From contig CAVYGN010000002.1 in NCBI GenBank assembly GCA_963768055.1, forward strand, positions 1,056,001 through 1,120,000: a DNA stretch of 64,000 nucleotides. The letters run 5' to 3'. The position numbers and the translations under genes are program-made. This document shows, in pieces, positions 1 to 64,000 of the stretch. This DNA is from an uncultured Spirochaetota bacterium. GTDB taxonomy: Bacteria; Spirochaetota; Brevinematia; Brevinematales; JAOACQ01. The notes under the pieces were generated by a model, which saw nothing but the letters and a program-made list of their open reading frames with translations, was not told the DNA's origin and did not search any database. The first letter of the stretch is position 1. The number at the start of each line of letters is the position of its first letter.

Positions 1-456
1 GCGCCGCTGCAGGGGCAGGGACCGCAAAGTTGGGGCGATACCGTAACGCTGGACATCCTTTTTAATCATATGTTCAGAAAACAATACTATTCTCATCCGG
101 ATTATGCAAATCTTGGCGGCCAGATCATGGCGGTTCTTAAAGTGACCCTGGCTCAGTTCAATTGGGCTGGCATAATATTCGCAATACTTGGATTTCTTTA
201 TTTACTCCTTGTAAGGAACAGTGTATGGGCCCTTTATACTCTTATGGCTTATGTGATTTCATATGCGGGGTTGATCTTATATATTAATTTCCAGATCGAC
301 CCGGCGACTATGTCGACCCAGAAACAGTATTTTTCGCAACTTCACTTGCTGATTGCTCTTTATATAAGTTTCGGGTTTCAGCTGATACTTGACCTGTCAC
401 AAGGCAGAATCAAGTTGAAAAACCTTCTCTTTATTAAAAATAACCGCCGCGGCTGA
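1..456 (+). CDS. C-terminal part of a membrane protein (DUF2723/TMEM260-like), truncated by the window start
   Basis: Frame is open from base 1 (APLQGQGPQSWGDTVTLDILFNHMFRKQY). The WG...H..R.QY segment followed by TM helices resembles DUF2723 proteins. Confidence 0.45.
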   Translation, partial: APLQGQGPQSWGDTVTLDILFNHMFRKQYYSHPDYANLGGQIMAVLKVTLAQFNWAGIIFAILGFLYLLLVRNSVWALYTLMAYVISYAGLILYINFQIDPATMSTQKQYFSQLHLLIALYISFGFQLILDLSQGRIKLKNLLFIKNNRRG

Positions 457-524
457 TTATTTGATTTTTTTACTGCCCATAATTAAATTATATTGTAATC
501 AGATCAAAATACGAGGTAATCAGA

Positions 525-1064
525 ATGCTTAAAAAGTTTTTTTCAGCAGCAGCTTCACTATTTAAGATAGATGGAAAAAAGTGGCAGACGATGAATATTG
601 ACAAGCTTTTTTTCGAGGCCCAAACCGATAGATATTTTCTAATTCTAAAAGCAGCCGGGAAGAATAAAAGTGATGAGAGCGTGTTTCTGACAATCGGCAA
701 TGTCTTTGATGAAAATGTATTCGCTAATCTTTTTATGAAGGCGGAGAATACAAAAAGGCTGTTCGATCAGCTGGGTATTCGAATAAAAAAGATAAGGATC
801 TTGAAAAAAGTCAGTTCTTCGGATTCTGCTGAATGCATAGTAAGTATGGGAATATCGCAAAAGATTTTAAAAATGTCAACCGTTGATGCTATAAGGATGG
901 CCCTTGAAAACAACAGGAGTGTTGAAGTTCTTCATGGAATGGTCAAAGCCGAAAAATTCGATCTTTCAAGTGCTGCAAATATGTCGTCAAAAATAATCAA
1001 TAATGTATTTTCCTCGAAGTTTATCGAAAGAGATGTTCATAACAATAACGAGGTGATTATGTGA
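525..1064 (+). CDS. degenerate bifunctional nuclease (DUF151)-like protein
   Basis: GAGG RBS; YFLILK...VFLTIG and DAIRMALE..SVEV echo the DUF151 pattern, but the usual IG..EA, RP.THDL and DARPSDA motifs are absent. Confidence 0.35.
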   Translation: MLKKFFSAAASLFKIDGKKWQTMNIDKLFFEAQTDRYFLILKAAGKNKSDESVFLTIGNVFDENVFANLFMKAENTKRLFDQLGIRIKKIRILKKVSSSDSAECIVSMGISQKILKMSTVDAIRMALENNRSVEVLHGMVKAEKFDLSSAANMSSKIINNVFSSKFIERDVHNNNEVIM

Positions 1065-2503
1065 AATGGCCGGCCCTTTTGCTTTTTTTTATTGTTCTTC
1101 AGGCAGGTTTTCTTTTTTCATCTGAAATAGAGAAATATATCATTCCCGGTTCTTTTATAATTTTCTTTCCATCCACGGAAAACTTAATTGACTCTTCCAT
1201 GAGCCTTTTAAAGAGGTTTTATTCTCATAATTATGAACAAATGATGCTTCAAATGAGTTCTGATTCTAAAAACTCATATGGGATCGATATCTTCGATTTA
1301 AAAAGTCTTGAAAAAGCAGGAATAGAATTGAAAAATCCTCTCTGCTTTGTCCATATTTCAAATGATACGGGTTATATGCTAGTCCCGGTTAAATCAAAAA
1401 ATGACATAACTGCTTTTATTAAAAGCAATATAAAAACAAAGGTTCCCTTCAGGTTTTTTGGCAATTATATAGCATTATCTAAAGACAAATCGGTTTTTGA
1501 TCTCATTGCCAGGGATAGTATCGATAAAAACACGGGGTTTTTAATTTCTGCTAAGAAGCTCTCTTTTGATTGGAATAAAATATTTATCTGGATGGAAAGC
1601 ACATACTTAAGCAGCGCGTCTTCTTCGATCGGAGTGACTGCCAATCTCAAACTCCCTTACGGTTTTACGGCATTTACAGTAAATATTACAGACCAGAAAG
1701 TTTCGGTTAGATCATATGGGGGAATTATTCCGCTTAATCAAAAGCTCTATTTGCAGAATATTAACAATATATCAATTCAGGAAAAATATGATCTTCTGGA
1801 CTTTATGGAAGGCAATCCCGCTCTTGCCGGACAGGTTTACATAAATATACCTTTATTGTATAAATATTATTCATTTATTGACAGTATCAATATTCTCGGC
1901 ATAAAAGGCTTTGTTAACGAACTTCACGATAAATATAGAGTAAATATTGAAAGGGACCTGATAGATAATACCGACGGCCGTATAAAATTGGTAATAAATA
2001 AATTTGACACGGAAAATAACGAATACGTACTATACGGTTCAATCGGGATCAGGGATGCTAAAACAGCCGGATATTTTATGGATTCGCTGAAAAACGCCAT
2101 CCTTCAATCCGATAATCAGCTTTTCACTTTCGATTTATTTACGAAACCCTTTTACCATTTTAAAACTCAAAATTATTCAATATTTTATGGGGCAATCGGA
2201 AATGATCTGTTTTTTTCAACAGATAAAGACGTATTAACAAATCTTATCAAGAATATTTTTGAGAATAAAACTGTTTCAGCCGATAAATTACCCCCTTTTT
2301 TCAAGGAAGCAAAGGAGAAAAATTCGGCCGGGTTTTATTTCACGCTTGATACTCAGGGTTTATTCAGCCAGATTAAAACTGATATGCAATTTGACAAGGA
2401 TATACTCATAGGTGTTAAAAATATATATATATACGGCACTCCGGACTCCAGTGATAAGGTGTTCGGGTGGAATTGTAATTTTGACTTTAATTTCTACCGG
2501 TAA
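1061..2503 (+). CDS. exported hypothetical protein
   Basis: 480-aa ORF, GTG start overlapping the upstream stop, N-terminal signal peptide. Confidence 0.7.
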   Translation: MKWPALLLFFIVLQAGFLFSSEIEKYIIPGSFIIFFPSTENLIDSSMSLLKRFYSHNYEQMMLQMSSDSKNSYGIDIFDLKSLEKAGIELKNPLCFVHISNDTGYMLVPVKSKNDITAFIKSNIKTKVPFRFFGNYIALSKDKSVFDLIARDSIDKNTGFLISAKKLSFDWNKIFIWMESTYLSSASSSIGVTANLKLPYGFTAFTVNITDQKVSVRSYGGIIPLNQKLYLQNINNISIQEKYDLLDFMEGNPALAGQVYINIPLLYKYYSFIDSINILGIKGFVNELHDKYRVNIERDLIDNTDGRIKLVINKFDTENNEYVLYGSIGIRDAKTAGYFMDSLKNAILQSDNQLFTFDLFTKPFYHFKTQNYSIFYGAIGNDLFFSTDKDVLTNLIKNIFENKTVSADKLPPFFKEAKEKNSAGFYFTLDTQGLFSQIKTDMQFDKDILIGVKNIYIYGTPDSSDKVFGWNCNFDFNFYR

Positions 2504-2526
2504 TAAAGTTTAAATCGGGGGAAGAA

Positions 2527-3015
2527 ATGGATAAACAGTACGTCAGTTTTGAAATAGCGAACAGTAAGTATTGTGTTGACGTTGACGATATCAAAGAAGT
2601 TGTCAGGGAGGAGAATATTACAACCCTGCCTAATGCTCCTTCATTTGTCGAGGGGCTTACCAATTTGAGGGGGGTTGTTATTCCTGTTATATCGATAAGA
2701 AAAAAACTAGGCATCAAACAGGCTGTACCGGCAGTGGAAGATACGATTCAGGCGGGACACCGCGAGGCAAAAAAGTTGATGATTGTCAATATCGATGGAG
2801 TGCTTGTAGCTTTTGCCGTAGATTCGCTTGATAAAGTATTCCCTGTCGATGTGAAAGATATACAAACTTCCGAAAAGGTCCTCGACAGTTCTATTGACAA
2901 ATCGCTTATTCAGGGCTTTGTAAAGGTTGATGAGAGCCTTTATCTTATTCTTGATATAAAAAAAATGCTTGATTTTGATGAAAGATATTTCATCCGAAAA
3001 GAGGTAATGGAATAA
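2527..3015 (+). CDS. cheW: chemotaxis protein CheW
   Basis: LPNAPSFVEGLTNLRGVVIPVI and YLILDIKKML motifs. Confidence 0.92.
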   Translation: MDKQYVSFEIANSKYCVDVDDIKEVVREENITTLPNAPSFVEGLTNLRGVVIPVISIRKKLGIKQAVPAVEDTIQAGHREAKKLMIVNIDGVLVAFAVDSLDKVFPVDVKDIQTSEKVLDSSIDKSLIQGFVKVDESLYLILDIKKMLDFDERYFIRKEVME

Positions 3016-3166
3016 TATTTTACCATTTTTTTGATGGAGGGAAAGGTTATAAGAGTTGTATTTTTTTTTAAAATATGATACCATCTCTTGATGTTTTTTA
3101 TAATGTGTCATACCAGCCTACTCCAATAAGCTTCGTTTAATAAGAATTTGAAAAGGAGGGAATATT

Positions 3167-4162
3167 ATGAGTAAAACCAGATTACTGACAGTTGTTTTTT
3201 TGTGTGTTGGGATAGTCACGGCATATGCGCAGCAGACAACAGCCCCCGATCAGGGCACCAATACAGCCGTTACTGCTTCTACAAATGAAATGACGACCAA
3301 TCAGGTTACAAGCGAGAAAGAGGTTGTTGCCACACAGGGACTAGTTTATAATGATGGAACGATGGATTATGTTTCTCCGGATATCAAGTTCAAAATCGAC
3401 GCTAAAGACGACCAGGGATCGGGCGTTAAGTCAATATCGGTGATGATTGACGATTCTCAATTCGGTATCTACGAGGATCCGATCGCGTTTTTTACTGACG
3501 GCAAGCATATGATCGCTTATAAAGCCGAGAATAATGTAGGAAATATTTCTCCGATCAAGTATTATGAGTTTATCCTCGATAAGAACCCTCCGAAGGTGTC
3601 ATTAACGAGCGATAAGAAAGTTGTAAAGATCAAGGATATTTCTTATGTCAGTTCAAATGTCAATTACGGTATCTATGCCGAGGACGATTTTTCAGGCGTT
3701 AAATGGATAAATTATAAACTTGACGACGGGCAGGACACTGTTTATGACAAGCCTTTCGTTCCTATTGTTGCCGACGGCCTTCATAAGATCACTTATAAAG
3801 CCTCCGATAACGTAGGCAATATAAGTCAGGATCAGACATACATGTTTTACATGGTTTTGAATCCGCCTACAGTGGCTTTTTCCGTCGATCCCGTATTTGA
3901 AACGAATGGCAACAAATACATATCGCCTTCAACTGTGATCAAGATCGTCGCTACAGACCCTGAAATAGCAGTTGCTAACATCAGTTATATAGTTGACGAC
4001 GGGGCGGCTATGGACTACCAGAGCCCCTTGAAGCTCAAGGGAGGCACCCATACTATAAAAGCTACCGCTACCGATCTTGTGGGGAACGTAAGCCAGCAGA
4101 CAAATATTACAGTTATTGTCGACGCCACTATTCCTGAAGCTGAACTTACTCCTACTAAATAA
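3167..4162 (+). CDS. secreted Ig-like repeat protein (OmpL47-type domains)
   Basis: Signal peptide; three repeats of A.D..SGV..I.Y..DDG....Y..P....G.H.I.YKA.DNVGN. Confidence 0.75.
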   Translation: MSKTRLLTVVFLCVGIVTAYAQQTTAPDQGTNTAVTASTNEMTTNQVTSEKEVVATQGLVYNDGTMDYVSPDIKFKIDAKDDQGSGVKSISVMIDDSQFGIYEDPIAFFTDGKHMIAYKAENNVGNISPIKYYEFILDKNPPKVSLTSDKKVVKIKDISYVSSNVNYGIYAEDDFSGVKWINYKLDDGQDTVYDKPFVPIVADGLHKITYKASDNVGNISQDQTYMFYMVLNPPTVAFSVDPVFETNGNKYISPSTVIKIVATDPEIAVANISYIVDDGAAMDYQSPLKLKGGTHTIKATATDLVGNVSQQTNITVIVDATIPEAELTPTK

Positions 4163-4186
4163 TAAGAATTATTAATTTTTCAAAAG

Positions 4187-4215
4187 AAGGGGCTGCCTGA
4201 AAAGGCGGCCCTTTA
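4187..4215 (+). terminator. intrinsic terminator
   Basis: GGGCTGCCT-GAAA-AGGCGGCCC hairpin followed by TTTT. Confidence 0.75.
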
Positions 4216-4355
4216 TTATTGATTGATTCTTTAATGAAGATTGTGACTTCAAGCGCAGTGTTTATCCTGAAAGGGTTTATCCCACCCATCAAAGGGTCCT
4301 CGAAATGGCATAGTCGGCGAATAACAAAAAGGCTGGCTTATTCCCTTACCCCGAA

Positions 4356-4620
4356 TTAAAGACAATAAGCAATTCATATGAAGTTAATTTTTTTATGCGT
4401 GTTATGAGCAAGCGTAAGAACTGCCGCTGAAAAACTGGAGCAAGCGCTTATCCAAGGCCGCTCGATGTATTTAATCATCTCATATTGATAAAAAAACTCA
4501 TTTTTTAATAAAAGAATTCCATCAGCGCTTGCAACAGTTTTGAAACGATGCAGTTCAAGCTTGCAAATTCAGCGCAGTAAAAAAATTAGCTTCATGAAAA
4601 GATCTGTATATTGTCTTTAA
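4356..4620. repeat. ~255-265 bp rod-like palindromic element, copy 1 (MITE or structured ncRNA)
   Basis: 12-bp perfect terminal IR TTAAAGACAATA/TATTGTCTTTAA, nested internal IRs, homologous to the reverse complement of 17970-18223. Confidence 0.85.
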
Positions 4621-5573
4621 TAAGGATCCCACTCGCAGTCGTAAAAATCTTCAGGCTTGGTCCTTTCCCACCTTCCATGGCCCAAAGAAAACCATTGATC
4701 GGGGTATTCCAGTATTATTCTCTCATACTGTTTATTAATCCATGTTATTATTTCGGCGCAATCTTTTTCTATATTGCCTGAGGGGGGAAAAGATACAGGT
4801 TCTTCATACCTTAAAATATATTTACCGTCGGGCCGCCTTATGCTGAAAGCCATTAAGATCGGCGCGCCGTATTGGAGATGGAATCTCGCGGGACCGTCGG
4901 CGGTAGCAGCGGGAAGTCCGAAGAAAGGAACGAAGATCGGCTTGAAATAGTATGTCTGGTCGTTAACGAAAGCGACGGCGCCTCCCTTTTTTATATGTTT
5001 CATTATTTTCTTAAGGTCCCCGATTTCATTATAAAAATTCTTCATCTTGGTATATTTTTCCCTGAAATTCTTAAGCCAGGCATCGGTGTAGGGATTGAAC
5101 TGCCTGTTTATGATGACCGCAACGTCCTTCCCGAGTAAAGCAGGGATCCCGCCGAGATAATCCCAGTTGCCCATATGTGCGGTAACGACGATCAATCCTT
5201 TGCCGAGGGCAAGAGCTTTTTCTACATTTTCAAAACCCTCGAGTACGGCGAATTTTTTGTAGGTTTTGATGCTCAGATCCCTTAGTTTAATAAATTCCAT
5301 ACTCCACCTGACAACTGACAAATATAGATTTTTAACGATTTCAACTTTCCTGGTTTCCGGCAGGGGGGGCTCTTTATAAATGACATCGAGACTCTTGAAA
5401 GAAAGCTTCTTGAAGCTCAAGGGCAGAACATAAAGAAATTTTGCGATCAGATCTCCTACAAAATATAAGATCCTTCTCGGTATAAGACTGAGCATAAAAG
5501 CAAGAGGAACGACGATAATATATTCCAGGATATATAAAAATCGCTGAAATCCGCCGATTTTACGCTTCGCCAA
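4617..5573 (-). CDS. lpxL: lipid A late acyltransferase (LpxL/HtrB family)
   Basis: HMGNWD (HX4D) motif, DQ...VPFFG..A, YPDQW; TTG start with AAAGGAG RBS. Confidence 0.8.
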   Translation of the reverse strand: MAKRKIGGFQRFLYILEYIIVVPLAFMLSLIPRRILYFVGDLIAKFLYVLPLSFKKLSFKSLDVIYKEPPLPETRKVEIVKNLYLSVVRWSMEFIKLRDLSIKTYKKFAVLEGFENVEKALALGKGLIVVTAHMGNWDYLGGIPALLGKDVAVIINRQFNPYTDAWLKNFREKYTKMKNFYNEIGDLKKIMKHIKKGGAVAFVNDQTYYFKPIFVPFFGLPAATADGPARFHLQYGAPILMAFSIRRPDGKYILRYEEPVSFPPSGNIEKDCAEIITWINKQYERIILEYPDQWFSLGHGRWERTKPEDFYDCEWDPY

Positions 5574-5610
5574 GGGTAACTCCTTTAGTACATTATTGGT
5601 TTAATCATAT

Positions 5611-5639
5611 ATTATAACCCCGAACCTGCCGATTTTCAA
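5611..5639 (-). promoter_or_regulatory. sigma70-type promoter of lpxL
   Basis: TTGAAA-17-TATAAT on the minus strand. Confidence 0.65.
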
Positions 5640-5778
5640 TAAATCATCCACCAAGTGAAACCACTAATGTCCAACTCTCGGGTAGGTAATAACTAACCAC
5701 AGATTAACACAGATATACACAGATATCTTTGAAATCAATATTTAATAATTCCCATCAAATCAAAAAGAAAAACTTTAA

Positions 5779-5807
5779 TTGATAATAAAACAATATTAAA
5801 ATATACT
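5779..5807 (+). promoter_or_regulatory. sigma70-type promoter inside the cassette
   Basis: TTGATA-17-TATACT upstream of the AAAGGA RBS of 5840. Confidence 0.55.
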
Positions 5808-5839
5808 GTTATAAAGTTAGTGTATAAAAGGAATTTAAT

Positions 5840-6271
5840 ATGAGTAAAAAAAATAAGAAAGATAATTTAGAATTACTATATCCAGGTTGTATTGACGATT
5901 TAAGAAATTACAAAAATCAATTTTGGTATTTGAATTATTATAGTTTTTTAATTTTTGGTGTGATTTATTGGGTTTATGATTTTTTAAATAAAAAATATCC
6001 ACAGTCTTTGATTTTACTTTTTTTAATCTTGATAATATTTTCTAAAATATTTGCTTTAATCATCTACATCCATATGAAATTGAGGGAATCTTTAAAAGAC
6101 AATAGAAAATGGATAAAATTAATAAGAGAACAACTAAGTATCAAACCTCTTGATGAAAAAGATTCAATAAATTTTAATAGAAACAGTTTTTCTATAGAAA
6201 ATATATTTTTAATAATTTTAATTCTTGGGTTTTTATTAAGTGTTTTTTTAATAATTATAAATTTTGCATAA
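5840..6271 (+). CDS. very AT-rich orphan membrane protein (about 3 TM segments)
   Basis: 143-aa ORF with RBS and hydrophobic segments; composition differs strongly from its neighbours. Confidence 0.65.
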   Translation: MSKKNKKDNLELLYPGCIDDLRNYKNQFWYLNYYSFLIFGVIYWVYDFLNKKYPQSLILLFLILIIFSKIFALIIYIHMKLRESLKDNRKWIKLIREQLSIKPLDEKDSINFNRNSFSIENIFLIILILGFLLSVFLIIINFA

Positions 6272-6368
6272 TAATTATTAAAAGATTTCACTGATATCAC
6301 AAATTATAATCTGTCCCATCTGTGAAATCTGTGGTTCCGATCCTTTTTCCGTTTATTCGTTTTAATAC

Positions 6369-6397
6369 TTGAAATTAATCGTCTAATATGATAAAAT
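6369..6397 (+). promoter_or_regulatory. sigma70-type promoter of the yebC operon
   Basis: TTGAAA-17-TAAAAT with TG extension. Confidence 0.6.
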
Positions 6398-6424
6398 CTT
6401 TCACCCTATTTGATGGAGGAAAGC

Positions 6425-7177
6425 ATGTCAGGTCATAATAAATGGGCCAATATCAAGCAAAGGAAAGGCTCACAGGACGCCAAGCGCAGCAATCTTTTTT
6501 CAAAAATCGTTAAAGAAATAATTATTTCTGCGAGGCGAGGCGGCGGCAACATCGATACAAACGCACCGCTACGGACTGCTGTCGAAAAAGCCAGGGAAGC
6601 AAATATGCCCAAGGATAATATCGATAAAGCCATCAAAAGGGGAACCGGTGAAATCGAAGGTGTCGTCTACGAAGAATTGACATACGAAGGTTACGGGCCC
6701 GGCGGTGTAGCAGTGATCATGGATATTACAACAGATAGTAAAAACAGAACGGCTGCTGAAATAAGGAAAATTTTCTCGAAGCATGGCGGCAACCTCGGTG
6801 AATCCGGGAGTGTGGCATGGATGTTTGATAAAAAAGGGTATATAGCTGTCGACGGGACCAAGCATACCGAGGATGAAATTATGGAAATCGGCCTTGAACT
6901 TGGTGCCGATGACATTAAGAAAAATGAGGACGTTATTGAAGTTTTAACAGCTGTGGAAAGTTATAATCATATACTTGACGGATTAAAGAAAAAAAACATT
7001 ATTATTCTTTCATCCGAGGTTACACGAATACCTCAGAATATGATTAAGCTTGAAAGAGATAAATCTATGTCTTTATTAAAATTGATGGATGAACTTGAAA
7101 ATCATGACGACATTCAAAATGTTGCGTCCAACGCAGACATTGAAGACAGTGTTATAGAGGAATTTGCAGATCTCTAA
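6425..7177 (+). CDS. yebC: YebC/PmpR family protein
   Basis: MSGHNKWANIK and YEGYGPGG motifs; GGAGG RBS before ATG 6425. Confidence 0.95.
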   Translation: MSGHNKWANIKQRKGSQDAKRSNLFSKIVKEIIISARRGGGNIDTNAPLRTAVEKAREANMPKDNIDKAIKRGTGEIEGVVYEELTYEGYGPGGVAVIMDITTDSKNRTAAEIRKIFSKHGGNLGESGSVAWMFDKKGYIAVDGTKHTEDEIMEIGLELGADDIKKNEDVIEVLTAVESYNHILDGLKKKNIIILSSEVTRIPQNMIKLERDKSMSLLKLMDELENHDDIQNVASNADIEDSVIEEFADL

Positions 7178-7178
7178 A

Positions 7179-8369
7179 ATGAGAAAAAAAATCCTATTTA
7201 CCAGCAACTGCTTCGGGGAAGACAGGAGTGCGGCGCTTATCGCCGGTGAACTTAAGCGGTTGTTAGCGGAAAAAGGCCTTGAAATGGATGTTTCCGGAGC
7301 TTCCCTGATAAGTGAGGGAAAGGACTATGTCTCGAGAGGCATTGATCTTCTCTATTCTTCATATGTCCCCCCATCAGGAGGGTTTCCAACCCGAAGTTTT
7401 AAAGGTTTTATTACAGACTTGTTCCATATGCCTGTCCTTTTTAAATTCATTAAAACCATTAAAAAAGTTCGGGATGATATCTTTCTCTGCATTGTAGTAG
7501 GCGATATACCTCTTCTTTTTTTAACCCGGATGGCCCTGAAAAACAATGTTATAGTCTTTTTAGCCCCGGCAAAATCCGATTATATCGAACCTCATTATGC
7601 TATTGAGGAATGGTATATGAAAAAAAATGCGGACTTTGTACTGACTCATGATGAATATACTGCCTCTAATCTCAGAAAGAAAAATATTAACGCCCTCTTC
7701 CTTGGAAATCCTATGATGGACGGGCTTGGCGGAATCGGGGAACCGGTAATTCTTAATACTTATCTTAAAGATCGTGGCCTTACAGGCCGTAATCTTCCGG
7801 TTATCGGGATCCTTCCCGGAAGCCGTGAAGAGGCTTACGATAATTTTAATCTGATCCTTGGACTTATTGATCTCCTGGCGATAAAGAAAAAGCTTGTTTA
7901 TTTAGCGGCGATCTCCGGCAGTCTCGATACGGAGGTCATTAAACGCAAATCGGCCCCGCTTGGCTGGAATGCAATTAAAAGAGAGGGGCATACAGTATTG
8001 GAAAAGGGCGGTGAAAAAGTCCTTCTTTGCAGGAATAACTTTAGTGAAGTACTTCATCTTTCAGATATTGTCATAGGACTGGCCGGTACCGCGAATGAGC
8101 AGGCAGCCGGTCTGGGCAAGCCGATTGTCGGGTTTAAAGGCATGGGCCCTCAAACGACTGCCCGCAGGATGGAGGAACAGGAAAGGCTCCTCGGAGGCGC
8201 CTTAAAATTCGTAAAATCATACCCTCATGAAGCAGTCAATGAAATATTGCTGCTTCTTGATAATCCCGGCGAAAGAAAATCCAGGGGTGATGCCGGAATA
8301 GCAAGGATGGGCGGCGGGGGAGGGGCGAGAAAAATCTCGGAATTGATAATTCGGGAATATTTCGACTAA
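7179..8369 (+). CDS. lipid-A-disaccharide synthase-related glycosyltransferase
   Basis: SN..GED, PSGGF, GNPMMD, ILPGSR, GLAGTANEQAAGLGKP motifs. Confidence 0.8.
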   Translation: MRKKILFTSNCFGEDRSAALIAGELKRLLAEKGLEMDVSGASLISEGKDYVSRGIDLLYSSYVPPSGGFPTRSFKGFITDLFHMPVLFKFIKTIKKVRDDIFLCIVVGDIPLLFLTRMALKNNVIVFLAPAKSDYIEPHYAIEEWYMKKNADFVLTHDEYTASNLRKKNINALFLGNPMMDGLGGIGEPVILNTYLKDRGLTGRNLPVIGILPGSREEAYDNFNLILGLIDLLAIKKKLVYLAAISGSLDTEVIKRKSAPLGWNAIKREGHTVLEKGGEKVLLCRNNFSEVLHLSDIVIGLAGTANEQAAGLGKPIVGFKGMGPQTTARRMEEQERLLGGALKFVKSYPHEAVNEILLLLDNPGERKSRGDAGIARMGGGGGARKISELIIREYFD

Positions 8370-8392
8370 CCGATCGTTATAAGGAGAAGAAT

Positions 8393-8899
8393 ATGGGTAA
8401 AAATGGAGAAGACAAAAAAAACGTTGGGGTCAGGCTGCCTTTTATAGGTATTATTTTGATTTTAGCCGGACTTTTATTTTTAGTAAGCGCAATAGTGCCT
8501 GATTTCACTATTTCAAAATTATGGCCGCTTTTTATGCTTATCCCTGTTTTTATTTTTGTTCAGCTTTTGCTGGATGAAGGCAGGGAAAGTGCTGGAGTAA
8601 TTGTGCCCGGAGTTATATTGTTATATCTAACTATATACTTTTTATGGCTCAATTTTACATCATGGAGCAATATATCGTCTACCTGGCCTAATTTTATACT
8701 GGCGCCTGCAGCCGGGCTTTTTTGCTTTTACCTGGCCGAAAGGAAAGCAGGACTGCTTATTCCGGTGTTTGTACTCGTCATTTTGGCATTGATATTCTTT
8801 GGAGGAATATTCAATTCGAGTTTCGGTATTGCACTGATCTTTATCGCCGGAGGCATATTGCTCCTCCTTGGGCCTGTCTTTAAAAGAAAAAAGGATTAA
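8393..8899 (+). CDS. multi-pass membrane protein (LiaI/LiaF-like TM repeats)
   Basis: GIILILAGLLFL...LWP repeat pattern. Confidence 0.65.
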   Translation: MGKNGEDKKNVGVRLPFIGIILILAGLLFLVSAIVPDFTISKLWPLFMLIPVFIFVQLLLDEGRESAGVIVPGVILLYLTIYFLWLNFTSWSNISSTWPNFILAPAAGLFCFYLAERKAGLLIPVFVLVILALIFFGGIFNSSFGIALIFIAGGILLLLGPVFKRKKD

Positions 8900-9056
8900 G
8901 GGCGGCTCTGATAACTCGGGAACATTGCCTTTTGCACCAGCAAGCTACTCAGCCAGTTCAAATAACAAAACTTTTAACTTTTCAAATCCGGAACTTTTTC
9001 TTGAAAATTATAATAAACAGTGATAATATTAATTAATATGCAGCAAGGATCTGTTT

Positions 9057-10319
9057 ATGCGTAAATTTAGTCAGTCAAGCGTGATAGCGTGTACATCGCT
9101 TTTTATGCTTTTCGCCGCATGCACTTCAGGAATGACAAAGGGCGACCAGACTGTCGTAGAGGAAGACAGGATGTTTGTAGGCGAAGGCAGCGCCGCTGAT
9201 TTCAGTGAAGCTCGCAATAACGCTTATTCGGATGTGATAACAAAAGCGGCCCAGTACATAATGGGCAGCAGTAAATTCGACCTTAATAAAGATAAGATAG
9301 AACAGAAGTTTTTATCGTATGCTGTTGCCAGGAAGTACATTTTAGGTGAAATTGATAAAGTACCGGCTGAAAAACAGAAAAAATGGATATCAAATATGAG
9401 AAATACTGACGGAAATCTTGTTCTAAAGATGCAGGCATATGTATATGTTTCTAAACTTAAAAGCGATATTGAGGCGCTCGATCTTAAAGAATCGGATAAC
9501 CCTGTTAACTATTCGTCTTCCTCTTCTGAAGATCGTCAGGCCAGTACAAACTCTTTAAATATCCCTGATCTTTCATCCCTGACTTTCCTGGTTTTTTACA
9601 ATTCTCAGGATCCTTCGATCAATCAGGATCCGGACCAGGTAACGTACTCGAAATGGGCAATTGACGGCCTTAACAGGGAGCTGTCATCATTAAATGTGAA
9701 AACATTCGACCTTGAAACGGTTGAAAAACTTGCGGACGAAAGGACTCTTATTCAGGAAGAGGGAGAGGGCAATGTCGGGGTTGGTCTTGCTCTTGCCCAG
9801 AAAGTCTATGCTGAACTTTATGCCGAAGTTTTGCCTTCCGTTGCATATGAGGGCGATAAAGCCAGTGTGTTTATTAATGTAAAAGTATATATAAGGACGA
9901 CAGGTGCGCTGATTTCCACGATCGAAAAGTCGGGTCAGCAGTACGAATCCTCATCCCTTGATGTGTCAATTAAAATGAGCATGCACGAGGCTTATAAAAA
10001 AATCATCTCAGACCTCCGGCAAAGCCTTAAAAATTATGTTGAAAACGGGAGGTTTTATTTTATAAGGCTGACAGGTGTAAAATCTTACCGGTATGCAAGC
10101 AAATTTTTATCAGCCGTTAAAAAAATCGACGGGGTAGTCGATATTACTTTGAAATCAGGATCGAAAGATGACATGGTATACGATTTTAATCTTCAGTACA
10201 TGGGAAACCCTACGGATGCGGTCGACAGCGTGTTAAATAAACTATCCGATAAAGAAGGTTTTGAAAAACTCGATCTGAAGGAAATCAGGGGTAACGAGCT
10301 GACGTTTTCCATGGAATAG
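9057..10319 (+). CDS. lipoprotein (LPP20/FlgT-like N-terminus)
   Basis: Lipobox LFAAC; GEGSA...ARNNA motif. Confidence 0.6.
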   Translation: MRKFSQSSVIACTSLFMLFAACTSGMTKGDQTVVEEDRMFVGEGSAADFSEARNNAYSDVITKAAQYIMGSSKFDLNKDKIEQKFLSYAVARKYILGEIDKVPAEKQKKWISNMRNTDGNLVLKMQAYVYVSKLKSDIEALDLKESDNPVNYSSSSSEDRQASTNSLNIPDLSSLTFLVFYNSQDPSINQDPDQVTYSKWAIDGLNRELSSLNVKTFDLETVEKLADERTLIQEEGEGNVGVGLALAQKVYAELYAEVLPSVAYEGDKASVFINVKVYIRTTGALISTIEKSGQQYESSSLDVSIKMSMHEAYKKIISDLRQSLKNYVENGRFYFIRLTGVKSYRYASKFLSAVKKIDGVVDITLKSGSKDDMVYDFNLQYMGNPTDAVDSVLNKLSDKEGFEKLDLKEIRGNELTFSME

Positions 10320-10356
10320 TTTTAACCATATATAATTCTATAAAGGAGGAATAGTT

Positions 10357-11025
10357 ATGAAGAAAATCGGATTATTTATCGGTATAGCGATTGCCGCCGG
10401 TTTAATCGTTTCATGCGGGGGGACAAAACCGCAGCCTCAACCCCAGCCGCAGCCCCCGAAGGTTGAGGATAATACGGCAAAAATACAGATTTTTGTTCTC
10501 CAAAAAAGCGAGGATCCGACGCCGGCTTGGATAAACAAGAGATGGGAGCTGGGCAAGGATGAAACCGGAAGAAAGGTTATGTATCTAACCGTTGAAGGCG
10601 AGAAAAACACAAAAGAAAAAGCCCGCTATGACGCTGAAAGCCAGAAAATTGCCCGTATGACGGAGTTGATCAAACAGGTTGCGACAAGAGAATTTGCTGT
10701 AGCGAAAAGCGGTATGCTTAATGATGAAACGGACCTTGATTCATATTTTGAGGAAACGATCGCCGCTGTATCTAAAAATGTCAATATCAGCGGGGCTATC
10801 AATGTCGCCGATTACTGGGAATACATCCAGGAAGTCCAGGGCGACCAATCCAAAACATATTACCGTTATGTCCAGAGATATGCGATGGATTTCGAGACAT
10901 ACCAGAAGGCTTTGAGCCAGTCATGGCAGCCCGAGAAGAAAAAAGTGCCGCCTGAATTGAAAGACAAGGCTGACAAGGTTATCGACAGCATAAATAAAAG
11001 TGAAGATCTTCCGGCTGACCAGTAG
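10357..11025 (+). CDS. lipoprotein with PQ linker (LPP20-like)
   Basis: LIVSC lipobox, PQPQPQPQP linker, GGAGG RBS. Confidence 0.7.
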   Translation: MKKIGLFIGIAIAAGLIVSCGGTKPQPQPQPQPPKVEDNTAKIQIFVLQKSEDPTPAWINKRWELGKDETGRKVMYLTVEGEKNTKEKARYDAESQKIARMTELIKQVATREFAVAKSGMLNDETDLDSYFEETIAAVSKNVNISGAINVADYWEYIQEVQGDQSKTYYRYVQRYAMDFETYQKALSQSWQPEKKKVPPELKDKADKVIDSINKSEDLPADQ

Positions 11026-11044
11026 AATATTATCGCTTATTTTC

Positions 11045-11081
11045 GGCCCCGCCCCTTTTATAGGAGCGGGGCCATATTTTT
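11045..11081 (+). terminator. intrinsic terminator
   Basis: GGCCCCGC...GCGGGGCC hairpin followed by a T-rich tail. Confidence 0.65.
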
Positions 11082-11173
11082 ATAAGGGCCGGACGGATTT
11101 TAAATTTTGTCATTATTTAAAAAATAATTTATAATACCGTTGCGTATAAATATAACAATAATAAGGTAATATA

Positions 11174-12643
11174 ATGAAAATTCGTTTAAAATCACTTGTA
11201 CAGCTTTTTTCATTAATATTCATAGATCTCGCGGCATATTACATATGCCTGTTCCTGGCGGTTTTCATCGAGCTCAATCTTAAACTGCTCTTTAATTTTA
11301 ATTATATTTTCAGCAGGGACAATTTTTCCGGTTTCCTGTTCAGTTTTAATTATTTATTCTCCCTATGGTGGATACCGCTTTCTTATATTATTGTTCTTTA
11401 TTTTGAAAAGATGTATATGGCGCGATACCCTTTCTGGGAAGAATCCAGGGTAATTTTCAAATCTGTGACGATAGCGGTATTATTTGTGTTCCTGACTATA
11501 ACAGTGAGGAATTTTCTTGGAAACATCCCGAGGACTTTCCTGTTATATCTCTGGTTTTTCCTTATTTTTATCCTGCCGTTCGTGCGTTACAGGGGTAAAA
11601 AGCTCCTTTTCAAGATAGGTTTATGGAAAGAATCTGTATTGATCATCGGACTGAGCGAAAGGGCTATCAGCGCGGTCGAGGGTTTAACCAAAGAGGAACA
11701 ACTTGGATATTCTGTAATAGGTTTCCTGGTTGATACGCCCTCCGATAAAAAATCAGTTGAGATCCGGGGAAAAACATATAAAATTTATACGGGTATTAAA
11801 AACATTGGAAAATTCGTGAAATTGCTTAAAATTGAAACCGTCTTTATCGCAGACCCCTACATAGACGAAAAGGAGCTTACAGAATTCATAAACGAAATAT
11901 ACAAGCATGTGAAAAGGGTCGTAATTATTCCTAATATAAAGGGAGTCGCGATCTTCAATTCCGAACTTCATTACCTGTTTATGGAAAAATTATTTCTGAT
12001 CCAGGTCAACAATAACCTTAATTCAATACCCAACATGTCGGCTAAGAGGTTTTTTGATTTTGCAGGAGCGGCGATCGGATTTATAATCATTCTTCCTTTT
12101 TTTCTTATAATAGCGTTGCTTGTAAAATTGACGTCTAAAGGGAGCGTTTTTTTTATTCAAAAGAGGATCGGCAGGCATGGAAGGGAGTTTAATATCTTTA
12201 AATTCAGGACGATGTATGTCAATGCCGACAAGAGGCTTAATAATATACTGCAGGTTAATCCCGGAGCTCAAAAGGAGTGGGAGGAGAATTTCAAGCTTAA
12301 AAACGATCCCCGTACTACTCCGATAGGGAAATTTCTTAGAAGAATGAGCATTGATGAATGGCCCCAGTTGTTCAACATCTTACTGGGAGAAATGAGCCTT
12401 GTCGGCCCGCGTCCTGTGATAATGGAAGAAATCGATAAATATTATGGAAATTTCAAGCAGTATTACTATTCAGTCCGTCCAGGCCTTGCCGGATTATGGC
12501 AGGTGAGCGGCAGAAGCGATACGGACTATTCGTTCAGGGTCCAGACAGATGTTTGGTATGTGCAGAATTGGTCGATATGGCTCGATATCACAATTATTTT
12601 TAAGGCAGTGGCCGTTGTTATAAAGAAAGAGGGGGCTTATTAA
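11174..12643 (+). CDS. wbaP: undecaprenyl-phosphate sugar phosphotransferase (WbaP family)
   Basis: N-terminal TMs; KFRTM, NDPR, DEWPQLFN.L.GEMSLVGPRP, RPGLAGLWQVSGRS. Confidence 0.9.
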   Translation: MKIRLKSLVQLFSLIFIDLAAYYICLFLAVFIELNLKLLFNFNYIFSRDNFSGFLFSFNYLFSLWWIPLSYIIVLYFEKMYMARYPFWEESRVIFKSVTIAVLFVFLTITVRNFLGNIPRTFLLYLWFFLIFILPFVRYRGKKLLFKIGLWKESVLIIGLSERAISAVEGLTKEEQLGYSVIGFLVDTPSDKKSVEIRGKTYKIYTGIKNIGKFVKLLKIETVFIADPYIDEKELTEFINEIYKHVKRVVIIPNIKGVAIFNSELHYLFMEKLFLIQVNNNLNSIPNMSAKRFFDFAGAAIGFIIILPFFLIIALLVKLTSKGSVFFIQKRIGRHGREFNIFKFRTMYVNADKRLNNILQVNPGAQKEWEENFKLKNDPRTTPIGKFLRRMSIDEWPQLFNILLGEMSLVGPRPVIMEEIDKYYGNFKQYYYSVRPGLAGLWQVSGRSDTDYSFRVQTDVWYVQNWSIWLDITIIFKAVAVVIKKEGAY

Positions 12644-12697
12644 GTTATCTCAATCTTTTCCGCTTTTTGCCGATTTTATAGAAAGCGGGAGTTTTTT

Positions 12698-13321
12698 ATG
12701 AAGGAAACAGCCGTTTCAATCATTCTGGCGGTACTGATATCGTCTATTTCATATTCTGGACCCAGGGATTTCGGATACCAGCCGATGCACCAGAAAATCC
12801 ATTATAAGGAAGATTTCTATCGACTGTATAATGAATGGCTCTATTCCGACCCGGATTCGATCAGCCGGAACATTTATTTCCTTGAAATGGCCGAGGTTGT
12901 TCCATTCGACAATCCGATCAAAGCGCTCACTCCCATAACCAACGATATGCAGTATGAGAGATATAAAAATCTATTGATGATGCATATCTGCTCCCTCCTT
13001 ACAAAAGGATATATCGATTACGGATATCTTTATATGAAGGAGCATATTTATTTCTTTAACGCCGAATATAAAAAAGATTACCTGGACGGTTACGATATCG
13101 CAGAATATTATTTCCATCATGCGAAAAATTATTGGGATAAAACGATCGAATACGCTAACAGCGCCGATAAAATTAGGGGTTTCAAGACAGATATGATATA
13201 TATCGAAGATGAACTTTTCAAAATTCAAAACGGGGGGCTTGACTACTATAAAGTAGTTGATAACCTTCTAGGCCGTATCGACAATAACCGCAAAATCTTA
13301 GCCGGAATATCCAATTATTGA
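12698..13321 (+). CDS. exported hypothetical protein
   Basis: 207-aa ORF, GGGAG RBS, signal-like N-terminus. Confidence 0.7.
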   Translation: MKETAVSIILAVLISSISYSGPRDFGYQPMHQKIHYKEDFYRLYNEWLYSDPDSISRNIYFLEMAEVVPFDNPIKALTPITNDMQYERYKNLLMMHICSLLTKGYIDYGYLYMKEHIYFFNAEYKKDYLDGYDIAEYYFHHAKNYWDKTIEYANSADKIRGFKTDMIYIEDELFKIQNGGLDYYKVVDNLLGRIDNNRKILAGISNY

Positions 13322-13327
13322 TTATTA

Positions 13328-13377
13328 TTGACATAATACTACGGACGTAGTAAAATAATAATACTACGAATGTAGTA
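13328..13377 (+). promoter_or_regulatory. degP promoter with two palindromic operators
   Basis: TTGACA-17-TAAAAT (13328-13356); TACTAC-N4-GTAGTA at 13337-13352 and 13362-13377. Confidence 0.8.
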
Positions 13378-13465
13378 GTATCCGGGGGCCGACCTTGATT
13401 ATTAATGGCAGGATTATTATATTAATTTTAGCCAATTAAAATAATTGCAATTTAGGAGGACAACT

Positions 13466-14953
13466 ATGAAAGGCTCGAAAAAAGCGGTGACCGTTTCATT
13501 GTTTGCTGTGCTTATAGCAGGGCTGGTGTTCTTTATATCGTGCAATACGATATTTCCCAAGGTATTGAATTATCAGACTCAAAATAAGCAGCTTGAAAGC
13601 GCGGATGGAATGGACCTTCTGGTTAAACTGCAGAACGTATACAGGAGTGTAGCTAAAGCAATTATGCCGGCTGTTGTTATGATCAGCGTTGAAAGCGAGC
13701 AGACTGTAGAAAATCCCTACAGTGAATTCTTCAACGATCCCTTTTTCAGGAGATTTTTCGGGGAAGACAACATGGGGCCCAGGCAATACAAGCAAAAATT
13801 ACAGATGGTCGGTTCAGGGTTTATAGTCACTAAAGACGGATATCTTTTCAGCAATTACCATGTCGTGAGAAACGCAACAAAGGTTGAAGTTACTTTAGCC
13901 GATAACAGGAAGTTCAAGGCTAAAGTTGTAGGCGTCGATGCCGACACCGATGTGGCGCTTTTGAAGATTAACGGGGACAATCTGCCGGTAATTCCCCTTG
14001 GTGATTCCGGCGAGGTACAGGTCGGCGATCTTGTGATCGCAGTGGGCAGTCCGTTCGGTTTAAGCGGGACTTACACGACCGGGGTCGTCAGCGCTATCGG
14101 AAGGCCGGGCCTGAATTCGGGTTTCCAGCATTTTATACAGACTGACGCTGCGATTAATCCCGGTAATTCGGGTGGACCTCTTATCAATATAAAAGGGCAG
14201 GTAATAGCTATAAATACGGCCATACAGTCCCAGAGCGGCGGTTTTCAGGGAATAGGCTATTCGATCCCGATAAATATTGTTAAAAATGTAGTCGACCAGA
14301 TACAGGAGCATGGAAAAGTCGAACGCGGATATTTGGGGATAAGCATAACCGCTATAGATTCCACATCCAGGAAACTATTAGGCCTTACAGAAAATGAAGG
14401 CGTCATGGTTTCGAAGGTTGAAAAGGGAAGCTCGGCTGATAAAGCCGGAATTAAGAGCGGGGATATAATCATCTCTGTTAACGGTAATTCTGTCGGCAAT
14501 CCTGACAATCTTCAGGAAGCGATAGGTGAACAGTCTCCGGGCACAGTCGTGCAGCTCCAGGTATTACGCGACAAGAAAAAAATGGAATTCGGCGTAAAAC
14601 TCAACGAAAGACCGGGCATAGTTGCCGGTAATAACGGCGGCGGGGAGAATAAATCAGAACCCCAGAAAGAGGGTGAAACCTATGAATTTTTAGGTGTAAC
14701 TTTCAGCGACACTCCCCAGGACTTGCTTGATAAGAACGGCGCCGAATTCGGAGTTCTTGTCGATTCCGTTAAAGATAGCAGCGCTTTATCCGGTGTTCTG
14801 GCCGAAGGGCAGATAATCGCCGGAATAAACGGGACGCCGGTCAAAAGCCTGAAAGATCTCAAAACCTTCGCGGATAGCAATAAGAACGCCAAGGCTTTTA
14901 CATTTTTGATAATCCAGGACGGTATGATGCTCTACCGGGGGATAGAAAAATAA
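13466..14953 (+). CDS. degP: HtrA/DegP serine protease with two PDZ domains, probable lipoprotein
   Basis: GSGFI, NYHVV, IQTDAAINPGNSGGPL; FFISC lipobox; AGGAGG RBS. Confidence 0.92.
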   Translation: MKGSKKAVTVSLFAVLIAGLVFFISCNTIFPKVLNYQTQNKQLESADGMDLLVKLQNVYRSVAKAIMPAVVMISVESEQTVENPYSEFFNDPFFRRFFGEDNMGPRQYKQKLQMVGSGFIVTKDGYLFSNYHVVRNATKVEVTLADNRKFKAKVVGVDADTDVALLKINGDNLPVIPLGDSGEVQVGDLVIAVGSPFGLSGTYTTGVVSAIGRPGLNSGFQHFIQTDAAINPGNSGGPLINIKGQVIAINTAIQSQSGGFQGIGYSIPINIVKNVVDQIQEHGKVERGYLGISITAIDSTSRKLLGLTENEGVMVSKVEKGSSADKAGIKSGDIIISVNGNSVGNPDNLQEAIGEQSPGTVVQLQVLRDKKKMEFGVKLNERPGIVAGNNGGGENKSEPQKEGETYEFLGVTFSDTPQDLLDKNGAEFGVLVDSVKDSSALSGVLAEGQIIAGINGTPVKSLKDLKTFADSNKNAKAFTFLIIQDGMMLYRGIEK

Positions 14954-14977
14954 TAAGTAATGGTTTAACAAATCGGC

Positions 14978-15008
14978 CGGGCCGGGGTTTATCCTGGCCC
15001 GTTTTTTT
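14978..15008 (+). terminator. intrinsic terminator after degP
   Basis: CGGGCCGGG...CCTGGCCCG followed by T7. Confidence 0.75.
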
Positions 15009-15612
15009 ATTTAACCGTGAATGTCTTCCTGTGATAGGGTGAAAAGCCGAATTTACGGATAGCTTCCCTGTGGTCCGCAGTACCATATCCCTTGTTTTTA
15101 TCCCATCCGTAAACGGGATATTCTTCATGGAGCCTGTCCATAATACTGTCTCTGGAGACTTTAGCGATTATTGAAGCTGCGGCTATGCTGAAACTCTTTT
15201 GATCGCCCTTTATTATTGTTTTTACGGGTATGTCGAGCTGGAGAGGCACCGCGTCGATAAGGACATAGTCGGGTTTGATTGAAAGCCCTCTGACAGCCTC
15301 ATGCATGGAAAGCTTTGTCGCTTCGAGAATGTTTATTCTGTCAATGGTTTCGTTATCGATAATTCCTACTCCATAGCAGGAACAATTTTCAATAATAAGT
15401 CTATACAGGAAGCTTCTTCTGGACGCCGTAAGGGCTTTTGAATCGTATACACCCTCGACAACTTTATAGGGATTAAAAATTACACAGGCAGATACTACAG
15501 GCCCGGCCAGGGGGCCCCTGCCTGCTTCGTCCATACCCGCTATATTCCGGTACCCGTTCCGCCAGAGGTCTTTTTCCGTGTCGATTATGCTCTGAACCGG
15601 AGGGACAGGCAT
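15007..15612 (-). CDS. rnhB: ribonuclease HII
   Basis: GMDEAGRGPLAGPV, DSK, SIAAASIIAKVSRD, NKGYGT. Confidence 0.96.
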   Translation of the reverse strand: MPVPPVQSIIDTEKDLWRNGYRNIAGMDEAGRGPLAGPVVSACVIFNPYKVVEGVYDSKALTASRRSFLYRLIIENCSCYGVGIIDNETIDRINILEATKLSMHEAVRGLSIKPDYVLIDAVPLQLDIPVKTIIKGDQKSFSIAAASIIAKVSRDSIMDRLHEEYPVYGWDKNKGYGTADHREAIRKFGFSPYHRKTFTVK

Positions 15613-16064
15613 TATACTTTTTCAGTAATGACAGCCGATTTGCCGAAACGCCCGCGGAGATAATAAATTTTAGATCTCCTGACGCGTCCTCTTCTGATGA
15701 GATCGATTTTATCTATGTAAGGCGAATAAAAAGGAAAAACCCTTTCTATCGCCACTCCATAACTTATCCTTCTTACAATAAAACTCTTTCTGATTCCGGC
15801 GTGTCTGATTGCAAGAACGACCCCTTCATAAGGCTGTACCCTGTGTTTGTCCCCCTCGATTATCTTTACAAAGACTTTTACAGTATCGCCTACATTGAAC
15901 GCGGGATATTTACCCGCATTATGCTGAAGGTCGAGAAAGGACTTTTCGATTGTTTCGATCGAATTCTTTATTTTTTTTTCAGCGACAACCGCTTCTTCTT
16001 TATCAGGAATCGATTCTTCTTTTTGGGGCTGGGTATTTTCTTCGGTTTTAATTTCGTCTGCCAT
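15612..16064 (-). CDS. rplS: 50S ribosomal protein L19 with acidic N-terminal extension
   Basis: FNVGDTVKV, VRRISYGV.IERVFP, GRVRRSKIYYLR. Confidence 0.95.
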   Translation of the reverse strand: MADEIKTEENTQPQKEESIPDKEEAVVAEKKIKNSIETIEKSFLDLQHNAGKYPAFNVGDTVKVFVKIIEGDKHRVQPYEGVVLAIRHAGIRKSFIVRRISYGVAIERVFPFYSPYIDKIDLIRRGRVRRSKIYYLRGRFGKSAVITEKV

Positions 16065-16860
16065 GCTTCCACTCCTTAGAAATATTTTGTATAGTCAACA
16101 GGAAATCCTTCATCTGCTCATTTATCCGCCTTAGCTTTTTTAGCGGGTCTGTCGTTTCTCCGGTATTATATTCAGGGTTGTAGCTTAACAGGAGATCTAT
16201 CCTGTTATTATACGTTTTTTTCAGGCTGCTCTTAAAACGCGCAGTTCTAATCCGTTCATGATCCCCGCTTCTTAGCACTTCCGGGACGCTGCGGCCCATG
16301 AAATCCAGCGGTTCTGTATAATGATCGTATTCGAGCAGGCCGAATTCAAAACTTTCGTCATTCTTTGAATTTTCTTTTATCGAGCCTTCAAGAAAACGCG
16401 TTACGGAATCTAAAACAGCCAGGGCCGGAATTTCCCCTCCGGTCAGTATGTAATCTCCTATGGAAATTTCATCATCTACCGCGGTTTCAACGATCCTGGA
16501 ATCAATCCCCTCGTATCTTGCGCATATAAGTATCAAACTTCGCTCTTTCGAGAGTCTTTTCGCTTCACCCGAGTCTAATTTTCTCCCTCCGGGTGTCATA
16601 TAAATAACACGGCTCCCGGGGTATCTTTCTTTTATATCCTGAATGGCTTTATAAATAGGCTCCGGTCGGAAAAGCATCCCTTTCCCGTGCCCGAATATCC
16701 CTTCGTCTATCCGGCCGTCTCCGTTTTTGGAGGTGGAAAAATCTCTTAGATTTACCACATTAACATCTAATATCCCCCGGTTAATAGCCTTTGAAATAAT
16801 ACCAAACCGGAGATATTCCGTTATCATTTCCGGAAAAATGGTAACGATATTGAAAATCAC
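16048..16860 (-). CDS. trmD: tRNA (m1G37) methyltransferase
   Basis: RYEGIDSR, SIGDYILTGGE, VPEVLRSGDH. Confidence 0.95.
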   Translation of the reverse strand: MIFNIVTIFPEMITEYLRFGIISKAINRGILDVNVVNLRDFSTSKNGDGRIDEGIFGHGKGMLFRPEPIYKAIQDIKERYPGSRVIYMTPGGRKLDSGEAKRLSKERSLILICARYEGIDSRIVETAVDDEISIGDYILTGGEIPALAVLDSVTRFLEGSIKENSKNDESFEFGLLEYDHYTEPLDFMGRSVPEVLRSGDHERIRTARFKSSLKKTYNNRIDLLLSYNPEYNTGETTDPLKKLRRINEQMKDFLLTIQNISKEWKHGRRN

Positions 16861-16870
16861 TTGCTTCTCT

Positions 16871-17380
16871 CTATAAAAGTTCTTCTAAATTCCTGGCGGT
16901 AATCGCCTTATTTTTTATATCGACTTCCATTATGTATTTATCGCTAAAAGGTACAGCCAATTCCCTGTTATTGGGAAGTTTTATTATCAGCATAGCCTTG
17001 CTGGCTATCATCAGAACGTTTGAAATCTTACCGATCAGGGCAGATTTTTCGTAAACTTCGGTGCCGTATAAATCTTTTATATAAAATGAGTTTCCTTTTA
17101 ACTCCGGAATTTCTTCCTGATCGACGAATATTTCCCGGTTACTCATCATTTCAGACGAGTTTCTATCGTCGCATCCGCCGATCTTAACGATAGTATGCCC
17201 CATCTGTTCTGTAATTTTCTCGAAAACTATCTCCTGGAAATTTAAATCATCGATTTTAGTCTTTATATAAAAATGCGAATAATCTTTGAGTTCCTGTAAG
17301 CTGTCTATGTAAAAAATCGCTTTTATAAGGCCTTTCAAACCGTATGGTTTGATAAGCTTACCTATCAACAGGGCATTCAT
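16871..17380 (-). CDS. rimM: ribosome maturation factor RimM
   Basis: IGKLIKPYGLKG, FYIKDLYG; position within the rpsP operon. Confidence 0.88.
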   Translation of the reverse strand: MNALLIGKLIKPYGLKGLIKAIFYIDSLQELKDYSHFYIKTKIDDLNFQEIVFEKITEQMGHTIVKIGGCDDRNSSEMMSNREIFVDQEEIPELKGNSFYIKDLYGTEVYEKSALIGKISNVLMIASKAMLIIKLPNNRELAVPFSDKYIMEVDIKNKAITARNLEELL

Positions 17381-17385
17381 ATGCG

Positions 17386-17622
17386 CTAATCCAGGATTTC
17401 AAGGATTACCCTTCGTCCGTTTTTAACCGATACGGCGTTGACAATGGTCCTGATTGACTTGGCTATCACTCCATGCCGTCCAATAACTTTTCCGACTTCA
17501 CCAGCGCCGACTTTTAATTCAAGTATGGTAGATTTCTCACCGTCTACGACGTTGATGCTGACAGCAGAAGGATCGTCCACGAGGCTCTGTACAATTAATT
17601 CGACGATTTCTTTCTCTTTCAT
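17386..17622 (-). CDS. khpA: KH-domain RNA-binding protein KhpA
   Basis: GKVIGRHG..AKSIR; lies between rpsP and rimM. Confidence 0.9.
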   Translation of the reverse strand: MKEKEIVELIVQSLVDDPSAVSINVVDGEKSTILELKVGAGEVGKVIGRHGVIAKSIRTIVNAVSVKNGRRVILEILD

Positions 17623-17626
17623 AGAG

Positions 17627-17875
17627 TTATGCTCCTGCTTTACGCATTCTCCTGGCTATGTCCCTGACTATATTGCTGACCTTTGCCCCTTTATTAATCC
17701 ACTCGTCGTATTTTTGAAGATCGATATTGGTATTGCTGGAATCTTCGATCGGCTGGTAATGTCCAAGACAGTCAATATATGCCCCGTCACGCGGATCGCG
17801 GCTGTCCAGAACGACTATGCGGTAATAAGGCCTTTTGGATTTTCCAATTCTATTTAACCTGATATGAGCGGCCAA
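17627..17875 (-). CDS. rpsP: 30S ribosomal protein S16
   Basis: IRLNRIGK.KRPYYRIVV.DSR.PRDG; TTG start with GGGAGGA RBS. Confidence 0.96.
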   Translation of the reverse strand: MAAHIRLNRIGKSKRPYYRIVVLDSRDPRDGAYIDCLGHYQPIEDSSNTNIDLQKYDEWINKGAKVSNIVRDIARRMRKAGA

Positions 17876-17907
17876 TGGATTCCTCCCATGATAAAAATCG
17901 AGTTACT

Positions 17908-17936
17908 ATTATAAATTTATGAGATGCCTTTGTCAA
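17908..17936 (-). promoter_or_regulatory. consensus sigma70 promoter of the rpsP operon
   Basis: TTGACA-17-TATAAT on the minus strand. Confidence 0.8.
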
Positions 17937-17969
17937 ATCTTTTGCCTGATTATGATTGGGGACCTCTCA

Positions 17970-18223
17970 AACAATATTATAATCTTTCTTGAACCAATTT
18001 TTTTATCTCACGGGATTCAGAAGCTTGAACTGTAGCGGCTCAAACGGCGGCAAGCGTTGATTGAATTCTTTTTAATAAAAAATATTTTTATTCTCTATAT
18101 GAATTGATTAAATACAATGACCGGTTAAGTATAAACGCCTGCTTTCGCCGTTTTTCGCCGGCAGTTCTATCGCTTCTTCATAAGGTTCGATAAAAAAATT
18201 GGTTCATAGAGCATAATATTGTT
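17970..18223. repeat. 254-bp rod-like palindromic element, copy 2
   Basis: 11-bp terminal IR AACAATATTAT/ATAATATTGTT, 18-bp perfect IR 17990-18007/18189-18206; homologous to 4356-4620 in the opposite orientation. Confidence 0.85.
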
Positions 18224-18261
18224 ATGAATTCGGTGAAAAAGGGTTAGAGCGACAGACTTCT

Positions 18262-19191
18262 TCAGGAAGGTATTTTCAATATATCCGCCGCGCTGCCGGC
18301 ATGGAAAAAATAGCCTGATTCCCCATGATAATAACGGTCGAGAGGCCGTGGAACCGGCTCTGTGAAAATGCTCATCAGTTTTTTTGCAAAAGAAACATCT
18401 ATCGTATGTCCGCCCTTAAATACAATGATAAAACCTTTTATATCGAAGTTAAGAAGGGCTAAACTGCCTATCAAATCAAGGATTTTATGCCTTACAGGTT
18501 CGTCATGAAAACGCGAGGAGTTAAGGATCTTGTTTTCCTTTTTGCTGAAAGCCTGAACATTGTCAAATGTAACGCCTCTGACGAGGCCGCTTTTCTGGTA
18601 ATTTTCAAGATCTTCCACAAAACCGAAGGTTCGGGCGCCGCAGATATCCTTTATGAAGATTTCGGTTGAAATTTCAGTATTGAAAGTCTGAGTTCCTATC
18701 GGCGAACCTGGAAAGGAAATCGTATAGCTTATCTTGAACCCGTTGTAAGGCAGGGCCACTATATATTTGTCCGAAAGGGTTGCCCAGATAGGATTTATAA
18801 TCATAAATTCCTCGCGGTCCCTGTCTTGTTCTATGACACCTGTTTTAATAAGTCCCTCCACGAAAAACTTTGCGCTTCCGTCAAGGATGGGTATTTCATT
18901 TGAACTGCATTCAATTATGCAGTTATCGATATGGCAGGCATATAGAGCCGATACAAGATGTTCAACCGTCTTTATTACCACCTTGCCGTTGGATATAGCT
19001 ATATTATTCTGAGTATCAACGATATTCTCAATGCTGTAAGGGATAAATTCTTTTGCAGACGGGGTTTTGCTTAAAAATAAAAGGCCGGTATCTTCCGGGG
19101 CGGGTTTAAGAGTTATCCGGCACTCATGCCCGCTATGCAGGCCTGTTCCCTTGAAATCTATGCTGGTTTTCAATGTACACTGTTTTCTCAT
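18262..19191 (-). CDS. lpxC: UDP-3-O-acyl-GlcNAc deacetylase
   Basis: GTGLHSG, TVEHL, EIPILDGSA, ARTFGF, EPVRHKILDLIG. Confidence 0.95.
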   Translation of the reverse strand: MRKQCTLKTSIDFKGTGLHSGHECRITLKPAPEDTGLLFLSKTPSAKEFIPYSIENIVDTQNNIAISNGKVVIKTVEHLVSALYACHIDNCIIECSSNEIPILDGSAKFFVEGLIKTGVIEQDRDREEFMIINPIWATLSDKYIVALPYNGFKISYTISFPGSPIGTQTFNTEISTEIFIKDICGARTFGFVEDLENYQKSGLVRGVTFDNVQAFSKKENKILNSSRFHDEPVRHKILDLIGSLALLNFDIKGFIIVFKGGHTIDVSFAKKLMSIFTEPVPRPLDRYYHGESGYFFHAGSAADILKIPS

Positions 19192-19250
19192 TAGCTCGCT
19201 CCATATATTGCCGGAATTCCAATAATTTTATTGAAATTATATTTATATGC

Positions 19251-19266
19251 TGCAAATATCGTGCCA
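19251..19266 (-). promoter_or_regulatory. sigma-54 (-24/-12) promoter of lpxC
   Basis: TGGCACGATATTTGCA on the minus strand, an exact TGGCAC-N5-TTGC match. Confidence 0.75.
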
Positions 19267-19335
19267 CAATAATATTAGCATTATGCTTGTTTTAAATGAA
19301 GATAAGAATGCGCAGGGAGTATATAGTCATATAAT

Positions 19336-19755
19336 TCAGACACCCTGCTGTTTTTTTGAGTGGCTTTTAATATAATCTTCAAGGATTTTTTGAGCCGCAA
19401 ATTTATCCAGTGAGGCCTTGATTTTTTTTTCATTAATGCCCATCGATTTAAGAAGGCTTAAAGAATAAACCGTGCTGTATTCTTCGTTCTGAAAATCTAT
19501 TTCCAGCCCTAAATTGCTCTTTATTTTTTCTGAAAACGCCAGGACTTCCCGTGATGCTTCCTCATATTTCTCGGAATAGGGATATCCTATAATAATCTTT
19601 CCAACCCTGTTATCGTCGCATATTTTTTTTAATTCATTTATAAGAGAGGAATTGTTAAGCAGGACGGAGAACGGGCTTGATAAAATTTGTAATTCATCGG
19701 ATATAGCCAGGCCGATCCTTTTTCTACCGTAATCTATCCCGAGTATCCTAGGCAT
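19336..19755 (-). CDS. ruvX: RuvX/YqgF nuclease
   Basis: ILGIDYGRKRIGLAISD; D..AA..IL. Confidence 0.9.
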   Translation of the reverse strand: MPRILGIDYGRKRIGLAISDELQILSSPFSVLLNNSSLINELKKICDDNRVGKIIIGYPYSEKYEEASREVLAFSEKIKSNLGLEIDFQNEEYSTVYSLSLLKSMGINEKKIKASLDKFAAQKILEDYIKSHSKKQQGV

Positions 19756-20911
19756 AGGAAATCCTTTCCAGGATCATCTTCGCCACCCTTTCTACAACTT
19801 TTTCATCTCCGAGCGATTTCCTGATTTCGTTGAAGCAGGTTTCCAGATTTTGTTTTGCGTCTTCGTCCGGATATAAGAATGCAAGGGTCTCTTTAACCAT
19901 GTTATCAGGCCTGCATTCCCTTTGCAGAAGTTCAGGAAAAAATTTTTTTTTCAGCAGGATATTCGGAAGTCCTATCATTTTGTCTTTTATAACTATCCTG
20001 CCAATTAGATAAGTCAGCCATGAGATTTTATAACAAATGACCGGAGGCCTTCGGAGGAGCGCCGACTCGAGGGAGGCTGTACCGGAGGCCATAATATTGA
20101 CATCGGCCATCCTTACGGCATTCCAGGAGTCATTCCTGATAATTTTTATTTTATTTTCAAGTCCGTGTTTTTTGATCTTTTTTAAGATAATTTTTTCGAA
20201 ATCCGGATGAGAAATCGGAAGAATGACTTTTATTCCATGCTTTTCAATAAGCATCTTTGCCGCTTTAAGCATAGGGGAAGTAAGAGCCTCGATTTCCTGG
20301 TGCCTGCTTCCAGGCATAATAGATACAATTTTTTTGCCACCATCAAAACCGTACTTTTCATATATTTCTTTTAACGGAGGCAAATCAGCAGCCTTGTCAA
20401 GGAGCGGATGGCCGGAAAAAACAGCATTACCCTTGTATTCTTTGTATATAAGATAATCCTGATAGAATGGGACTATAATAAGATCGATATTGCGAGCCAT
20501 GACACGCGCATTCCATTTTCCCCATACGGAGACATGCGGCGGAAAATAATATATGTTTGTTGTGCCTGTTTTTTTTGCTCTTTTCGCGAGAGGTATATTG
20601 AAACCCTGGTTATCAATAAGCAAAAGATATTTTATTCCATTATTAATGATATATCTTATGCCGGATAATAATAAAGAGAACTTTTTTTTTAAAAACCGGG
20701 CCGATTCGACAAATCCTTCCGAACTCAAGGTGGAAACGTCTTCCGAGATACTTGTCATCCCGGCCGCCGCCATATTCGGACCGCCCATCCCGACAAAACG
20801 GACCGAAGGGTCCATTTCCTTTATTTTTTTTATCAGATCGGCCGCATGGATATCGCCCGATACTTCGCCGGCCGAAACAAAAATGGTCTTATTCACCATG
20901 ATAGCCGACAA
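19748..20911 (-). CDS. lpxB: lipid-A-disaccharide synthase
   Basis: AGEVSGD, GHPL, PGSR..E, SGTASLE, LPNILL, PELLQ. Confidence 0.92.
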   Translation of the reverse strand: MSAIMVNKTIFVSAGEVSGDIHAADLIKKIKEMDPSVRFVGMGGPNMAAAGMTSISEDVSTLSSEGFVESARFLKKKFSLLLSGIRYIINNGIKYLLLIDNQGFNIPLAKRAKKTGTTNIYYFPPHVSVWGKWNARVMARNIDLIIVPFYQDYLIYKEYKGNAVFSGHPLLDKAADLPPLKEIYEKYGFDGGKKIVSIMPGSRHQEIEALTSPMLKAAKMLIEKHGIKVILPISHPDFEKIILKKIKKHGLENKIKIIRNDSWNAVRMADVNIMASGTASLESALLRRPPVICYKISWLTYLIGRIVIKDKMIGLPNILLKKKFFPELLQRECRPDNMVKETLAFLYPDEDAKQNLETCFNEIRKSLGDEKVVERVAKMILERISYA

Positions 20912-21677
20912 TCCCGCGTTTTGACGTTTCTACAAAGTGGATCAAATTTTCTATTAATTCATCGCCGGCAAAGGCCTTTTTCATGTTTTCAAGTGCTTCT
21001 CTGCGCGGCTTTCCGGAAAATAGGGTTTTATATGCTTCCTTGATCCTGTTTCTCTGTTCCTGGCCGATGCCTTTTCTTTTTAAACCGACGCTGTTAAGGC
21101 CGCATCCGATCGCCGGATTTCCGTCTGCAATTATGTACGGAGGAATATCCTGGACCACTTTACCCAGCCCTCCGATCAAACTATAAGCTCCGACACGTGT
21201 GTTCTGATGAACGGCGGCATTTCCGCCTAAGATAGCGTCATGCTCGAAAAGGACAAAACCTCCGATAACGCTTCCCTGTACAAGCTGGCAGTTATCGCCG
21301 ACTTTTGCATTATGGCCGACATGTGAATTTCCCATTAAGAACACTGAATTTCCCACCACTGTCTCTTCACCCTGGTCTCCATGGACAGGGGTATGAACAG
21401 TAGCTCCTTCCCTGATAATGCAGTTGTCCCCGATCCTGATCAGGCCGGGCTCTCCGTTATACGAATAATCCTGGGGAGGGCCGCCGATCGCCGTGAAAGG
21501 ATGGATGCTATTGTTCTTTCCGATTTTAACCCACCCGGCGATGGAGGCCGTCGGTCCGATAACGCAGCCGTCGCCAATTTCCACGTCGCCGTCGATTACG
21601 CTATAAGGGCCTATTTTTATATTGTTTCCGAGTTTGACATTTTTCCCGATAAGCGCGGATGGATGGATCAGGTTCAT
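20889..21677 (-). CDS. lpxA: UDP-GlcNAc acyltransferase
   Basis: Hexapeptide repeats, GGPPQD, HVGHN, VHQ, GLNSVGLKR. Confidence 0.93.
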   Translation of the reverse strand: MNLIHPSALIGKNVKLGNNIKIGPYSVIDGDVEIGDGCVIGPTASIAGWVKIGKNNSIHPFTAIGGPPQDYSYNGEPGLIRIGDNCIIREGATVHTPVHGDQGEETVVGNSVFLMGNSHVGHNAKVGDNCQLVQGSVIGGFVLFEHDAILGGNAAVHQNTRVGAYSLIGGLGKVVQDIPPYIIADGNPAIGCGLNSVGLKRKGIGQEQRNRIKEAYKTLFSGKPRREALENMKKAFAGDELIENLIHFVETSKRGIVGYHGE

Positions 21678-22180
21678 TTCTTCTCCTTTTCAAGTTCCTT
21701 TTTCAGCATTTCCTCGACAAGGCTGAAGCGCTTACGGTTCTCATTGCTCAGTTCCATTAGGTTTTGGTGGGATTCGAGTAAAACCTGGATGTCTTTATAA
21801 TTTTTTTCAAGCCTTTTCTTTATTTCGCTGCTTATTTCAATATTCTTGAAGGTGTTATCCTCCTGGATCGGCATGATATCAAGAAGGCCCATGGTAGAAA
21901 GGATTTCCTTGGTTTTTTCCGAAGGATTAAGAAGAATCAGATTGCCTTTCTGCATTTTTTTAAGTTTCTTCTGGACTGAAACAATAACACCGATAAAAGA
22001 ACTATCAAGATAAGTCGTTTCAGACAGTTCGAAATAGATGTTTTCGGCGCTTTCATTTTCAATCTTTTCGGAAAGAAACTGAAATAACTCAGAACAGTAT
22101 TCCATAGTCCCCTTGCCGATGACTTTGATTATATATCCCGAATTGATTACGCCTATGACTACACGAGAATTTTCCTGCAT
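21674..22180 (-). CDS. STAS-domain (anti-sigma antagonist-like) protein
   Basis: LSETTYLDSSFIG motif; C-terminal L..H..LMELS..N...F extension. Confidence 0.8.
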   Translation of the reverse strand: MQENSRVVIGVINSGYIIKVIGKGTMEYCSELFQFLSEKIENESAENIYFELSETTYLDSSFIGVIVSVQKKLKKMQKGNLILLNPSEKTKEILSTMGLLDIMPIQEDNTFKNIEISSEIKKRLEKNYKDIQVLLESHQNLMELSNENRKRFSLVEEMLKKELEKEKK

Positions 22181-22203
22181 TTTAACCCCTTGACGCGGTC
22201 GGT

Positions 22204-22662
22204 TTAAAATTCTTCAGTAATTAGCGGTGAGATCTTCTTGACGCTATTTTCAAATACGGCGTCAATTTCATTTTTAGTGTCGATCTTGGAGAGCCCTGTA
22301 AAAACCATTCCCTCTTCTGCAAGGCATTTTTTGGTCCAGAGTTCTCCGATCAACATCCCGGTAGAAAGTATATCAACACGATCAAGGGCGTAAATATTAC
22401 CTTTGATCTTTCCGCCTATCCTTACCATTCGGGCGTATATATCGCCTATTATCCTGCCCCTTTCTCCAACAAGTACAGTTCCATAACCCTTGATAACGCC
22501 TTTAAAATCGCCATCGATGCGTAACAGGCCGTCCGAACGGAACTCGCCTAAAAAAGCGTTTTCTCTTCCAATAACGCTGTTGGAACCAAGCGTTTTTTCA
22601 ATAACGACTTCACTTTTTACTTCAACTTTAACTTCATTGTTTTTTATTTCAGCAGATTCCAT
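22204..22662 (-). CDS. bactofilin (polymer-forming cytoskeletal protein)
   Basis: F.GE...DGLLRIDG.F.G, VRIGGKIKGNIYA beta-helix repeats. Confidence 0.88.
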   Translation of the reverse strand: MESAEIKNNEVKVEVKSEVVIEKTLGSNSVIGRENAFLGEFRSDGLLRIDGDFKGVIKGYGTVLVGERGRIIGDIYARMVRIGGKIKGNIYALDRVDILSTGMLIGELWTKKCLAEEGMVFTGLSKIDTKNEIDAVFENSVKKISPLITEEF

Positions 22663-22679
22663 AAAGCCCCCAGGATTTT

Positions 22680-23735
22680 TTAAGGCATCATCATACTTGT
22701 GAACGGAACCGGATCGATTTGATGTTCTGAAATAGAATCACCGACAATGACTTCGAAATGAAGATGAGCGCCATTCACCCTGCCGGTTGCCCCCACGTAT
22801 CCGACTACCTGGCCCTGCTTTACCTTTGCGCCGACATAAATGCCGGGCCCGTAATCCGACATATGCGCATACCGGGTCGAGAAACCGTATTTGTGCCTGA
22901 TCTCAACCTGATTTCCATAACCCCCGAACATTCCTGCGGAAACGACTTCCCCATCCGCCGCTGCCAGGATAGGTGTACCGGGATATGCCCCAAAGTCAAC
23001 ACCCGGATGAAATTCCCTTGCCAGCCAGGGGAAAAACGGGTTGGGCCTGATTCCAAAAGGTGAGGTTATCTGAAACTTGTTCGGGAGGGGATACTTTGAC
23101 GGGATGCTAGTTAAAAGATCTTCCCATCCCTCTATGGCTTTTCCAATCCTCACGACGTTATTTTTTGTAACTTCCAGATCGTTTTTAAGTTTATTAAGGA
23201 TCTTGATCTCCCGGGCCGTGCCGTTGGTCGAATTGTTGTCCGGAATTTCAACATCGTCATAATTATAAACGTTTTTGTCCTTGCCGACCGACTTGATGAT
23301 ATTTGTAATATCGACTTTCAGGGATGTAAAGCGCTTATCGAAACTATCAATCTGCGTTTTAAAGTCTTCAATTTGCCTGCCTTTAAGATCGTCATCGCGG
23401 ATCAGAAAATCATATTGCTTCTGATTATGATTTGTCTGTCCGATCGCTAAAATGGAAGCTCCTATCGTGATTACAAGGAGTACGCTGAAGGAAAAAAGGA
23501 TATAATTCGATATCTGAATATTAACTATTTTTTTTTCAGAATGGGGTACGACCATAATTGTTAATCTCTGAGAACCTCTTTCATTGATCTTATAAAGAAT
23601 CTTAGCAAACCATCTTCTTACATTACTGTAATAAAGGACTATTACTTCCCTGATTTTTACCCAGGTGGATTTTTTATACATTTCGGTTTTTGATTTAAAA
23701 ACAGGACGTTTTTTACTATAATTTGCCATTCGCAC
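22680..23735 (-). CDS. M23 family peptidase with TM and coiled coil
   Basis: ITSPFG.R, FHPGVD, YAHM, AHLHFEV; LTIMVVPH N-terminal motif. Confidence 0.9.
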   Translation of the reverse strand: MRMANYSKKRPVFKSKTEMYKKSTWVKIREVIVLYYSNVRRWFAKILYKINERGSQRLTIMVVPHSEKKIVNIQISNYILFSFSVLLVITIGASILAIGQTNHNQKQYDFLIRDDDLKGRQIEDFKTQIDSFDKRFTSLKVDITNIIKSVGKDKNVYNYDDVEIPDNNSTNGTAREIKILNKLKNDLEVTKNNVVRIGKAIEGWEDLLTSIPSKYPLPNKFQITSPFGIRPNPFFPWLAREFHPGVDFGAYPGTPILAAADGEVVSAGMFGGYGNQVEIRHKYGFSTRYAHMSDYGPGIYVGAKVKQGQVVGYVGATGRVNGAHLHFEVIVGDSISEHQIDPVPFTSMMMP

Positions 23736-23833
23736 CCTCCTAATATTTTAATTTGTGCAAGAAATGGCTGAATATTATATATTGAACATATGACTTCTTC
23801 AATATTTTCCGCCAAATTAAAATATTGCCGATT

Positions 23834-23862
23834 TTGACTCGCAAAATTTTTAAGTATATAAT
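23834..23862 (+). promoter_or_regulatory. sigma70 promoter of tatD
   Basis: TTGACT-17-TATAAT. Confidence 0.7.
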
Positions 23863-23922
23863 CTTACCTCACTTTATAATAAAGTCAAGTATAATAATAA
23901 AGTCAAGTAAAAATGAGGGCTT

Positions 23923-24681
23923 ATGATTATTGACATTCATTGCCATCTCCAGCATTGCTTTTCCGGCGAAGACCTTTTTGACCGTGAAGTATCCCGGATA
24001 TCGCCGGAAATGCTTTATTTTGTTGATGTATCGACAAATGCGCGAGAATTCTTGAACATGAGGGATAGGACCCTTCCTGCGAACCTCCTTCTATCGTTCG
24101 GATTGTACCCGGAAGAGGCCCCCCTTTATACACCGGAAAAGGGGAGGGAGTTTAAGGCTTTGATCTCGGAAGGCCATGTAAGTGCGATCGGCGAGTCCGG
24201 GATTGACTATCATCGGAATTACGGGTCCCGCAAAGAGCAGGAAGCCCTTTTCAGGGATCAGATCGAGGCGAGCATAGACTGCGATCTTCCGCTGATGGTC
24301 CATACAAGGGACGCTTTCGAAGACACTTACAGGGTGCTGTCGTCATACAGGTTTAACAGGGATGTGATCATACACTGTTTCGGATATGCGGCGGCCGAAG
24401 CGGAAAAATTCCTTTCCAGCGGATATTTCCTGTCTTTCGCCGGGAATGTTACCTACCCCGGGGCAAAAGGTATTAGGGATGCCGCCATGATCGTCCCGGC
24501 GGACAGGCTTCTCCTTGAAACGGATTCGCCTTATCTTGCTCCAGTTCCTCTTCGGGGTAAAGGCAATATTCCCCTTTATGTGAAGCATACCTACAAGTTC
24601 GTTTCAGAATTGAAGAATATCGGACAGGAAGAACTTGAAAACATTATCGAGAAGAACTTCAGAAAAATTTACAGGCTTTAA
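23923..24681 (+). CDS. tatD: TatD family DNase
   Basis: DIHCHL, AIGESGIDY, HTRDA, HCF, LLETDSPYLAP. Confidence 0.92.
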   Translation: MIIDIHCHLQHCFSGEDLFDREVSRISPEMLYFVDVSTNAREFLNMRDRTLPANLLLSFGLYPEEAPLYTPEKGREFKALISEGHVSAIGESGIDYHRNYGSRKEQEALFRDQIEASIDCDLPLMVHTRDAFEDTYRVLSSYRFNRDVIIHCFGYAAAEAEKFLSSGYFLSFAGNVTYPGAKGIRDAAMIVPADRLLLETDSPYLAPVPLRGKGNIPLYVKHTYKFVSELKNIGQEELENIIEKNFRKIYRL

Positions 24682-24768
24682 CATTATGGTATTTGACAAT
24701 TATATTGCATTTCTTTAAAATTTCCAGGCTGGCACCTCAAAAAGAACCCTGGTTAAAAGGAGTTCTTT

Positions 24769-26133
24769 ATGTTTTATAAAATCCTTATCACTGCGGCCAT
24801 GTCGTTATGCATCATTTGCCCTGCCGTTTATTCCGAAGAGAGCGGGAAACGGGAAAAGGTCCTTGTTTTGCCTTTCCGCAACGAATCTGATACGAAACAG
24901 TATGTAAATTCCGGAATTTTCCAGGAAATTTTTTCGCGCTCTTTTTACTCTTTTATAAGCCTCCTTCCGGTTATAGAAGTGCCCGACATCGGGAAAACCC
25001 GAGGCTTAACGGCCTCATCCTCGAATATCCGGGATTTCGCCGACAGGGAACAGGCGAGGATAGTCATCTACGGCAGCTACCGTTTTACGGGTACGAAAAC
25101 GAATCCCAGGATCCAGGCCAGGCTTACAGCTTACGATGGTCCGGGCAGGACCAACATTTTCAATAAGACTTACGAAACGTCGACCGGGGCCGAGGTCTTC
25201 GACGATATAGACATGATGATATCCGAGGTCATGAAGGGGGCTCTTGATATCGATGTGAAAAACATCGCCGCCATACGCTTCAAGGATTTCAGGATCGCCG
25301 ACGAAACCTACCTGCTATATGTCAACGGCCGCCTCGTAGCGTCACCGTCAAACACGAACTTTTCTCTTATTCTGAAGATCATGCCCGAAACTAACTACTC
25401 TATCTTATTGAAGCAGAAAACCGGGGAAAGAACCGTCCTAAAGAAAGATGTAAGGCTCGGCCTGAACGGTTCGACCAATATAAGCTATTTCGGGTCCGGG
25501 TCCGTCAGGATAGGCGGTATTTATCTGAAAGACAGGCTGAAATCCTACGCCGTTTTTTTTGACGGAAGGCAATCGGCCGAGAACAGTTATTTAACGAACG
25601 TTTTGACCGATTACACCCACAATGTTTTGCTCGTTGAAAACCTTACAAATACGAATTATTCTACAAATTTCGACCTTTATGACAACCAGGAAGTTTCCTT
25701 AACGCCTGCTGCCGGCCCTTACGGCAGCCTTCATCTCGAACTTCTCACCCTCGATTTCGATATGGCAAGCCTTTTATTGGAGTATTTTCCCTTCGACCGC
25801 TATTTCTTTGTACAGGCAGGTTCGGGTTTCTATACAGTGAATGAATTCAATACTCAATATTATTATATATCCCCCCTCCTGGAAATAGGTTATTACTGGG
25901 TAGGGGATATGGCGTATAATTTCCGGATAGGGACGGGGATTATCGGCCGGGTAAACGTGGCCTATTCCCCGTCTGGCCCGGTCCCGGATGTGATTACCCC
26001 GGCGCTTTTCAACCTGGGCCTGTTCGTAAGCGTCGATTTCTATTTTATAACGGTCAGGCCGGAATGTTATTTTTACTATGAAAACGGAAAGGCGAACTTC
26101 ACGTACGCCGTCGCGGCCGGCATACACTTTTAA
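24769..26133 (+). CDS. exported protein with probable C-terminal beta-barrel
   Basis: Signal peptide, VLVLPF.N domain, amphipathic beta-strands ending in YAVAAGIHF. Confidence 0.6.
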   Translation: MFYKILITAAMSLCIICPAVYSEESGKREKVLVLPFRNESDTKQYVNSGIFQEIFSRSFYSFISLLPVIEVPDIGKTRGLTASSSNIRDFADREQARIVIYGSYRFTGTKTNPRIQARLTAYDGPGRTNIFNKTYETSTGAEVFDDIDMMISEVMKGALDIDVKNIAAIRFKDFRIADETYLLYVNGRLVASPSNTNFSLILKIMPETNYSILLKQKTGERTVLKKDVRLGLNGSTNISYFGSGSVRIGGIYLKDRLKSYAVFFDGRQSAENSYLTNVLTDYTHNVLLVENLTNTNYSTNFDLYDNQEVSLTPAAGPYGSLHLELLTLDFDMASLLLEYFPFDRYFFVQAGSGFYTVNEFNTQYYYISPLLEIGYYWVGDMAYNFRIGTGIIGRVNVAYSPSGPVPDVITPALFNLGLFVSVDFYFITVRPECYFYYENGKANFTYAVAAGIHF

Positions 26134-26194
26134 CGATGAACGGAAAGGCGAACTTCACGTACGCCGTCGCGGCCGGCATACACTTTTAACGATG
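26083..26194. repeat. perfect 56-bp tandem duplication
   Basis: AACGGAAAGGCGAACTTC...TTTTAACGATG at 26083-26138 and 26139-26194. Confidence 0.95.
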
Positions 26195-26203
26195 AGGGGT
26201 ATT

Positions 26204-27241
26204 ATGTATAAAAGTATATCTGTATTATTTAAAATCGTTCCAATGATCCTGATATTCGTCCTTTATTCATGCGATATGTTCAGCCCCCCGGGTTTATCCG
26301 ACAAGCTGAAAAATTATACCGGTAGTTCCTCGTCGAGCTCTTCGTCTTCTCCATCCTCTCCGCCAGGCTCGACATGGTGGGCCTCCAACCCTATTCCAAG
26401 CGCTCAAAACGACTGGGATTCAGTCGCCTTCGATGGGAACGGCCGTTTTGTAGCGATAGCACGTATGGCGCAAGTAATATATTCAATCGACGGTCAAAAC
26501 TGGACGCTTTCACCCGGTACCCTCACAGGTGGCGATTGGGAATCGATTGCATACGGGAATGGCGTTTTTGTTGCGGTTCCCTGGGGTACAATTCCTGAAT
26601 ATTCAAGCGACGGCGGGATAACCTGGACGCCTTCAACCGGATACTTTATGTATAGTTTCGTTTGGTCGGTGGCCTTCGGGAACGGACGCTTTGTCGTGGT
26701 CGGCAATGCCGCCCCACAGTTAACGTATTATTCAAGCGACGGGAATAGTTGGACGAGTTCAGTAACCCCCCCTGACCCTATTGCATGGGCGCCGGCAACC
26801 TACGGGAACGGGCGTTTTGTCACTGTTAACACTAGCGGTGCTATGGCTGGGCATTCAGTAGACGGGAATACCTGGATTACCGGCAGCACACTCCCGGTCA
26901 GCACCAACTGGAATTCAGTGGCTTATGGGAATGGCGTTTTTGTAGCGGTCGCCGGCCCAAGCTCAATTGCTGCAACTTCGCCAGACGGGATAACCTGGAC
27001 CCAGCAGGCCCTCCCAGGTTGGGACAACTGGTGGTCTGTAACCTATGGTAATGGTGTTTTTGTAGCCGTTGCCGGCGGCTGGAACTATGTCAGTGCAAAC
27101 GCCGCGACATCAACGGACGGGGTACACTGGACACTCAGAGCCCTTCCGTTTTCCGCCCACTGGTATTCTGTTGTTGCCGGGAACGGCATTTTTGTTACGG
27201 TCGCAAGCAACAGTACCATAGCGGCTTTTTCGACAAATTGA
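26204..27241 (+). CDS. lipoprotein with Ser-rich linker and BNR/Asp-box-like beta-propeller repeats
   Basis: VLYSC lipobox; about 7 repeats of W.SVAYGNG.FVAV...S.DG..W; GAGGGG RBS before ATG 26204. Confidence 0.8.
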   Translation: MYKSISVLFKIVPMILIFVLYSCDMFSPPGLSDKLKNYTGSSSSSSSSSPSSPPGSTWWASNPIPSAQNDWDSVAFDGNGRFVAIARMAQVIYSIDGQNWTLSPGTLTGGDWESIAYGNGVFVAVPWGTIPEYSSDGGITWTPSTGYFMYSFVWSVAFGNGRFVVVGNAAPQLTYYSSDGNSWTSSVTPPDPIAWAPATYGNGRFVTVNTSGAMAGHSVDGNTWITGSTLPVSTNWNSVAYGNGVFVAVAGPSSIAATSPDGITWTQQALPGWDNWWSVTYGNGVFVAVAGGWNYVSANAATSTDGVHWTLRALPFSAHWYSVVAGNGIFVTVASNSTIAAFSTN

Positions 27242-27255
27242 CGGCGGGGGGAGGA

Positions 27256-28077
27256 TCAAATTTCGACCTGCAGGCCTTCCCTGGCCAGGATGGTATTGGG
27301 GAAGAAACGCTTCGCCTCTTCCTCGACCTTGAAAATATCATCGTCGCTCTGGTCGGGATCGAAATGGAACAATACAAGCTTATCCACGCCGGCTTCCGAC
27401 GCTACCTTTACAGCCTGTTTCCATGTGCTGTGGCCCCATCCCAGCCTGAAGCCTATGACCTTGTCGGTGTATTGGGAGTCATGGATAAGCATGTCCGCGT
27501 CTTTTGAAATGCTGACGACCCTTTTATCTATAACATCGTGGAAATGTTCAGTGTCGGTGGAATAAACGAGCGATCTTCCGTTATGTTCGATCCTGTATGT
27601 GTAAGCTATAGCGGGGTGAATGTGACGCCTCGCCTCGATTTTAACCCCGTCCATAATCGTGTGAAAGCCTTCGGATAGCTCATGAAATTCGATTTTTGCA
27701 GGGAGATGGCTGAATTTAACCGGGAAATAGTCGTATTCCATCTGCCCCTCGAGGAGGACCTGCAGGTGGCGGTTGGCTTTTTCAGGGCCGTAAATGATGA
27801 TCTTTACATTCGGCATATATATGGGATTAAAAAAAGGGAAACCCTGAATATGGTCCCAATGGGTGTGGCTTAAAAAAATGATGATCTCCGACGTTTTACC
27901 GGATTCTATTTCAGGCACTATAACTTTGCCGAGCCCCCTGATGCCTGTCCCCATATCAAGTATAATTCGCCTTTCACCCAGCATAAGCTCAATACAGGAG
28001 GTGTTCCCCCCTATTTTCATTTTATCTTCTTCGGGCGTCGGTATAGAACCTCTTACACCCCAGAACTTCAATTTCAT
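27256..28077 (-). CDS. MBL-fold metallo-hydrolase
   Basis: FWGVRGSIPTP, GGNTSC, SHTHWDHIQG, WGHS. Confidence 0.88.
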   Translation of the reverse strand: MKLKFWGVRGSIPTPEEDKMKIGGNTSCIELMLGERRIILDMGTGIRGLGKVIVPEIESGKTSEIIIFLSHTHWDHIQGFPFFNPIYMPNVKIIIYGPEKANRHLQVLLEGQMEYDYFPVKFSHLPAKIEFHELSEGFHTIMDGVKIEARRHIHPAIAYTYRIEHNGRSLVYSTDTEHFHDVIDKRVVSISKDADMLIHDSQYTDKVIGFRLGWGHSTWKQAVKVASEAGVDKLVLFHFDPDQSDDDIFKVEEEAKRFFPNTILAREGLQVEI

Positions 28078-28170
28078 ATAAGCTCCGTATCCGGCTGCGT
28101 TAATTTTCGGCAGTGCAGCGGGCAAAATTAACTTTTGATATCGTATTCAAAGGAACGATGGGGGTATTGA

Positions 28171-29508
28171 TTAAATTACAGTACCGTCGGAAATAATAGC
28201 GTTTTTAATTATTACGACTATGCCGTCGACTATAGCGTAATCATTTTCCTCCTTATTCAGGATTCCGGTCTCATTGACGATCATAACGTTTTTTCCGATG
28301 CGGCAGTTTTTATCCAGGATGGCGTTTTTTATGACGGTGTTTTCCCCGATCCCTATATCGGGGATCTTTTTTTCAAGGTTTGCCGCTTTCGCATCGTCTT
28401 TTTCATAAAAATCCGCACCGATAATAACGCTGTTTTCTATTTTAACCCCTTTTTTAATAATGCTTCTGACCCCGATTATACTGTTTTTAATATTCGATTC
28501 ATCGATCTTTACTCCGTAACTTATTATAGCAGTATCGATTTTAGAATTAAAAATCTTTGAAGGAGGGAGAAAGCGGGGCCGGCTGAAAAACGGATTGGAT
28601 AGCTTGAATAAATCGAACGGTCCGTTATCCTGGGTCAATTCGATATTGGCCTGGTGGAAGCTCTTGATAGTTCCTATATCTTCCCAGTAATCGGCATGGA
28701 CAAACCCGTATACCTCGTATTTATTCTCAATCGAATAGGGTATTACTTCTTTTCCAAAATCGAGCATTTCCGGATGCGTAAGCAGAATGTCGTAAAGAGT
28801 ATCGACATTGAAAAGGTAAATTCCCATCGAACCGAAGAAAGGCCTTCCGGCGCCGCAGATCGAAGCATATTTTTTCGGGACAGCCCAGCTTTTAATATCG
28901 TCCTTGTTTTTCGGTTTTTCAATAAAATTGGTGATCCTGCAGCCCTCGTCAATTTTCAGGATCCCGAACCGCGAGGTATCCTCTTCCGGGACCGGTATTA
29001 TTCCCAGTGTTATCTGCGCCTTGTTTTCTATATGTGCGGCCAAAAGCGTCCTGAAATCCATGTAGTACAGCTGGTCTCCGGAGAGAAGTAGGACGTATTT
29101 TGCGTCCCCTGAATTTCGGAGCCCCCTGAAATGCCTTAAAGCCCGGCGGACCGCGTCGGCGGTGCCCTGGGTAAAACCGCTGGTCGGGCTGTCCTGGGTC
29201 TGTTCGGTGGCGAGAATATCGACAAAGCCGTTATGAAATATGTCGAATTTATAGGTCTGGGTGATATGCCTGTTCAGGGAAGTCGAATTAAACTGGGTCA
29301 TTACAAAAACACGGTTTATACCGGAATTGATGCAGTTAGATATGGGGATATCAATCAGGCGGTAACTCCCCCCGAAAGGCACCGCGGGTTTCGAGCGTTC
29401 TTTTGTCAGCGGATAAAGCCTGGTCCCTTTACCCCCGCCGAGGATCAGTCCCAGCACCTCGTTTATATTGTAATCAATCTTTTCCCGGCTTGCCGGCGCC
29501 CTTTTCAT
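28171..29508 (-). CDS. glgC: glucose-1-phosphate adenylyltransferase
   Basis: GGGKGTRLYPLT, SKPAVPFGG, GTADAV, SGDQLY, YWEDIGT. Confidence 0.95.
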   Translation of the reverse strand: MKRAPASREKIDYNINEVLGLILGGGKGTRLYPLTKERSKPAVPFGGSYRLIDIPISNCINSGINRVFVMTQFNSTSLNRHITQTYKFDIFHNGFVDILATEQTQDSPTSGFTQGTADAVRRALRHFRGLRNSGDAKYVLLLSGDQLYYMDFRTLLAAHIENKAQITLGIIPVPEEDTSRFGILKIDEGCRITNFIEKPKNKDDIKSWAVPKKYASICGAGRPFFGSMGIYLFNVDTLYDILLTHPEMLDFGKEVIPYSIENKYEVYGFVHADYWEDIGTIKSFHQANIELTQDNGPFDLFKLSNPFFSRPRFLPPSKIFNSKIDTAIISYGVKIDESNIKNSIIGVRSIIKKGVKIENSVIIGADFYEKDDAKAANLEKKIPDIGIGENTVIKNAILDKNCRIGKNVMIVNETGILNKEENDYAIVDGIVVIIKNAIISDGTVI

Positions 29509-29642
29509 CAAATCCTCCTGCCGCAATTAACATTATATATAGTAAACTAAAAAAGTCAATTACAAGCGGTAATTCACCGTCAATTGACAATTATAATGAG
29601 ACCTTTTATATTAGGACGCGGGAGACGATAGAGGGGCGGTGT

Positions 29643-30392
29643 ATGCAGTCAGTCCTTGTGCTGCTGGAAAATACCGAGATGAAATCTCTTGAGGAAAAAT
29701 TACTTCTTTTAAATGATTTACAAATCGTTACGGCAGGGGCGCCGGGAACGATTAGCGCATCCCCTGAGCTCTTCCTTGACCTTACATTCGACATATTCAA
29801 TAAGAACATATCCGAGGAATATCTGTACGGCCAATTTTCGCGCATTCATATGTCGCTCGACTCCCTTTATCACAGGGGGGGAGGAGCTCTGAAGGTTATA
29901 AAAAATTACCCTTTCACAACCAATGTAAACAGGTTCCTTCGAATACACCGGATAATCGATTCGTTCGTGTCTTTCCTGGGCGAATTTTACAATGCTAAAA
30001 TTATTTTTATACCTAACATCATATCAAGGCATGGCTTTCAAATTTTATCCAGCCCCCCTATCAAGCTTATCAATGCCCTCAGGCTGGATAAAACGGACCA
30101 GGTAAATGTAAGGGACGCGTCCCGTTTTTATCTGATATATGAAATGGATGCCATTAACGCCGTTTATAACAGGAAAGGGGCCCTTGAAAAAGACCTCGTT
30201 ATCGAGGGCCTTGAGCTTTCCCTCAGGGATATTTACGATAGGGCATGCCGGATAGTGGGCAATACCCCTGTCCACTTCGATCCGGCATATTTCATTAATT
30301 TCGAATATCCGCCCGAAAACTCCGATAATGTCCAATCCCTGAATTACGACCTCGAAGATATGGTTATCGACATTACCAGTTATTTGTTTTAA
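29643..30392 (+). CDS. hypothetical protein
   Basis: ATG 29643 preceded by GAGGGG; the longer upstream ORF extension overlaps glgC. Confidence 0.6.
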   Translation: MQSVLVLLENTEMKSLEEKLLLLNDLQIVTAGAPGTISASPELFLDLTFDIFNKNISEEYLYGQFSRIHMSLDSLYHRGGGALKVIKNYPFTTNVNRFLRIHRIIDSFVSFLGEFYNAKIIFIPNIISRHGFQILSSPPIKLINALRLDKTDQVNVRDASRFYLIYEMDAINAVYNRKGALEKDLVIEGLELSLRDIYDRACRIVGNTPVHFDPAYFINFEYPPENSDNVQSLNYDLEDMVIDITSYLF

Positions 30393-30408
30393 TTTTAAAA
30401 TGGAATGT

Positions 30409-30678
30409 AACCACAGATTACACGGATTTCACTGATATTTTCTGTGAAATTAGTTTGAATTTTTTGTTGTAATTGTCTAATCATAATATGTAAAAATCAG
30501 GTGAAAATAAATCGATAAATTATTTCATATTCTTTGAGTCCTTTACATTTTTTTCATTTCTTATGATTAAAAGACTTTAAGAACGTAACGACTATAAAAA
30601 ATCTAAATTCTTTAATTATTAATGATTGCACAGATAATTCCAAAATAATAATCTGTGCCATCTGAGAAATCTGTGGTT
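30409..30678. repeat. second CACAGAT-repeat-bounded AT-rich element, no clear ORF
   Basis: AACCACAGATTACACGGATTTCACTGAT ... ATCTGTGCCATCTGAGAAATCTGTGGTT. Confidence 0.7.
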
Positions 30679-30738
30679 TCGTACCCCGTTTGCCAAGTTT
30701 AAAATGTGAGATTATTATTTATATATAAGGAGGCATAT

Positions 30739-31164
30739 ATGGTAAAAGAAGGTGAGAGGGCCCCGGATTTCAAGCTTCCGGCTGATGACGGTTCTTTTGT
30801 ATCGCTTTCAGATTTTAAGGGTAAGAAGGTCGTATTATATTTTTATCCGAAAGACGATACCCCGGGCTGTACTAAAGAGGCCTGTTCTTTTAGGGATTCT
30901 AACGACCTGTTCATTGAAAAAGGGGCTGCAGTGATAGGAGTCAGCGCCGATGACAGCCAGTCGCACAAGAATTTCCGCAATAAATACAACCTGCCCTTTT
31001 ATCTGCTCTCGGACGCGGGGCATAAAGTAATGGAGGCATACGGCGCCTGGGTTGAAAAAACTATCCGTTCCACATTCATCATTGATGAAAAGGGCAATGT
31101 AATAAAGGTGTTTCCACAGGTAAATCCTGAAAAACATGCCGACGAGGTCCTTAAATTTCTTTAG
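30739..31164 (+). CDS. bcp: Bcp-type peroxiredoxin
   Basis: VLYFYPKDDTPGCTKEACSFRD; AAGGAGG RBS. Confidence 0.93.
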   Translation: MVKEGERAPDFKLPADDGSFVSLSDFKGKKVVLYFYPKDDTPGCTKEACSFRDSNDLFIEKGAAVIGVSADDSQSHKNFRNKYNLPFYLLSDAGHKVMEAYGAWVEKTIRSTFIIDEKGNVIKVFPQVNPEKHADEVLKFL

Positions 31165-31327
31165 GGCAGTTCTAATAACTCAAGAATTTTGCCCTTACAG
31201 GACAAGCCCTTTGCATTAACAATCTATCATTTAACTCTATATGCACTTGTGCCCGTTAGGGTATGCCCTATGGGGGCTTCCTATCCGAAGGGCCGAAGGT
31301 ACCCGGAGGGTATATTAAATGCGCCCT
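31163..31327. repeat. degenerate MITE-like element (GGGC....TAATA ends)
   Basis: Imperfect IR AGGGCAGTTCTAATA / TATTAAATGCGCCCT; shares an end and an internal motif with 60746-60897. Confidence 0.5.
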
Positions 31328-31390
31328 GTAAATAAATTGATATTTCAATACTATTGTTATAGAATTTACTCCTTTGAATCGAGAGGGAGT

Positions 31391-33421
31391 ATGTTATATC
31401 GTTTTGTCGTAGTGATCTTATTTTTGACTCATTTCCTGTTCTACGCGGCTTATTCGATAGACAACAGGAAATCCTTTCTTCTGGCCGGTACAGGGCAGGG
31501 AATATATCAATGGGATTTTCGGGGCGACCCTGTCCTTGTCTGGAATAACGAGGGCTTTCCGCCCGAAATAAAAAAGATCCTGCCCGTCCCGTACGGCTTC
31601 TTCGTTTTGACCTCGGCAGGCGTCTTTTTTTCGGAAGATGGGAGGAATTTTCTTGGAAGGAACGAAGGCATTACTTATAAAACTATCAAGGTCATCAATG
31701 ACGGTGAAAAATCGTTTACCAATATCACCGAAGATTTGAAGGATATTGAAGCGGACCCTTCGAATCCGGATAATCTTGTTACCAGCAGCAAGGACAGGGT
31801 TTTCATATCAACAAATGAAGGCGTTTCATGGTTTTCCATCCAGGGCCCGGTACCGTATTCTACTATAAAAACCCTTTCCATAATTTCAAGCCCTGACATA
31901 ACAATATTCCTGGGCCATTCTTTCCAGGGATTCTTTTCATTTACACTCGGCAAAGACGCCTCATGGAAGAAAATGAATACAGGCCTTTATAACTTTTCGA
32001 AAACATTCGAGGAAATCTCCGGGATAGCGGCAGAGAAGGATAACAGCAATTTAAATATATACGCCGTCAATAATTTTACTCCAATACTTTATCAATGGAG
32101 CTCAAGGTCGAATTCCTGGTCTGTCATCGATCACTTTCAAAAGGATTTCGATATGATGGAAAGCATGGTCAAGAAAGGCAGGTATATTTACTTTGTGAAC
32201 CGGATGGGGATCATGCGTTATAATTTGGATACTAAAGCACTTGAACTGGACGGCGCAAACGAGATAAAAAATACTCTGGAATTAAAAACGGAGCAAAGTG
32301 TCTCGGCGATCGGAGGCTATGACGAAAACGGCGAAGAATTCCATTTTTCGGAACTCTGGCTTCCTTCCCTTCCCCCGATGAAGAATTATTACTCTCAGTC
32401 ATCCCAGAAACGAGGGCTTTATGTACAGGCGACCGCACTTAAGGATAAAAAAAGGCTTGATAAACTGATCGATTTCATGAAACAAAATTCGCTGAATATG
32501 ATCACTGTTGATATGAAGGACGATTCGGGATATCTCAGATTCAAGCCCGTATCTAACCTGACCGCGAGTATAGCCAGGGTTGTCAATCCTATCGATCTGG
32601 ATGCTTTTATACCGGTCATGAAGGAAAATAATATCTACCTGACGGCCCGTCTGGTTGTTTTTAAGGATAATGTTTTATACAGTTACAGTAATTATACATA
32701 TGCCGTGAAATCCAGAAGCGTTCCCGGCCATCCATGGCAGGGGACCAAGATAGGCAGGGACGGCGCCTTAAAAAATATAAGGGAATACTGGGTTGACCCG
32801 TACTCGGAAAAAGTGTGGGAATACAATATGGCTATAGCCAGAGAACTTACCGAGAGGGGATTTGACGAGATTCAATTCGATTATGTGAGGTTTCCCACTG
32901 ACGGTTTAAATCTGGATGACGCGAATTTCAGCTTCAGGGAAAAAGGGATGGATAAGGAAAGTGCGATACTTTCATTCTTATCTTACGCAAGGCAAAATTT
33001 AAATGTTCCGATATCGATAGATATTTACGGGGCAAACGGGTATTACAGGACCGATGCAAGGACCGGCCAGGATGTCGAAACATTAAGAAAATATGTAGAT
33101 GTCATCTGCCCCATGTTTTATCCCTCCCATTTTTCAGAAGATTTTCAGTATTGCGAACCCATTGAAAACAGGCCCTACAGGATTTATTATTTCGGGACTC
33201 TCAGGAATTATTTTATCGGTAAAAAAGAGCTTGTGATCAGGCCGTATGTACAGGCTTTCAAATTGTTCGGGCAATTCGACAGGAAATATTACGGCCCACG
33301 GTATATAGCCGATGAGATTTCAGGAGTACAAAATTCAATCGACCTCGGCTATACTTTCTGGAATATGGGTATGAAATATTCCATGCTGCCCGACGCTTAT
33401 AGTAATATAACCATAAAATGA
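31391..33421 (+). CDS. secreted putative glycoside hydrolase (DUF4015-like) with N-terminal propeller-like region
   Basis: VDMKDDSG, ARLVVFKD, WVDPYS, GFDEIQFDYVRFP, PMFYPSH. Confidence 0.8.
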   Translation: MLYRFVVVILFLTHFLFYAAYSIDNRKSFLLAGTGQGIYQWDFRGDPVLVWNNEGFPPEIKKILPVPYGFFVLTSAGVFFSEDGRNFLGRNEGITYKTIKVINDGEKSFTNITEDLKDIEADPSNPDNLVTSSKDRVFISTNEGVSWFSIQGPVPYSTIKTLSIISSPDITIFLGHSFQGFFSFTLGKDASWKKMNTGLYNFSKTFEEISGIAAEKDNSNLNIYAVNNFTPILYQWSSRSNSWSVIDHFQKDFDMMESMVKKGRYIYFVNRMGIMRYNLDTKALELDGANEIKNTLELKTEQSVSAIGGYDENGEEFHFSELWLPSLPPMKNYYSQSSQKRGLYVQATALKDKKRLDKLIDFMKQNSLNMITVDMKDDSGYLRFKPVSNLTASIARVVNPIDLDAFIPVMKENNIYLTARLVVFKDNVLYSYSNYTYAVKSRSVPGHPWQGTKIGRDGALKNIREYWVDPYSEKVWEYNMAIARELTERGFDEIQFDYVRFPTDGLNLDDANFSFREKGMDKESAILSFLSYARQNLNVPISIDIYGANGYYRTDARTGQDVETLRKYVDVICPMFYPSHFSEDFQYCEPIENRPYRIYYFGTLRNYFIGKKELVIRPYVQAFKLFGQFDRKYYGPRYIADEISGVQNSIDLGYTFWNMGMKYSMLPDAYSNITIK

Positions 33422-33469
33422 CAAAATCCGGCTTATGATTTATAATATTTAACAGAGGCGGAACTGCTT

Positions 33470-34102
33470 ATGACCTTGATTGATTATTTCATTCAAGGCG
33501 GGCCTGTAATGTATTTGATTTTACTCTCGTCCGTGTTAGGGCTTGCCGTTTTTATTGAAAGATTCATCTATTTAAGGAATTTTTTAATTTGCGGCAGTAC
33601 TATCATGGGGAAGATCAGGGAAAGGGCGAATAATTATCAAATTGACGAGGCGAAGGCTGAGTGCGATAATAACCCGGGGCCGGCTTCTAATATAATAAAG
33701 GCCGGTATTGAGGTTTCCGGCAGTCCCGTTGAAGTTATAGAAGTTTCGATGGAATCGGCGGCGAAACTCGAAATTTCAGGCATAAACCGTTTTGTCCCTA
33801 TCCTTGCGACAGTCTCGAGCGTATCGACGCTCCTGGGACTGCTGGGATCCGTGCTGGGGATGATCAATTCGGGAACGGCATTAACGGGGTTGACTGAGGG
33901 CGCGGCGGGGCCTTCTAGGCTGATCGGGGGTATAGCACGGTCCCTGATTGCGACCGCGTTCGGATTATGCGTTGCCATTCCGGCTGTTGCGGGCTATAAT
34001 TATATAACCGCGAAAATAAACGCTGTGTTATCGGAAATAGAAAGCTGGACAGCCGATTTTATTAAAATAGCCGGCAAACGGCCTGAAAGATCAAAATGGT
34101 GA
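33470..34102 (+). CDS. MotA/TolQ/ExbB proton channel protein
   Basis: QGGPVM, LLGLLGSVLGMI, GGIA.SLIATAFGL.VAIPA. Confidence 0.88.
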   Translation: MTLIDYFIQGGPVMYLILLSSVLGLAVFIERFIYLRNFLICGSTIMGKIRERANNYQIDEAKAECDNNPGPASNIIKAGIEVSGSPVEVIEVSMESAAKLEISGINRFVPILATVSSVSTLLGLLGSVLGMINSGTALTGLTEGAAGPSRLIGGIARSLIATAFGLCVAIPAVAGYNYITAKINAVLSEIESWTADFIKIAGKRPERSKW

Positions 34103-34116
34103 ACTAAGGAGAAAAT

Positions 34117-35577
34117 ATGACTAAGAAAGGAAAAGAATTATGGACGATGTTCAAAAGAGGTTTTGTCCTGTTTTTTATTCTCCTCGTAATTGGAAGTTTT
34201 GTGGTAAGCCTTGCGTATTCCCCATGGAGCTCGCATCAGGATCTCACCGGCTACAGGGTAGCCAAGGTAAAGGATGAGGTATATTCATATCAGCCAAATA
34301 CTCCATACTATTATTTATATTCGGAAGTTAAGAAAAATTTAGCCGATTCGCTCAAGAGCCAGCTTGATCCGGCCATGTTTAACCAGTATGTAATTTCAAA
34401 AAGCGTCGACTATCTGGTCAGATCGGCCACAGTTTACCAGTTTGCCAGGGATATCGGCGTAGCCCCGTCCCAGGATTCCCTCAGGAGGATTATTGAAATT
34501 ACGACGAGGAGCCCGCTTTACAGGGCGCCGGACCAGGGTATGCTGGATTTTGCGGCTATGCAGTACGACTTAAACGCCATGGAGGGCGATAACGGCGATA
34601 TACTTAATGTTTCAGGACTTCCCACTTACGCCGAACTTTATTCATTTTACGAAATGGAGAATTTTACTCATTCGGCAGAATTTTTATACCTCGATGTGAC
34701 AAATTTTATCGTTAACAGGCTTACAACCGATGATATTAAAGGTTTTTACGATGATAATTTCGGCAGGTATGTCAAAGAACTTTCAATCGATGAATTAAGC
34801 ACAGGCTCAAAATTAATGGCTTTCAACATATGCAGGGATGTTCAAACCGACGGCTGGGAAAAAACTATCGATAAATATAAAGGGAAAGCTAATTACCTTA
34901 AATCCGAGAAAATTAGCGATGCACATGGTACAACGACCCGTTTCGCAGCCGCATTAAAGCTTAAGAAAGGCGCTGTTTCTCAAAAGCCGGTCTTTGAGAA
35001 CAGGGAATATCATGTCATCATGCTCGGTTCTTACCCGGCCTATAACGATCTGAATCCCGAAAATCGCAAAACCGTCGAGATAGAGTTTATTAACCTGAAG
35101 TATAATGAGTTAAGATCAAAATACGACGGTGACATAAAAAAGGCTGTTGAAAATGCGGAAGCATCCCTGAAAATTTCACCCGATTTCAAAAAAGCGGCAT
35201 CGGTTTCAGGTTTTATATATCTGAATTCCGACAAGGTAAATCCTCTTAGCCCGGTATTGGCCGATGAGAAAGGGAACCAGGCTACCCTGCCTATACTTGA
35301 AAATAAGGACCTGGCCGACTTTATATTTACAAGTAAGCCGCTATCGGTAAGCAAAACTTATTATACTGACGGGTATATAGTTATTGCAAAAGTTTTAAAA
35401 GGATCGACGCTTACAAATATCGATTATAAGAACCTTGTAAAAGTATTTCCTTCTGTCAGGAGATACAAGAGCATTGTAACTCTTGGCGATTGGTCTAAAT
35501 CGCTTGAAAAGAGATATCCGCATACCATCTATGAGGATGATTTAAAGAACCTCCAGCAGGTCCTGAAGGGCCAATAA
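34117..35577 (+). CDS. membrane-anchored SurA/PpiD-like periplasmic chaperone
   Basis: N-terminal TM followed by VAKV, helical SurA-N-like region, EYHVI. Confidence 0.5.
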   Translation: MTKKGKELWTMFKRGFVLFFILLVIGSFVVSLAYSPWSSHQDLTGYRVAKVKDEVYSYQPNTPYYYLYSEVKKNLADSLKSQLDPAMFNQYVISKSVDYLVRSATVYQFARDIGVAPSQDSLRRIIEITTRSPLYRAPDQGMLDFAAMQYDLNAMEGDNGDILNVSGLPTYAELYSFYEMENFTHSAEFLYLDVTNFIVNRLTTDDIKGFYDDNFGRYVKELSIDELSTGSKLMAFNICRDVQTDGWEKTIDKYKGKANYLKSEKISDAHGTTTRFAAALKLKKGAVSQKPVFENREYHVIMLGSYPAYNDLNPENRKTVEIEFINLKYNELRSKYDGDIKKAVENAEASLKISPDFKKAASVSGFIYLNSDKVNPLSPVLADEKGNQATLPILENKDLADFIFTSKPLSVSKTYYTDGYIVIAKVLKGSTLTNIDYKNLVKVFPSVRRYKSIVTLGDWSKSLEKRYPHTIYEDDLKNLQQVLKGQ

Positions 35578-35628
35578 GTCTGGTCCTGTAAGGGCCAATG
35601 AGTCCGGTCCTGTAAGGAGCAATAGTCA
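35559..35628. repeat. three imperfect 23-24 bp tandem repeats
   Basis: GGTCCTG(T)AAGG..CAAT.AGTC x3, spanning the stop codon at 35577. Confidence 0.85.
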
Positions 35629-35631
35629 GGA

Positions 35632-36111
35632 TCAATGGGAGTAACTTTTCAAAAACCTGTCCAGATAAGCATCCTGTCTCTCGAGCATTGTCATCTCATC
35701 TTCCGCCGATCTTTCATGATCGAATCCCAGCAGATGCAGCAGGCCATGTATTGCAAGCCGGGCCAGTTCTTCTTCCTCGGTAACGCCATACTCCCGCGCC
35801 TGTTTTTTTACCTGTTCTGTCGATATTATTATATCTCCGAGTATTTCAGGCTCGGTATATCCGTCAGGTTCCTGCGAGTTGAAAAAGTCTTCCTCCTCTT
35901 CCTGCATGGAAAACGAAAGAACATCGGTAGCCGAATCGATCTTTCTGTATTTTCTGTTCATAGAACGGATGTATTGATCGGAACATAAAACCAGATTAAC
36001 CTCGAAGTTTTCCTTTTTAAAATCTAAAAGAATCGTCGACAGAAATTGGGTAAGGCAATCCATTAGAACTGTTTCAAAGCCTTGATGCTCATTAATAATT
36101 ACATGGATCAT
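35632..36111 (-). CDS. ybeY: rRNA maturation RNase YbeY
   Basis: TDVLSF, LGDIIIS, HGLLHLLGFDH. Confidence 0.95.
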   Translation of the reverse strand: MIHVIINEHQGFETVLMDCLTQFLSTILLDFKKENFEVNLVLCSDQYIRSMNRKYRKIDSATDVLSFSMQEEEEDFFNSQEPDGYTEPEILGDIIISTEQVKKQAREYGVTEEEELARLAIHGLLHLLGFDHERSAEDEMTMLERQDAYLDRFLKSYSH

Positions 36112-36138
36112 AATATAGCTGGTCTTTCTTGACAGATT

Positions 36139-36696
36139 TTATTTTCCACCGCTTCCCGGGGTTTTCCCTATAAATTCTCCGCCAGACAGCCTGAAAAGTT
36201 CATTATCCCCCGGATCGTCCGGATCTATGCCGGAAACAGCGTCAGCAGGGGTCAGAACAGCATTGGAACGCGCTATGGCTACAAATATTCCGCTGTTTTC
36301 AAGAATTCCTATCTCCGCGTAATACGGACGATTCGTTTCAGGCACCTGTATATACCAGTTTTTAACCCCATTTTTAACTTCAGTATCGAAATATTTGTCA
36401 GTATCTGCGTAGTACATCCTGATAAATAGGCTTTTATTGGATATCTTTTCCAGCATCATCTTTGTGTCCGGGTTGAATTCCCAGAATGCGAAGATCCAGT
36501 AAGGGTTCTGGACAAGAAGAGTAATTTTAGTATTTCCGTAATCTTCCGGCAGTTCATATTCCTTTTCATTGTAAAAATTCGTGCTTTTTTCGCTGTCGAT
36601 CCCGAATTTTCTTTTTTCCCCATCCAGTATTTCATTTGCGTCCATGGCAGGGCCGTTTTGTTCCATATTTTCATTTCCATTCGATCCGTTAATCAT
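36139..36696 (-). CDS. DUF4912 domain protein
   Basis: ELPEDYG..KITLLVQNPYWIFAFWE, NWYI, ARSN...TP. Confidence 0.8.
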   Translation of the reverse strand: MINGSNGNENMEQNGPAMDANEILDGEKRKFGIDSEKSTNFYNEKEYELPEDYGNTKITLLVQNPYWIFAFWEFNPDTKMMLEKISNKSLFIRMYYADTDKYFDTEVKNGVKNWYIQVPETNRPYYAEIGILENSGIFVAIARSNAVLTPADAVSGIDPDDPGDNELFRLSGGEFIGKTPGSGGK

Positions 36697-36918
36697 AAAA
36701 CCCTCCTCGCCTAAGGTGATTAATTTTAATTGCTAAAAATCAAAAGTCAAGAAATAAGCCAGACAGCATTCTAAAGTGGGCTGTTCAAACAACATTCTAA
36801 AACTGGATATTGTTTCGAATTCAGCATGAAAGGGACTGGGAATTGCTGATCGGCGTTTTTCGCCCAACGGTTCTCCTTCGGCCCTTCGGGCGTAAGAGCT
36901 CTTCGTAAGGACGCTTGT

Positions 36919-37755
36919 TTATTCCTGAATAGAAAAGCCAATATCGATGATCTCGAATTCCTCGCGCTTCAACTGGAAAAGGATTGTTAATATATCTTCC
37001 GGCGTTTTAACCATATCGAAATTCATCGGACGGCTGGCAACAATTGCCCTTATCATTTCCATCGATTCGCTTTTACCTTCGGGAAGGCTTGCGTCGAAAT
37101 GGATGCCCTTTTTTATGTCCGCATTAGAAGGAAAACTATATTTTCCGGCATTGATAAAGTTTGAACCGTTATGCGAATTCGGAAAGAGTAATGCTGCCGA
37201 ATCCATGTAAATGTTAAAAAAGTAAATCCATGCGTTGGTTTGTATTGAATATTCCAGCATGATCCTTTCGCCGGGACGAAGGCGGCGCTCCTTCATATCT
37301 GCACTAAACCCGAAATCCGGCTTATTGCCCTGCAATACATGGTAGTGTAATTTATAATATGCAGTTAGTTTATTCGCAGACGGCTCTTCTTTAAGGAGTT
37401 CGACCTTCTCGATAAAGCCCAGGGTTGAAAGGCTGGCAGAATCAAAATAACTAAGGTTGCCTCCGGAATCATCACCGCTGTTTTTTATAATCACTTTTGA
37501 ACTGGTATATTCCCCTCCCTTGTACTCCGAAACCATTTGAAAGGCTTTTTGTTTCAGACGCTCCCGTGTGTTTGCCATCGTATCGTTCTCACCCATATTG
37601 TAAAACGCTTTTACATAAAAAAAGCCGTTATGTTCCTCAATGACCTGGGCCTGCCTGCTACTCTTCAAGCTTTCTAAAATACCCGAATCATCCATGGAAT
37701 ACGCACTAACCGCAAAAAACAGTAAAATAAAGGTTAATATATAAATGTTTTTCAT
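36919..37755 (-). CDS. secreted DUF4384-like protein
   Basis: Signal peptide; PGE.I...AWIYFFNI...LLFPN....NFI.AG.Y.FP...LPEG...EMI.AI. Confidence 0.7.
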   Translation of the reverse strand: MKNIYILTFILLFFAVSAYSMDDSGILESLKSSRQAQVIEEHNGFFYVKAFYNMGENDTMANTRERLKQKAFQMVSEYKGGEYTSSKVIIKNSGDDSGGNLSYFDSASLSTLGFIEKVELLKEEPSANKLTAYYKLHYHVLQGNKPDFGFSADMKERRLRPGERIMLEYSIQTNAWIYFFNIYMDSAALLFPNSHNGSNFINAGKYSFPSNADIKKGIHFDASLPEGKSESMEMIRAIVASRPMNFDMVKTPEDILTILFQLKREEFEIIDIGFSIQE

Positions 37756-37764
37756 AATATACTC

Positions 37765-39234
37765 CTACTTCAGCCTGACAAGCACCTCGTTTTCATCCCC
37801 GATTACCTGCGGCGTCTGTTCGAAAGCCCTGATTATATTCGCGCGTTCCGGGACCGTCTTATCCAGGTATTCCCTCATCTCGGCCAGGGTGATATATTTA
37901 TCCCCCTTCTTATCCGCTCCTCCGGAAAGGCCCTTCAGGAAATAGTAGGTGAAAAGCCCGTGCCCCATCTGGGGATACCACACCGAGTAGTCGGAGCCCG
38001 AAGTCGCCGCGTAGATCGATCCTATGTTTTCAGAGATCAGGGGATTATCCACCACCATATTGACCGGGGAAATATTTTCCACAAGCCTTCCGCCCCCCGA
38101 TTCGCCGCTGAAGCAGGATTCGAGGATCACGACCACATGTTTAACTCCGATCCCCTTGAGTCTGGCGATATTGGCGTATAAGAGCCTCAGGGGATATGCG
38201 GTTTGTTCCACATAATCCTTATTCATATCCACCGGAGCTATATATCCCTTGTGGTCCTTCAACCCGGGTATCCCGTGCCCGCTGTAATAAATATAGACCT
38301 TTGACGGCTTGTAAAGCTGGACGTTCCTGTAAATTATCGACCTTGACGGCTCGTTTTCAGTTCCAAAAAGCCCCAGCATATCGGCAAGGGTTATATTTTC
38401 TTTCATAACGATCTGCTCCGCGGGGATCCTGAAGGTGTTCTCGAAATAGAGTTTCATCACTCTCGCGTCCTGGAGGGCGTAATCAACAGCCGGAATGCCG
38501 TTCCTGTAGTCGCGGTTGCCTACCACCACGGCTATCGCATTATTCTGATCAGAATACCCTTTCGGTATCTTTGTGTCCACATCCACGCTGAGATTGGTTT
38601 CTTTTACGATATTTGTTCCGTCCTTTACTGAAAAGTTATCGGTTGTATTTAAATTTTTCTTTTCGCTTTCATTCTGGATCTGTTGCGCGTTCATAAATAA
38701 ATTTTGTATCTCCGGGTTTTTTCCTATAACAGCATAAGTTAAAGCCGTACTACCGGTATTATCCTTTATGTTGACATCGGCTTTAGCATTTATCAATGCT
38801 AAAGTTGTGGCCAGGTCCCCATTTTTAACAGCTAAAATCAAAGCCGTCTTGCCTTCATCATTCATCGCGTTGATTTCTGCCCCTGCCTTGATCAAAACCA
38901 ATACTGTCTTTAAATACCCATTGTCAGCCGCGTGCATCAATGCAGTCCAGCCTTTTCTATCCACTGCATTGACATCGGCCCCGGCTTCGATCAATGCTAT
39001 AATCGCTTCTGAGTTGTCTGTTTCTGATTCCGCTGCCGCTTCTATCAAAGCCGTAAAGCGGTTAGATCCATAATGCTTGTTAACATCACCCTTGTAATTT
39101 TTAATAAATTTTATATCGTCCCTTACTGCCGCATACCCTAAAGGATCTCTGGTTAACATTCTAACAAGACCGCATGAAGTAATAAGGGTGAAAGCCGGTA
39201 TTGCGAGCAGGATAAAAATCGACAGCTTTTTCAT
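37765..39234 (-). CDS. ankyrin-repeat + caspase-family (peptidase C14) lipoprotein, copy C
   Basis: LITSC lipobox, ankyrin repeats (G.TAL..A), YYSGHG and ILESCFSG dyad, HGLFTY, QTP. Confidence 0.88.
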   Translation of the reverse strand: MKKLSIFILLAIPAFTLITSCGLVRMLTRDPLGYAAVRDDIKFIKNYKGDVNKHYGSNRFTALIEAAAESETDNSEAIIALIEAGADVNAVDRKGWTALMHAADNGYLKTVLVLIKAGAEINAMNDEGKTALILAVKNGDLATTLALINAKADVNIKDNTGSTALTYAVIGKNPEIQNLFMNAQQIQNESEKKNLNTTDNFSVKDGTNIVKETNLSVDVDTKIPKGYSDQNNAIAVVVGNRDYRNGIPAVDYALQDARVMKLYFENTFRIPAEQIVMKENITLADMLGLFGTENEPSRSIIYRNVQLYKPSKVYIYYSGHGIPGLKDHKGYIAPVDMNKDYVEQTAYPLRLLYANIARLKGIGVKHVVVILESCFSGESGGGRLVENISPVNMVVDNPLISENIGSIYAATSGSDYSVWYPQMGHGLFTYYFLKGLSGGADKKGDKYITLAEMREYLDKTVPERANIIRAFEQTPQVIGDENEVLVRLK

Positions 39235-39275
39235 ATGACGATCCTCCTTTTTGAAAACGTTTGAGGATTTGATAT

Positions 39276-40931
39276 TTATCTCAGCCTTGCCAGGACCTCG
39301 TTTTCATCTCCGATAACCTGCGGGGTCTGTTCGAAAGCCCTGATAATATTCGCGCGTTCCGGGACCGTCTTGTCCAGGTATTCCCTCATCTCGGCCAGGG
39401 TGATATATTTATCACCCTTTTTATCCGCATATCCGCTCAGACCTTTCAGGAAATAGTAGGTAAACAGCCCATGCCCCATCTGGGGGTACCATACGGAGTA
39501 GTCGGAACCCGAAGTCGCCGCGTAGATCGATCCTATATTTTCCGAGATCAGGGGATTATCCACCACCATATTGACCGGAGAGATATTCTCCACCAGCCTG
39601 CCGCCGCCTGATTCGCCGCTGAAACAGGATTCGAGGATCACTACTATATGCTTAACTCCAATATTTTTGAGTCTGGCGATATTGGCGTATAACAGCCTCA
39701 GGGGATATGCCGTTTGTTCCACGTAATCCCTGTTCACATCTACAGGTGCTATATATCCCCTGTGGTCTTTAAGCCCCGGTATTCCGTGCCCGCTGTAGTA
39801 AATATAGACCTTTGACGGCTTGTAAAGCTGGACGTTCCTGTAAATTGTCGACCTTGACGGCTCGTTTTCAGTCCCGAAAAGCCCCAGCATATCGGCGAGG
39901 GTCATATTTTCTTTCATAAGGATCTGCTCCGCAGGGATCCTGAAAGTATTCTCAAAATAGAGTTTCATAACCCTTGCGTCCTGGAGGGCGTAATCAACAA
40001 CCGGAATGCCGTTCCTGTAGTCCCGGTTGCCTATAACAACGGCTATCGCGTTTTTCTGAACCGAATACCCCTTCGGTATTTTCGTGTCTACATCAGAGCT
40101 GAGATTGGTTTCTTTTACGATATTTGTTCCGTCCTTTACTGAAGAGTTGTTGGCTTTATTTAAATTTTTCTTTTTGCTCTCATTCTGGATCTGTTGTGCG
40201 TTTATTAATAAAAATACTATCTTGGCATTATTATTTTGAGTGGCGTATATTAAAGCCGTACTACCGGAATTATCCTTTATATTGACGTCAGCCCCTGCCA
40301 GTATCAATGAACTAACTTCTTCCGTTTGTTCTTTATTCTTAGCCGCATATATTAAAGCCGTACTACCGGAATTATCCTTTATATTGACATCAGCCCCTGC
40401 CAGTATCAATGAACTAACTTCTTCCGTTTGTTCTTTATTCTTAGCCGCATATATTAAAGCCGTACTGCCGGAATTATCCTTTATATTGACGTCAGCTATA
40501 TCGATTAATGCTAAAGTTACACTCGATTCCCCATTTTCAGCAGCTATCATCAAAGCCGTCTTGCCTTCATTATTCACCACGTTGATTTTGGCCCCCGCAA
40601 CAATTAAAATTGATACTGTGTTTATGTACCCTTTTTCAGAAGCGTGCATTAATGCTGTCCAGCCGTTTTTATCCACAGCATTGACATCGGCACCGGCCTC
40701 GATCAAAGCCTTAATCCCTTTCGTGCTTTCAGTGCCATCTGCAGCCTCTATCAAAGCTGTATAATCCTCAGGTCCATAATGCTTGTTGATATCACCCTTA
40801 TAAATTTTAATATACTCGATATTGCCCCTTACTGCTGCAAACCCTAAAGGAATTCTTGTCAACATACTACAAGAAGTAATTAACAGGAAAGGCTGGATTA
40901 CAAGCAGTATAAAAATAAGCAGCTTTTTCAC
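39276..40931 (-). CDS. ankyrin-repeat + caspase-family lipoprotein, copy B
   Basis: GTG start, LITSC lipobox, expanded ankyrin array, YYSGHG / ILESCFSG. Confidence 0.88.
   Translation of the reverse strand: MKKLLIFILLVIQPFLLITSCSMLTRIPLGFAAVRGNIEYIKIYKGDINKHYGPEDYTALIEAADGTESTKGIKALIEAGADVNAVDKNGWTALMHASEKGYINTVSILIVAGAKINVVNNEGKTALMIAAENGESSVTLALIDIADVNIKDNSGSTALIYAAKNKEQTEEVSSLILAGADVNIKDNSGSTALIYAAKNKEQTEEVSSLILAGADVNIKDNSGSTALIYATQNNNAKIVFLLINAQQIQNESKKKNLNKANNSSVKDGTNIVKETNLSSDVDTKIPKGYSVQKNAIAVVIGNRDYRNGIPVVDYALQDARVMKLYFENTFRIPAEQILMKENMTLADMLGLFGTENEPSRSTIYRNVQLYKPSKVYIYYSGHGIPGLKDHRGYIAPVDVNRDYVEQTAYPLRLLYANIARLKNIGVKHIVVILESCFSGESGGGRLVENISPVNMVVDNPLISENIGSIYAATSGSDYSVWYPQMGHGLFTYYFLKGLSGYADKKGDKYITLAEMREYLDKTVPERANIIRAFEQTPQVIGDENEVLARLR
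40246..40496. repeat. near-perfect 102-bp tandem repeat (about 2.5 copies) encoding a 34-aa ankyrin unit
   Basis: TATATTAAAGCCGTACT recurs at 40246, 40348 and 40450. Confidence 0.92.
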
Positions 40932-40972
40932 ATGATAATCCTCCTTTTTGAATACTTTTGAGGATTTGATAT

Positions 40973-42424
40973 TTATCTCAGCCTGACCAGTACTTCGTTT
41001 TCATCTCCGATTATCTGCGGCGTCTGTTCGAATGCCCGGATTATATTCGCGCGTTCGGGGACCGTCTTATCCAGGTATTCCCTCATCTCGGCCAGGGTGA
41101 TATTTTTATCCCCCCTTTTATCAGCATATCCGCTTAAGCCCTTCAGGAAATAGTAGGTGAAAAGCCCATGGCCCATCTGGGGATACCATACCGAGTAATC
41201 GGAACCAGAAGTCGCAGCGTAGATCGATCCTATGTTTTCCGAGATCAGGGGATTATCCACTACCATATTGACCGGTGAAATATTCTCCACCAGCCTGCCG
41301 CCGCCCGATTCGCCGCTGAAGCAGGATTCCAGGATCACGACTGCATGTTTAACTCCGATATCCTTGAGTCTTGCGATATTGGCGTATAAGAGCCTAAGGG
41401 GATATGCGGTTTGTTCCACATAATCCTTATTCATATCCACCGGAGCTATATATCCCTTGTGGTCCTTCAGCCCGGGTATCCCATGGCCGCTGTAGTAAAT
41501 ATAGACCCTGGTGGGTTTGTAAAGCTGGACGGTCCTGTAAATTGTAGCACTTGACGGCTCATTTTCAGTTCCGAAAAGCCCGAACGTATCGGCAAGGGTT
41601 ATATTTTCCTTGATAACAATATGCTCTGCGGGGATCCTGAAAGTAGTCTCAAAATAAAGTTTCATCACTCTCGCGTCCTGGAGCGCGTAATCCACTGCCG
41701 GAATGCCGTTCCTGTAGTCGCGGTTTCCTACCACCACGGCAATAGCGTTATTTTGGTCCGAATACCCTTTCGGTATCTTTGTGTCCACATCCACGCTGAG
41801 ATTGGGTTTGTTTACCATTTTCGTATCGTTGTGTAATGTGGAGTTGTCGCTTGTATTTTTGTTCTCATCCTGGATCTGTTGCGCATTCATTAATAAATTT
41901 TGTATCCCCGGATTTTTACCTATGACAGCATAAGTTAAAGCCGTACTGCCCGTATAATCCTTTATGTTGACATCGGCCTTAGCATTTATCAATGCTAAAG
42001 TTATGGCCAGGTCCCCATTTTTAACAGCTAAAATCAAAGCAGTCTGGCCTTCATGATCTATCGTGTTGATTTCGGCCCCAGCCTTGATCAAAACCAATAC
42101 TGGGTTTATGTACCCTTTGTCGGCTGCATGCATCAAAGCCGTCCAGACGTTTTTATCCACTGCATTAATATCGGCACCGTTATCGATCAATGCTTTAATC
42201 CCTTCTGTTTTGTCCGAGCTATCTGCAGCCTCTATCAAAGCTGTATAATCCTCAGGTCCATAATGCTTGTTGATATCACCCTTATAATTTTTAATATACT
42301 CGATATTGCCTCTGACTGCTGCATATCCTAAAGAATCTCTAGTCAACATATTATAAAGGCCGCATGAGGTACTTAGCGTGAGAGCCGGGATTGCTAGCAG
42401 GATAAAAATAAATAGTTTTTTCAT
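40973..42424 (-). CDS. ankyrin-repeat + caspase-family lipoprotein, copy A
   Basis: ATG 42424 with AAGGAGG RBS (MKKLFIF), LSTSC lipobox, YYSGHG / ILESCFSG. Confidence 0.88.
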   Translation of the reverse strand: MKKLFIFILLAIPALTLSTSCGLYNMLTRDSLGYAAVRGNIEYIKNYKGDINKHYGPEDYTALIEAADSSDKTEGIKALIDNGADINAVDKNVWTALMHAADKGYINPVLVLIKAGAEINTIDHEGQTALILAVKNGDLAITLALINAKADVNIKDYTGSTALTYAVIGKNPGIQNLLMNAQQIQDENKNTSDNSTLHNDTKMVNKPNLSVDVDTKIPKGYSDQNNAIAVVVGNRDYRNGIPAVDYALQDARVMKLYFETTFRIPAEHIVIKENITLADTFGLFGTENEPSSATIYRTVQLYKPTRVYIYYSGHGIPGLKDHKGYIAPVDMNKDYVEQTAYPLRLLYANIARLKDIGVKHAVVILESCFSGESGGGRLVENISPVNMVVDNPLISENIGSIYAATSGSDYSVWYPQMGHGLFTYYFLKGLSGYADKRGDKNITLAEMREYLDKTVPERANIIRAFEQTPQIIGDENEVLVRLR

Positions 42425-42600
42425 AAGACAATCCTCCTTTTTGAAAAAAGATTGAGGACATAATCTAATAAGTTTATCACGTTTCCGGATAACTTTCAAA
42501 TCGATTTTGCAGTACCAGCCGAACGGAATAAAAAATTGTCTTTTTTTTATCCTGCACTTTAGAATATGATCGGTTTAAAATCATATGAAAGGGTAGAATA

Positions 42601-43908
42601 ATGATCGAACGCATGAAATTCGAGGGCACGGCCGAACTAAGGATAGGTGACAGCACATACAACATCCCTGTTTACGAGGGGCCGAAAAAGGAAAAGACTC
42701 TGGTCATTACAGACCTCAGGAAAGAGTCGGGTTATATCTCTTACGATCCCGGCCTCGGCAATACGGGCATAACTACGAGCGATATTACTTTTGTCGACGG
42801 CGAGAAGGGAAAGCTCAGCCACAGGGGATACCCTATAGAGGAACTTGCTGAAAACTGCTCCTTTCTCGAGGTGGCGTATCTCCTGATATTCGGCAAGCTT
42901 CCCAATATCGAGGAAAGGAAGCATTTTTCACAGCTGATGAACCTGCACTCTCTTATTCATGAGGATATGCAGAGGTTTTTTCAGAATTATCCCGAAAGGG
43001 CCCATCCGATGGCCGTTCTTTCGGCAATGGTCGTTTCTCTTTCGACGTTTTATCCCGAGCTTGAAAAGGAAAACGATGGGGAAGCGATCGACATAACCGT
43101 AACCAGGCTTTTGTCTAAAATGAGGACTATCGCCGCGTTTTCATACAAGAAATCGATCGGCGAACCCTTTGTCAATCCGAGTTATAAATACAGCTACTGT
43201 GAAAATTTCCTGAATATGATGTTTTCGTCCCCTGTCAAGGCTTATAAACTCGACGAAGTCACGGAGCATGTGCTGAATATGTTCCTGATCCTGCATGCCG
43301 ATCATGAACAGAACTGTTCGACAACGGTTGTCCGGACAGTAGGCAGTTCGGGCGCCAACCTATACGCGTCTATCGCAGCCGGTATTTGCGCCCTCTGGGG
43401 TCCTCTCCATGGGGGGGCCAACCAGGAAGTGATCGAAATGCTTGAAAATATTTACAAGGGCGGGCTAAAACCCGATCAGGTGATAGAACAGGCCAAGCGT
43501 CGCGATTCGAAGGTAAGGCTCATGGGTTTCGGGCACAGGATCTATAAAACTTACGATCCGCGGGCTAAAATAGCGAAAGCGGCCTGCCGGAAATACCTTG
43601 ATTATTTGGGCATGAAGCATGACCCGCTGCTTGAAATAGCTATGGAGCTTGAAGAAAAAGCCCTTAACGACTCGTATTTCCAGGAAAAGTATTTATATCC
43701 TAATGTCGACTATTACACGGGCATTGTATACAGGGCGATGGGCATTCCGATCAATATGTTTACAGTTATGTTCGCCATCGGACGCCTTCCCGGATGGATT
43801 GCACACTGGCTTGAGATGAAAGCAGATCCCGAACAGAAACTGATGCGCCCGCGCCAGATTTATACCGGCGAAGACGACAGGCCGTTTGTTACTGTAAAGG
43901 AAAGATGA
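42601..43908 (+). CDS. gltA: citrate synthase
   Basis: LHADHEQNCST, GPLHGGAN, MGFGHR.YK.YDPR, YPNVDYY. Confidence 0.96.
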   Translation: MIERMKFEGTAELRIGDSTYNIPVYEGPKKEKTLVITDLRKESGYISYDPGLGNTGITTSDITFVDGEKGKLSHRGYPIEELAENCSFLEVAYLLIFGKLPNIEERKHFSQLMNLHSLIHEDMQRFFQNYPERAHPMAVLSAMVVSLSTFYPELEKENDGEAIDITVTRLLSKMRTIAAFSYKKSIGEPFVNPSYKYSYCENFLNMMFSSPVKAYKLDEVTEHVLNMFLILHADHEQNCSTTVVRTVGSSGANLYASIAAGICALWGPLHGGANQEVIEMLENIYKGGLKPDQVIEQAKRRDSKVRLMGFGHRIYKTYDPRAKIAKAACRKYLDYLGMKHDPLLEIAMELEEKALNDSYFQEKYLYPNVDYYTGIVYRAMGIPINMFTVMFAIGRLPGWIAHWLEMKADPEQKLMRPRQIYTGEDDRPFVTVKER

Positions 43909-43909
43909 A

Positions 43910-45670
43910 CTAATTCAGCCCTAATGAGTTAAGGAATGATCCCTTTAACTTTTCATGGGCGGCGTTTACACGTTCCATCAGGCCGCTGACATTTTCATTT
44001 CCCGATGATATCTTTCCAAAGGTGGTAAAATAAAATTTTATTTTCGGTTCCGTCCCTGAAGGCCGGCTGACGACCTTTGCGTTATCCGACAGCTTTAAAA
44101 TAACGACATCGGATTTCGGGAGCTCCCATTTCGGAATGGATTTTCCCGACTTTATGTTCATGGCCGTTCCGTTCAGAAGATCTATCATTTCAAGCACTTC
44201 ATAAGCCCCTATTTTTTTCGGTGATTCGCTCCTGAGTTTTTCCATCAGCGAATTTATCTGCCGGGCCCCGTCCTGCCCCTTGAGCGTAACGGATTTCTGG
44301 GATTCCCGGTAAAAACCGAACCTGGCGTAGATATCTTCAAGCACCTGGTAAGCGGAGATCCCTTTCGAATAATAATAAGCGACGAGTTCGGCAAAGAGGG
44401 ACCCGGAAATAACGGCGTCCTTGTCCCTGACGAATGTACCGGCGGAATACCCATGACTTTCCTCGCCTCCGAAAACATAGTTATAGCCGCTCTTTTCATA
44501 TTCCTTTAATTTGGCGCCTATCCATTTAAACCCCGTGAGGACCTCGTCTGTTTCTACGCCGTAAGCCCCGGCAATAGCCGATAGGGTGTCAGTAGTGACG
44601 ATGGTTTTGATAATCCTGGGGTTGGACGGCATTTTACCCGTCTCTTCGAGCTGGGAAATGATATAAAAAGCCAGGAGCGTGGCGATCTGATTTCCGTTTA
44701 GCAGCACATAATCATGCCCGCCTTTCTTCAGCATGGCGCCCAGGCGGTCGGCGTCCGGGTCGGTAGCTATGAAAACATCGGCCCCAGACGATTGGGCGTA
44801 TTTCATCCCTACTTCCATTGCAGCCGGTTCTTCAGGATTTGGGTAGGGAGCGGTAGGAAAAGTGCCGTCCGGTTTAGCCTGTTCTTCCACTATTTGAATG
44901 TTTGTAAATCCGAAATTTTTAAGGCTTTCAGGGACCAGCCTGTAGCCCGTACCGTAAAGTGGTGAGTAACATATTTTGACATTACAGGAAGAAATGATTT
45001 CAGGGTGGATGGAAAGGGATTTTATCTTTTCCAGATAGAAACTGTCCACAAGGCCGTCAGCCTTTGTAAAAAGAGCGCTTTTCCGGACATCTTCAACAGG
45101 CATAGTCTTGACCTGTTTAAGGGATGTAATTCTACGTACTTCCGATATTATTTCCGAATCATAAGGCGGGGTTATCTGGGCGCCGTCTTCCCAGACAACC
45201 TTGTAGCCGTTGTACTCCTTCGGATTATGCGAAGCGGTGATCATGACCCCTGAAATAGCGTTTAAATGACGGACCCCGAAAGAAACGGAAGGAGTAGGGT
45301 GAATGTCTTCAAAATAATATACCTTGATACCGTTAGCTATTAAAACCGATGCGGTCTCCAGGGCGAAAGAATCCGACATTAACCTCGAATCCCTTCCTAT
45401 CAGGACGCCGCGGTTTCCCGATCCTTTTTTAAGAATGTAATTGGAAAGCCCTTGCGTAGCTTTTCTGACTACGTATATATTCATCCGGTTTGAGCCTGCC
45501 CCGAGCGTCCCGCGGAGCCCGGCGGTCCCGAATTCAAGCTCGGTATAAAACCTGTCTGTCAGTTCTTTTTCGTCATTTTTATCGACGAGGCTGGAAATTT
45601 CCCTGCGGGTCTGTTCATCGTAATCCGGGCCTGTCCATTCGTTTATCCGCTGAGTAATAATTGCATCCAT
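43910..45670 (-). CDS. pgm: phosphoglucomutase/phosphomannomutase
   Basis: FGTAGLRG, ITASHNP, DPDADR, GEESHG, RPSGTEPKIK. Confidence 0.9.
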   Translation of the reverse strand: MDAIITQRINEWTGPDYDEQTRREISSLVDKNDEKELTDRFYTELEFGTAGLRGTLGAGSNRMNIYVVRKATQGLSNYILKKGSGNRGVLIGRDSRLMSDSFALETASVLIANGIKVYYFEDIHPTPSVSFGVRHLNAISGVMITASHNPKEYNGYKVVWEDGAQITPPYDSEIISEVRRITSLKQVKTMPVEDVRKSALFTKADGLVDSFYLEKIKSLSIHPEIISSCNVKICYSPLYGTGYRLVPESLKNFGFTNIQIVEEQAKPDGTFPTAPYPNPEEPAAMEVGMKYAQSSGADVFIATDPDADRLGAMLKKGGHDYVLLNGNQIATLLAFYIISQLEETGKMPSNPRIIKTIVTTDTLSAIAGAYGVETDEVLTGFKWIGAKLKEYEKSGYNYVFGGEESHGYSAGTFVRDKDAVISGSLFAELVAYYYSKGISAYQVLEDIYARFGFYRESQKSVTLKGQDGARQINSLMEKLRSESPKKIGAYEVLEMIDLLNGTAMNIKSGKSIPKWELPKSDVVILKLSDNAKVVSRPSGTEPKIKFYFTTFGKISSGNENVSGLMERVNAAHEKLKGSFLNSLGLN

Positions 45671-45691
45671 GATACCCTCCTTAGGATTGTT

Positions 45692-46993
45692 TTACCTGAT
45701 AATAACCGTTAATTCCGCATTAGTATTCGTGCTCCCTGAAATTTCGAAAGATCCCGACATACCTCCCGATTGGATCTTATACGAACCTAAAAAGCCCCTG
45801 AAAACTGCATGTCCCTTAATATCGGTAGTTTCTTTAAGGGGTCCGGTCCGCCATTCCTCCCTGATCATTTTTCTAAGGACATTATAAGCGGGTTTGGGTG
45901 TCATATCTTTACGTAAAAGCCCTGACGGGGCCCCCATCCATACCCCTGTGCCGGAATTATAATAATCCGATAAATCCCACCAGGTAATAGCCTCGACAGA
46001 GGGAAGGGAAAAGAGGAGCCTGTATATTCTTTCAACCTGCTCGGCCTGGTATTTTTCTCCCTCGGGAGTGCTGTCCCATCCGGGGTGATAGCTGAACCAA
46101 TCGTCATCGGTTTTAAGATGTCCGGAAAGGATCGTCATCTCTGTAAAATGGATGGGAATGTTATATCGGCTTAATCTATCGACTATATCAAGGATCTGGC
46201 TGTCCGGCCATGCACCTTTATGCATATGGGATTGTATGCCTATCGCGTCGGGAGGGAAGCCCAATTCTTTAAGCACATTGATTTCCGCTGCGTACACCTG
46301 AGTAGTATTATAATCGTTAATAAGCAGCATAGCCCCGGGATTGGCATCGCGGGCCCATGAAAAGGCCCTTCGGGCGGCTTCGACCGGGCCGATCTCCTTT
46401 TCCCATCTGCCTACGCAGTTTTCCTGTTTGGGACCGTCCAGGCTTTCGTTTATAACATCGAAACTATCGATAAGGCCTTTATATTTTCCGACAATATCGG
46501 CGACCCGCTTTTCCAGGATAGAATCCGTTTGCGTAATGTCATAATCGGCCCATACCGGCAGAACATAATGCCAGATCAGGGGGTGTCCCTTCGTGCGGAT
46601 TCCATTTGTGCGGCACCAGAGGGCGATATTAGAAATCATGGCGTCGTCTTTTCTATCCTTTACATATTCATAACTTCCCCAGTAAAAAGGGAGGGTCGCG
46701 TAATTAAAAAGACCCGCAAAATAATCCCTGTATAACTTTTGCTTTTCCGGATTGTCCGGCAGTGATCCCCAGAGAAAGATATTGCATCCGAATAGAAATT
46801 TCTGGCTTGTCTGTTCAATCATAACTTCCGCTGAGGAAATTGCAGTGCCGTCTTCATCTTTAACTGTCAGGGTTACAACTTGTGTCCTGTATTTGAGGAT
46901 CCTCCGGTCAATTTCCTCTTTCGAGTCAGGGAAGATTATATTGAAGGATGTAAAAAAGACAAGAACAGATAGAATCGAGTGAAATTTAAGCAT
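45692..46993 (-). CDS. secreted GH10 endo-xylanase-like glycoside hydrolase
   Basis: KGHPLIWH, DVINE, INDYN, IGIQSH, IHFTE; signal peptide after ATG 46993. Confidence 0.85.
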   Translation of the reverse strand: MLKFHSILSVLVFFTSFNIIFPDSKEEIDRRILKYRTQVVTLTVKDEDGTAISSAEVMIEQTSQKFLFGCNIFLWGSLPDNPEKQKLYRDYFAGLFNYATLPFYWGSYEYVKDRKDDAMISNIALWCRTNGIRTKGHPLIWHYVLPVWADYDITQTDSILEKRVADIVGKYKGLIDSFDVINESLDGPKQENCVGRWEKEIGPVEAARRAFSWARDANPGAMLLINDYNTTQVYAAEINVLKELGFPPDAIGIQSHMHKGAWPDSQILDIVDRLSRYNIPIHFTEMTILSGHLKTDDDWFSYHPGWDSTPEGEKYQAEQVERIYRLLFSLPSVEAITWWDLSDYYNSGTGVWMGAPSGLLRKDMTPKPAYNVLRKMIREEWRTGPLKETTDIKGHAVFRGFLGSYKIQSGGMSGSFEISGSTNTNAELTVIIR

Positions 46994-47018
46994 ATAATCC
47001 TCCGGATTATCATGACTT

Positions 47019-48239
47019 TCATTCCTTCCTGACAAGCAGCGCCAGCATTTCCGCATGCTGGGTTTGAGGGAACATATCTACGAGGTGCATTTCTTTTATT
47101 GAATAAATTTCTGTAAATTCTTTTATATCCCGGGCCATAGTAGAAGGCCTGCATGAAGAATAAATGATCTTACGCGGCCTCATTCTTTTCAGTACCGAGA
47201 CTGTCTCCGGGTCAAGCCCCTTTCTCGGGGGATCTATGATCATCACGTCGGCGTAACCTAATTCGGGGAGTTTTTCTTCTACTCCAGCCTTGATGAATTT
47301 AACATTGGATTTTATATCGTTCAAACTGCGATTGTATTCGGCGTCCTGCACTGAGCTTTTGGCGATCTCTATTCCGATCGTTTCACCGGCAAAAAAACTA
47401 ACGAAAAGTGTTATAAGACCTATTCCGCTGTAAAGGTCGTAGATTTTTTCATGACCGCCGGGATCAAGGAAGGATACGATCTTTTCGAGCCACAAAGGTA
47501 TTATAGAATTGTTTACCTGGAAAAAACTGTCCTTCGATATTTTAAAGGTAATGTCCATGCCGGCGGCGCTGACCGTCTCAAAAACTTCCCTATCCTGGTA
47601 ATTTTCCGTCTTTACCCAATGAACGGAAATATCCCCTTTTCCAGTCGCCCTGACCTTGAAATTGTGAGGAGGGAAAAACCTGCCGGATCTGATATCGGAA
47701 AGGGCCTTATTAATACCCGGCATAGCCAGCATGCATTCTTTTATGTCAACGATAAATTTGGTATCCTTCCTGAAAAATCCGATCAGATTTTTTCTTGGGT
47801 TGACCTTGAAAGTTTCAGTATTCCTATAAAAAAAGGGATTGGGGCTTTTTATTATACCGGTCAATTCGGTTATGGGAAGCCCACCTATCCGCCGGAAAAC
47901 CTCAAGGGATAAAAGCCGTTTAACTTCAACCTGTTTTTCATAATCCAGCATCTGGTAATCGCAGCCGCCGCAAAGCCCGAAATAGGGGCAGGGGGCGTTT
48001 ATTCTATCCGGGGAGGGCGATAAAATCTCGAGCGGTTCTGCAACGGCATAGTCCGAAGTTTCCTTATAAATATTTGCGCGGACTTTTTCACCCGGGATCG
48101 AATACCTGACAAAGATTACTTTTCCATTGTCATAACCGATCGAACTGCCCTCTGAAGCGTATTTATCAATTACAAGTTCGACTTCCCGTTTTACAGGTTT
48201 TATTTTTCTAGGTTTGAAGGAAGTAATTTCAGCTTGCAT
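47019..48239 (-). CDS. rlmD: RNA (m5U) methyltransferase, RlmD/TrmA family with TRAM domain
   Basis: CPYFGLCGGC, SFFQVN, DLYSGIG, DPPRKG, DMFPQT.H.E. Confidence 0.85.
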   Translation of the reverse strand: MQAEITSFKPRKIKPVKREVELVIDKYASEGSSIGYDNGKVIFVRYSIPGEKVRANIYKETSDYAVAEPLEILSPSPDRINAPCPYFGLCGGCDYQMLDYEKQVEVKRLLSLEVFRRIGGLPITELTGIIKSPNPFFYRNTETFKVNPRKNLIGFFRKDTKFIVDIKECMLAMPGINKALSDIRSGRFFPPHNFKVRATGKGDISVHWVKTENYQDREVFETVSAAGMDITFKISKDSFFQVNNSIIPLWLEKIVSFLDPGGHEKIYDLYSGIGLITLFVSFFAGETIGIEIAKSSVQDAEYNRSLNDIKSNVKFIKAGVEEKLPELGYADVMIIDPPRKGLDPETVSVLKRMRPRKIIYSSCRPSTMARDIKEFTEIYSIKEMHLVDMFPQTQHAEMLALLVRKE

Positions 48240-49479
48240 TTTTATACCTTATCCTTTTTTTATCTTTTTTTGTCCTGGGATAAATCCTTATCTGTTTGAT
48301 TCTTACACTTGTGGCTGAGAATACTTCGAAAACAAACTTTCCAACATCCAGGCTATCACCCGTGATCGGTATCTTTTCAAGCTCATGCAGCATAAACCCT
48401 GCCGCCGTTTCAAAATCTATTTTTTTGATTTTCAGATTAAGCAATTCATTAATGTCATCTATATTTACCATTCCGTTAATGATATACGAGTCCCCTTCTT
48501 TTTTTATCCAATCACCTTTAATCTCGACGAATTCACCGATAATTTCAGTTATAATGTCCCTGTTGGATATAGCCCCTATAACTCCGCCGTATTCGTCCAC
48601 AACGAAAACTATCTGTGCTTTAGCGTTCTGCATTCCGACAAGGACCCTGTTTATAGGGGCGCTCTCCGGCACGATAATCCCTTCCCTGACATAGCTTCCG
48701 ACCCTGTCATGCTTGCCGGCGGAAAGGAGATCCTTGTTCTCAATATAACCCAGCATATTATCTACACGAATCCTGAAAACGGGCAGACGGGTATGCCCTG
48801 TCGAGAGCATAAGAGCGGAAGCTATTTCAACGGTATCGTTCTCTTCGACACAGGTCATGCGGATGAGGGGCACCATTATTTCTCTTGCTTTTATATTCCT
48901 GAATTTCATTATACTTTCAATGATTTCCTTTTCGCTTTGCTTGAGGATTCCCTTTTCTGTAGTCATATCGATTAGAATGCCGAACTCGTCCTTTGAAAAC
49001 ATTGTTTTTTTCTTTTTAAGGCCAAGTATTGAAAGAAGGAATTTAATTGTTCTGACAAATATTATCTGGAAAGGGTAAAGTATTATATAAACAGCCAGAT
49101 AAAAATAAGACAGCCCGAACATTATCTCGTCGGCGAATTCCCTGAAAAGGATTTTCGGTAAAAGGGTGGCAAATACGGCTATCAGGGGAGTAAGGATCAA
49201 AGTCGAATAAAGCGGGACGAGGGGCCCGAAACCGATGGCTTTTCCGAGGTAATCGTTAAAAATCAATACGACAGCGACATCGCTTATGTTTACACCGATC
49301 AAAAATCCGCCGATTACGCTTTCAGAGTTTTTAATCAGGCTTGTGAGGATTTTAGCGCTATTCAAGCCGTTTTCCAGGCGCGAATGCAGTTTGATCTTGT
49401 TTATTGAAATAAAAGCCGTTTCGCTGCCGTTAAAAAAAGCGGATAAAAGTAGAAATCCGATTGCAGTAAAAAGTTCCAT
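48229..49479 (-). CDS. CNNM/hemolysin-family CBS-domain protein
   Basis: SAFFNGSETA, AREIMVP, VVDEYGG, DFETAAG. Confidence 0.88.
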   Translation of the reverse strand: MELFTAIGFLLLSAFFNGSETAFISINKIKLHSRLENGLNSAKILTSLIKNSESVIGGFLIGVNISDVAVVLIFNDYLGKAIGFGPLVPLYSTLILTPLIAVFATLLPKILFREFADEIMFGLSYFYLAVYIILYPFQIIFVRTIKFLLSILGLKKKKTMFSKDEFGILIDMTTEKGILKQSEKEIIESIMKFRNIKAREIMVPLIRMTCVEENDTVEIASALMLSTGHTRLPVFRIRVDNMLGYIENKDLLSAGKHDRVGSYVREGIIVPESAPINRVLVGMQNAKAQIVFVVDEYGGVIGAISNRDIITEIIGEFVEIKGDWIKKEGDSYIINGMVNIDDINELLNLKIKKIDFETAAGFMLHELEKIPITGDSLDVGKFVFEVFSATSVRIKQIRIYPRTKKDKKRIRYKNAS

Positions 49480-49488
49480 TTCTTTTCC

Positions 49489-50721
49489 TTACTTTTTTTC
49501 TACCATTAAGAGTTCCAGGGTCTTTTCACTCTTTTCTCTAACGCTGATCACATAACCGTCGGTTTCCATAGAATAGCCGGTGCCTGGAATATCTCCGGCT
49601 GTTTCTATTATGTATCCGGCAAGAGTTTCGTAGTCCATGCTTTTCAAATCAGTCTGGAAATAATCATTGAAATCAGCCAGGCTCAATTCTCCGCTGACAA
49701 GATACCGGTCCTTTGACAACCGGATAATTTTTTTATCAACCGTGAAACTTTCATCCATAAGTTCACCGACGATCTCTCCGAGCACGTCGGCTATGGTTAC
49801 GATCCCGAGGGAACTACCGTATTCGTCGATAACTGCCGCTATCCTTATTTTCTTCTTTCTAAAATCGTCGAGCATATCGGAAAGTTTTTTTGTTTCAGGA
49901 ACAAAATAAATACCTTCCATTATATCTTCCGCTTTTTTTTCTTCGATTTTTTCGGGATAGAGAAAGTAATGAAATATTTCTTTCATATAGATCATGCCTA
50001 CAAGATTATCGTCAGTCCGGTCATAAACGGGGATCTTTGACATTTTCATTCTCTTAGCCTGGCGGATCACATCCTTCAGCAAAGCATTTTTTTCGACGGA
50101 AAATACCTTGGTCCGGGGCGTCATTATATTCCATACTTCCCTTTCCGTAAAATGGACTATATTTTCAATTAATACCTTTTCGTCCTTATTAAAAATATCC
50201 TCGCGGGATACTATAGAAAGTATAGCTGTTAACCTTTCTTTACCCGGTTCCCTGCTGTCTTTTTGGTGGACCTTTTTCAAATAATTAACAAAATTCTCGG
50301 TCATAATGTTGATTAAACTCGAAACCGGTTTGAAAAGAATATAAAGGGGGTATAAAAGCTTTGAATTGAAAGCCGCCGTACGTTCTTCCCGTATAATTGC
50401 TATTGTTTTCGGGCTTATATCGCCGATAAAAAGAATTATAAGGGTCACCGCGATTGTTGAATAAATGATGTTTCCGATGGATAATTGCCGTTCGAGGAGA
50501 GCCGCGGCAGCCGCGTTGACGGCAGTATTGCCTGCCAGAATGGTAATAAGCAGTATTGAGGTGTTCTCGAGAAGGATTTTTATCCTTCTCCTGTCCTTTT
50601 TAAGACGAATATTTTTTAATTTCATTTCATCCAGCGAGAAAAGCGCTGTTTCAGATGATGAAAAGAAAGCTGAAAACAAAAGAAGAATGATAATAATAAT
50701 AAAGTACAGCCAATTGGCCAT
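49489..50721 (-). CDS. CNNM/hemolysin-family CBS-domain protein
   Basis: SAFFSSSETALFSL, IMTPR, VIDEYGS, DYETLAG. Confidence 0.88.
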   Translation of the reverse strand: MANWLYFIIIIILLLFSAFFSSSETALFSLDEMKLKNIRLKKDRRRIKILLENTSILLITILAGNTAVNAAAAALLERQLSIGNIIYSTIAVTLIILFIGDISPKTIAIIREERTAAFNSKLLYPLYILFKPVSSLINIMTENFVNYLKKVHQKDSREPGKERLTAILSIVSREDIFNKDEKVLIENIVHFTEREVWNIMTPRTKVFSVEKNALLKDVIRQAKRMKMSKIPVYDRTDDNLVGMIYMKEIFHYFLYPEKIEEKKAEDIMEGIYFVPETKKLSDMLDDFRKKKIRIAAVIDEYGSSLGIVTIADVLGEIVGELMDESFTVDKKIIRLSKDRYLVSGELSLADFNDYFQTDLKSMDYETLAGYIIETAGDIPGTGYSMETDGYVISVREKSEKTLELLMVEKK

Positions 50722-51819
50722 TTATCGAGCCGCAGCCTTAATTGTATCGCTTATTAAAATCTGATCCTGCAGGGTCAGGTACGGATGCATAGGCAGGCTG
50801 AAAATTTCACCGGCTACCCTTTCTGAAACCGGGAAATCCCCCATTTTATAGCCAAGATATCTGTAAGCTTCCTGGAGGTGGATCGGTATAGGGTAGTGTA
50901 TAGCCGTTGGTATGCCCCTTGCTTTCAACTTTTCAATTACTTCCTGTCTGTTTTTAACCCTGATGGAATATTGGGCGAAAACATGCCTGCCTGTATACTT
51001 TTCAATAAAAGGGGTTATCGCGGGGCTGTCTTTAAGGAGTTCTGAATATTTTTTTCCGATCTCGAACCGTTTTCCGGCCTCGAATTCGAATCGGACGAAC
51101 TTTGCAAGGAGTACTGCGGCCTGAATTGTGTCGAGCCTGAAATTGAAACCTATGTATTTATGGGCGTATCTTTCGCCCTGGCCATGATCGGCCAGGCTTC
51201 TGATTTTTGCCGCAAGCTCCGGATCACCGGTGAAAACCATTCCCCCGTCTCCATAACATCCAAGGGGTTTCGAAGGATAAAATGACGTAGCTGCCGCATA
51301 GGATAAGGAACATGATTTCCGGCCCTTATATATGGCCCCGAATGATTGGGCGGCGTCCTCTATTACCAGAAGGCCATGCTTTTCAGCAATACGGTTGATT
51401 TCATCCATATCGGGGACCTGGCCGTAAAGCGATACGGGTATTATAGCCCTTGTCCTGCCGGTAATCAGGTTTTCTATCCGGCCGATGTCTATGTTATAAT
51501 TTCTTTCGTTAATATCGGCGAAAACCGGTTTCGCTCCGATGAAGGAAACAACTTCAGCGGATGCAATAAATGTAAAAGGGGTCGTTATCACTTCGTCACC
51601 CGGTTTGATGCCGCAGGCCAGCAGAGGCAGAAGAAGTGCGTCTGTCCCTGAGCCGCAGCCGACGGCATGTGAAGCGCCTGTGTAAGACGACAATTTTTCT
51701 TCGAGTTCTCTTATTTCCGCTCCATGGATGAAGATAGATTTTTTAAAAATTTCAGATAATCTTCTGTCGATGTCGTCCCTGATTTCACTGTACTGGCTTT
51801 TCAGGTCTATAAAATCCAT
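50722..51819 (-). CDS. DegT/DnrJ/EryC1/StrS sugar aminotransferase (WbpE-like)
   Basis: SGTDAL, IEDAAQSFGA, SFYPSKPLGCYGDGG, SLPMHP. Confidence 0.9.
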   Translation of the reverse strand: MDFIDLKSQYSEIRDDIDRRLSEIFKKSIFIHGAEIRELEEKLSSYTGASHAVGCGSGTDALLLPLLACGIKPGDEVITTPFTFIASAEVVSFIGAKPVFADINERNYNIDIGRIENLITGRTRAIIPVSLYGQVPDMDEINRIAEKHGLLVIEDAAQSFGAIYKGRKSCSLSYAAATSFYPSKPLGCYGDGGMVFTGDPELAAKIRSLADHGQGERYAHKYIGFNFRLDTIQAAVLLAKFVRFEFEAGKRFEIGKKYSELLKDSPAITPFIEKYTGRHVFAQYSIRVKNRQEVIEKLKARGIPTAIHYPIPIHLQEAYRYLGYKMGDFPVSERVAGEIFSLPMHPYLTLQDQILISDTIKAAAR

Positions 51820-51865
51820 ATTTTTACTCCGATATAAGTATATACTGCTGACGTACAATTTTCAA

Positions 51866-53809
51866 TCATTCGATCCTGATATCCGGCTTGTTGAAAGTCC
51901 CAGCGGTCCTGACTTTGAAATAAACCTTGCCCTCTTCTTCATGTCCGGCGTTTAGTACCTTCTTAACAATTTCGGGATCCGGAAGATTCTCCAGGTAGCT
52001 ATCCAGGATTGTAATATTGCCGTCGATGTCCATCGTATTATTACTAAAGGATACAGTCCCCCTGGCAGAGGCGGTTATATCTTTACTGTCGAAACTTGTT
52101 TCATCCAGGTTAAGTTTAAGGGCTTCCAGTCTTCCCCTGGCTTTTATCATGTCGAAAAAGATGTCGTTCAAAGGCATATCGTAAAGTGTCTGGGCAATCT
52201 TTTCCTGAAGGAAAAAATCCTTTACTTCTCCATTAATTATGCTTGTTTCAAATGTGAAAGAGAAGAGACTTATATCCTTAAGCGGAATATCGAATACTCC
52301 CTTAAAGGAAATACTGCCGTAGAGCCTCTTTCCCCCTTCCAGGAACAGGTTTGAAAATTCTTTGAGCCTGCCGTTGTTAAATACAGCTTCTCCTGTTATG
52401 GAATCCCGTGAAATTTTGAAACTTGAAATCAAATTACCGCGGAATAATAATGCCTTTAATTCTTTTACAATTATTAGATCAGGACCGGCTTCACCCAGGA
52501 TATGTACAAGAGAGAAGGATAGTTTCTTATATACAATATTTTTTACACTCAAATCAAGGCTGACGGGAAATATTTTGAAGATAGAGCTTCCCCCTTGCTC
52601 CGGGATGGTCCGGTTTGTATTAACAACTGTAAACCCTTCCAGAATCTTTTCGATGTCTATTTCATCGCTTTGGGTCTGGACAGACAGACCCCGGGAAAAT
52701 ATATCGCCGCTTTCTATATGGACTGAGGCGCTGCCGGCAGGTGTTAAAGCGATCATATCCGCATTAAAGGTATTGTTTACAAGTTTTAAAATCCCGCCGG
52801 AAATTTTGATAAAGAGATATTTAAAATCGGAAAGAGTAAGATTAGCGCTTAAGGCCAATCCGTTTTGAGAAATTAATGAGAAATCCCCGCTTAAATGCCC
52901 TTTAACCCCGTTTATGAAATCACCGATCTCTATACTCGAAGACCGGGCGGAGATAACGAGTTTGTGATCGGGGATCGAGTAGGAAAGATTTGAAATATCG
53001 GCGTAACTATCGGCTATATTTACAGATATACCGTTTAAAGCTATTGTCAGTGCCTTAAGATCAAAATATAGTTTGAACTCATTGCCTGATTTGAAAAATA
53101 AGTTGTTATAATATATCTTCAGGTCCCTGCAATTGCATGAGAAGTAATTGTTTTTATCCCTGACTAATGAAGTTTCCAGGTTTTCGATTTTAAGGGAAGT
53201 AACTGTATTAAAAATCGCGCCAATATCGGCCCGGGTTATTTTGAGATTGCCCTTGCTTGTATTACCCCAGTATTTCAGGCTGCCGGCAGGAGATTTGATA
53301 GTTAAGCTTACAGGTATATAATTGACGGGCCTATCGGGCGAAAGGCTAATGAAAACATGACAGGGAATATTGTTGTAAATTATAGTTGAATCGGATATCT
53401 CTATCCTATGAATGATTATGCTTAAATTACCCGCACCTGCTGAGGTTTTTGAAAATTTTTCGTATAGTTTTCTTATCATTTCAACGGAAGTATCAAGCCC
53501 GTTTAATTTAATATCGATGATCTCCAATTTTTTGTAGAAAAGAGCGAAAGGATTATATAAAAGACTGCCCTTGCGGAAATGAATAGAACCGGATGAACTT
53601 TCCAGTGTGACGCCGTAGAGCTCTATCCCGCTAAGAAGGTTAAAACCTACATTATCGGCTTTAATATTAAGCGAATATGATTCCTGCAATTTATTGGAGA
53701 CAGCATCCAGAATAATTTTAGGATTTGAAGTATAATACCAGAAAAGGAATCCGACGGCTATTAAAATAAAGATAAATACCGACGCCAGTATCCATTTAAA
53801 AACTTTCAT
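51866..53809 (-). CDS. AsmA-like protein
   Basis: N-terminal anchor, beta-rich body, C-terminal GTFNKP motif. Confidence 0.65.
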   Translation of the reverse strand: MKVFKWILASVFIFILIAVGFLFWYYTSNPKIILDAVSNKLQESYSLNIKADNVGFNLLSGIELYGVTLESSSGSIHFRKGSLLYNPFALFYKKLEIIDIKLNGLDTSVEMIRKLYEKFSKTSAGAGNLSIIIHRIEISDSTIIYNNIPCHVFISLSPDRPVNYIPVSLTIKSPAGSLKYWGNTSKGNLKITRADIGAIFNTVTSLKIENLETSLVRDKNNYFSCNCRDLKIYYNNLFFKSGNEFKLYFDLKALTIALNGISVNIADSYADISNLSYSIPDHKLVISARSSSIEIGDFINGVKGHLSGDFSLISQNGLALSANLTLSDFKYLFIKISGGILKLVNNTFNADMIALTPAGSASVHIESGDIFSRGLSVQTQSDEIDIEKILEGFTVVNTNRTIPEQGGSSIFKIFPVSLDLSVKNIVYKKLSFSLVHILGEAGPDLIIVKELKALLFRGNLISSFKISRDSITGEAVFNNGRLKEFSNLFLEGGKRLYGSISFKGVFDIPLKDISLFSFTFETSIINGEVKDFFLQEKIAQTLYDMPLNDIFFDMIKARGRLEALKLNLDETSFDSKDITASARGTVSFSNNTMDIDGNITILDSYLENLPDPEIVKKVLNAGHEEEGKVYFKVRTAGTFNKPDIRIE

Positions 53810-53826
53810 TCAGTGAGCCGGTTCTC

Positions 53827-54012
53827 TCATATATTTTTCAAATAACGTCGTATATTGAATTTGAACCATGTATCATAATACCTGGTTATCCATTCTACGG
53901 ATGCCCTGTGCAGGCCGATGTCCCTCCCTTCTTTTTCGCTTTCAAGCCACTTGTACTCCAGAATCTCATGTACTACATCATGAACTTCTGCTCTAAGATC
54001 AAAATATTGCAT
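53827..54012 (-). CDS. small DUF4032-like protein
   Basis: EILEYKWLESEKEGRDIG...A...W motif; GGAGG upstream. Confidence 0.6.
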   Translation of the reverse strand: MQYFDLRAEVHDVVHEILEYKWLESEKEGRDIGLHRASVEWITRYYDTWFKFNIRRYLKNI

Positions 54013-54122
54013 GAAAAGTATAAAAACCTCCCAAGGTTATTAAAAGCGCCCTAATTATTTTATCATAAATTTTAATAAAATCAAGACCTACGCATTTTGC
54101 CTGAAGCCGGCCTATTGCCTGT

Positions 54123-54881
54123 TTATTTTTGAAATTTCACTATCCTGGAAAAAGAGTCGGCTTTAAGGCTGGCTCCGCCTACTAGCGCCCCGTCGATGTT
54201 CTCTTTCGCCATCAGGGAATCTATATTTTCGGCTTTGACCGATCCGCCGTACTGGATTCTCATCCTGCCTGAGAATTCTATTTCATAAAGTCCTGTTAAA
54301 ACTTTCCTTATATAAGCATGAACTTTATCTGCGTCCTCAGGAGTGGCTGTTTTCCCGGTTCCTATGGCCCAAACCGGCTCGTAAGCGATAGTTACTTTCA
54401 GTGCCGTTTCTTTATCGATGTTTTTAAAGCCTTCCAAGACTTGTGTTTTAACTACTTCCTCTGTTTTCCCTTTTTCCCTTTCTTCAAGCAGTTCGCCGAC
54501 GCATAATATGGGTAATAGTCCGGTGGAAAGAGCCGATATCATTTTTTTATTGATAAGTTCGTCTTTTTCGCCGAATACATGACGGCGTTCCGAATGCCCG
54601 AGTATTACATATAAAGCTCCCGAGTCAACAAGCTGGAGTGGCGATATCTCTCCTGTAAAAGCTCCCTCTTTTTCAAAATACATGTTCTGAGCCCCGATTT
54701 TTATATTGGTTTCCTTTAAAGCCTGAGAAAGAGGCCGGATTAAAGTGAAGGGAGGGCATATTAGAATGTCCCTATCCTCCACACAGGATACCATCTTCCT
54801 GAAATCGTCAGAAAATTTAAGTGCCTCATCGATTGCCTTATACATTTTCCAGTTTCCGGCGATAAACGGTTTTCGCGACAT
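54123..54881 (-). CDS. tpiA: triosephosphate isomerase
   Basis: AGNWKM, GHSERR, AYEPVWAIGTG, YGGSV. Confidence 0.97.
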   Translation of the reverse strand: MSRKPFIAGNWKMYKAIDEALKFSDDFRKMVSCVEDRDILICPPFTLIRPLSQALKETNIKIGAQNMYFEKEGAFTGEISPLQLVDSGALYVILGHSERRHVFGEKDELINKKMISALSTGLLPILCVGELLEEREKGKTEEVVKTQVLEGFKNIDKETALKVTIAYEPVWAIGTGKTATPEDADKVHAYIRKVLTGLYEIEFSGRMRIQYGGSVKAENIDSLMAKENIDGALVGGASLKADSFSRIVKFQK

Positions 54882-54907
54882 TTTTATCTCCTTTAAAAAT
54901 TAGTAGA

Positions 54908-56176
54908 TTATTTATCGAGTAACGCTGCAACTCCAGGCAGCACCTTGCCCTCTACAAGTTCAAGCGAAGCCCCGCCGCCTGTAGATATATGGGACATTTT
55001 ATCGGCGACACCCGCTTTATTGACGGCGGATACGGAATCTCCTCCGCCAATTACGGTTACACAATCCGGTAATTTTGAGAGAGTTTCCGCTATCGACATA
55101 GTTCCTTTTGAAAATTTTGGAAATTCAAAAACGCCGAGAGGGCCGTTCCAGAAAACGGTTTTGGCCCCTTTAAGCGCCCCCTGGAATTTTTCGATAGTCA
55201 GAGGGCCTATGTCCATACCCATCCAGCCTTCATCTATATTACCCCTGGCTACATGTTTGAATTCTGCTTCAGGGGAAAATTCCTTTGTTACTATATGATC
55301 GATAGGGAGGTATATATATACATGCGTTTCGTAGGCTTTTTGAAGAATATCCCGGGCCTTTTCAATCATATCTTCTTCTATAAGGGATGTCCCGACCGAC
55401 AGCCCTTTGGCCTTTAAAAAAGTATAAGCCATTCCCCCGCCCACAATAAGTTTATCGACCTTTTCTAAAAGGCTTTCGAGGACGCTTATTTTCGAAGAAA
55501 CCTTCGCGCCGCCTATAATGGCTATAAAAGGTTTGGCAGGGTTCTTTACTACTTTCTCATCAAGATATTCAAGCTCTTTTTCCATTAAAAATCCGGCTAC
55601 CGCGGGCAGAAAATGCGCTATAGTTTCAGTCGAAGCATGGGCCCTGTGGGCAGTTCCAAACGCGTCGTTTACGAAAATATCGCCGTAACGGGCAAGCTCT
55701 TTCGCCATTTTTTCCCTTTCGGCCTCGTCCTTAGATGTCTCCTCCTTATGAAAACGGGTATTTTCAAGCATCAGTACTTCGCCCTGAGAAAGTGAGTCCG
55801 CTAATACTTTTGTCTGGTCGCCTATAGCGTCCGGGGCAAATTTCACCTCTTTCCCCAGGAGTTTGGCGAAATGGTCGGAGACAGGCTTCATCATATGTTT
55901 GCCGGCAAGGTACTTTTTCTCATCGAACTGTTTGCCGTCCTTTAAAGCCTTTTCCCTGGCTTTTTCCATGTCTTTCTTGGGATCTCCAAGGTGCGACATT
56001 ATTACCAGGCTTTTTACGTCTTGAGATAGAATATATTTTATAGTAGGCAGGGCGGCTTTTATGCGGGTATCGTCCTGGACTATTCCGTCTTTCATCGGAA
56101 CGTTAAAATCAACTCTCATAATAATCCGCTTGCCTTTTAGATCGATATCCTTCACTGTCTTTTTCGATATGCCCAT
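54908..56176 (-). CDS. pgk: phosphoglycerate kinase
   Basis: RVDFNVP, LENTRF, NDAFGTAHRAH, STGGGASLE; AGGAGG RBS before ATG 56176. Confidence 0.96.
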   Translation of the reverse strand: MGISKKTVKDIDLKGKRIIMRVDFNVPMKDGIVQDDTRIKAALPTIKYILSQDVKSLVIMSHLGDPKKDMEKAREKALKDGKQFDEKKYLAGKHMMKPVSDHFAKLLGKEVKFAPDAIGDQTKVLADSLSQGEVLMLENTRFHKEETSKDEAEREKMAKELARYGDIFVNDAFGTAHRAHASTETIAHFLPAVAGFLMEKELEYLDEKVVKNPAKPFIAIIGGAKVSSKISVLESLLEKVDKLIVGGGMAYTFLKAKGLSVGTSLIEEDMIEKARDILQKAYETHVYIYLPIDHIVTKEFSPEAEFKHVARGNIDEGWMGMDIGPLTIEKFQGALKGAKTVFWNGPLGVFEFPKFSKGTMSIAETLSKLPDCVTVIGGGDSVSAVNKAGVADKMSHISTGGGASLELVEGKVLPGVAALLDK

Positions 56177-56201
56177 TAGAAGCCTCCTTTTTTCGATAAT
56201 A

Positions 56202-56235
56202 AAAACAAAAGGGAACGGGGACATACCCCGTTCCC
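56202..56235 (-). terminator. strong hairpin with U-tract between gap and pgk
   Basis: GGGAACGGGG-N5-CCCCGTTCCC followed by TTTTGTTTT on the minus strand. Confidence 0.75.
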
Positions 56236-56243
56236 GGTTAAGT

Positions 56244-57323
<1,080 letters not shown>

Positions 57324-57366
57324 TTATTATATTCACTTATTATTTTAATGGATATTTTGCATAATA

Positions 57367-58755
57367 TCAAATCCGTCCATAATTATCCTCAAGTCTTTCA
57401 ATATCATCTTCGCCTACATAATCCCCGCTCTGAACTTCGATTATTTCAAGCAGGATATCTCCCGGATTCGACAGCCTGTGGAGAGTGTAGATCGGGACAA
57501 ACGCGCTTTCATTTTCTTTAATAATATAATCCCTGTCGGCTATCCTGACGCCGGCCGAACCTTTTACTACGATCCAGTGTTCGCTTCTATGTTTATGGCG
57601 CTGGAGGGAGAGGCTTGCACCCTTTTGAACGGAGATCCTTTTAATCTTATAGTGTTCAGCTTCTTCAAGGACCGTATAACTTCCCCAGGGCCGGTAAGTC
57701 GTAACATGTTCGTTCACCTCTTTCCTGCATAAACCCTTCAGGCGCGCAACCATATCTTTTACAAGCTGGGTCTTGCTTCTGTCGCTGACAAGTATAGCAT
57801 CGGGAGTTTCAATGACTGCAAGGTTTGATACGCCTATAAGGGCAGTCAGTTTATTATCGCTTAATACAAGGCTGTTCTTTACATCTATAAGTTCGACATC
57901 CCCTTCCACTGCGTTATTGTCTCTGTCTTTAGGAAGGACCTCGTAAACCGAGTTCCAGGAGCCGATATCGTTCCACTCAACCGGCATTCGGGAGCAGAAA
58001 ATGTCCGACGATTTTTCCATAACCGCGTAGTCAATGGAAATCGATTCAATATCTTTATAATTCTTCATCATGCTTTCCATACTGATATCCTTTATACAGC
58101 GGTAAAGTCCCGGAGCATACCTTTCAAATGATCTAAGCATGACCCCTATTGAAAACATGAACATACCCGAATTCCAGAGATAATTTCCCGATGAGAGATA
58201 TCTTTTCGCGGTTTCTTCATCAGGTTTTTCAACGAAACTTCCCACCCTGCTGATTCCATTGCCGGAGTCGGCTCCCAGTTCGATATATCCGTAGCCGCAT
58301 TCCGGACTTGTAGGCGTGATTCCGAAAACGACTATATAGTCGGAGGCAAACCGGGCGGCATTTTTCACGGTTTCAGAGAAATCCTTTTCGGGCCGGATTA
58401 TATGATCTGAGGGGGAAAAAAAGAGTATTTCGTTTTCATTGCAGCCTTTAATTTCAATAAAGTATTTAATGCAAAGTGCAATTGCGGGTGCGGTATTTCT
58501 TCCGGCGGGCTCTATAATGAGGTTTTCGAAGCCCGGGCCGAATACTTCCAATAGCTGGCCCTTTACTGTAAGTTTATATTCATCCCCGGCAACAGCGTAT
58601 ATGTCATCAGGATTTCCTACTGAAAGCAGGCGCCTGGCTGTAGACTGAAGGAAACTGTCCCCATGAAAAATGGACAGGAACTGCTTGGGATGGTTTTTCC
58701 TGGAAAGAGGCCAGAGCCTTGTTCCTGAACCCCCCGCCATAATTATTGATTTCAT
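57367..58755 (-). CDS. manC: mannose-1-phosphate guanylyltransferase/mannose-6-phosphate isomerase
   Basis: AGGSGTRLWPLSR, EP.GRNTAPA, WNSGMF, RPWG, HRSEHW. Confidence 0.93.
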   Translation of the reverse strand: MKSIIMAGGSGTRLWPLSRKNHPKQFLSIFHGDSFLQSTARRLLSVGNPDDIYAVAGDEYKLTVKGQLLEVFGPGFENLIIEPAGRNTAPAIALCIKYFIEIKGCNENEILFFSPSDHIIRPEKDFSETVKNAARFASDYIVVFGITPTSPECGYGYIELGADSGNGISRVGSFVEKPDEETAKRYLSSGNYLWNSGMFMFSIGVMLRSFERYAPGLYRCIKDISMESMMKNYKDIESISIDYAVMEKSSDIFCSRMPVEWNDIGSWNSVYEVLPKDRDNNAVEGDVELIDVKNSLVLSDNKLTALIGVSNLAVIETPDAILVSDRSKTQLVKDMVARLKGLCRKEVNEHVTTYRPWGSYTVLEEAEHYKIKRISVQKGASLSLQRHKHRSEHWIVVKGSAGVRIADRDYIIKENESAFVPIYTLHRLSNPGDILLEIIEVQSGDYVGEDDIERLEDNYGRI

Positions 58756-58820
58756 TTAAACCTCTTATGTTTTGAATTAAACATTATATCGCAATATATT
58801 AACAAAAATAGTGGATTTTA

Positions 58821-60515
58821 TCAATTAAGGGCCCTGCTTAAAATCAGTTTACCCGGCCTGTCTATCATTTCCAGATTAGATGATCCCGGACTTACCATTG
58901 GAAGAGCGTAAGTATTCTCTGAAACAGGAACATTTATAAAGATTGGAAAAGGGGATTCCAGGGCAGCAGCTAATATTTTCATTGGATTTCCTGCTGCGTA
59001 CAGGTCTATGCTTTTTATACCGAAGCCCTCTCCTATAGCAATAAAGTCAGGATTTTTCACAAATTTTGAAGCAATAAAGTGTTTTTCATAAAAAAGGTCC
59101 TGCTGCTGCCTGACAAGCCCGAGGTTCCCGTTATTCAACAGTATTATAGTAATATTAAGGCCGCATTCCGATAATGTCGCGAGTTCCTGTATGTTCATCA
59201 ATATTGAACCGTCACCGGTAAAACAAACTACTTTTTTATCGGGATTTGACAAAGCTGCGCCGATAGCTGCCGGCAGTCCGAAACCCATTGTCCCCAATCC
59301 GCCGGATGTGAGAAAGGTCCGCGGTCTTTTAAATGGGTACCACTGTGCAACCCACATCTGGTGCTGGCCGACATCTGTAGTTATTATTGCAGTATCGGGG
59401 ACTAAGGATCCTGTTTCTCTGATAATATTCTCGGGATGAAATATGTCGTTTTCATGATGCCCCCTATCAGGATATTCCTGCTTTAAGAAAATTAATTCCT
59501 CGTTCCAGACGGTCCTGTCATCGGCAGGAACAAGGGGTAAAATCCCGGACAGTATAGATTTTATATCTCCGTTGATCGTGCAATCGGCTTTTTTATTTTT
59601 ATCGATTTCAGAATCATCTATATCGATATGAATAATTTCTGCCCGGCGGCAGAACTGTGAAACTTTACCTGTGGCACGGTCATTAAACCTTGTTCCGCAT
59701 GCTATAATTAGATCGGCCCTCTCTGTAGAGTTGTTCGCGGTTTTAGAGCCATGCATGCCTATCATGCCTATGAATAATTCATCGCCGCCGGGGTATGCCC
59801 CCAATCCCATCAATGTTGTCACAATTGGTATGGAGTTCTTATGTGCCAGTTCTTTTAATAATCCTCCTGCCCCGGAGTGGATAACACCGCCCCCAATAAG
59901 GAATAGCGGCCTTTCAGATTTTCTGATCATTAAGGCGGCTTTTTCAATTGAGTTTTTATCAAATTTAAGATCGGGTATTTGCGGTGTTTCGGTTATTTTG
60001 TCATCCCATTCAACCTCTTCAGTCTGTATGTCTTTGGGAACGTCTATCAGGACGGGCCCAGGCCTTCCGGATGAAGCGATCCTGAATGCTTCGACTATGA
60101 CCTCAGGAAGGTCTTTTGCCGACCTTACAAGGAAATTGTGTTTTGTAATAGGGGTCGATAGCCCGTATGCATCGACCTCCTGAAAAGCGTCAGTTCCAAT
60201 TAAATTCAAAGGGACTTGCCCCGTAATCGCGATAAGGGGAACAGAATCCATTTTGGCGTCGGCGATCGCGGTAAGAAGATTCGTAACCCCGGGGCCGGAT
60301 GTGGCAAAGCATACGGCTGTTTTCCCGGTTGAGCGGGCCATCCCATGAGCGATAAAACCGGCGGCCTGTTCATGTCTGGCAAGGATATGTCTTATACTGC
60401 TCCTGTATAAAGCATCATACAATGGCAGATTCGAACCTCCGGGAATACCGGAAATAATCCGGATCCCGAGCTTTTCGAGGATCCTGATAATAATGTCAGC
60501 GCCTCTTGATTTCAT
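58821..60515 (-). CDS. ilvB: acetolactate synthase large subunit
   Basis: RHEQ, TSGPG, GTDAFQE, TDVGQHQMW, GDGS...N ThDP motif. Confidence 0.93.
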   Translation of the reverse strand: MKSRGADIIIRILEKLGIRIISGIPGGSNLPLYDALYRSSIRHILARHEQAAGFIAHGMARSTGKTAVCFATSGPGVTNLLTAIADAKMDSVPLIAITGQVPLNLIGTDAFQEVDAYGLSTPITKHNFLVRSAKDLPEVIVEAFRIASSGRPGPVLIDVPKDIQTEEVEWDDKITETPQIPDLKFDKNSIEKAALMIRKSERPLFLIGGGVIHSGAGGLLKELAHKNSIPIVTTLMGLGAYPGGDELFIGMIGMHGSKTANNSTERADLIIACGTRFNDRATGKVSQFCRRAEIIHIDIDDSEIDKNKKADCTINGDIKSILSGILPLVPADDRTVWNEELIFLKQEYPDRGHHENDIFHPENIIRETGSLVPDTAIITTDVGQHQMWVAQWYPFKRPRTFLTSGGLGTMGFGLPAAIGAALSNPDKKVVCFTGDGSILMNIQELATLSECGLNITIILLNNGNLGLVRQQQDLFYEKHFIASKFVKNPDFIAIGEGFGIKSIDLYAAGNPMKILAAALESPFPIFINVPVSENTYALPMVSPGSSNLEMIDRPGKLILSRALN

Positions 60516-60540
60516 ATTGGTCTCCTTTTAACGGTTAAAA

Positions 60541-60615
60541 ATAAAAACCCCCTCCGTTGACCGGCCGGAGGGGGTTAAAAATAAAAAACCCCTGCCGGCT
60601 TACAGCCGGCAGGGG
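60541..60615 (-). terminator. two tandem intrinsic terminators of the ilvB attenuator
   Basis: 12-bp stem 60589-60615 and 11-bp stem 60546-60576, each followed by a U-tract on the minus strand. Confidence 0.85.
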
Positions 60616-60634
60616 CATTATAAATTAATACATG

Positions 60635-60721
60635 TCAGCCCCGCGGACAAAGCCTATCGACAGAATTAAGCAATACTACTACAGCAAGAAGAAGATTGGA
60701 GAATAAAATCCCGGGTTTCAT
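60635..60721 (-). CDS. branched-chain amino acid leader peptide (attenuator), 28 aa
   Basis: GGAGG RBS; MKPGILFSNLLLAVVVLLNSVDRLCPRG; its 3' end is complementary to the first terminator arm. Confidence 0.8.
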   Translation of the reverse strand: MKPGILFSNLLLAVVVLLNSVDRLCPRG

Positions 60722-60745
60722 AGGTCCTCCCTGATAATCATTTAT

Positions 60746-60897
60746 GGGCCCTTCTAATAACCGCCTTTTCACGCCAAGCAAGTCGGCACAAGGGCGGCAA
60801 GGTAGCCCCCTTACGGGGACAAGTGCGCCATAGGGCGGTTTCATTACGATTTAAACATTATTTATTAATAACATAGTTAGTTATTGGAACCGCCCTT
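60746..60897. repeat. degenerate MITE-like element
   Basis: Imperfect IR GGGCCCTTCTAATAAC / GTTATTGGAACCGCCC; internal GCACTTGT.CCCGT.AGGG shared with the 31163 element. Confidence 0.5.
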
Positions 60898-61006
60898 ATA
60901 TTAATTCAAAATAATATTATTGTCAAAAAACATTAAAGTTTATAAGTAAAACGCCGGCGGCATCCTGATCGTAGAGTACGCCGCTGTTAATTCTGATTTC
61001 ATTTCT

Positions 61007-62914
61007 TTAGACTGTGAAATTATTTACGGTTGAAATCAGATCGTTGGCCTTTTCAATAGTGTCCTCCAGATGCCGGGATATTCCCTCGATTGAAGCCGCA
61101 AATCCGTTAATTTTGTCTATCTCATCCTGCATGCAGAGATTAATATCTACCGATATTTTGCCGAGGTCCTGTATGAACCCGCTCGAATCAAGCGCCTTTA
61201 CGGATTCCTTCTGGATTTCCTCATTAAGGACGGCGATCCCGCTTTGATAGGCGAGGGCTTTTGTCCTGATCTCGTTGTTGGCCGAACTTTCCTTCTTCAG
61301 AGTTATATCAATTTGTTCATAAAAATCCTGGATACCCGTAAAGTTTTTCAAGACTGCTTCCAGATCCTTTGTAGCGTTCAATGCGTTTTCATTGCTTTTT
61401 TCAGTCGTTATCTTCAAGTTCTTCAAGAGATCGTTTGTGTTCCTGACATTATCCCTGGTTGTTTCCGATAATTTTTTTATTTCCCTGGCGACTACAGCAA
61501 AACCCTTGCCGTACTGGCCCGCATGGCTGGCTTCGATGGACGCGTTCATCGCGAGTATATTTATCTGGTTTGCCGTGCCTTCTATCATATAAGATATATT
61601 GTAAATCTGGTTCGATCCTTCCAGGATCCTGTCAACCTCTTCCATAATTGAGTTTGCCTTTGACTTGGATTCTTCAATAGACTTTTCGAGCGATTTTATA
61701 ATCTCAAGGAAATCGCTCGATTTTTTGTTAAGGTTCTTTATGTTTACATTACTGGAATCGATCTGCGTCAGGAGTTCGTTTATATTGTTCCTGAAATCGC
61801 TTGATTTGCTTGAGATCTTCTTTATTTGTGTGGAAATGCCTGTCATTGTTTCCACGGCCTTGAGGGCGTATGAGTTCTGATTGTCGCTCTTGTTTTTTAC
61901 ATCCAGGGAAGACTTGCTCCTTTCAATTATACTTTCCTGAGCGCTGCCGATCAAGCCCCTCACAGTATCCATACTTTGAATGGTGACCACTGCGTTGTCC
62001 TTTACTTTCATTATGATCCGCCTGATGTTTTTATTGGATTCGTTTATGAGGTGGCTTAGATAGGCGAATTCGTCAGAAAGGTCCGTAGGTATGATCTGTG
62101 TAAGGTCTCCGGAATGAGAAGAGAGCATTACAAGGGACGATTCAAGCTCGCTCATCGGTTTTTTTGTCGTATAGTATATTAAATATATACCGGCGAATAG
62201 GGTAAGGGTATTGACGGTTAATGCGCCGATGAATTTCGGGAGAAGGTCTTTATAACTGGTGTTATTAAATGAGGCGTCAAAAAGCGTAAACAAAAGAGAA
62301 AAGCTTGTAAACAGGATCGGAAGAATAATGAACATGAGAACTTTTCTGGAGTATCCGATACCGAAATATTTCTTTTCTTTTATTATAGATTTATCGATGT
62401 TTTCAGAGGCTACTATATCCTGGGCAAGGGTTTTTATAAGATTTTGAATGATGATGTAGGCTATGATCCCGGCAATATAGGCGCCGTAAAATGAAAGGAA
62501 AAGACAGATAAGGCACTGGATTATATGCATGTTTGCAAATATATAAAGATAAATTGCGGCTATTACCGCTCCGCAAGACACGCGGGTAAAGATCAACATT
62601 CCATGCCGGTATGGCAGTTTTACAAGGCTGTAAAAGAATTGGGTGTTTTCCTCCCTGCTCAATCCTTTCATTCCGATCCATTTTCTTATCTTCCTGACAA
62701 GGAAAAAATTAGTCGGAAGGGCAATCAGGATTACTACCACAAATGTAAGTAATGCAATGAACTGAATTACCCCGGATAGTTTTTCCTGCGGAAACGAAGC
62801 AAGCAGTATTGCATATGCGGTTGCGACAGGTACGCCTATGGCGAATCCTGCCAATTCCGATGAAAAAAAACGGATGAGAAAATGTTTCCTATCCATTATA
62901 AGCCCCCCGATCAT
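61007..62914 (-). CDS. methyl-accepting chemotaxis protein with multi-TM sensor
   Basis: About 6 TM helices, HAMP (SGDLT...DE), signalling hairpin ILAMNASIEASHAG..GKGFAVVAREIKKLS. Confidence 0.9.
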   Translation of the reverse strand: MIGGLIMDRKHFLIRFFSSELAGFAIGVPVATAYAILLASFPQEKLSGVIQFIALLTFVVVILIALPTNFFLVRKIRKWIGMKGLSREENTQFFYSLVKLPYRHGMLIFTRVSCGAVIAAIYLYIFANMHIIQCLICLFLSFYGAYIAGIIAYIIIQNLIKTLAQDIVASENIDKSIIKEKKYFGIGYSRKVLMFIILPILFTSFSLLFTLFDASFNNTSYKDLLPKFIGALTVNTLTLFAGIYLIYYTTKKPMSELESSLVMLSSHSGDLTQIIPTDLSDEFAYLSHLINESNKNIRRIIMKVKDNAVVTIQSMDTVRGLIGSAQESIIERSKSSLDVKNKSDNQNSYALKAVETMTGISTQIKKISSKSSDFRNNINELLTQIDSSNVNIKNLNKKSSDFLEIIKSLEKSIEESKSKANSIMEEVDRILEGSNQIYNISYMIEGTANQINILAMNASIEASHAGQYGKGFAVVAREIKKLSETTRDNVRNTNDLLKNLKITTEKSNENALNATKDLEAVLKNFTGIQDFYEQIDITLKKESSANNEIRTKALAYQSGIAVLNEEIQKESVKALDSSGFIQDLGKISVDINLCMQDEIDKINGFAASIEGISRHLEDTIEKANDLISTVNNFTV

Positions 62915-63025
62915 ACCCCGGATGAAAAAATACTCGAATTATACAGGGTTTATTATAAAAATCACCGGCGGTTAATTCCAGTATAAAGCAAAATATTTTT
63001 TGATAGGGGGGCTAAGAGGCGCCCT

Positions 63026-63853
63026 TTAAAATACCCTGAGTGTATAACCAACCTGCGCAATTAAACACAATTTACCCTCATAATTAGGATCTTCCAGATA
63101 AGTCCCGACGATCAGCACAGCATAAAAATCGCTGAATGGTTTAAGCTCAGGTTCAAAAATAAATACTGCCGATAATCTCTGGGATACATGTTTGGTGCTT
63201 GGAACATTCAGGTTGTAGTAATTTATACCGGCCGTGAAGGGTTTTACGATTTGATAGAGCAGGTATCCGTCGTTTATCCAGTAATAATCATTCGCATTTA
63301 GTATCGCGTCTGCATGCGGTTCATAATAATATCCGCTATAGTTGAGTTTGTACATATAGTTATAACTGTAAGTATCGGCGGCGATAAAATTCCCTAATTG
63401 CATCTTCAGCCTCGGGGCTGCGATTATCCACCACCCGGCCTGATTTAAGGTTTGAGCGTTCGCCTGGGCGGCGGGGCTGTAATCGGAGTTTGCATTGGAT
63501 TCAGTGAGAAATCCGTAACCCAGGGAGTTAAATGTATACTGGTAAGTCCCAATGAAAGTAAAATCAAAAAAAGCGATGGGCTCTATGAATCCGGTAACGC
63601 CTACAGCTTCATCCGAGGGTGTCAGCCAGTTTATAACTCCTGCGTCGATTTTTGAGGTTTTAAAGAGGATGTCGTCGCTTTTTATAAGGGGAAATTCATA
63701 GTAAAACTTTGTGTCGAGAAGGGCCCCCAACGGATTATACTCGCCTGCGAGGGACTGGTCGAGATACCATCCGCTTTGAGCAGCCTCTTGAGAGTAAACC
63801 ATCCCGGCGAGGAAAAGAATTAATACAAGAACGTATAAATTTACCTTCTTCAT
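63026..63853 (-). CDS. probable outer-membrane beta-barrel protein
   Basis: Signal peptide, aromatic amphipathic strands, C-terminal GYTLRVF. Confidence 0.6.
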   Translation of the reverse strand: MKKVNLYVLVLILFLAGMVYSQEAAQSGWYLDQSLAGEYNPLGALLDTKFYYEFPLIKSDDILFKTSKIDAGVINWLTPSDEAVGVTGFIEPIAFFDFTFIGTYQYTFNSLGYGFLTESNANSDYSPAAQANAQTLNQAGWWIIAAPRLKMQLGNFIAADTYSYNYMYKLNYSGYYYEPHADAILNANDYYWINDGYLLYQIVKPFTAGINYYNLNVPSTKHVSQRLSAVFIFEPELKPFSDFYAVLIVGTYLEDPNYEGKLCLIAQVGYTLRVF

Positions 63854-63951
63854 GATAAAACCTCCAAAAATTTATATGAATATTGAAAATATCGGAAATT
63901 TTCATTTAAGATTGAAAAAATTTAAAAATAATCAATTTTATTGCATTAATA

Positions 63952-63979
63952 TTGACAGTACAATTCTCCACAATATAAT
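63952..63979 (+). promoter_or_regulatory. sigma70 promoter for a gene beyond the window
   Basis: TTGACA-16-TATAAT. Confidence 0.65.
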
Positions 63980-64000
63980 ATTAAAAAACACAGTGCTATC

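Follow-up and report, generated by a model that had tools for sequence, protein, structure and literature searches.

The window, by which is meant the whole stretch of 64,000 nucleotides analysed here, holds two homologous copies of an imperfect palindrome, both of them intergenic and each situated just 3' of a gene of lipid A synthesis. The features at the two sites, with their positions in the window, are the following.

3167..4162, + strand: OmpL47-like gene, upstream of copy 1, with its own terminator-like hairpin
4187..4214, + strand: terminator-like hairpin of the OmpL47-like gene, from a + strand scan, with T-rich runs on both sides
4351..4620, + strand: copy 1, whole repeat, CCGAA and then a 265-nt imperfect palindrome (4356-4620)
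4356..4448, + strand: left arm of copy 1, 93 nt
4449..4523, + strand: AT-rich central loop of copy 1, 75 nt
4524..4620, + strand: right arm of copy 1, 97 nt, of which the final 4 nt are TTAA
4617..5573, - strand: LpxL-family lipid A acyltransferase gene (Pfam Lip_A_acyltrans, 121.6 bits; NCBIfam equivalogs under cut-off)
17627..17875, - strand: rpsP, downstream of copy 2
17908..17936, - strand: consensus promoter of rpsP, TTGACA-17-TATAAT, a 12/12 match about 30 nt downstream of copy 2
17965..18233, - strand: copy 2, whole repeat, CCGAA (18233-18229) and then the palindrome (18228-17965)
18134..18228, - strand: left arm of copy 2, 95 nt
18059..18133, - strand: central loop of copy 2, 75 nt
17965..18058, - strand: right arm of copy 2, 94 nt
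18262..19191, - strand: lpxC (TIGR00325, 236.2 bits; cut-off 187.25)

Domain matches to the LpxL-family gene and to lpxC bear out the statement of the preliminary description that each copy is situated 3' of a lipid A gene, and the overlap that it reported between copy 1 and the lpxL stop is exact, the lpxL-like stop codon (4617-4619) falling inside the terminal TTAA of copy 1 (4617-4620). The idea that the element was the source of the lpxL-like C-terminus was ruled out, as the ending ...EDFYDCEWDPY and the length of 318 aa are common to homologues down to 50% identity; the C-terminus is thus native and intact, and copy 1 abuts the gene without replacing its end. Copy 1 sits between convergent genes (OmpL47-like on the + strand, lpxL-like on the - strand), and because T-rich runs lie on both sides of the hairpin at 4187-4214, this hairpin may, judging from the sequence, also end lpxL transcripts that have passed copy 1. 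At the second site, the stop codon of lpxC lies 28 nt upstream of copy 2, and no separate terminator-like site was found between lpxC and the rpsP promoter. Transcription from lpxL would enter copy 1 in antisense orientation and transcription from lpxC would enter copy 2 in sense orientation, so that gene context favours no single RNA strand. Judged by the flanking proteins, the host is an uncultured spirochaete close to Brevinematales/Brevinematia: the best non-self match of LpxC is 79% identical, the LpxC proteins of related Brevinematia genomes are 60-79% identical, and the named matches come from Brevinematales/Brevinematia MAGs and Thermospira. As to the neighbouring genes themselves, the product of 3167-4162 (+) carries OmpL47-type beta-barrel domains (domain model 147 bits, cut-off 40; equivalog 139 bits, under its cut-off of 250), which otherwise belong to a Leptospira surface-protein family and are found here in a Brevinematales-related genome, and the gene holds internal repeats of about 58 nt. 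The 12/12 sigma-70 promoter at 17908-17936 (-) heads an operon of rpsP, a KH-domain protein gene, rimM, trmD and rplS.

The homology of the two sites in opposite orientation, as first described, is reproduced by blastn of copy 1 against the window, which aligns the copies at 73.5% identity over 234 nt (E 1.1e-29). In a global alignment the cores of 265 and 264 nt are identical at 191/270 columns (~71%, or ~29% divergence), and their lengths are equal within 1 nt despite this divergence. Both copies are poorer in G+C (33.6% in copy 1 and 33.3% in copy 2) than the window (42.3%). The central loop had also been described as conserved, and the two loops are indeed identical at 58/76 columns, with TGTATTTAATCA and AAAAGAATTC of the copy 1 loop both present in that of copy 2. 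An nhmmer profile built from both copies found no further copy in the 64-kb window, the next match having an E value of 0.13, and the terms "dispersed" and "multicopy" used earlier therefore rest on just two copies within 64 kb. The copies appear to be old and diverged. An identity of ~71% is low for a recently active family. None of the 59 window ORFs matches a transposase family in Pfam, and 14/59 are without any Pfam match.

Repeats of other kinds also occur in the window. At 30402-30685, upstream of an AhpC/TSA gene, lies an unrelated intergenic element of 284 bp with 51-nt terminal inverted repeats (71% complementary), rich in ACCACAGAT/ATCTGTGG motifs, and the same motifs occur in a shorter hairpin at 6283-6345, upstream of a YebC-family gene. 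Three tandem paralogues at 37765-42499 (-), which encode ankyrin repeats together with a caspase-like Peptidase_C14 domain, share long DNA stretches that are 80-90% identical. An exact 56-nt tandem duplication is found at 26083-26194, where the ORFs 24769-26133 and 26078-27241 overlap, both of them without a Pfam match; it could reflect a frameshift splitting one gene or an assembly artefact.

To the left of the palindrome, homology runs 5 nt further (CCGAA; anchored flank test, P = 0.007), and to its right there is no further homology (P = 0.44 in the same test). Because the edges of homology agree with those of the palindrome, a discrete element fits better than a random segmental duplication. 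The terminal inverted repeats are paired at 12/12 positions in copy 1 and to 88% over 16 nt in copy 2. When the alignment is divided into blocks of 25 columns, those at the left end have an identity of 0.64 and 0.56, those at the right end 0.56 and 0.60, and those in the centre 0.64-0.80; the ends are the least conserved part of the element and the centre is the most conserved. TTAA stands at both ends of copy 1, and TTCA and TGAG stand at the equivalent places of copy 2. A target duplication is ambiguous, because TTAA reads the same on both strands and could be part of the inverted repeat, and because copy 2 has TTCA/TGAG. That the right flank of copy 2 keeps a remnant of the 3' end of lpxL was considered and rejected, as the anchored flank similarity is at chance (P = 0.44) and tblastn returned nothing.

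Each copy is predicted to fold into a single rod of about 90 base pairs. The minimum free energy (MFE) fold of copy 1 has -90.9 kcal/mol and 87 pairs (z -9.0; shuffles -50.9 +/- 4.4) and that of copy 2 has -90.6 kcal/mol and 93 pairs (z -10.3; shuffles -45.9 +/- 4.3), with 0/200 shuffles as stable in either case. When the + strand was folded in sliding windows of 270 nt with a step of 135 nt, the copies ranked 1st and 3rd in stability among 476 windows after G+C correction. The second rank fell to 60346-60615 (-105.7 kcal/mol, z -4.2), which covers the beginning of a TPP-enzyme gene (58821-60515, -) together with upstream intergenic DNA and is without an Rfam match; a 19-nt hairpin of 84% complementarity lies at 60582-60622, likewise upstream of the TPP-enzyme gene. 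Alignment of each left arm to the reverse complement of its own right arm gave, in copy 1, 73 Watson-Crick pairs, 3 G·U, 2 A·C, 13 transversion mismatches and 8 gap columns, and in copy 2, 73 Watson-Crick pairs, 2 G·U, 0 A·C, 13 transversion mismatches and 13 gap columns. The imperfect palindrome initially seen in each copy is in this way recovered by folding, and the individual stems listed for it were all found in the sequence and among the listed inverted repeats.

Pairing in the rod has been kept against sequence drift. Between the copies, 76/88 arm positions map consistently, and these comprise 50 unchanged Watson-Crick pairs, 10 double changes from one Watson-Crick pair to another, 4 other double changes, 10 one-sided changes and 2 unchanged mismatches. 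The 10 compensated doubles compare with 1.6 expected if the arms changed independently, and at least 10 were seen in 0/100,000 simulations, which assume 19 changes per arm and a 1-in-3 chance that a double change restores the pair. In a MAFFT alignment, the two MFE folds have 44 column pairs in common, of which 11 are changed on both sides, a count that is favoured by the derivation of the MFE structure from the same two sequences; when partners were slid by 1-3 columns as a control for this count, 0-1 double-sided changes remained. RNAalifold gives 10/50 pairs compensated. As the mapping with its simulation, the slid-partner control and the RNAalifold counts agree, the compensation is real, and the compensatory base changes of the preliminary description, now counted at 10-11 double-sided changes against ~1.6 expected under independence, are upheld. 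Mismatches common to both copies occupy 6/76 of the consistently mapped positions, from which it follows that the common ancestor was already an imperfect palindrome.

Compensation within a DNA palindrome cannot, in itself, tell RNA-level from DNA-level causes, since a hairpin needed for the movement of the element, or repair templated by the hairpin, would give the same pattern; RNA-level selection is accordingly not demonstrated. One purely DNA-level account is that a functionless palindrome underwent a local or ancient duplication, with its pairing kept by hairpin-templated repair (template switching) and not by selection. It would be in keeping with this account that the two arms of one copy resemble each other more closely (73/99 and 73/101) than equivalent arms across copies do (66/97 and 67/97), as in concerted evolution, crossed arm comparisons being the least alike (61/99 and 61/102); that 4/10 of the compensated pairs are of transversion type; and that the two strands are about equally stable with DNA parameters (-54.6/-53.1 kcal/mol in copy 1 and -50.2/-50.0 kcal/mol in copy 2). 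However, templated repair should erase shared internal loops and bulges, yet both copies keep them at equal places, and a functionless duplication would lead one to expect neither a length constant to 1 nt at ~29% divergence nor edges of homology that are the ends of the palindrome. The account is on balance improbable.

Strand signals on the RNA side are slight. The sense strand is somewhat more stable than the antisense strand when folded as RNA, with MFE values of -90.9/-87.8 kcal/mol in copy 1 and -90.6/-82.1 kcal/mol in copy 2, that is, by 3.1 and 8.5 kcal/mol. The G-U bias claimed earlier for one strand has the stated direction but is weak, as G·U exceeds A·C by 3:2 in copy 1, 2:0 in copy 2 and 5:2 jointly, which is not significant. 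No conserved ORF is present in either copy, as had been noted; the frames between stops are no longer than 64 aa and differ between the copies, and none is kept as protein. A comparison with Rfam, which had been proposed as a check, returned 0 matches at gathering thresholds in the 64 kb, and around either copy at E <= 10 the best scores were 14-21 bits against thresholds of 60-140, so that the element is without a match to a known family. No terminator-like site was called at either copy. The T7 run sits within the 5' arm and not 3' of the stem, and because no U-tract follows the rod in either direction, the rod is not an intrinsic terminator. The earlier conclusion that structure is under selection, and that the element is hence a new ncRNA or a MITE, stands as regards the maintained pairing, whereas the step from structure under selection to a new ncRNA goes beyond the evidence.

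A stand-alone, rod-shaped small RNA gene with at least two paralogues, transcribed from its own promoter on the strand richer in G·U, would agree with the better folding of the sense strand and with the conserved loop sequence, and, being without an Rfam match, it would be undescribed. Against it, no sigma-70-like promoter site was found in 4000-5000 on either strand, and on the sense strand of copy 2 the only such sites, in the copy or shortly before it, are those inside lpxC; no terminator follows either copy; and the wobble bias is not significant. A motif of 19 specified bases at the loop-stem junction, common to both copies and searched in 185,579 species genomes, occurred only at chance level: it matched 13 loci in unrelated MAGs, the window's own genome being absent from the set of matches, and these resemble the element over only 21-33 nt around the motif; they are chance matches, of which ~4 are expected for 19 specified bases. 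A stand-alone small RNA gene is regarded as highly improbable. As to further copies of the element in general, searching copy 1 by blastn (word size 11; E <= 0.01 for E. coli) against plasmids, phages and E. coli genomes (5,426 genomes, 20,395 records) gave no match, and phmmer with the 64-aa read-through frame, the longest stop-free frame across copy 1, gave 0 matches in 1.84 billion representatives.

Alternatively, whatever gave rise to it, the rod could have been retained by host selection as a cis-acting RNA structure 3' of lipid A genes, within the untranslated regions of lpxL and lpxC, where it would govern how stable the two messages are or how they are processed. Such a role could explain why both copies stand directly 3' of lipid A genes, why the centre and loop are conserved better than the ends, why the internal loops lie at equal places (6/76 mapped positions being mismatched in both copies), and why length has been held to 1 nt and pairing has been compensated while the sequence diverged by ~29%; the lack of a separate terminator-like site between lpxC and the rpsP promoter would also accord with it. 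However, because the copies are oppositely oriented, the conserved loop would be read as two complementary RNAs and not as one motif, the 5:2 ratio of G·U to A·C is not significant, and the rod, with no U-tract past it either way, does not act as an intrinsic terminator. With two copies, moreover, the link to lpx genes could be chance, for which a rough post-hoc estimate is ~0.02. Host selection of a cis-acting RNA is thus a possible but unlikely explanation.

A further scenario follows from the opposite orientations, by which the two 3' untranslated regions would be mutually complementary: the lpxL (antisense) and lpxC (sense) mRNAs may pair through the element, coupling two lipid A messages. 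The conserved 75-nt loops, at which contact would begin, share perfectly complementary blocks of 12 and 10 bases, a loop-loop duplex is predicted at -46.1 kcal/mol (-15.5 +/- 3.6 in 300 shuffles), and the full co-fold reaches -195.7 kcal/mol with 201 intermolecular pairs, against -178.4 kcal/mol for two separate hairpins. If such pairing were true, a long duplex open to RNase III would tie together the decay of early and late lipid A messages. However, these co-fold energies and this orientation are what any pair of inverted homologues would show, and the modelled coupling has a very slim chance of being correct.

The remaining candidates are repeats that spread as DNA. REP and REPIN sequences are G+C-rich palindromes of 20-40 bp, single or in inverted doublets, that go with a RAYT transposase; the element here has AT-rich arms of 93-97 nt, and no Y1/RAYT-like ORF occurs in the window. 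Miniature inverted-repeat elements (MITEs) are closer. Those of prokaryotes are described as shorter than 500 bp, AT-rich and intergenic, with terminal inverted repeats and stable stem-loop transcripts, and as having direct repeats that fade with age and, in some families, a location mostly in 3' untranslated regions (PMC10969869). The element here is likewise AT-rich and intergenic, measures 265-270 nt and so remains below ~500 bp, has no internal transposase gene, and carries terminal inverted repeats, the whole unit being palindromic. However, its termini are not better conserved than its interior, as they are in type II MITEs, and this is the opposite of what a MITE recognised by its ends would be expected to show. 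Poorly conserved termini, an ambiguous target duplication, an identity of ~71% and the position of both copies beside lipid A genes, where a random inserter would land twice only rarely, all speak against a classic MITE. As the features are MITE-like and yet depart from the classic type at these points, an old, ERIC-like family is favoured over a classic MITE.

The explanation preferred here, to which about an even chance is given, is that the two copies represent a new family of old MITE/ERIC-like palindromic repeats, most of which are by now fixed and transcribed along with genes as part of 3' untranslated regions. This model proposes that the element spread as DNA, mobilised in trans by a transposase whose gene lies at another place in the genome. 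Insertion may have been at TA/TTAA, and the TTAA on either side of copy 1 would then regenerate the lpxL-like stop codon. Both sites are harmless for insertion, one lying between convergent genes and the other between a stop codon and the next promoter, and the presence of a second, unrelated element with terminal inverted repeats at 30402-30685 indicates that the genome tolerates such repeats. If only those lineages that kept the foldback stayed competent for movement or were tolerated, the pattern of compensation would result. That pairing is maintained with no significant strand bias, and that folds with DNA parameters are equal on the two strands, also speaks for this model. Against it, besides the points that separate the element from a classic MITE, the 64 kb contain two copies only, the searches of species genomes, plasmids, phages, E. 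coli genomes and proteins gave no further copy, and none of the 59 window ORFs matches a transposase family. Transcripts of lpxL and lpxC would probably include the copies as their 3' untranslated regions, in antisense and sense orientation, respectively, and the long, imperfect double-stranded rod may alter the stability of the 3' end or offer a site for RNase III, as is reported for ERIC and Correia repeats.

Several known systems resemble this model in part. ERIC/IRU sequences, imperfect palindromes of 127 bp in Enterobacteriaceae, are likewise non-coding, intergenic and transcribed and have diverged copies. Their pairing, too, is kept by compensatory changes. At 3' gene ends, the RNA hairpin of ERIC alters message decay, with an RNase E effect reported in Yersinia (PMC10969869). 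The element here differs in being twice as long (265-270 nt), in belonging to another phylum and in having been seen in two copies, and blastn (word size 11, E <= 0.01) does not match it to any of the 5,426 E. coli genomes, in which ERIC occurs. Correia elements of Neisseria carry promoters and an IHF site and occur in more than 100 near-identical copies; here, by contrast, there is no promoter-like site at copy 1 (none in 4000-5000 on either strand) or in copy 2, the ends are poorly conserved and two copies are seen. A TA-type target, as in Correia, is possible for the element here as well. Correia elements (NEMIS) are small, with terminal inverted repeats, and their long-hairpin transcript is cleaved by RNase III (PMC10969869). 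QMITE2 of Coxiella burnetii is an AT-rich repeat of ~190 bp with a stable stem-loop transcript, located mostly in 3' untranslated regions; numerous copies are degenerate and no longer have their direct repeats (PMC10969869). The likeness is one of description, its host is unrelated, and QMITE2 has 78 copies in one genome. An identity with Coxiella QMITE, entertained on account of the 42% G+C and the lpx genes, was dropped, as the flanking proteins are spirochaetal and near Brevinematales.

Among spirochaetes, stem-loops of Borrelia that derive from IS200/IS605 are reported to lie at the 3' ends of lipoprotein genes and to be transposase-independent, one type being conserved with compensatory base-pair changes (PMC3184786). 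They share with the element here a spirochaete host, a place at 3' gene ends and compensated pairing. However, the Borrelia stem-loops are single hairpins of 32-51 nt that are plasmid-borne and come from known IS ends, whereas the rod here is 265 nt long, chromosomal and without a known parent IS. A non-exhaustive check of the literature brought up no apparent palindromic repeat family for Brevinema, Brevinematales or Brevinematia, and no apparent miniature inverted-repeat element for Leptospira.

Should the family be confirmed genome-wide, it would be the first described palindromic repeat family in Brevinematia spirochaetes. In practical terms, rods of this kind behind genes can alter how long messages last and can mislead both assembly and annotation. 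The present case also serves as a warning that covariation in DNA palindromes is not proof of a structured RNA. If confirmed, it would offer a clean case of hairpin pairing preserved over ~29% divergence, and such a case would help to separate selection on the element, selection by the host and templated repair as the causes behind "covariation" in DNA palindromes.

Follow-up and report, generated by a model that had tools for sequence, protein, structure and literature searches.

Caspase homologues are numerous in bacteria, but for almost none of them, to our knowledge, has a substrate, a partner, or a location been established. Elsewhere, the paracaspase MALT1 is Arg-specific, with a neighbouring regulatory β-sandwich, and gingipain has an Ig-like domain beside its caspase-fold protease. 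Bacterial caspase homologues (orthocaspases) are described, in the accessible parts of the literature, as having a Peptidase_C14 domain, a His/Cys dyad, and acidic residues at the proposed S1 positions (PMC3501461; PMC6426788), and as being fused in some cases to protein-binding repeat domains. A domain designated DUF4384 recurs in this setting: the accessible text places it in 23 of 473 cyanobacterial orthocaspases (PMC8283722, Table 1), in trypsin–pseudo-orthocaspase–DUF4384 proteins (PMC6426788), and in Csx30, on which the CHAT protease Csx29 acts as its substrate and whose C-terminal domains include a DUF4384 group (bioRxiv 10.1101/2022.08.17.504292); the same portions of this orthocaspase and Csx30 literature give DUF4384 no established function. 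Loci in which caspase-like peptidases adjoin DGRs have also been described (PMC10907252; PMC7517822), and the accessible text of the former contains no occurrence of DUF4384.

The array analysed here, in a 64-kb window (the whole stretch of DNA under study), encodes three ankyrin–caspase proteins (P1, P2, and P3) and a DUF4384 protein (D). P1–P3 resemble the orthocaspases, as far as the accessible descriptions go, in their Peptidase_C14 domain, dyad, acidic residues, and fusion to repeats; they differ in being predicted from their N-termini to be exported and lipobox-bearing, and in having a dedicated secreted partner gene. The accessible text of the 2012 orthocaspase survey, covering 671 proteins, has no occurrence of "ankyrin" (PMC3501461), whereas P1–P3 are ankyrin fusions. 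Unlike in other DUF4384 proteases and kinases and in Csx30, DUF4384 is here supplied in trans, after a conserved α/β domain, and on a protein that appears to be extracytoplasmic. The published DGR–peptidase systems, in the text available, are mostly cytoplasmic, NTPase-centred conflict systems; in contrast, this array has export signals, and the window contains no DGR, reverse transcriptase, Avd, TR/VR pair, or FGE-sulfatase gene. A search of the openly accessible literature (subscription journals and bioRxiv supplements fall outside that scope) found no description of a caspase–DUF4384 module.

Array layout and export signals

All four genes lie on the minus strand (window coordinates are used throughout). 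P1 (40973..42424; 483 aa; catalytic His314/Cys368) is defined by its ORF, Pfam matches, and a lipobox-like N-terminus; P2 (39276..40931; 551 aa; GTG start; His382/Cys436) has two extra ankyrin repeats; and P3 (37765..39234; 489 aa; His320/Cys374, Cys codon at 38113–38115) is defined by its ORF and Pfam matches. An earlier note on this DNA had read three co-oriented ankyrin–caspase paralogues here, and the ORFs and the Pfam Ank and Peptidase_C14 matches agree. D (36919..37755; 278 aa) rests on its ORF, a Pfam DUF4384 match, an AF2 model, and a family alignment.

Sequence and alignment show a conserved 41-bp intergenic spacer with a AAAGGAGGAT Shine-Dalgarno 5′ of P3 (39235..39275, minus strand); the spacer 5′ of P2 (40932–40972) and the region 5′ of P1 resemble it. 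A TTG at 42499 would lengthen P1 by 25 aa; the ATG is favoured as the start because a conserved Shine-Dalgarno and an MKKL beginning are common to the paralogues. Only 9 bp separate the P3 stop from the D start (37756..37764, minus strand), and the AGGAG preceding D overlaps the P3 stop codon. P1, P2, P3, and D are probably co-transcribed as a single co-oriented cell-envelope module; promoter and terminator scans of the array gave counts near the shuffled expectation, and a synteny comparison with the nearest relative (L001) found no flanking gene in common.

The paralogues are old tandem duplicates, and their DNA identity (82–86%) dismisses the worry, raised in advance, that the assembly produced a false triplication. 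Assembly of tandem repeats is error-prone, and a 102-bp repeat inside P2 (40246..40496, minus strand; 2.5 copies, 97% matches by Tandem Repeats Finder) could have been miscounted; but an artefactual triplication is scarcely credible given nucleotide differences of 14–18%, longest identical runs of 48–73 nt, and divergence that is coherent at the codon level. The 102-bp repeat arose recently by duplication, within P2, of one 34-aa ankyrin repeat, its protein copies being identical.

All three proteins have a lipobox-like N-terminus (..ITSC or ..STSC), the call being a match to a PROSITE-style pattern; the same pattern fits 7 of the 81 caspase relatives and, among other ORFs, 33 of 547. The N-terminus of D is signal-like and has no Cys. 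From these sequence features we infer, in line with the signal peptides, lipobox Cys, and extracytoplasmic setting suggested earlier, that P1–P3 and D are extracytoplasmic and P1–P3 lipid-anchored.

Protease domain and ankyrin repeats

Peptidase_C14 (PF00656) matches P1, P2, and P3 at 31.5–33.2 bits (cut-off 21.4), and each has the motifs YYSGHG and ESCFSG. The caspase-fold domain of P3 (37768..38592, minus strand; 275 aa) has counterparts in P2 (39279–40103) and P1 (40976–41800), both also on the minus strand. Its dyad, which had been called intact, proves invariant: H106 and C160 (domain numbering) are present in 81 of 81 aligned family members. The AF2 model of the P3 domain (pLDDT 90.0, pTM 0.91) predicts a caspase-like α/β fold; its top Foldseek matches in the PDB are MALT1 and caspases-7, -3, -8, and -9 (E 4e-12 to 3e-9). 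MALT1 is the best of these (3v4o_A, E 3.9e-12, TM 0.58/0.67), but P1–P3 are only 13–15% identical to it and have no death or Ig domains, and where the β-sandwich of MALT1 is in the same chain, the β-rich DUF4384 here belongs to a separate secreted candidate partner. A PDB sequence search with the caspase domain alone gave no matches; a profile search with alignment A2 was dominated by ankyrin columns, as was the whole-protein search, which retrieved designed and natural ankyrin proteins.

The residue two before the catalytic Cys (position 158) is acidic in all 81 relatives, D in 61 and E in 20; the Glu in P1–P3, noted earlier as replacing a more usual Asp, is thus a common variant. D42 (domain numbering) is also invariant (81/81). 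In the TbMC2 metacaspase, according to the accessible text, Asp95 and Asp211 accommodate basic residues (PMC6426788); we propose, by motif position, that D42 and the D/E at 158 correspond to these pocket residues. Because of this invariant Asp and always-acidic neighbour of the Cys, P1–P3 are predicted to cut after Arg or Lys, and judged by their sequences they are probably exported Arg/Lys-specific proteases.

Caspase-like proteases are, in the text available, known effectors of cytoplasmic cell-suicide or abortive-infection systems (PMC10907252), and membership of P1–P3 in a system of the EACC1-, STAND-, or CRISPR type III-E-linked kind might be suggested by their weak similarity to the EACC1-associated caspase family (NCBIfam NF047832, caspase_w_EACC1) and by the DUF4384 group of Csx30 C-terminal domains. 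We regard this as very improbable: the caspase_w_EACC1 matches reach 41–46 bits against a cut-off of 140, P1–P3 and D have export signals, and the window has no NTPase, EACC1, Cas, or adaptor genes. In particular, its Pfam annotation includes no Cas7-11, TPR-CHAT, or Csx30, so that the sole link of the array to the Craspase (Csx29–Csx30), as far as the accessible description goes, is a domain shared with some Csx30 proteins.

All three proteins match Ank families of Pfam in their N-terminal parts (E 1e-17 to 4e-39); the values listed over Ank, Ank_2, Ank_4, and Ank_5 run from 1e-14 to 4e-39. Tandem repeats are present as first described; their number, then put at 3–6, is by manual parse about 4–5 in P1 and P3 and 6–7 in P2. 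Purifying selection is supported as much stronger on the caspase domain than on the ankyrin part: at similar dS (0.41–0.63 and 0.43–0.59, respectively, by Nei–Gojobori), dN/dS among the paralogue pairs is 0.066–0.097 for the former and 0.31–0.40 for the latter (Fisher p 3e-8, 1e-3, and 6e-8 for the three pairs). The reported contrast between a conserved caspase and a variable ankyrin domain therefore stands, and equal divergence is excluded. Paralogue differences occupy 12 of 17 positions of what we take to be the canonical ankyrin binding surface, versus 29 of 74 framework positions (p=0.029). Diversifying selection is not shown, since ankyrin dN/dS stays below 1 and constraint on surface positions is loose in ankyrin proteins generally. 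The three paralogues amount to a natural, built-in experiment, with one protease and three binders.

Ankyrin repeats are frequent among host-interaction proteins, and surface lipoproteins are a common interface of spirochaetes; P1–P3 could accordingly be host-directed factors with which a host-associated spirochaete binds and cleaves host proteins. They also show sub-threshold NCBIfam similarity to Legionella ankyrin effectors, a generic repeat similarity. A host-directed function is quite unlikely, however: the NCBIfam ankyrin matches score 54–92 bits against cut-offs of 500–1400, the relatives are found in MAGs from the environment that span many phyla, and the window has glycoside hydrolases typical of free-living degraders.

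The DUF4384 partner and its pairing with caspases

The secreted DUF4384-like gene placed by the earlier note 9 bp downstream of P3 is upheld by a PF14326 match (32.5 bits, cut-off 27; residues 159–241). D consists of a signal-like N-terminus, an α/β N-domain (~22–140), and a β-rich DUF4384 domain (~150–278), with an AF2 pLDDT of 89.1; the α/β domain is conserved and makes one unit with DUF4384, and this two-domain type has no previous model. A PDB sequence search with D gave no matches, and Foldseek of the model against the PDB found none at E≤1e-3, with weak Ig-like similarities at low TM scores; in the ESM Atlas the best score for the N-domain is 0.77, to unnamed clusters. An LPP20 identity for the N-domain was rejected: there is no Pfam match there, and in P0208 the D-type unit spans residues 164–423 and the LPP20 region residues 48–127. 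A search revealed no close relative of D that is longer or carries a fusion, and a near-length search found only three non-self relatives. Whole-D structural look-alikes were seen in two uncultured-phage entries.

A D-family ORF is present in 49 of 78 related loci from many phyla, within 3 kb of the caspase gene in 43 and within 300 bp in 27, where all 27 pairs are co-oriented; Pfam confirms DUF4384 in 40 of 50 such ORFs. Random placement would put 5.5 ± 1.9 (maximum 12) within 300 bp. Close adjacency in 27 of 49 loci leaves the idea that D is a chance neighbour as hard to credit as the assembly artefact. Caspase and D distances are correlated across 36 loci (Mantel r=0.707, reached by none of 2000 permutations), a correlation that shared descent alone could produce. 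The caspase and its DUF4384 partner thus constitute a conserved, co-oriented two-gene module in many phyla, a stronger co-occurrence of C14 and DUF4384 than had been supposed. The remaining 29 loci have no D-family gene, 16 of them flanked on each side by 4 kb or more; they include L002 and L003, the next-nearest Brevinematales relatives. C14–DUF4384 domain fusions also exist (P0168 and P0195), with caspase domains 24–27% identical to those of P1–P3.

The combination of a single D and multiple caspases is found again in L021, L060, L028, L026, L024, L034, L041, L057, and L071. Within these loci the caspase domain is better conserved than the N-terminal part in 12 of 13 caspase pairs compared (98% vs 75% in L060); the exception is one L021 pair (74% vs 100%) that includes a truncated ORF. 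The array and the 78 related loci together define a two-gene unit, a putatively exported caspase with an exchangeable binder and a conserved secreted partner, and DUF4384, repeatedly found beside caspase-like proteases, is now tied to a specific protease subfamily.

Exchangeable binders and possible roles

Among 80 caspase relatives the N-terminal domain is CARDB in 24, TPR in ~12, and a β-propeller in 5–6. FGE-sulfatase/C-type-lectin ORFs occur in 33 of the 78 loci, a DGR reverse transcriptase in 9, and Avd in 7; the DGRs look active, with 19 of 20 and 24 of 25 mismatches falling at template adenines in the TR/VR pairs of L007 and L062. In a resemblance to known DGR-diversified C-type-lectin sensor systems with peptidase effectors, related loci put the caspase and D beside FGE-sulfatase genes; in nine of the 78 they also adjoin a DGR. 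Since the binder is swapped in relatives, we read the family as proteases directed at protein targets that vary and are probably foreign or carried in the envelope; the FGE-sulfatase/C-type-lectin genes and DGRs are circumstantial support for such a role.

We propose, with about an even chance of being right, that P1–P3 are envelope proteases aimed at protein targets by variable ankyrin binders, with D as a partner common to their conserved protease domains. The proteases would be anchored by lipid outside the cytoplasm and would cut after Arg or Lys, each ankyrin domain recruiting its own distinct protein target. The single D would act on the near-invariant protease domain that P1–P3 have in common, either as a regulator or adaptor serving them alike or as their first substrate. 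Relatives would swap the binder in cis (CARDB, TPR, β-propellers) or possibly in trans, through C-type-lectin-fold proteins, some of them retroelement-diversified; in this locus, divergence of the paralogues would fill the variable-binder role. Where the earlier note saw no evident substrate nearby, D itself is a candidate; as an Arg/Lys-site substrate it is unsupported, because in the family alignment its flexible loop and inter-domain linker contain no conserved basic residue or basic cleavage site. In relatives, the recurring association with hypermutating lectin-fold genes suggests that proteolysis of the caspase type may be aimable at variable extracytoplasmic targets; if true, the known biology of prokaryotic caspases would reach further than cytoplasmic cell-death systems.

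A somewhat unlikely explanation is ordinary envelope or nutritional proteolysis, in which surface or periplasmic proteases degrade environmental or misfolded proteins and recognize no foreign target; the ankyrins would be generic substrate-holding exosites, and D a folding helper or an inhibitor against self-damage. The genes around the array do serve housekeeping and polysaccharide use (citrate synthase, YbeY, GH10, and DUF4015 by Pfam), ankyrin dN/dS is below 1, and the β-sandwiches beside other caspase-fold proteases (Ig3 of MALT1, the Ig-like domain of gingipain) are regulatory or structural, not immune. PADLOC v2 likewise found no defence signature or system-specific match in the array, P1–P3 matching generic ankyrin models (PDC-M72A, Ankyrin) and, at 22–28 bits, a weak caspase model, and D matching none; with matches so generic and such neighbours, the conflict/immunity or host-interaction role first suggested can be offered only as an inference. 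Ordinary proteolysis, however, leaves unexplained both the near-identical protease domains in three copies with diverging binders and the pairing, in relatives, of protease and partner with DGR-diversified lectin-fold proteins.

Aimed envelope proteolysis could be taken further, to a widespread envelope surveillance system made up of this caspase subfamily and its DUF4384 partner, an extension that we consider unlikely. A binder (a diverged ankyrin paralogue here, a swapped repeat domain or DGR-hypermutated lectin-fold protein elsewhere) would trap a foreign protein, whether periplasmic or on the surface, the caspase would be switched on by the capture, and D would be cleaved or released as a signal transducer or effector. 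Such a system would be an extracytoplasmic counterpart of Csx29–Csx30, in which some substrates likewise have a C-terminal DUF4384, and the D look-alikes in phage entries could be decoys.

Mobile elements were also surveyed. A tblastn search of the phage GenBank collection with the caspase domain and with D found no match for either, and the one plasmid record looked at (a Chondrinema plasmid) has a caspase gene with no DUF4384 neighbour; altogether, 18 plasmid records carry distant "caspase family protein" genes.

The ankyrin-caspase array and the divergence of its parts

The region from 36919 to 42424 of the window is occupied by four co-oriented ORFs on the minus strand: three tandem paralogues, P1 (40973-42424, 483 aa), P2 (39276-40931, 551 aa, with a GTG start), and P3 (37765-39234, 489 aa), and the gene for a putatively secreted partner protein, D (36919-37755, 278 aa), which starts 9 bp beyond the P3 stop codon. 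The encoded proteins are members of the Peptidase C14, ankyrin, and DUF4384 families; Pfam matches were obtained to Peptidase_C14 (31.5-33.2 bits, cut-off 21.4) and ankyrin repeats (E 1e-17 to 4e-39) in P1, P2, and P3, and to DUF4384 in D (32.5 bits, cut-off 27). NCBIfam yielded only sub-threshold matches for the array proteins (among them caspase_w_EACC1, 41-46 bits with the cut-off at 140), and the proteins belong neither to the EACC1-type systems nor to Craspase or any PADLOC-listed system. A ~41-bp upstream segment with AAAGGAGGAT, followed by MKKL, is common to all three protease genes, so a longer P1 with a TTG start at 42499 is unlikely.

DNA identity among the three gene units is 82.5-86.3%, and the longest identical stretches measure 48-73 nt; duplication during assembly would have yielded identical copies, and the paralogues are real and old. 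By our parse, P1 and P3 carry about four to five ankyrin repeats and P2 two more, the source of which is a 102-bp tandem repeat (40246-40496; 2.5 copies, 97% matches) that is a recent internal expansion. It codes for two identical 34-aa ankyrin repeats, and its copy number could be variable or mis-assembled.

The central claim of the earlier note, that the caspase domains are conserved and the ankyrin parts divergent, is correct, because each of the three pairs shows a different balance of synonymous and non-synonymous changes in the two parts (Fisher p 3e-8, 1e-3, and 6e-8). Nei-Gojobori estimates for the paralogue pairs gave a dN/dS of 0.066-0.097 for the caspase domain (dS 0.41-0.63) against 0.31-0.40 for the ankyrin part (dS 0.43-0.59), with the linker at 0.20-0.34; ankyrin dN/dS is below 1 in every pair. 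The differences affect 12 of 17 positions that we take, from designed ankyrin proteins, to form the canonical binding surface, compared with 29 of the 74 positions in the framework (p = 0.029). This bias would be compatible with a changing binding surface, and weak constraint alone would give the same pattern.

The ankyrin-C14 fusion itself is not unique, since both domains are combined in 33 of the 117 non-self protein-database matches listed. In the nearest Brevinematales relative, two proteins (P0004 and P0005; loci L001 and L006) have near-identical caspase domains and different upstream parts, one being 489 aa long with ankyrin repeats only and the other 823 aa with ankyrin repeats and a long extra segment; the L006 copy sits at a contig end, with no D gene downstream.

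Protease domain and putative export signals

Across an alignment of 81 relatives, the catalytic residues His106 and Cys160 (domain numbering) never vary, and neither do the adjoining G-H-G and C-F-S-G residues or an upstream aspartate (D42). The AlphaFold2 model of the 275-residue caspase domain (pLDDT 90.0, pTM 0.91) has one low-confidence loop, predicted to lie directly after the catalytic cysteine. In Foldseek the model matches the MALT1 paracaspase (E 3.9e-12) and caspases-7, -3, -8, and -9, suggesting a caspase-like fold; searching PDB sequences with the caspase domain alone gave no matches. The earlier note singled out the glutamate two residues before the cysteine ("ESC"), in place of the more usual aspartate. 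The position is acidic in all relatives (Asp in 61 of 81), and Glu, found in 20 of 81, makes ESC a common variant. For the metacaspase TbMC2, PMC6426788 describes two aspartates, Asp95 and Asp211, that accommodate basic residues of the substrate. By analogy of motif position with these acidic residues, we infer that P1-P3 may be specific for Arg/Lys.

Judged by sequence pattern, P1, P2, and P3 each carry an N-terminal lipobox-like motif (..ITSC or ..STSC). The N-terminus of D is signal-like and has no cysteine, as judged from sequence.

The DUF4384 partner and its pairing with caspase genes

A caspase-domain scan of one genome per species returned 588 relatives, from which 78 loci were kept; the nearest relatives of the domain are in uncultured Brevinematales (L001, 76% identity; L006, 81%, partial), which makes a spirochaete of this order the most likely source of the window. 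Relatives of D, sought by local profile searches over all ORFs of these loci, were found in 49 of the 78, at most 3 kb from a caspase gene in 43 and at most 300 bp in 27; Pfam confirmed DUF4384 in 40 of 50 D-family ORFs. The 27 close D genes are all on the caspase strand (18 downstream, 9 upstream), whereas random placement within the same loci gave 5.5 ± 1.9 close pairs (maximum 12 in 1000 trials), a closer association of caspase and DUF4384 genes than the earlier note supposed. Caspase and D distances are correlated (Mantel r = 0.707, 36 paired loci, 0 of 2000 permutations), a value to which shared descent can contribute. The pairing is not universal: a D gene is absent from 29 of the 78 loci, and in 16 of these each flank extends for 4 kb or more (L002, L003, and the Flammeovirga group are among the 16). 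Because the window array and L001 have no flanking genes in common, the caspase-D module moves as a unit.

One D gene accompanies two to four caspase genes in L021, L060, L028, L026, and others. Of 13 within-locus caspase pairs compared in these loci, 12 show stronger conservation of the caspase domain than of the N-terminal part; the exception is a pair in L021 that includes a truncated ORF (74% vs. 100%). In six Bacteroidia loci (L022, L044, L047, L052, L054, and L059), a conserved gene of ~240-290 aa lies between the caspase gene and a weak D-like ORF and is followed by a gene of ~500 aa; two examples of each were scanned and gave no Pfam match. This arrangement may be a four-gene form of the module that is specific to the lineage.

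D has three close non-self relatives (60-69% identity), and a phmmer search of 1.84 billion representatives returned 109 proteins at E ≤ 1e-3, most of them 270-300 aa long and aligned over their full length. The predicted structure (pLDDT 89.1, pTM 0.77) comprises an α/β N-domain (~22-140) with a floppy loop (~92-108) and a β-rich DUF4384 domain with two short helices; it had no PDB match at E ≤ 1e-3. Profile comparison indicates that the N-domain and DUF4384 form one conserved unit, separate in P0208 from the LPP20 region of that protein. More remote relatives combine DUF4384 in one protein with Peptidase_C14 (P0168 and P0195), with CsgG/LpoB-like or LPP20 domains, or with OmpA, partners that point to the cell envelope; the caspase domains of the C14 fusions are only 24-27% identical to those of P1-P3. 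Published accounts place DUF4384 in 23 of 473 cyanobacterial orthocaspases (PMC8283722), behind trypsin-pseudo-orthocaspase proteins (PMC6426788), and as the C-terminal domain in one group of Csx30 proteins, Csx30 being the substrate of the CHAT protease Csx29 (bioRxiv 10.1101/2022.08.17.504292).

In a Foldseek search of predicted viral structures, the D model matched two entries over both of its domains: a "DUF4384 domain-containing protein" from an uncultured Caudovirales phage (E 1.7e-11) and one other (E 1e-10). They may be genuine phage genes or may have been carried over from a host; a tblastn search of 50,697 phage records with D gave no matches.

Putative recognition elements and possible role

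Domains were counted over the 80 complete caspase ORFs of the related loci, 10 truncated ORFs having been dropped. Peptidase_C14 was matched in 77, CARDB in 24, TPR in about 12, and β-propellers in 5-6; ankyrin repeats were rare. FGE-sulfatase (C-type-lectin-fold) ORFs occur in 33 of the 78 loci, reverse transcriptases (RTs) of the diversity-generating retroelement (DGR) type in 9, and Avd in 7; eight of the nine RT-bearing loci have both FGE-sulfatase and D genes. Between template and variable repeats (TR/VR), mismatches fall at template adenines in 19 of 20 cases in L007 and 24 of 25 in L062 (pairs of 129 and 127 nt), a recognised mark of DGR activity. FGE-sulfatase genes are present in 6 of 7 loci whose caspases have nearly no N-terminal domain, vs. 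27 of 65 others (p = 0.043), a hint that binders may also be provided in trans. No DGR RT, Avd, TR/VR, or FGE-sulfatase elements occur in the window.

Complete DGRs (FGE-sulfatase target gene, HRDC, Avd, and RT) adjoin the caspase-DUF4384 pair in L007 (1179-7373) and L062 (2032-6983), and also in L010, L023, L027, L032, L034, and L045. DGR loci beside caspase-like peptidases, mostly cytoplasmic conflict systems, are described in PMC10907252 and PMC7517822, the former of which makes no mention of DUF4384. In the openly accessible literature, we found neither the exported ankyrin-caspase lipoprotein form, nor a two-domain DUF4384 protein whose gene is conserved beside those of a single caspase subfamily, nor its recurrent lectin-fold/DGR link.

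Around the established features of the array (domain identities, selection pattern, export-type N-termini, and conserved gene pairing), the following mechanism is proposed. P1-P3 would be lipid-anchored outside the cytoplasm and would cleave after basic residues, each ankyrin domain delivering a protein of its own to a catalytic module common to the three. D, encoded by one gene, would act on this nearly invariant module in all three proteases, which would explain why the module is so constant. Candidate roles for D are regulator, anchor/adaptor, or first substrate; the last gains no support, because the exposed loop and linker of the D family contain no conserved basic residue. The array itself may serve in surveillance of foreign proteins, in nutrition/housekeeping, or in host interaction. 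The DGR/lectin context of the relatives favours recognition of variable targets, whereas the surrounding housekeeping genes and the lack of a match to a PADLOC system do not.

The flanking genes encode YbeY, a DUF4912 protein, citrate synthase, phosphoglucomutase, LpxA/B/C, and glycolytic and ribosomal functions. The DUF4912 gene (36139-36696) follows D on the minus strand after a gap of 222 bp, just upstream of ybeY, and is probably outside the module, since it has no counterpart in four Brevinematales loci checked. Large ORFs (387-647 aa) with no Pfam match at E ≤ 1e-5 are found at 1061-2503, 7164-8369, 24769-27241, and 51866-53809, and two neighbouring CNNM/CBS/CorC_HlyC transporter paralogues (416 and 410 aa) at 48229-50721 on the minus strand. 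The window also encodes LpxC, LpxB, an LpxA-like acyltransferase, and a lipid A acyltransferase (18262-21677 and 4617-5573); this spirochaete-like organism therefore probably makes LPS.
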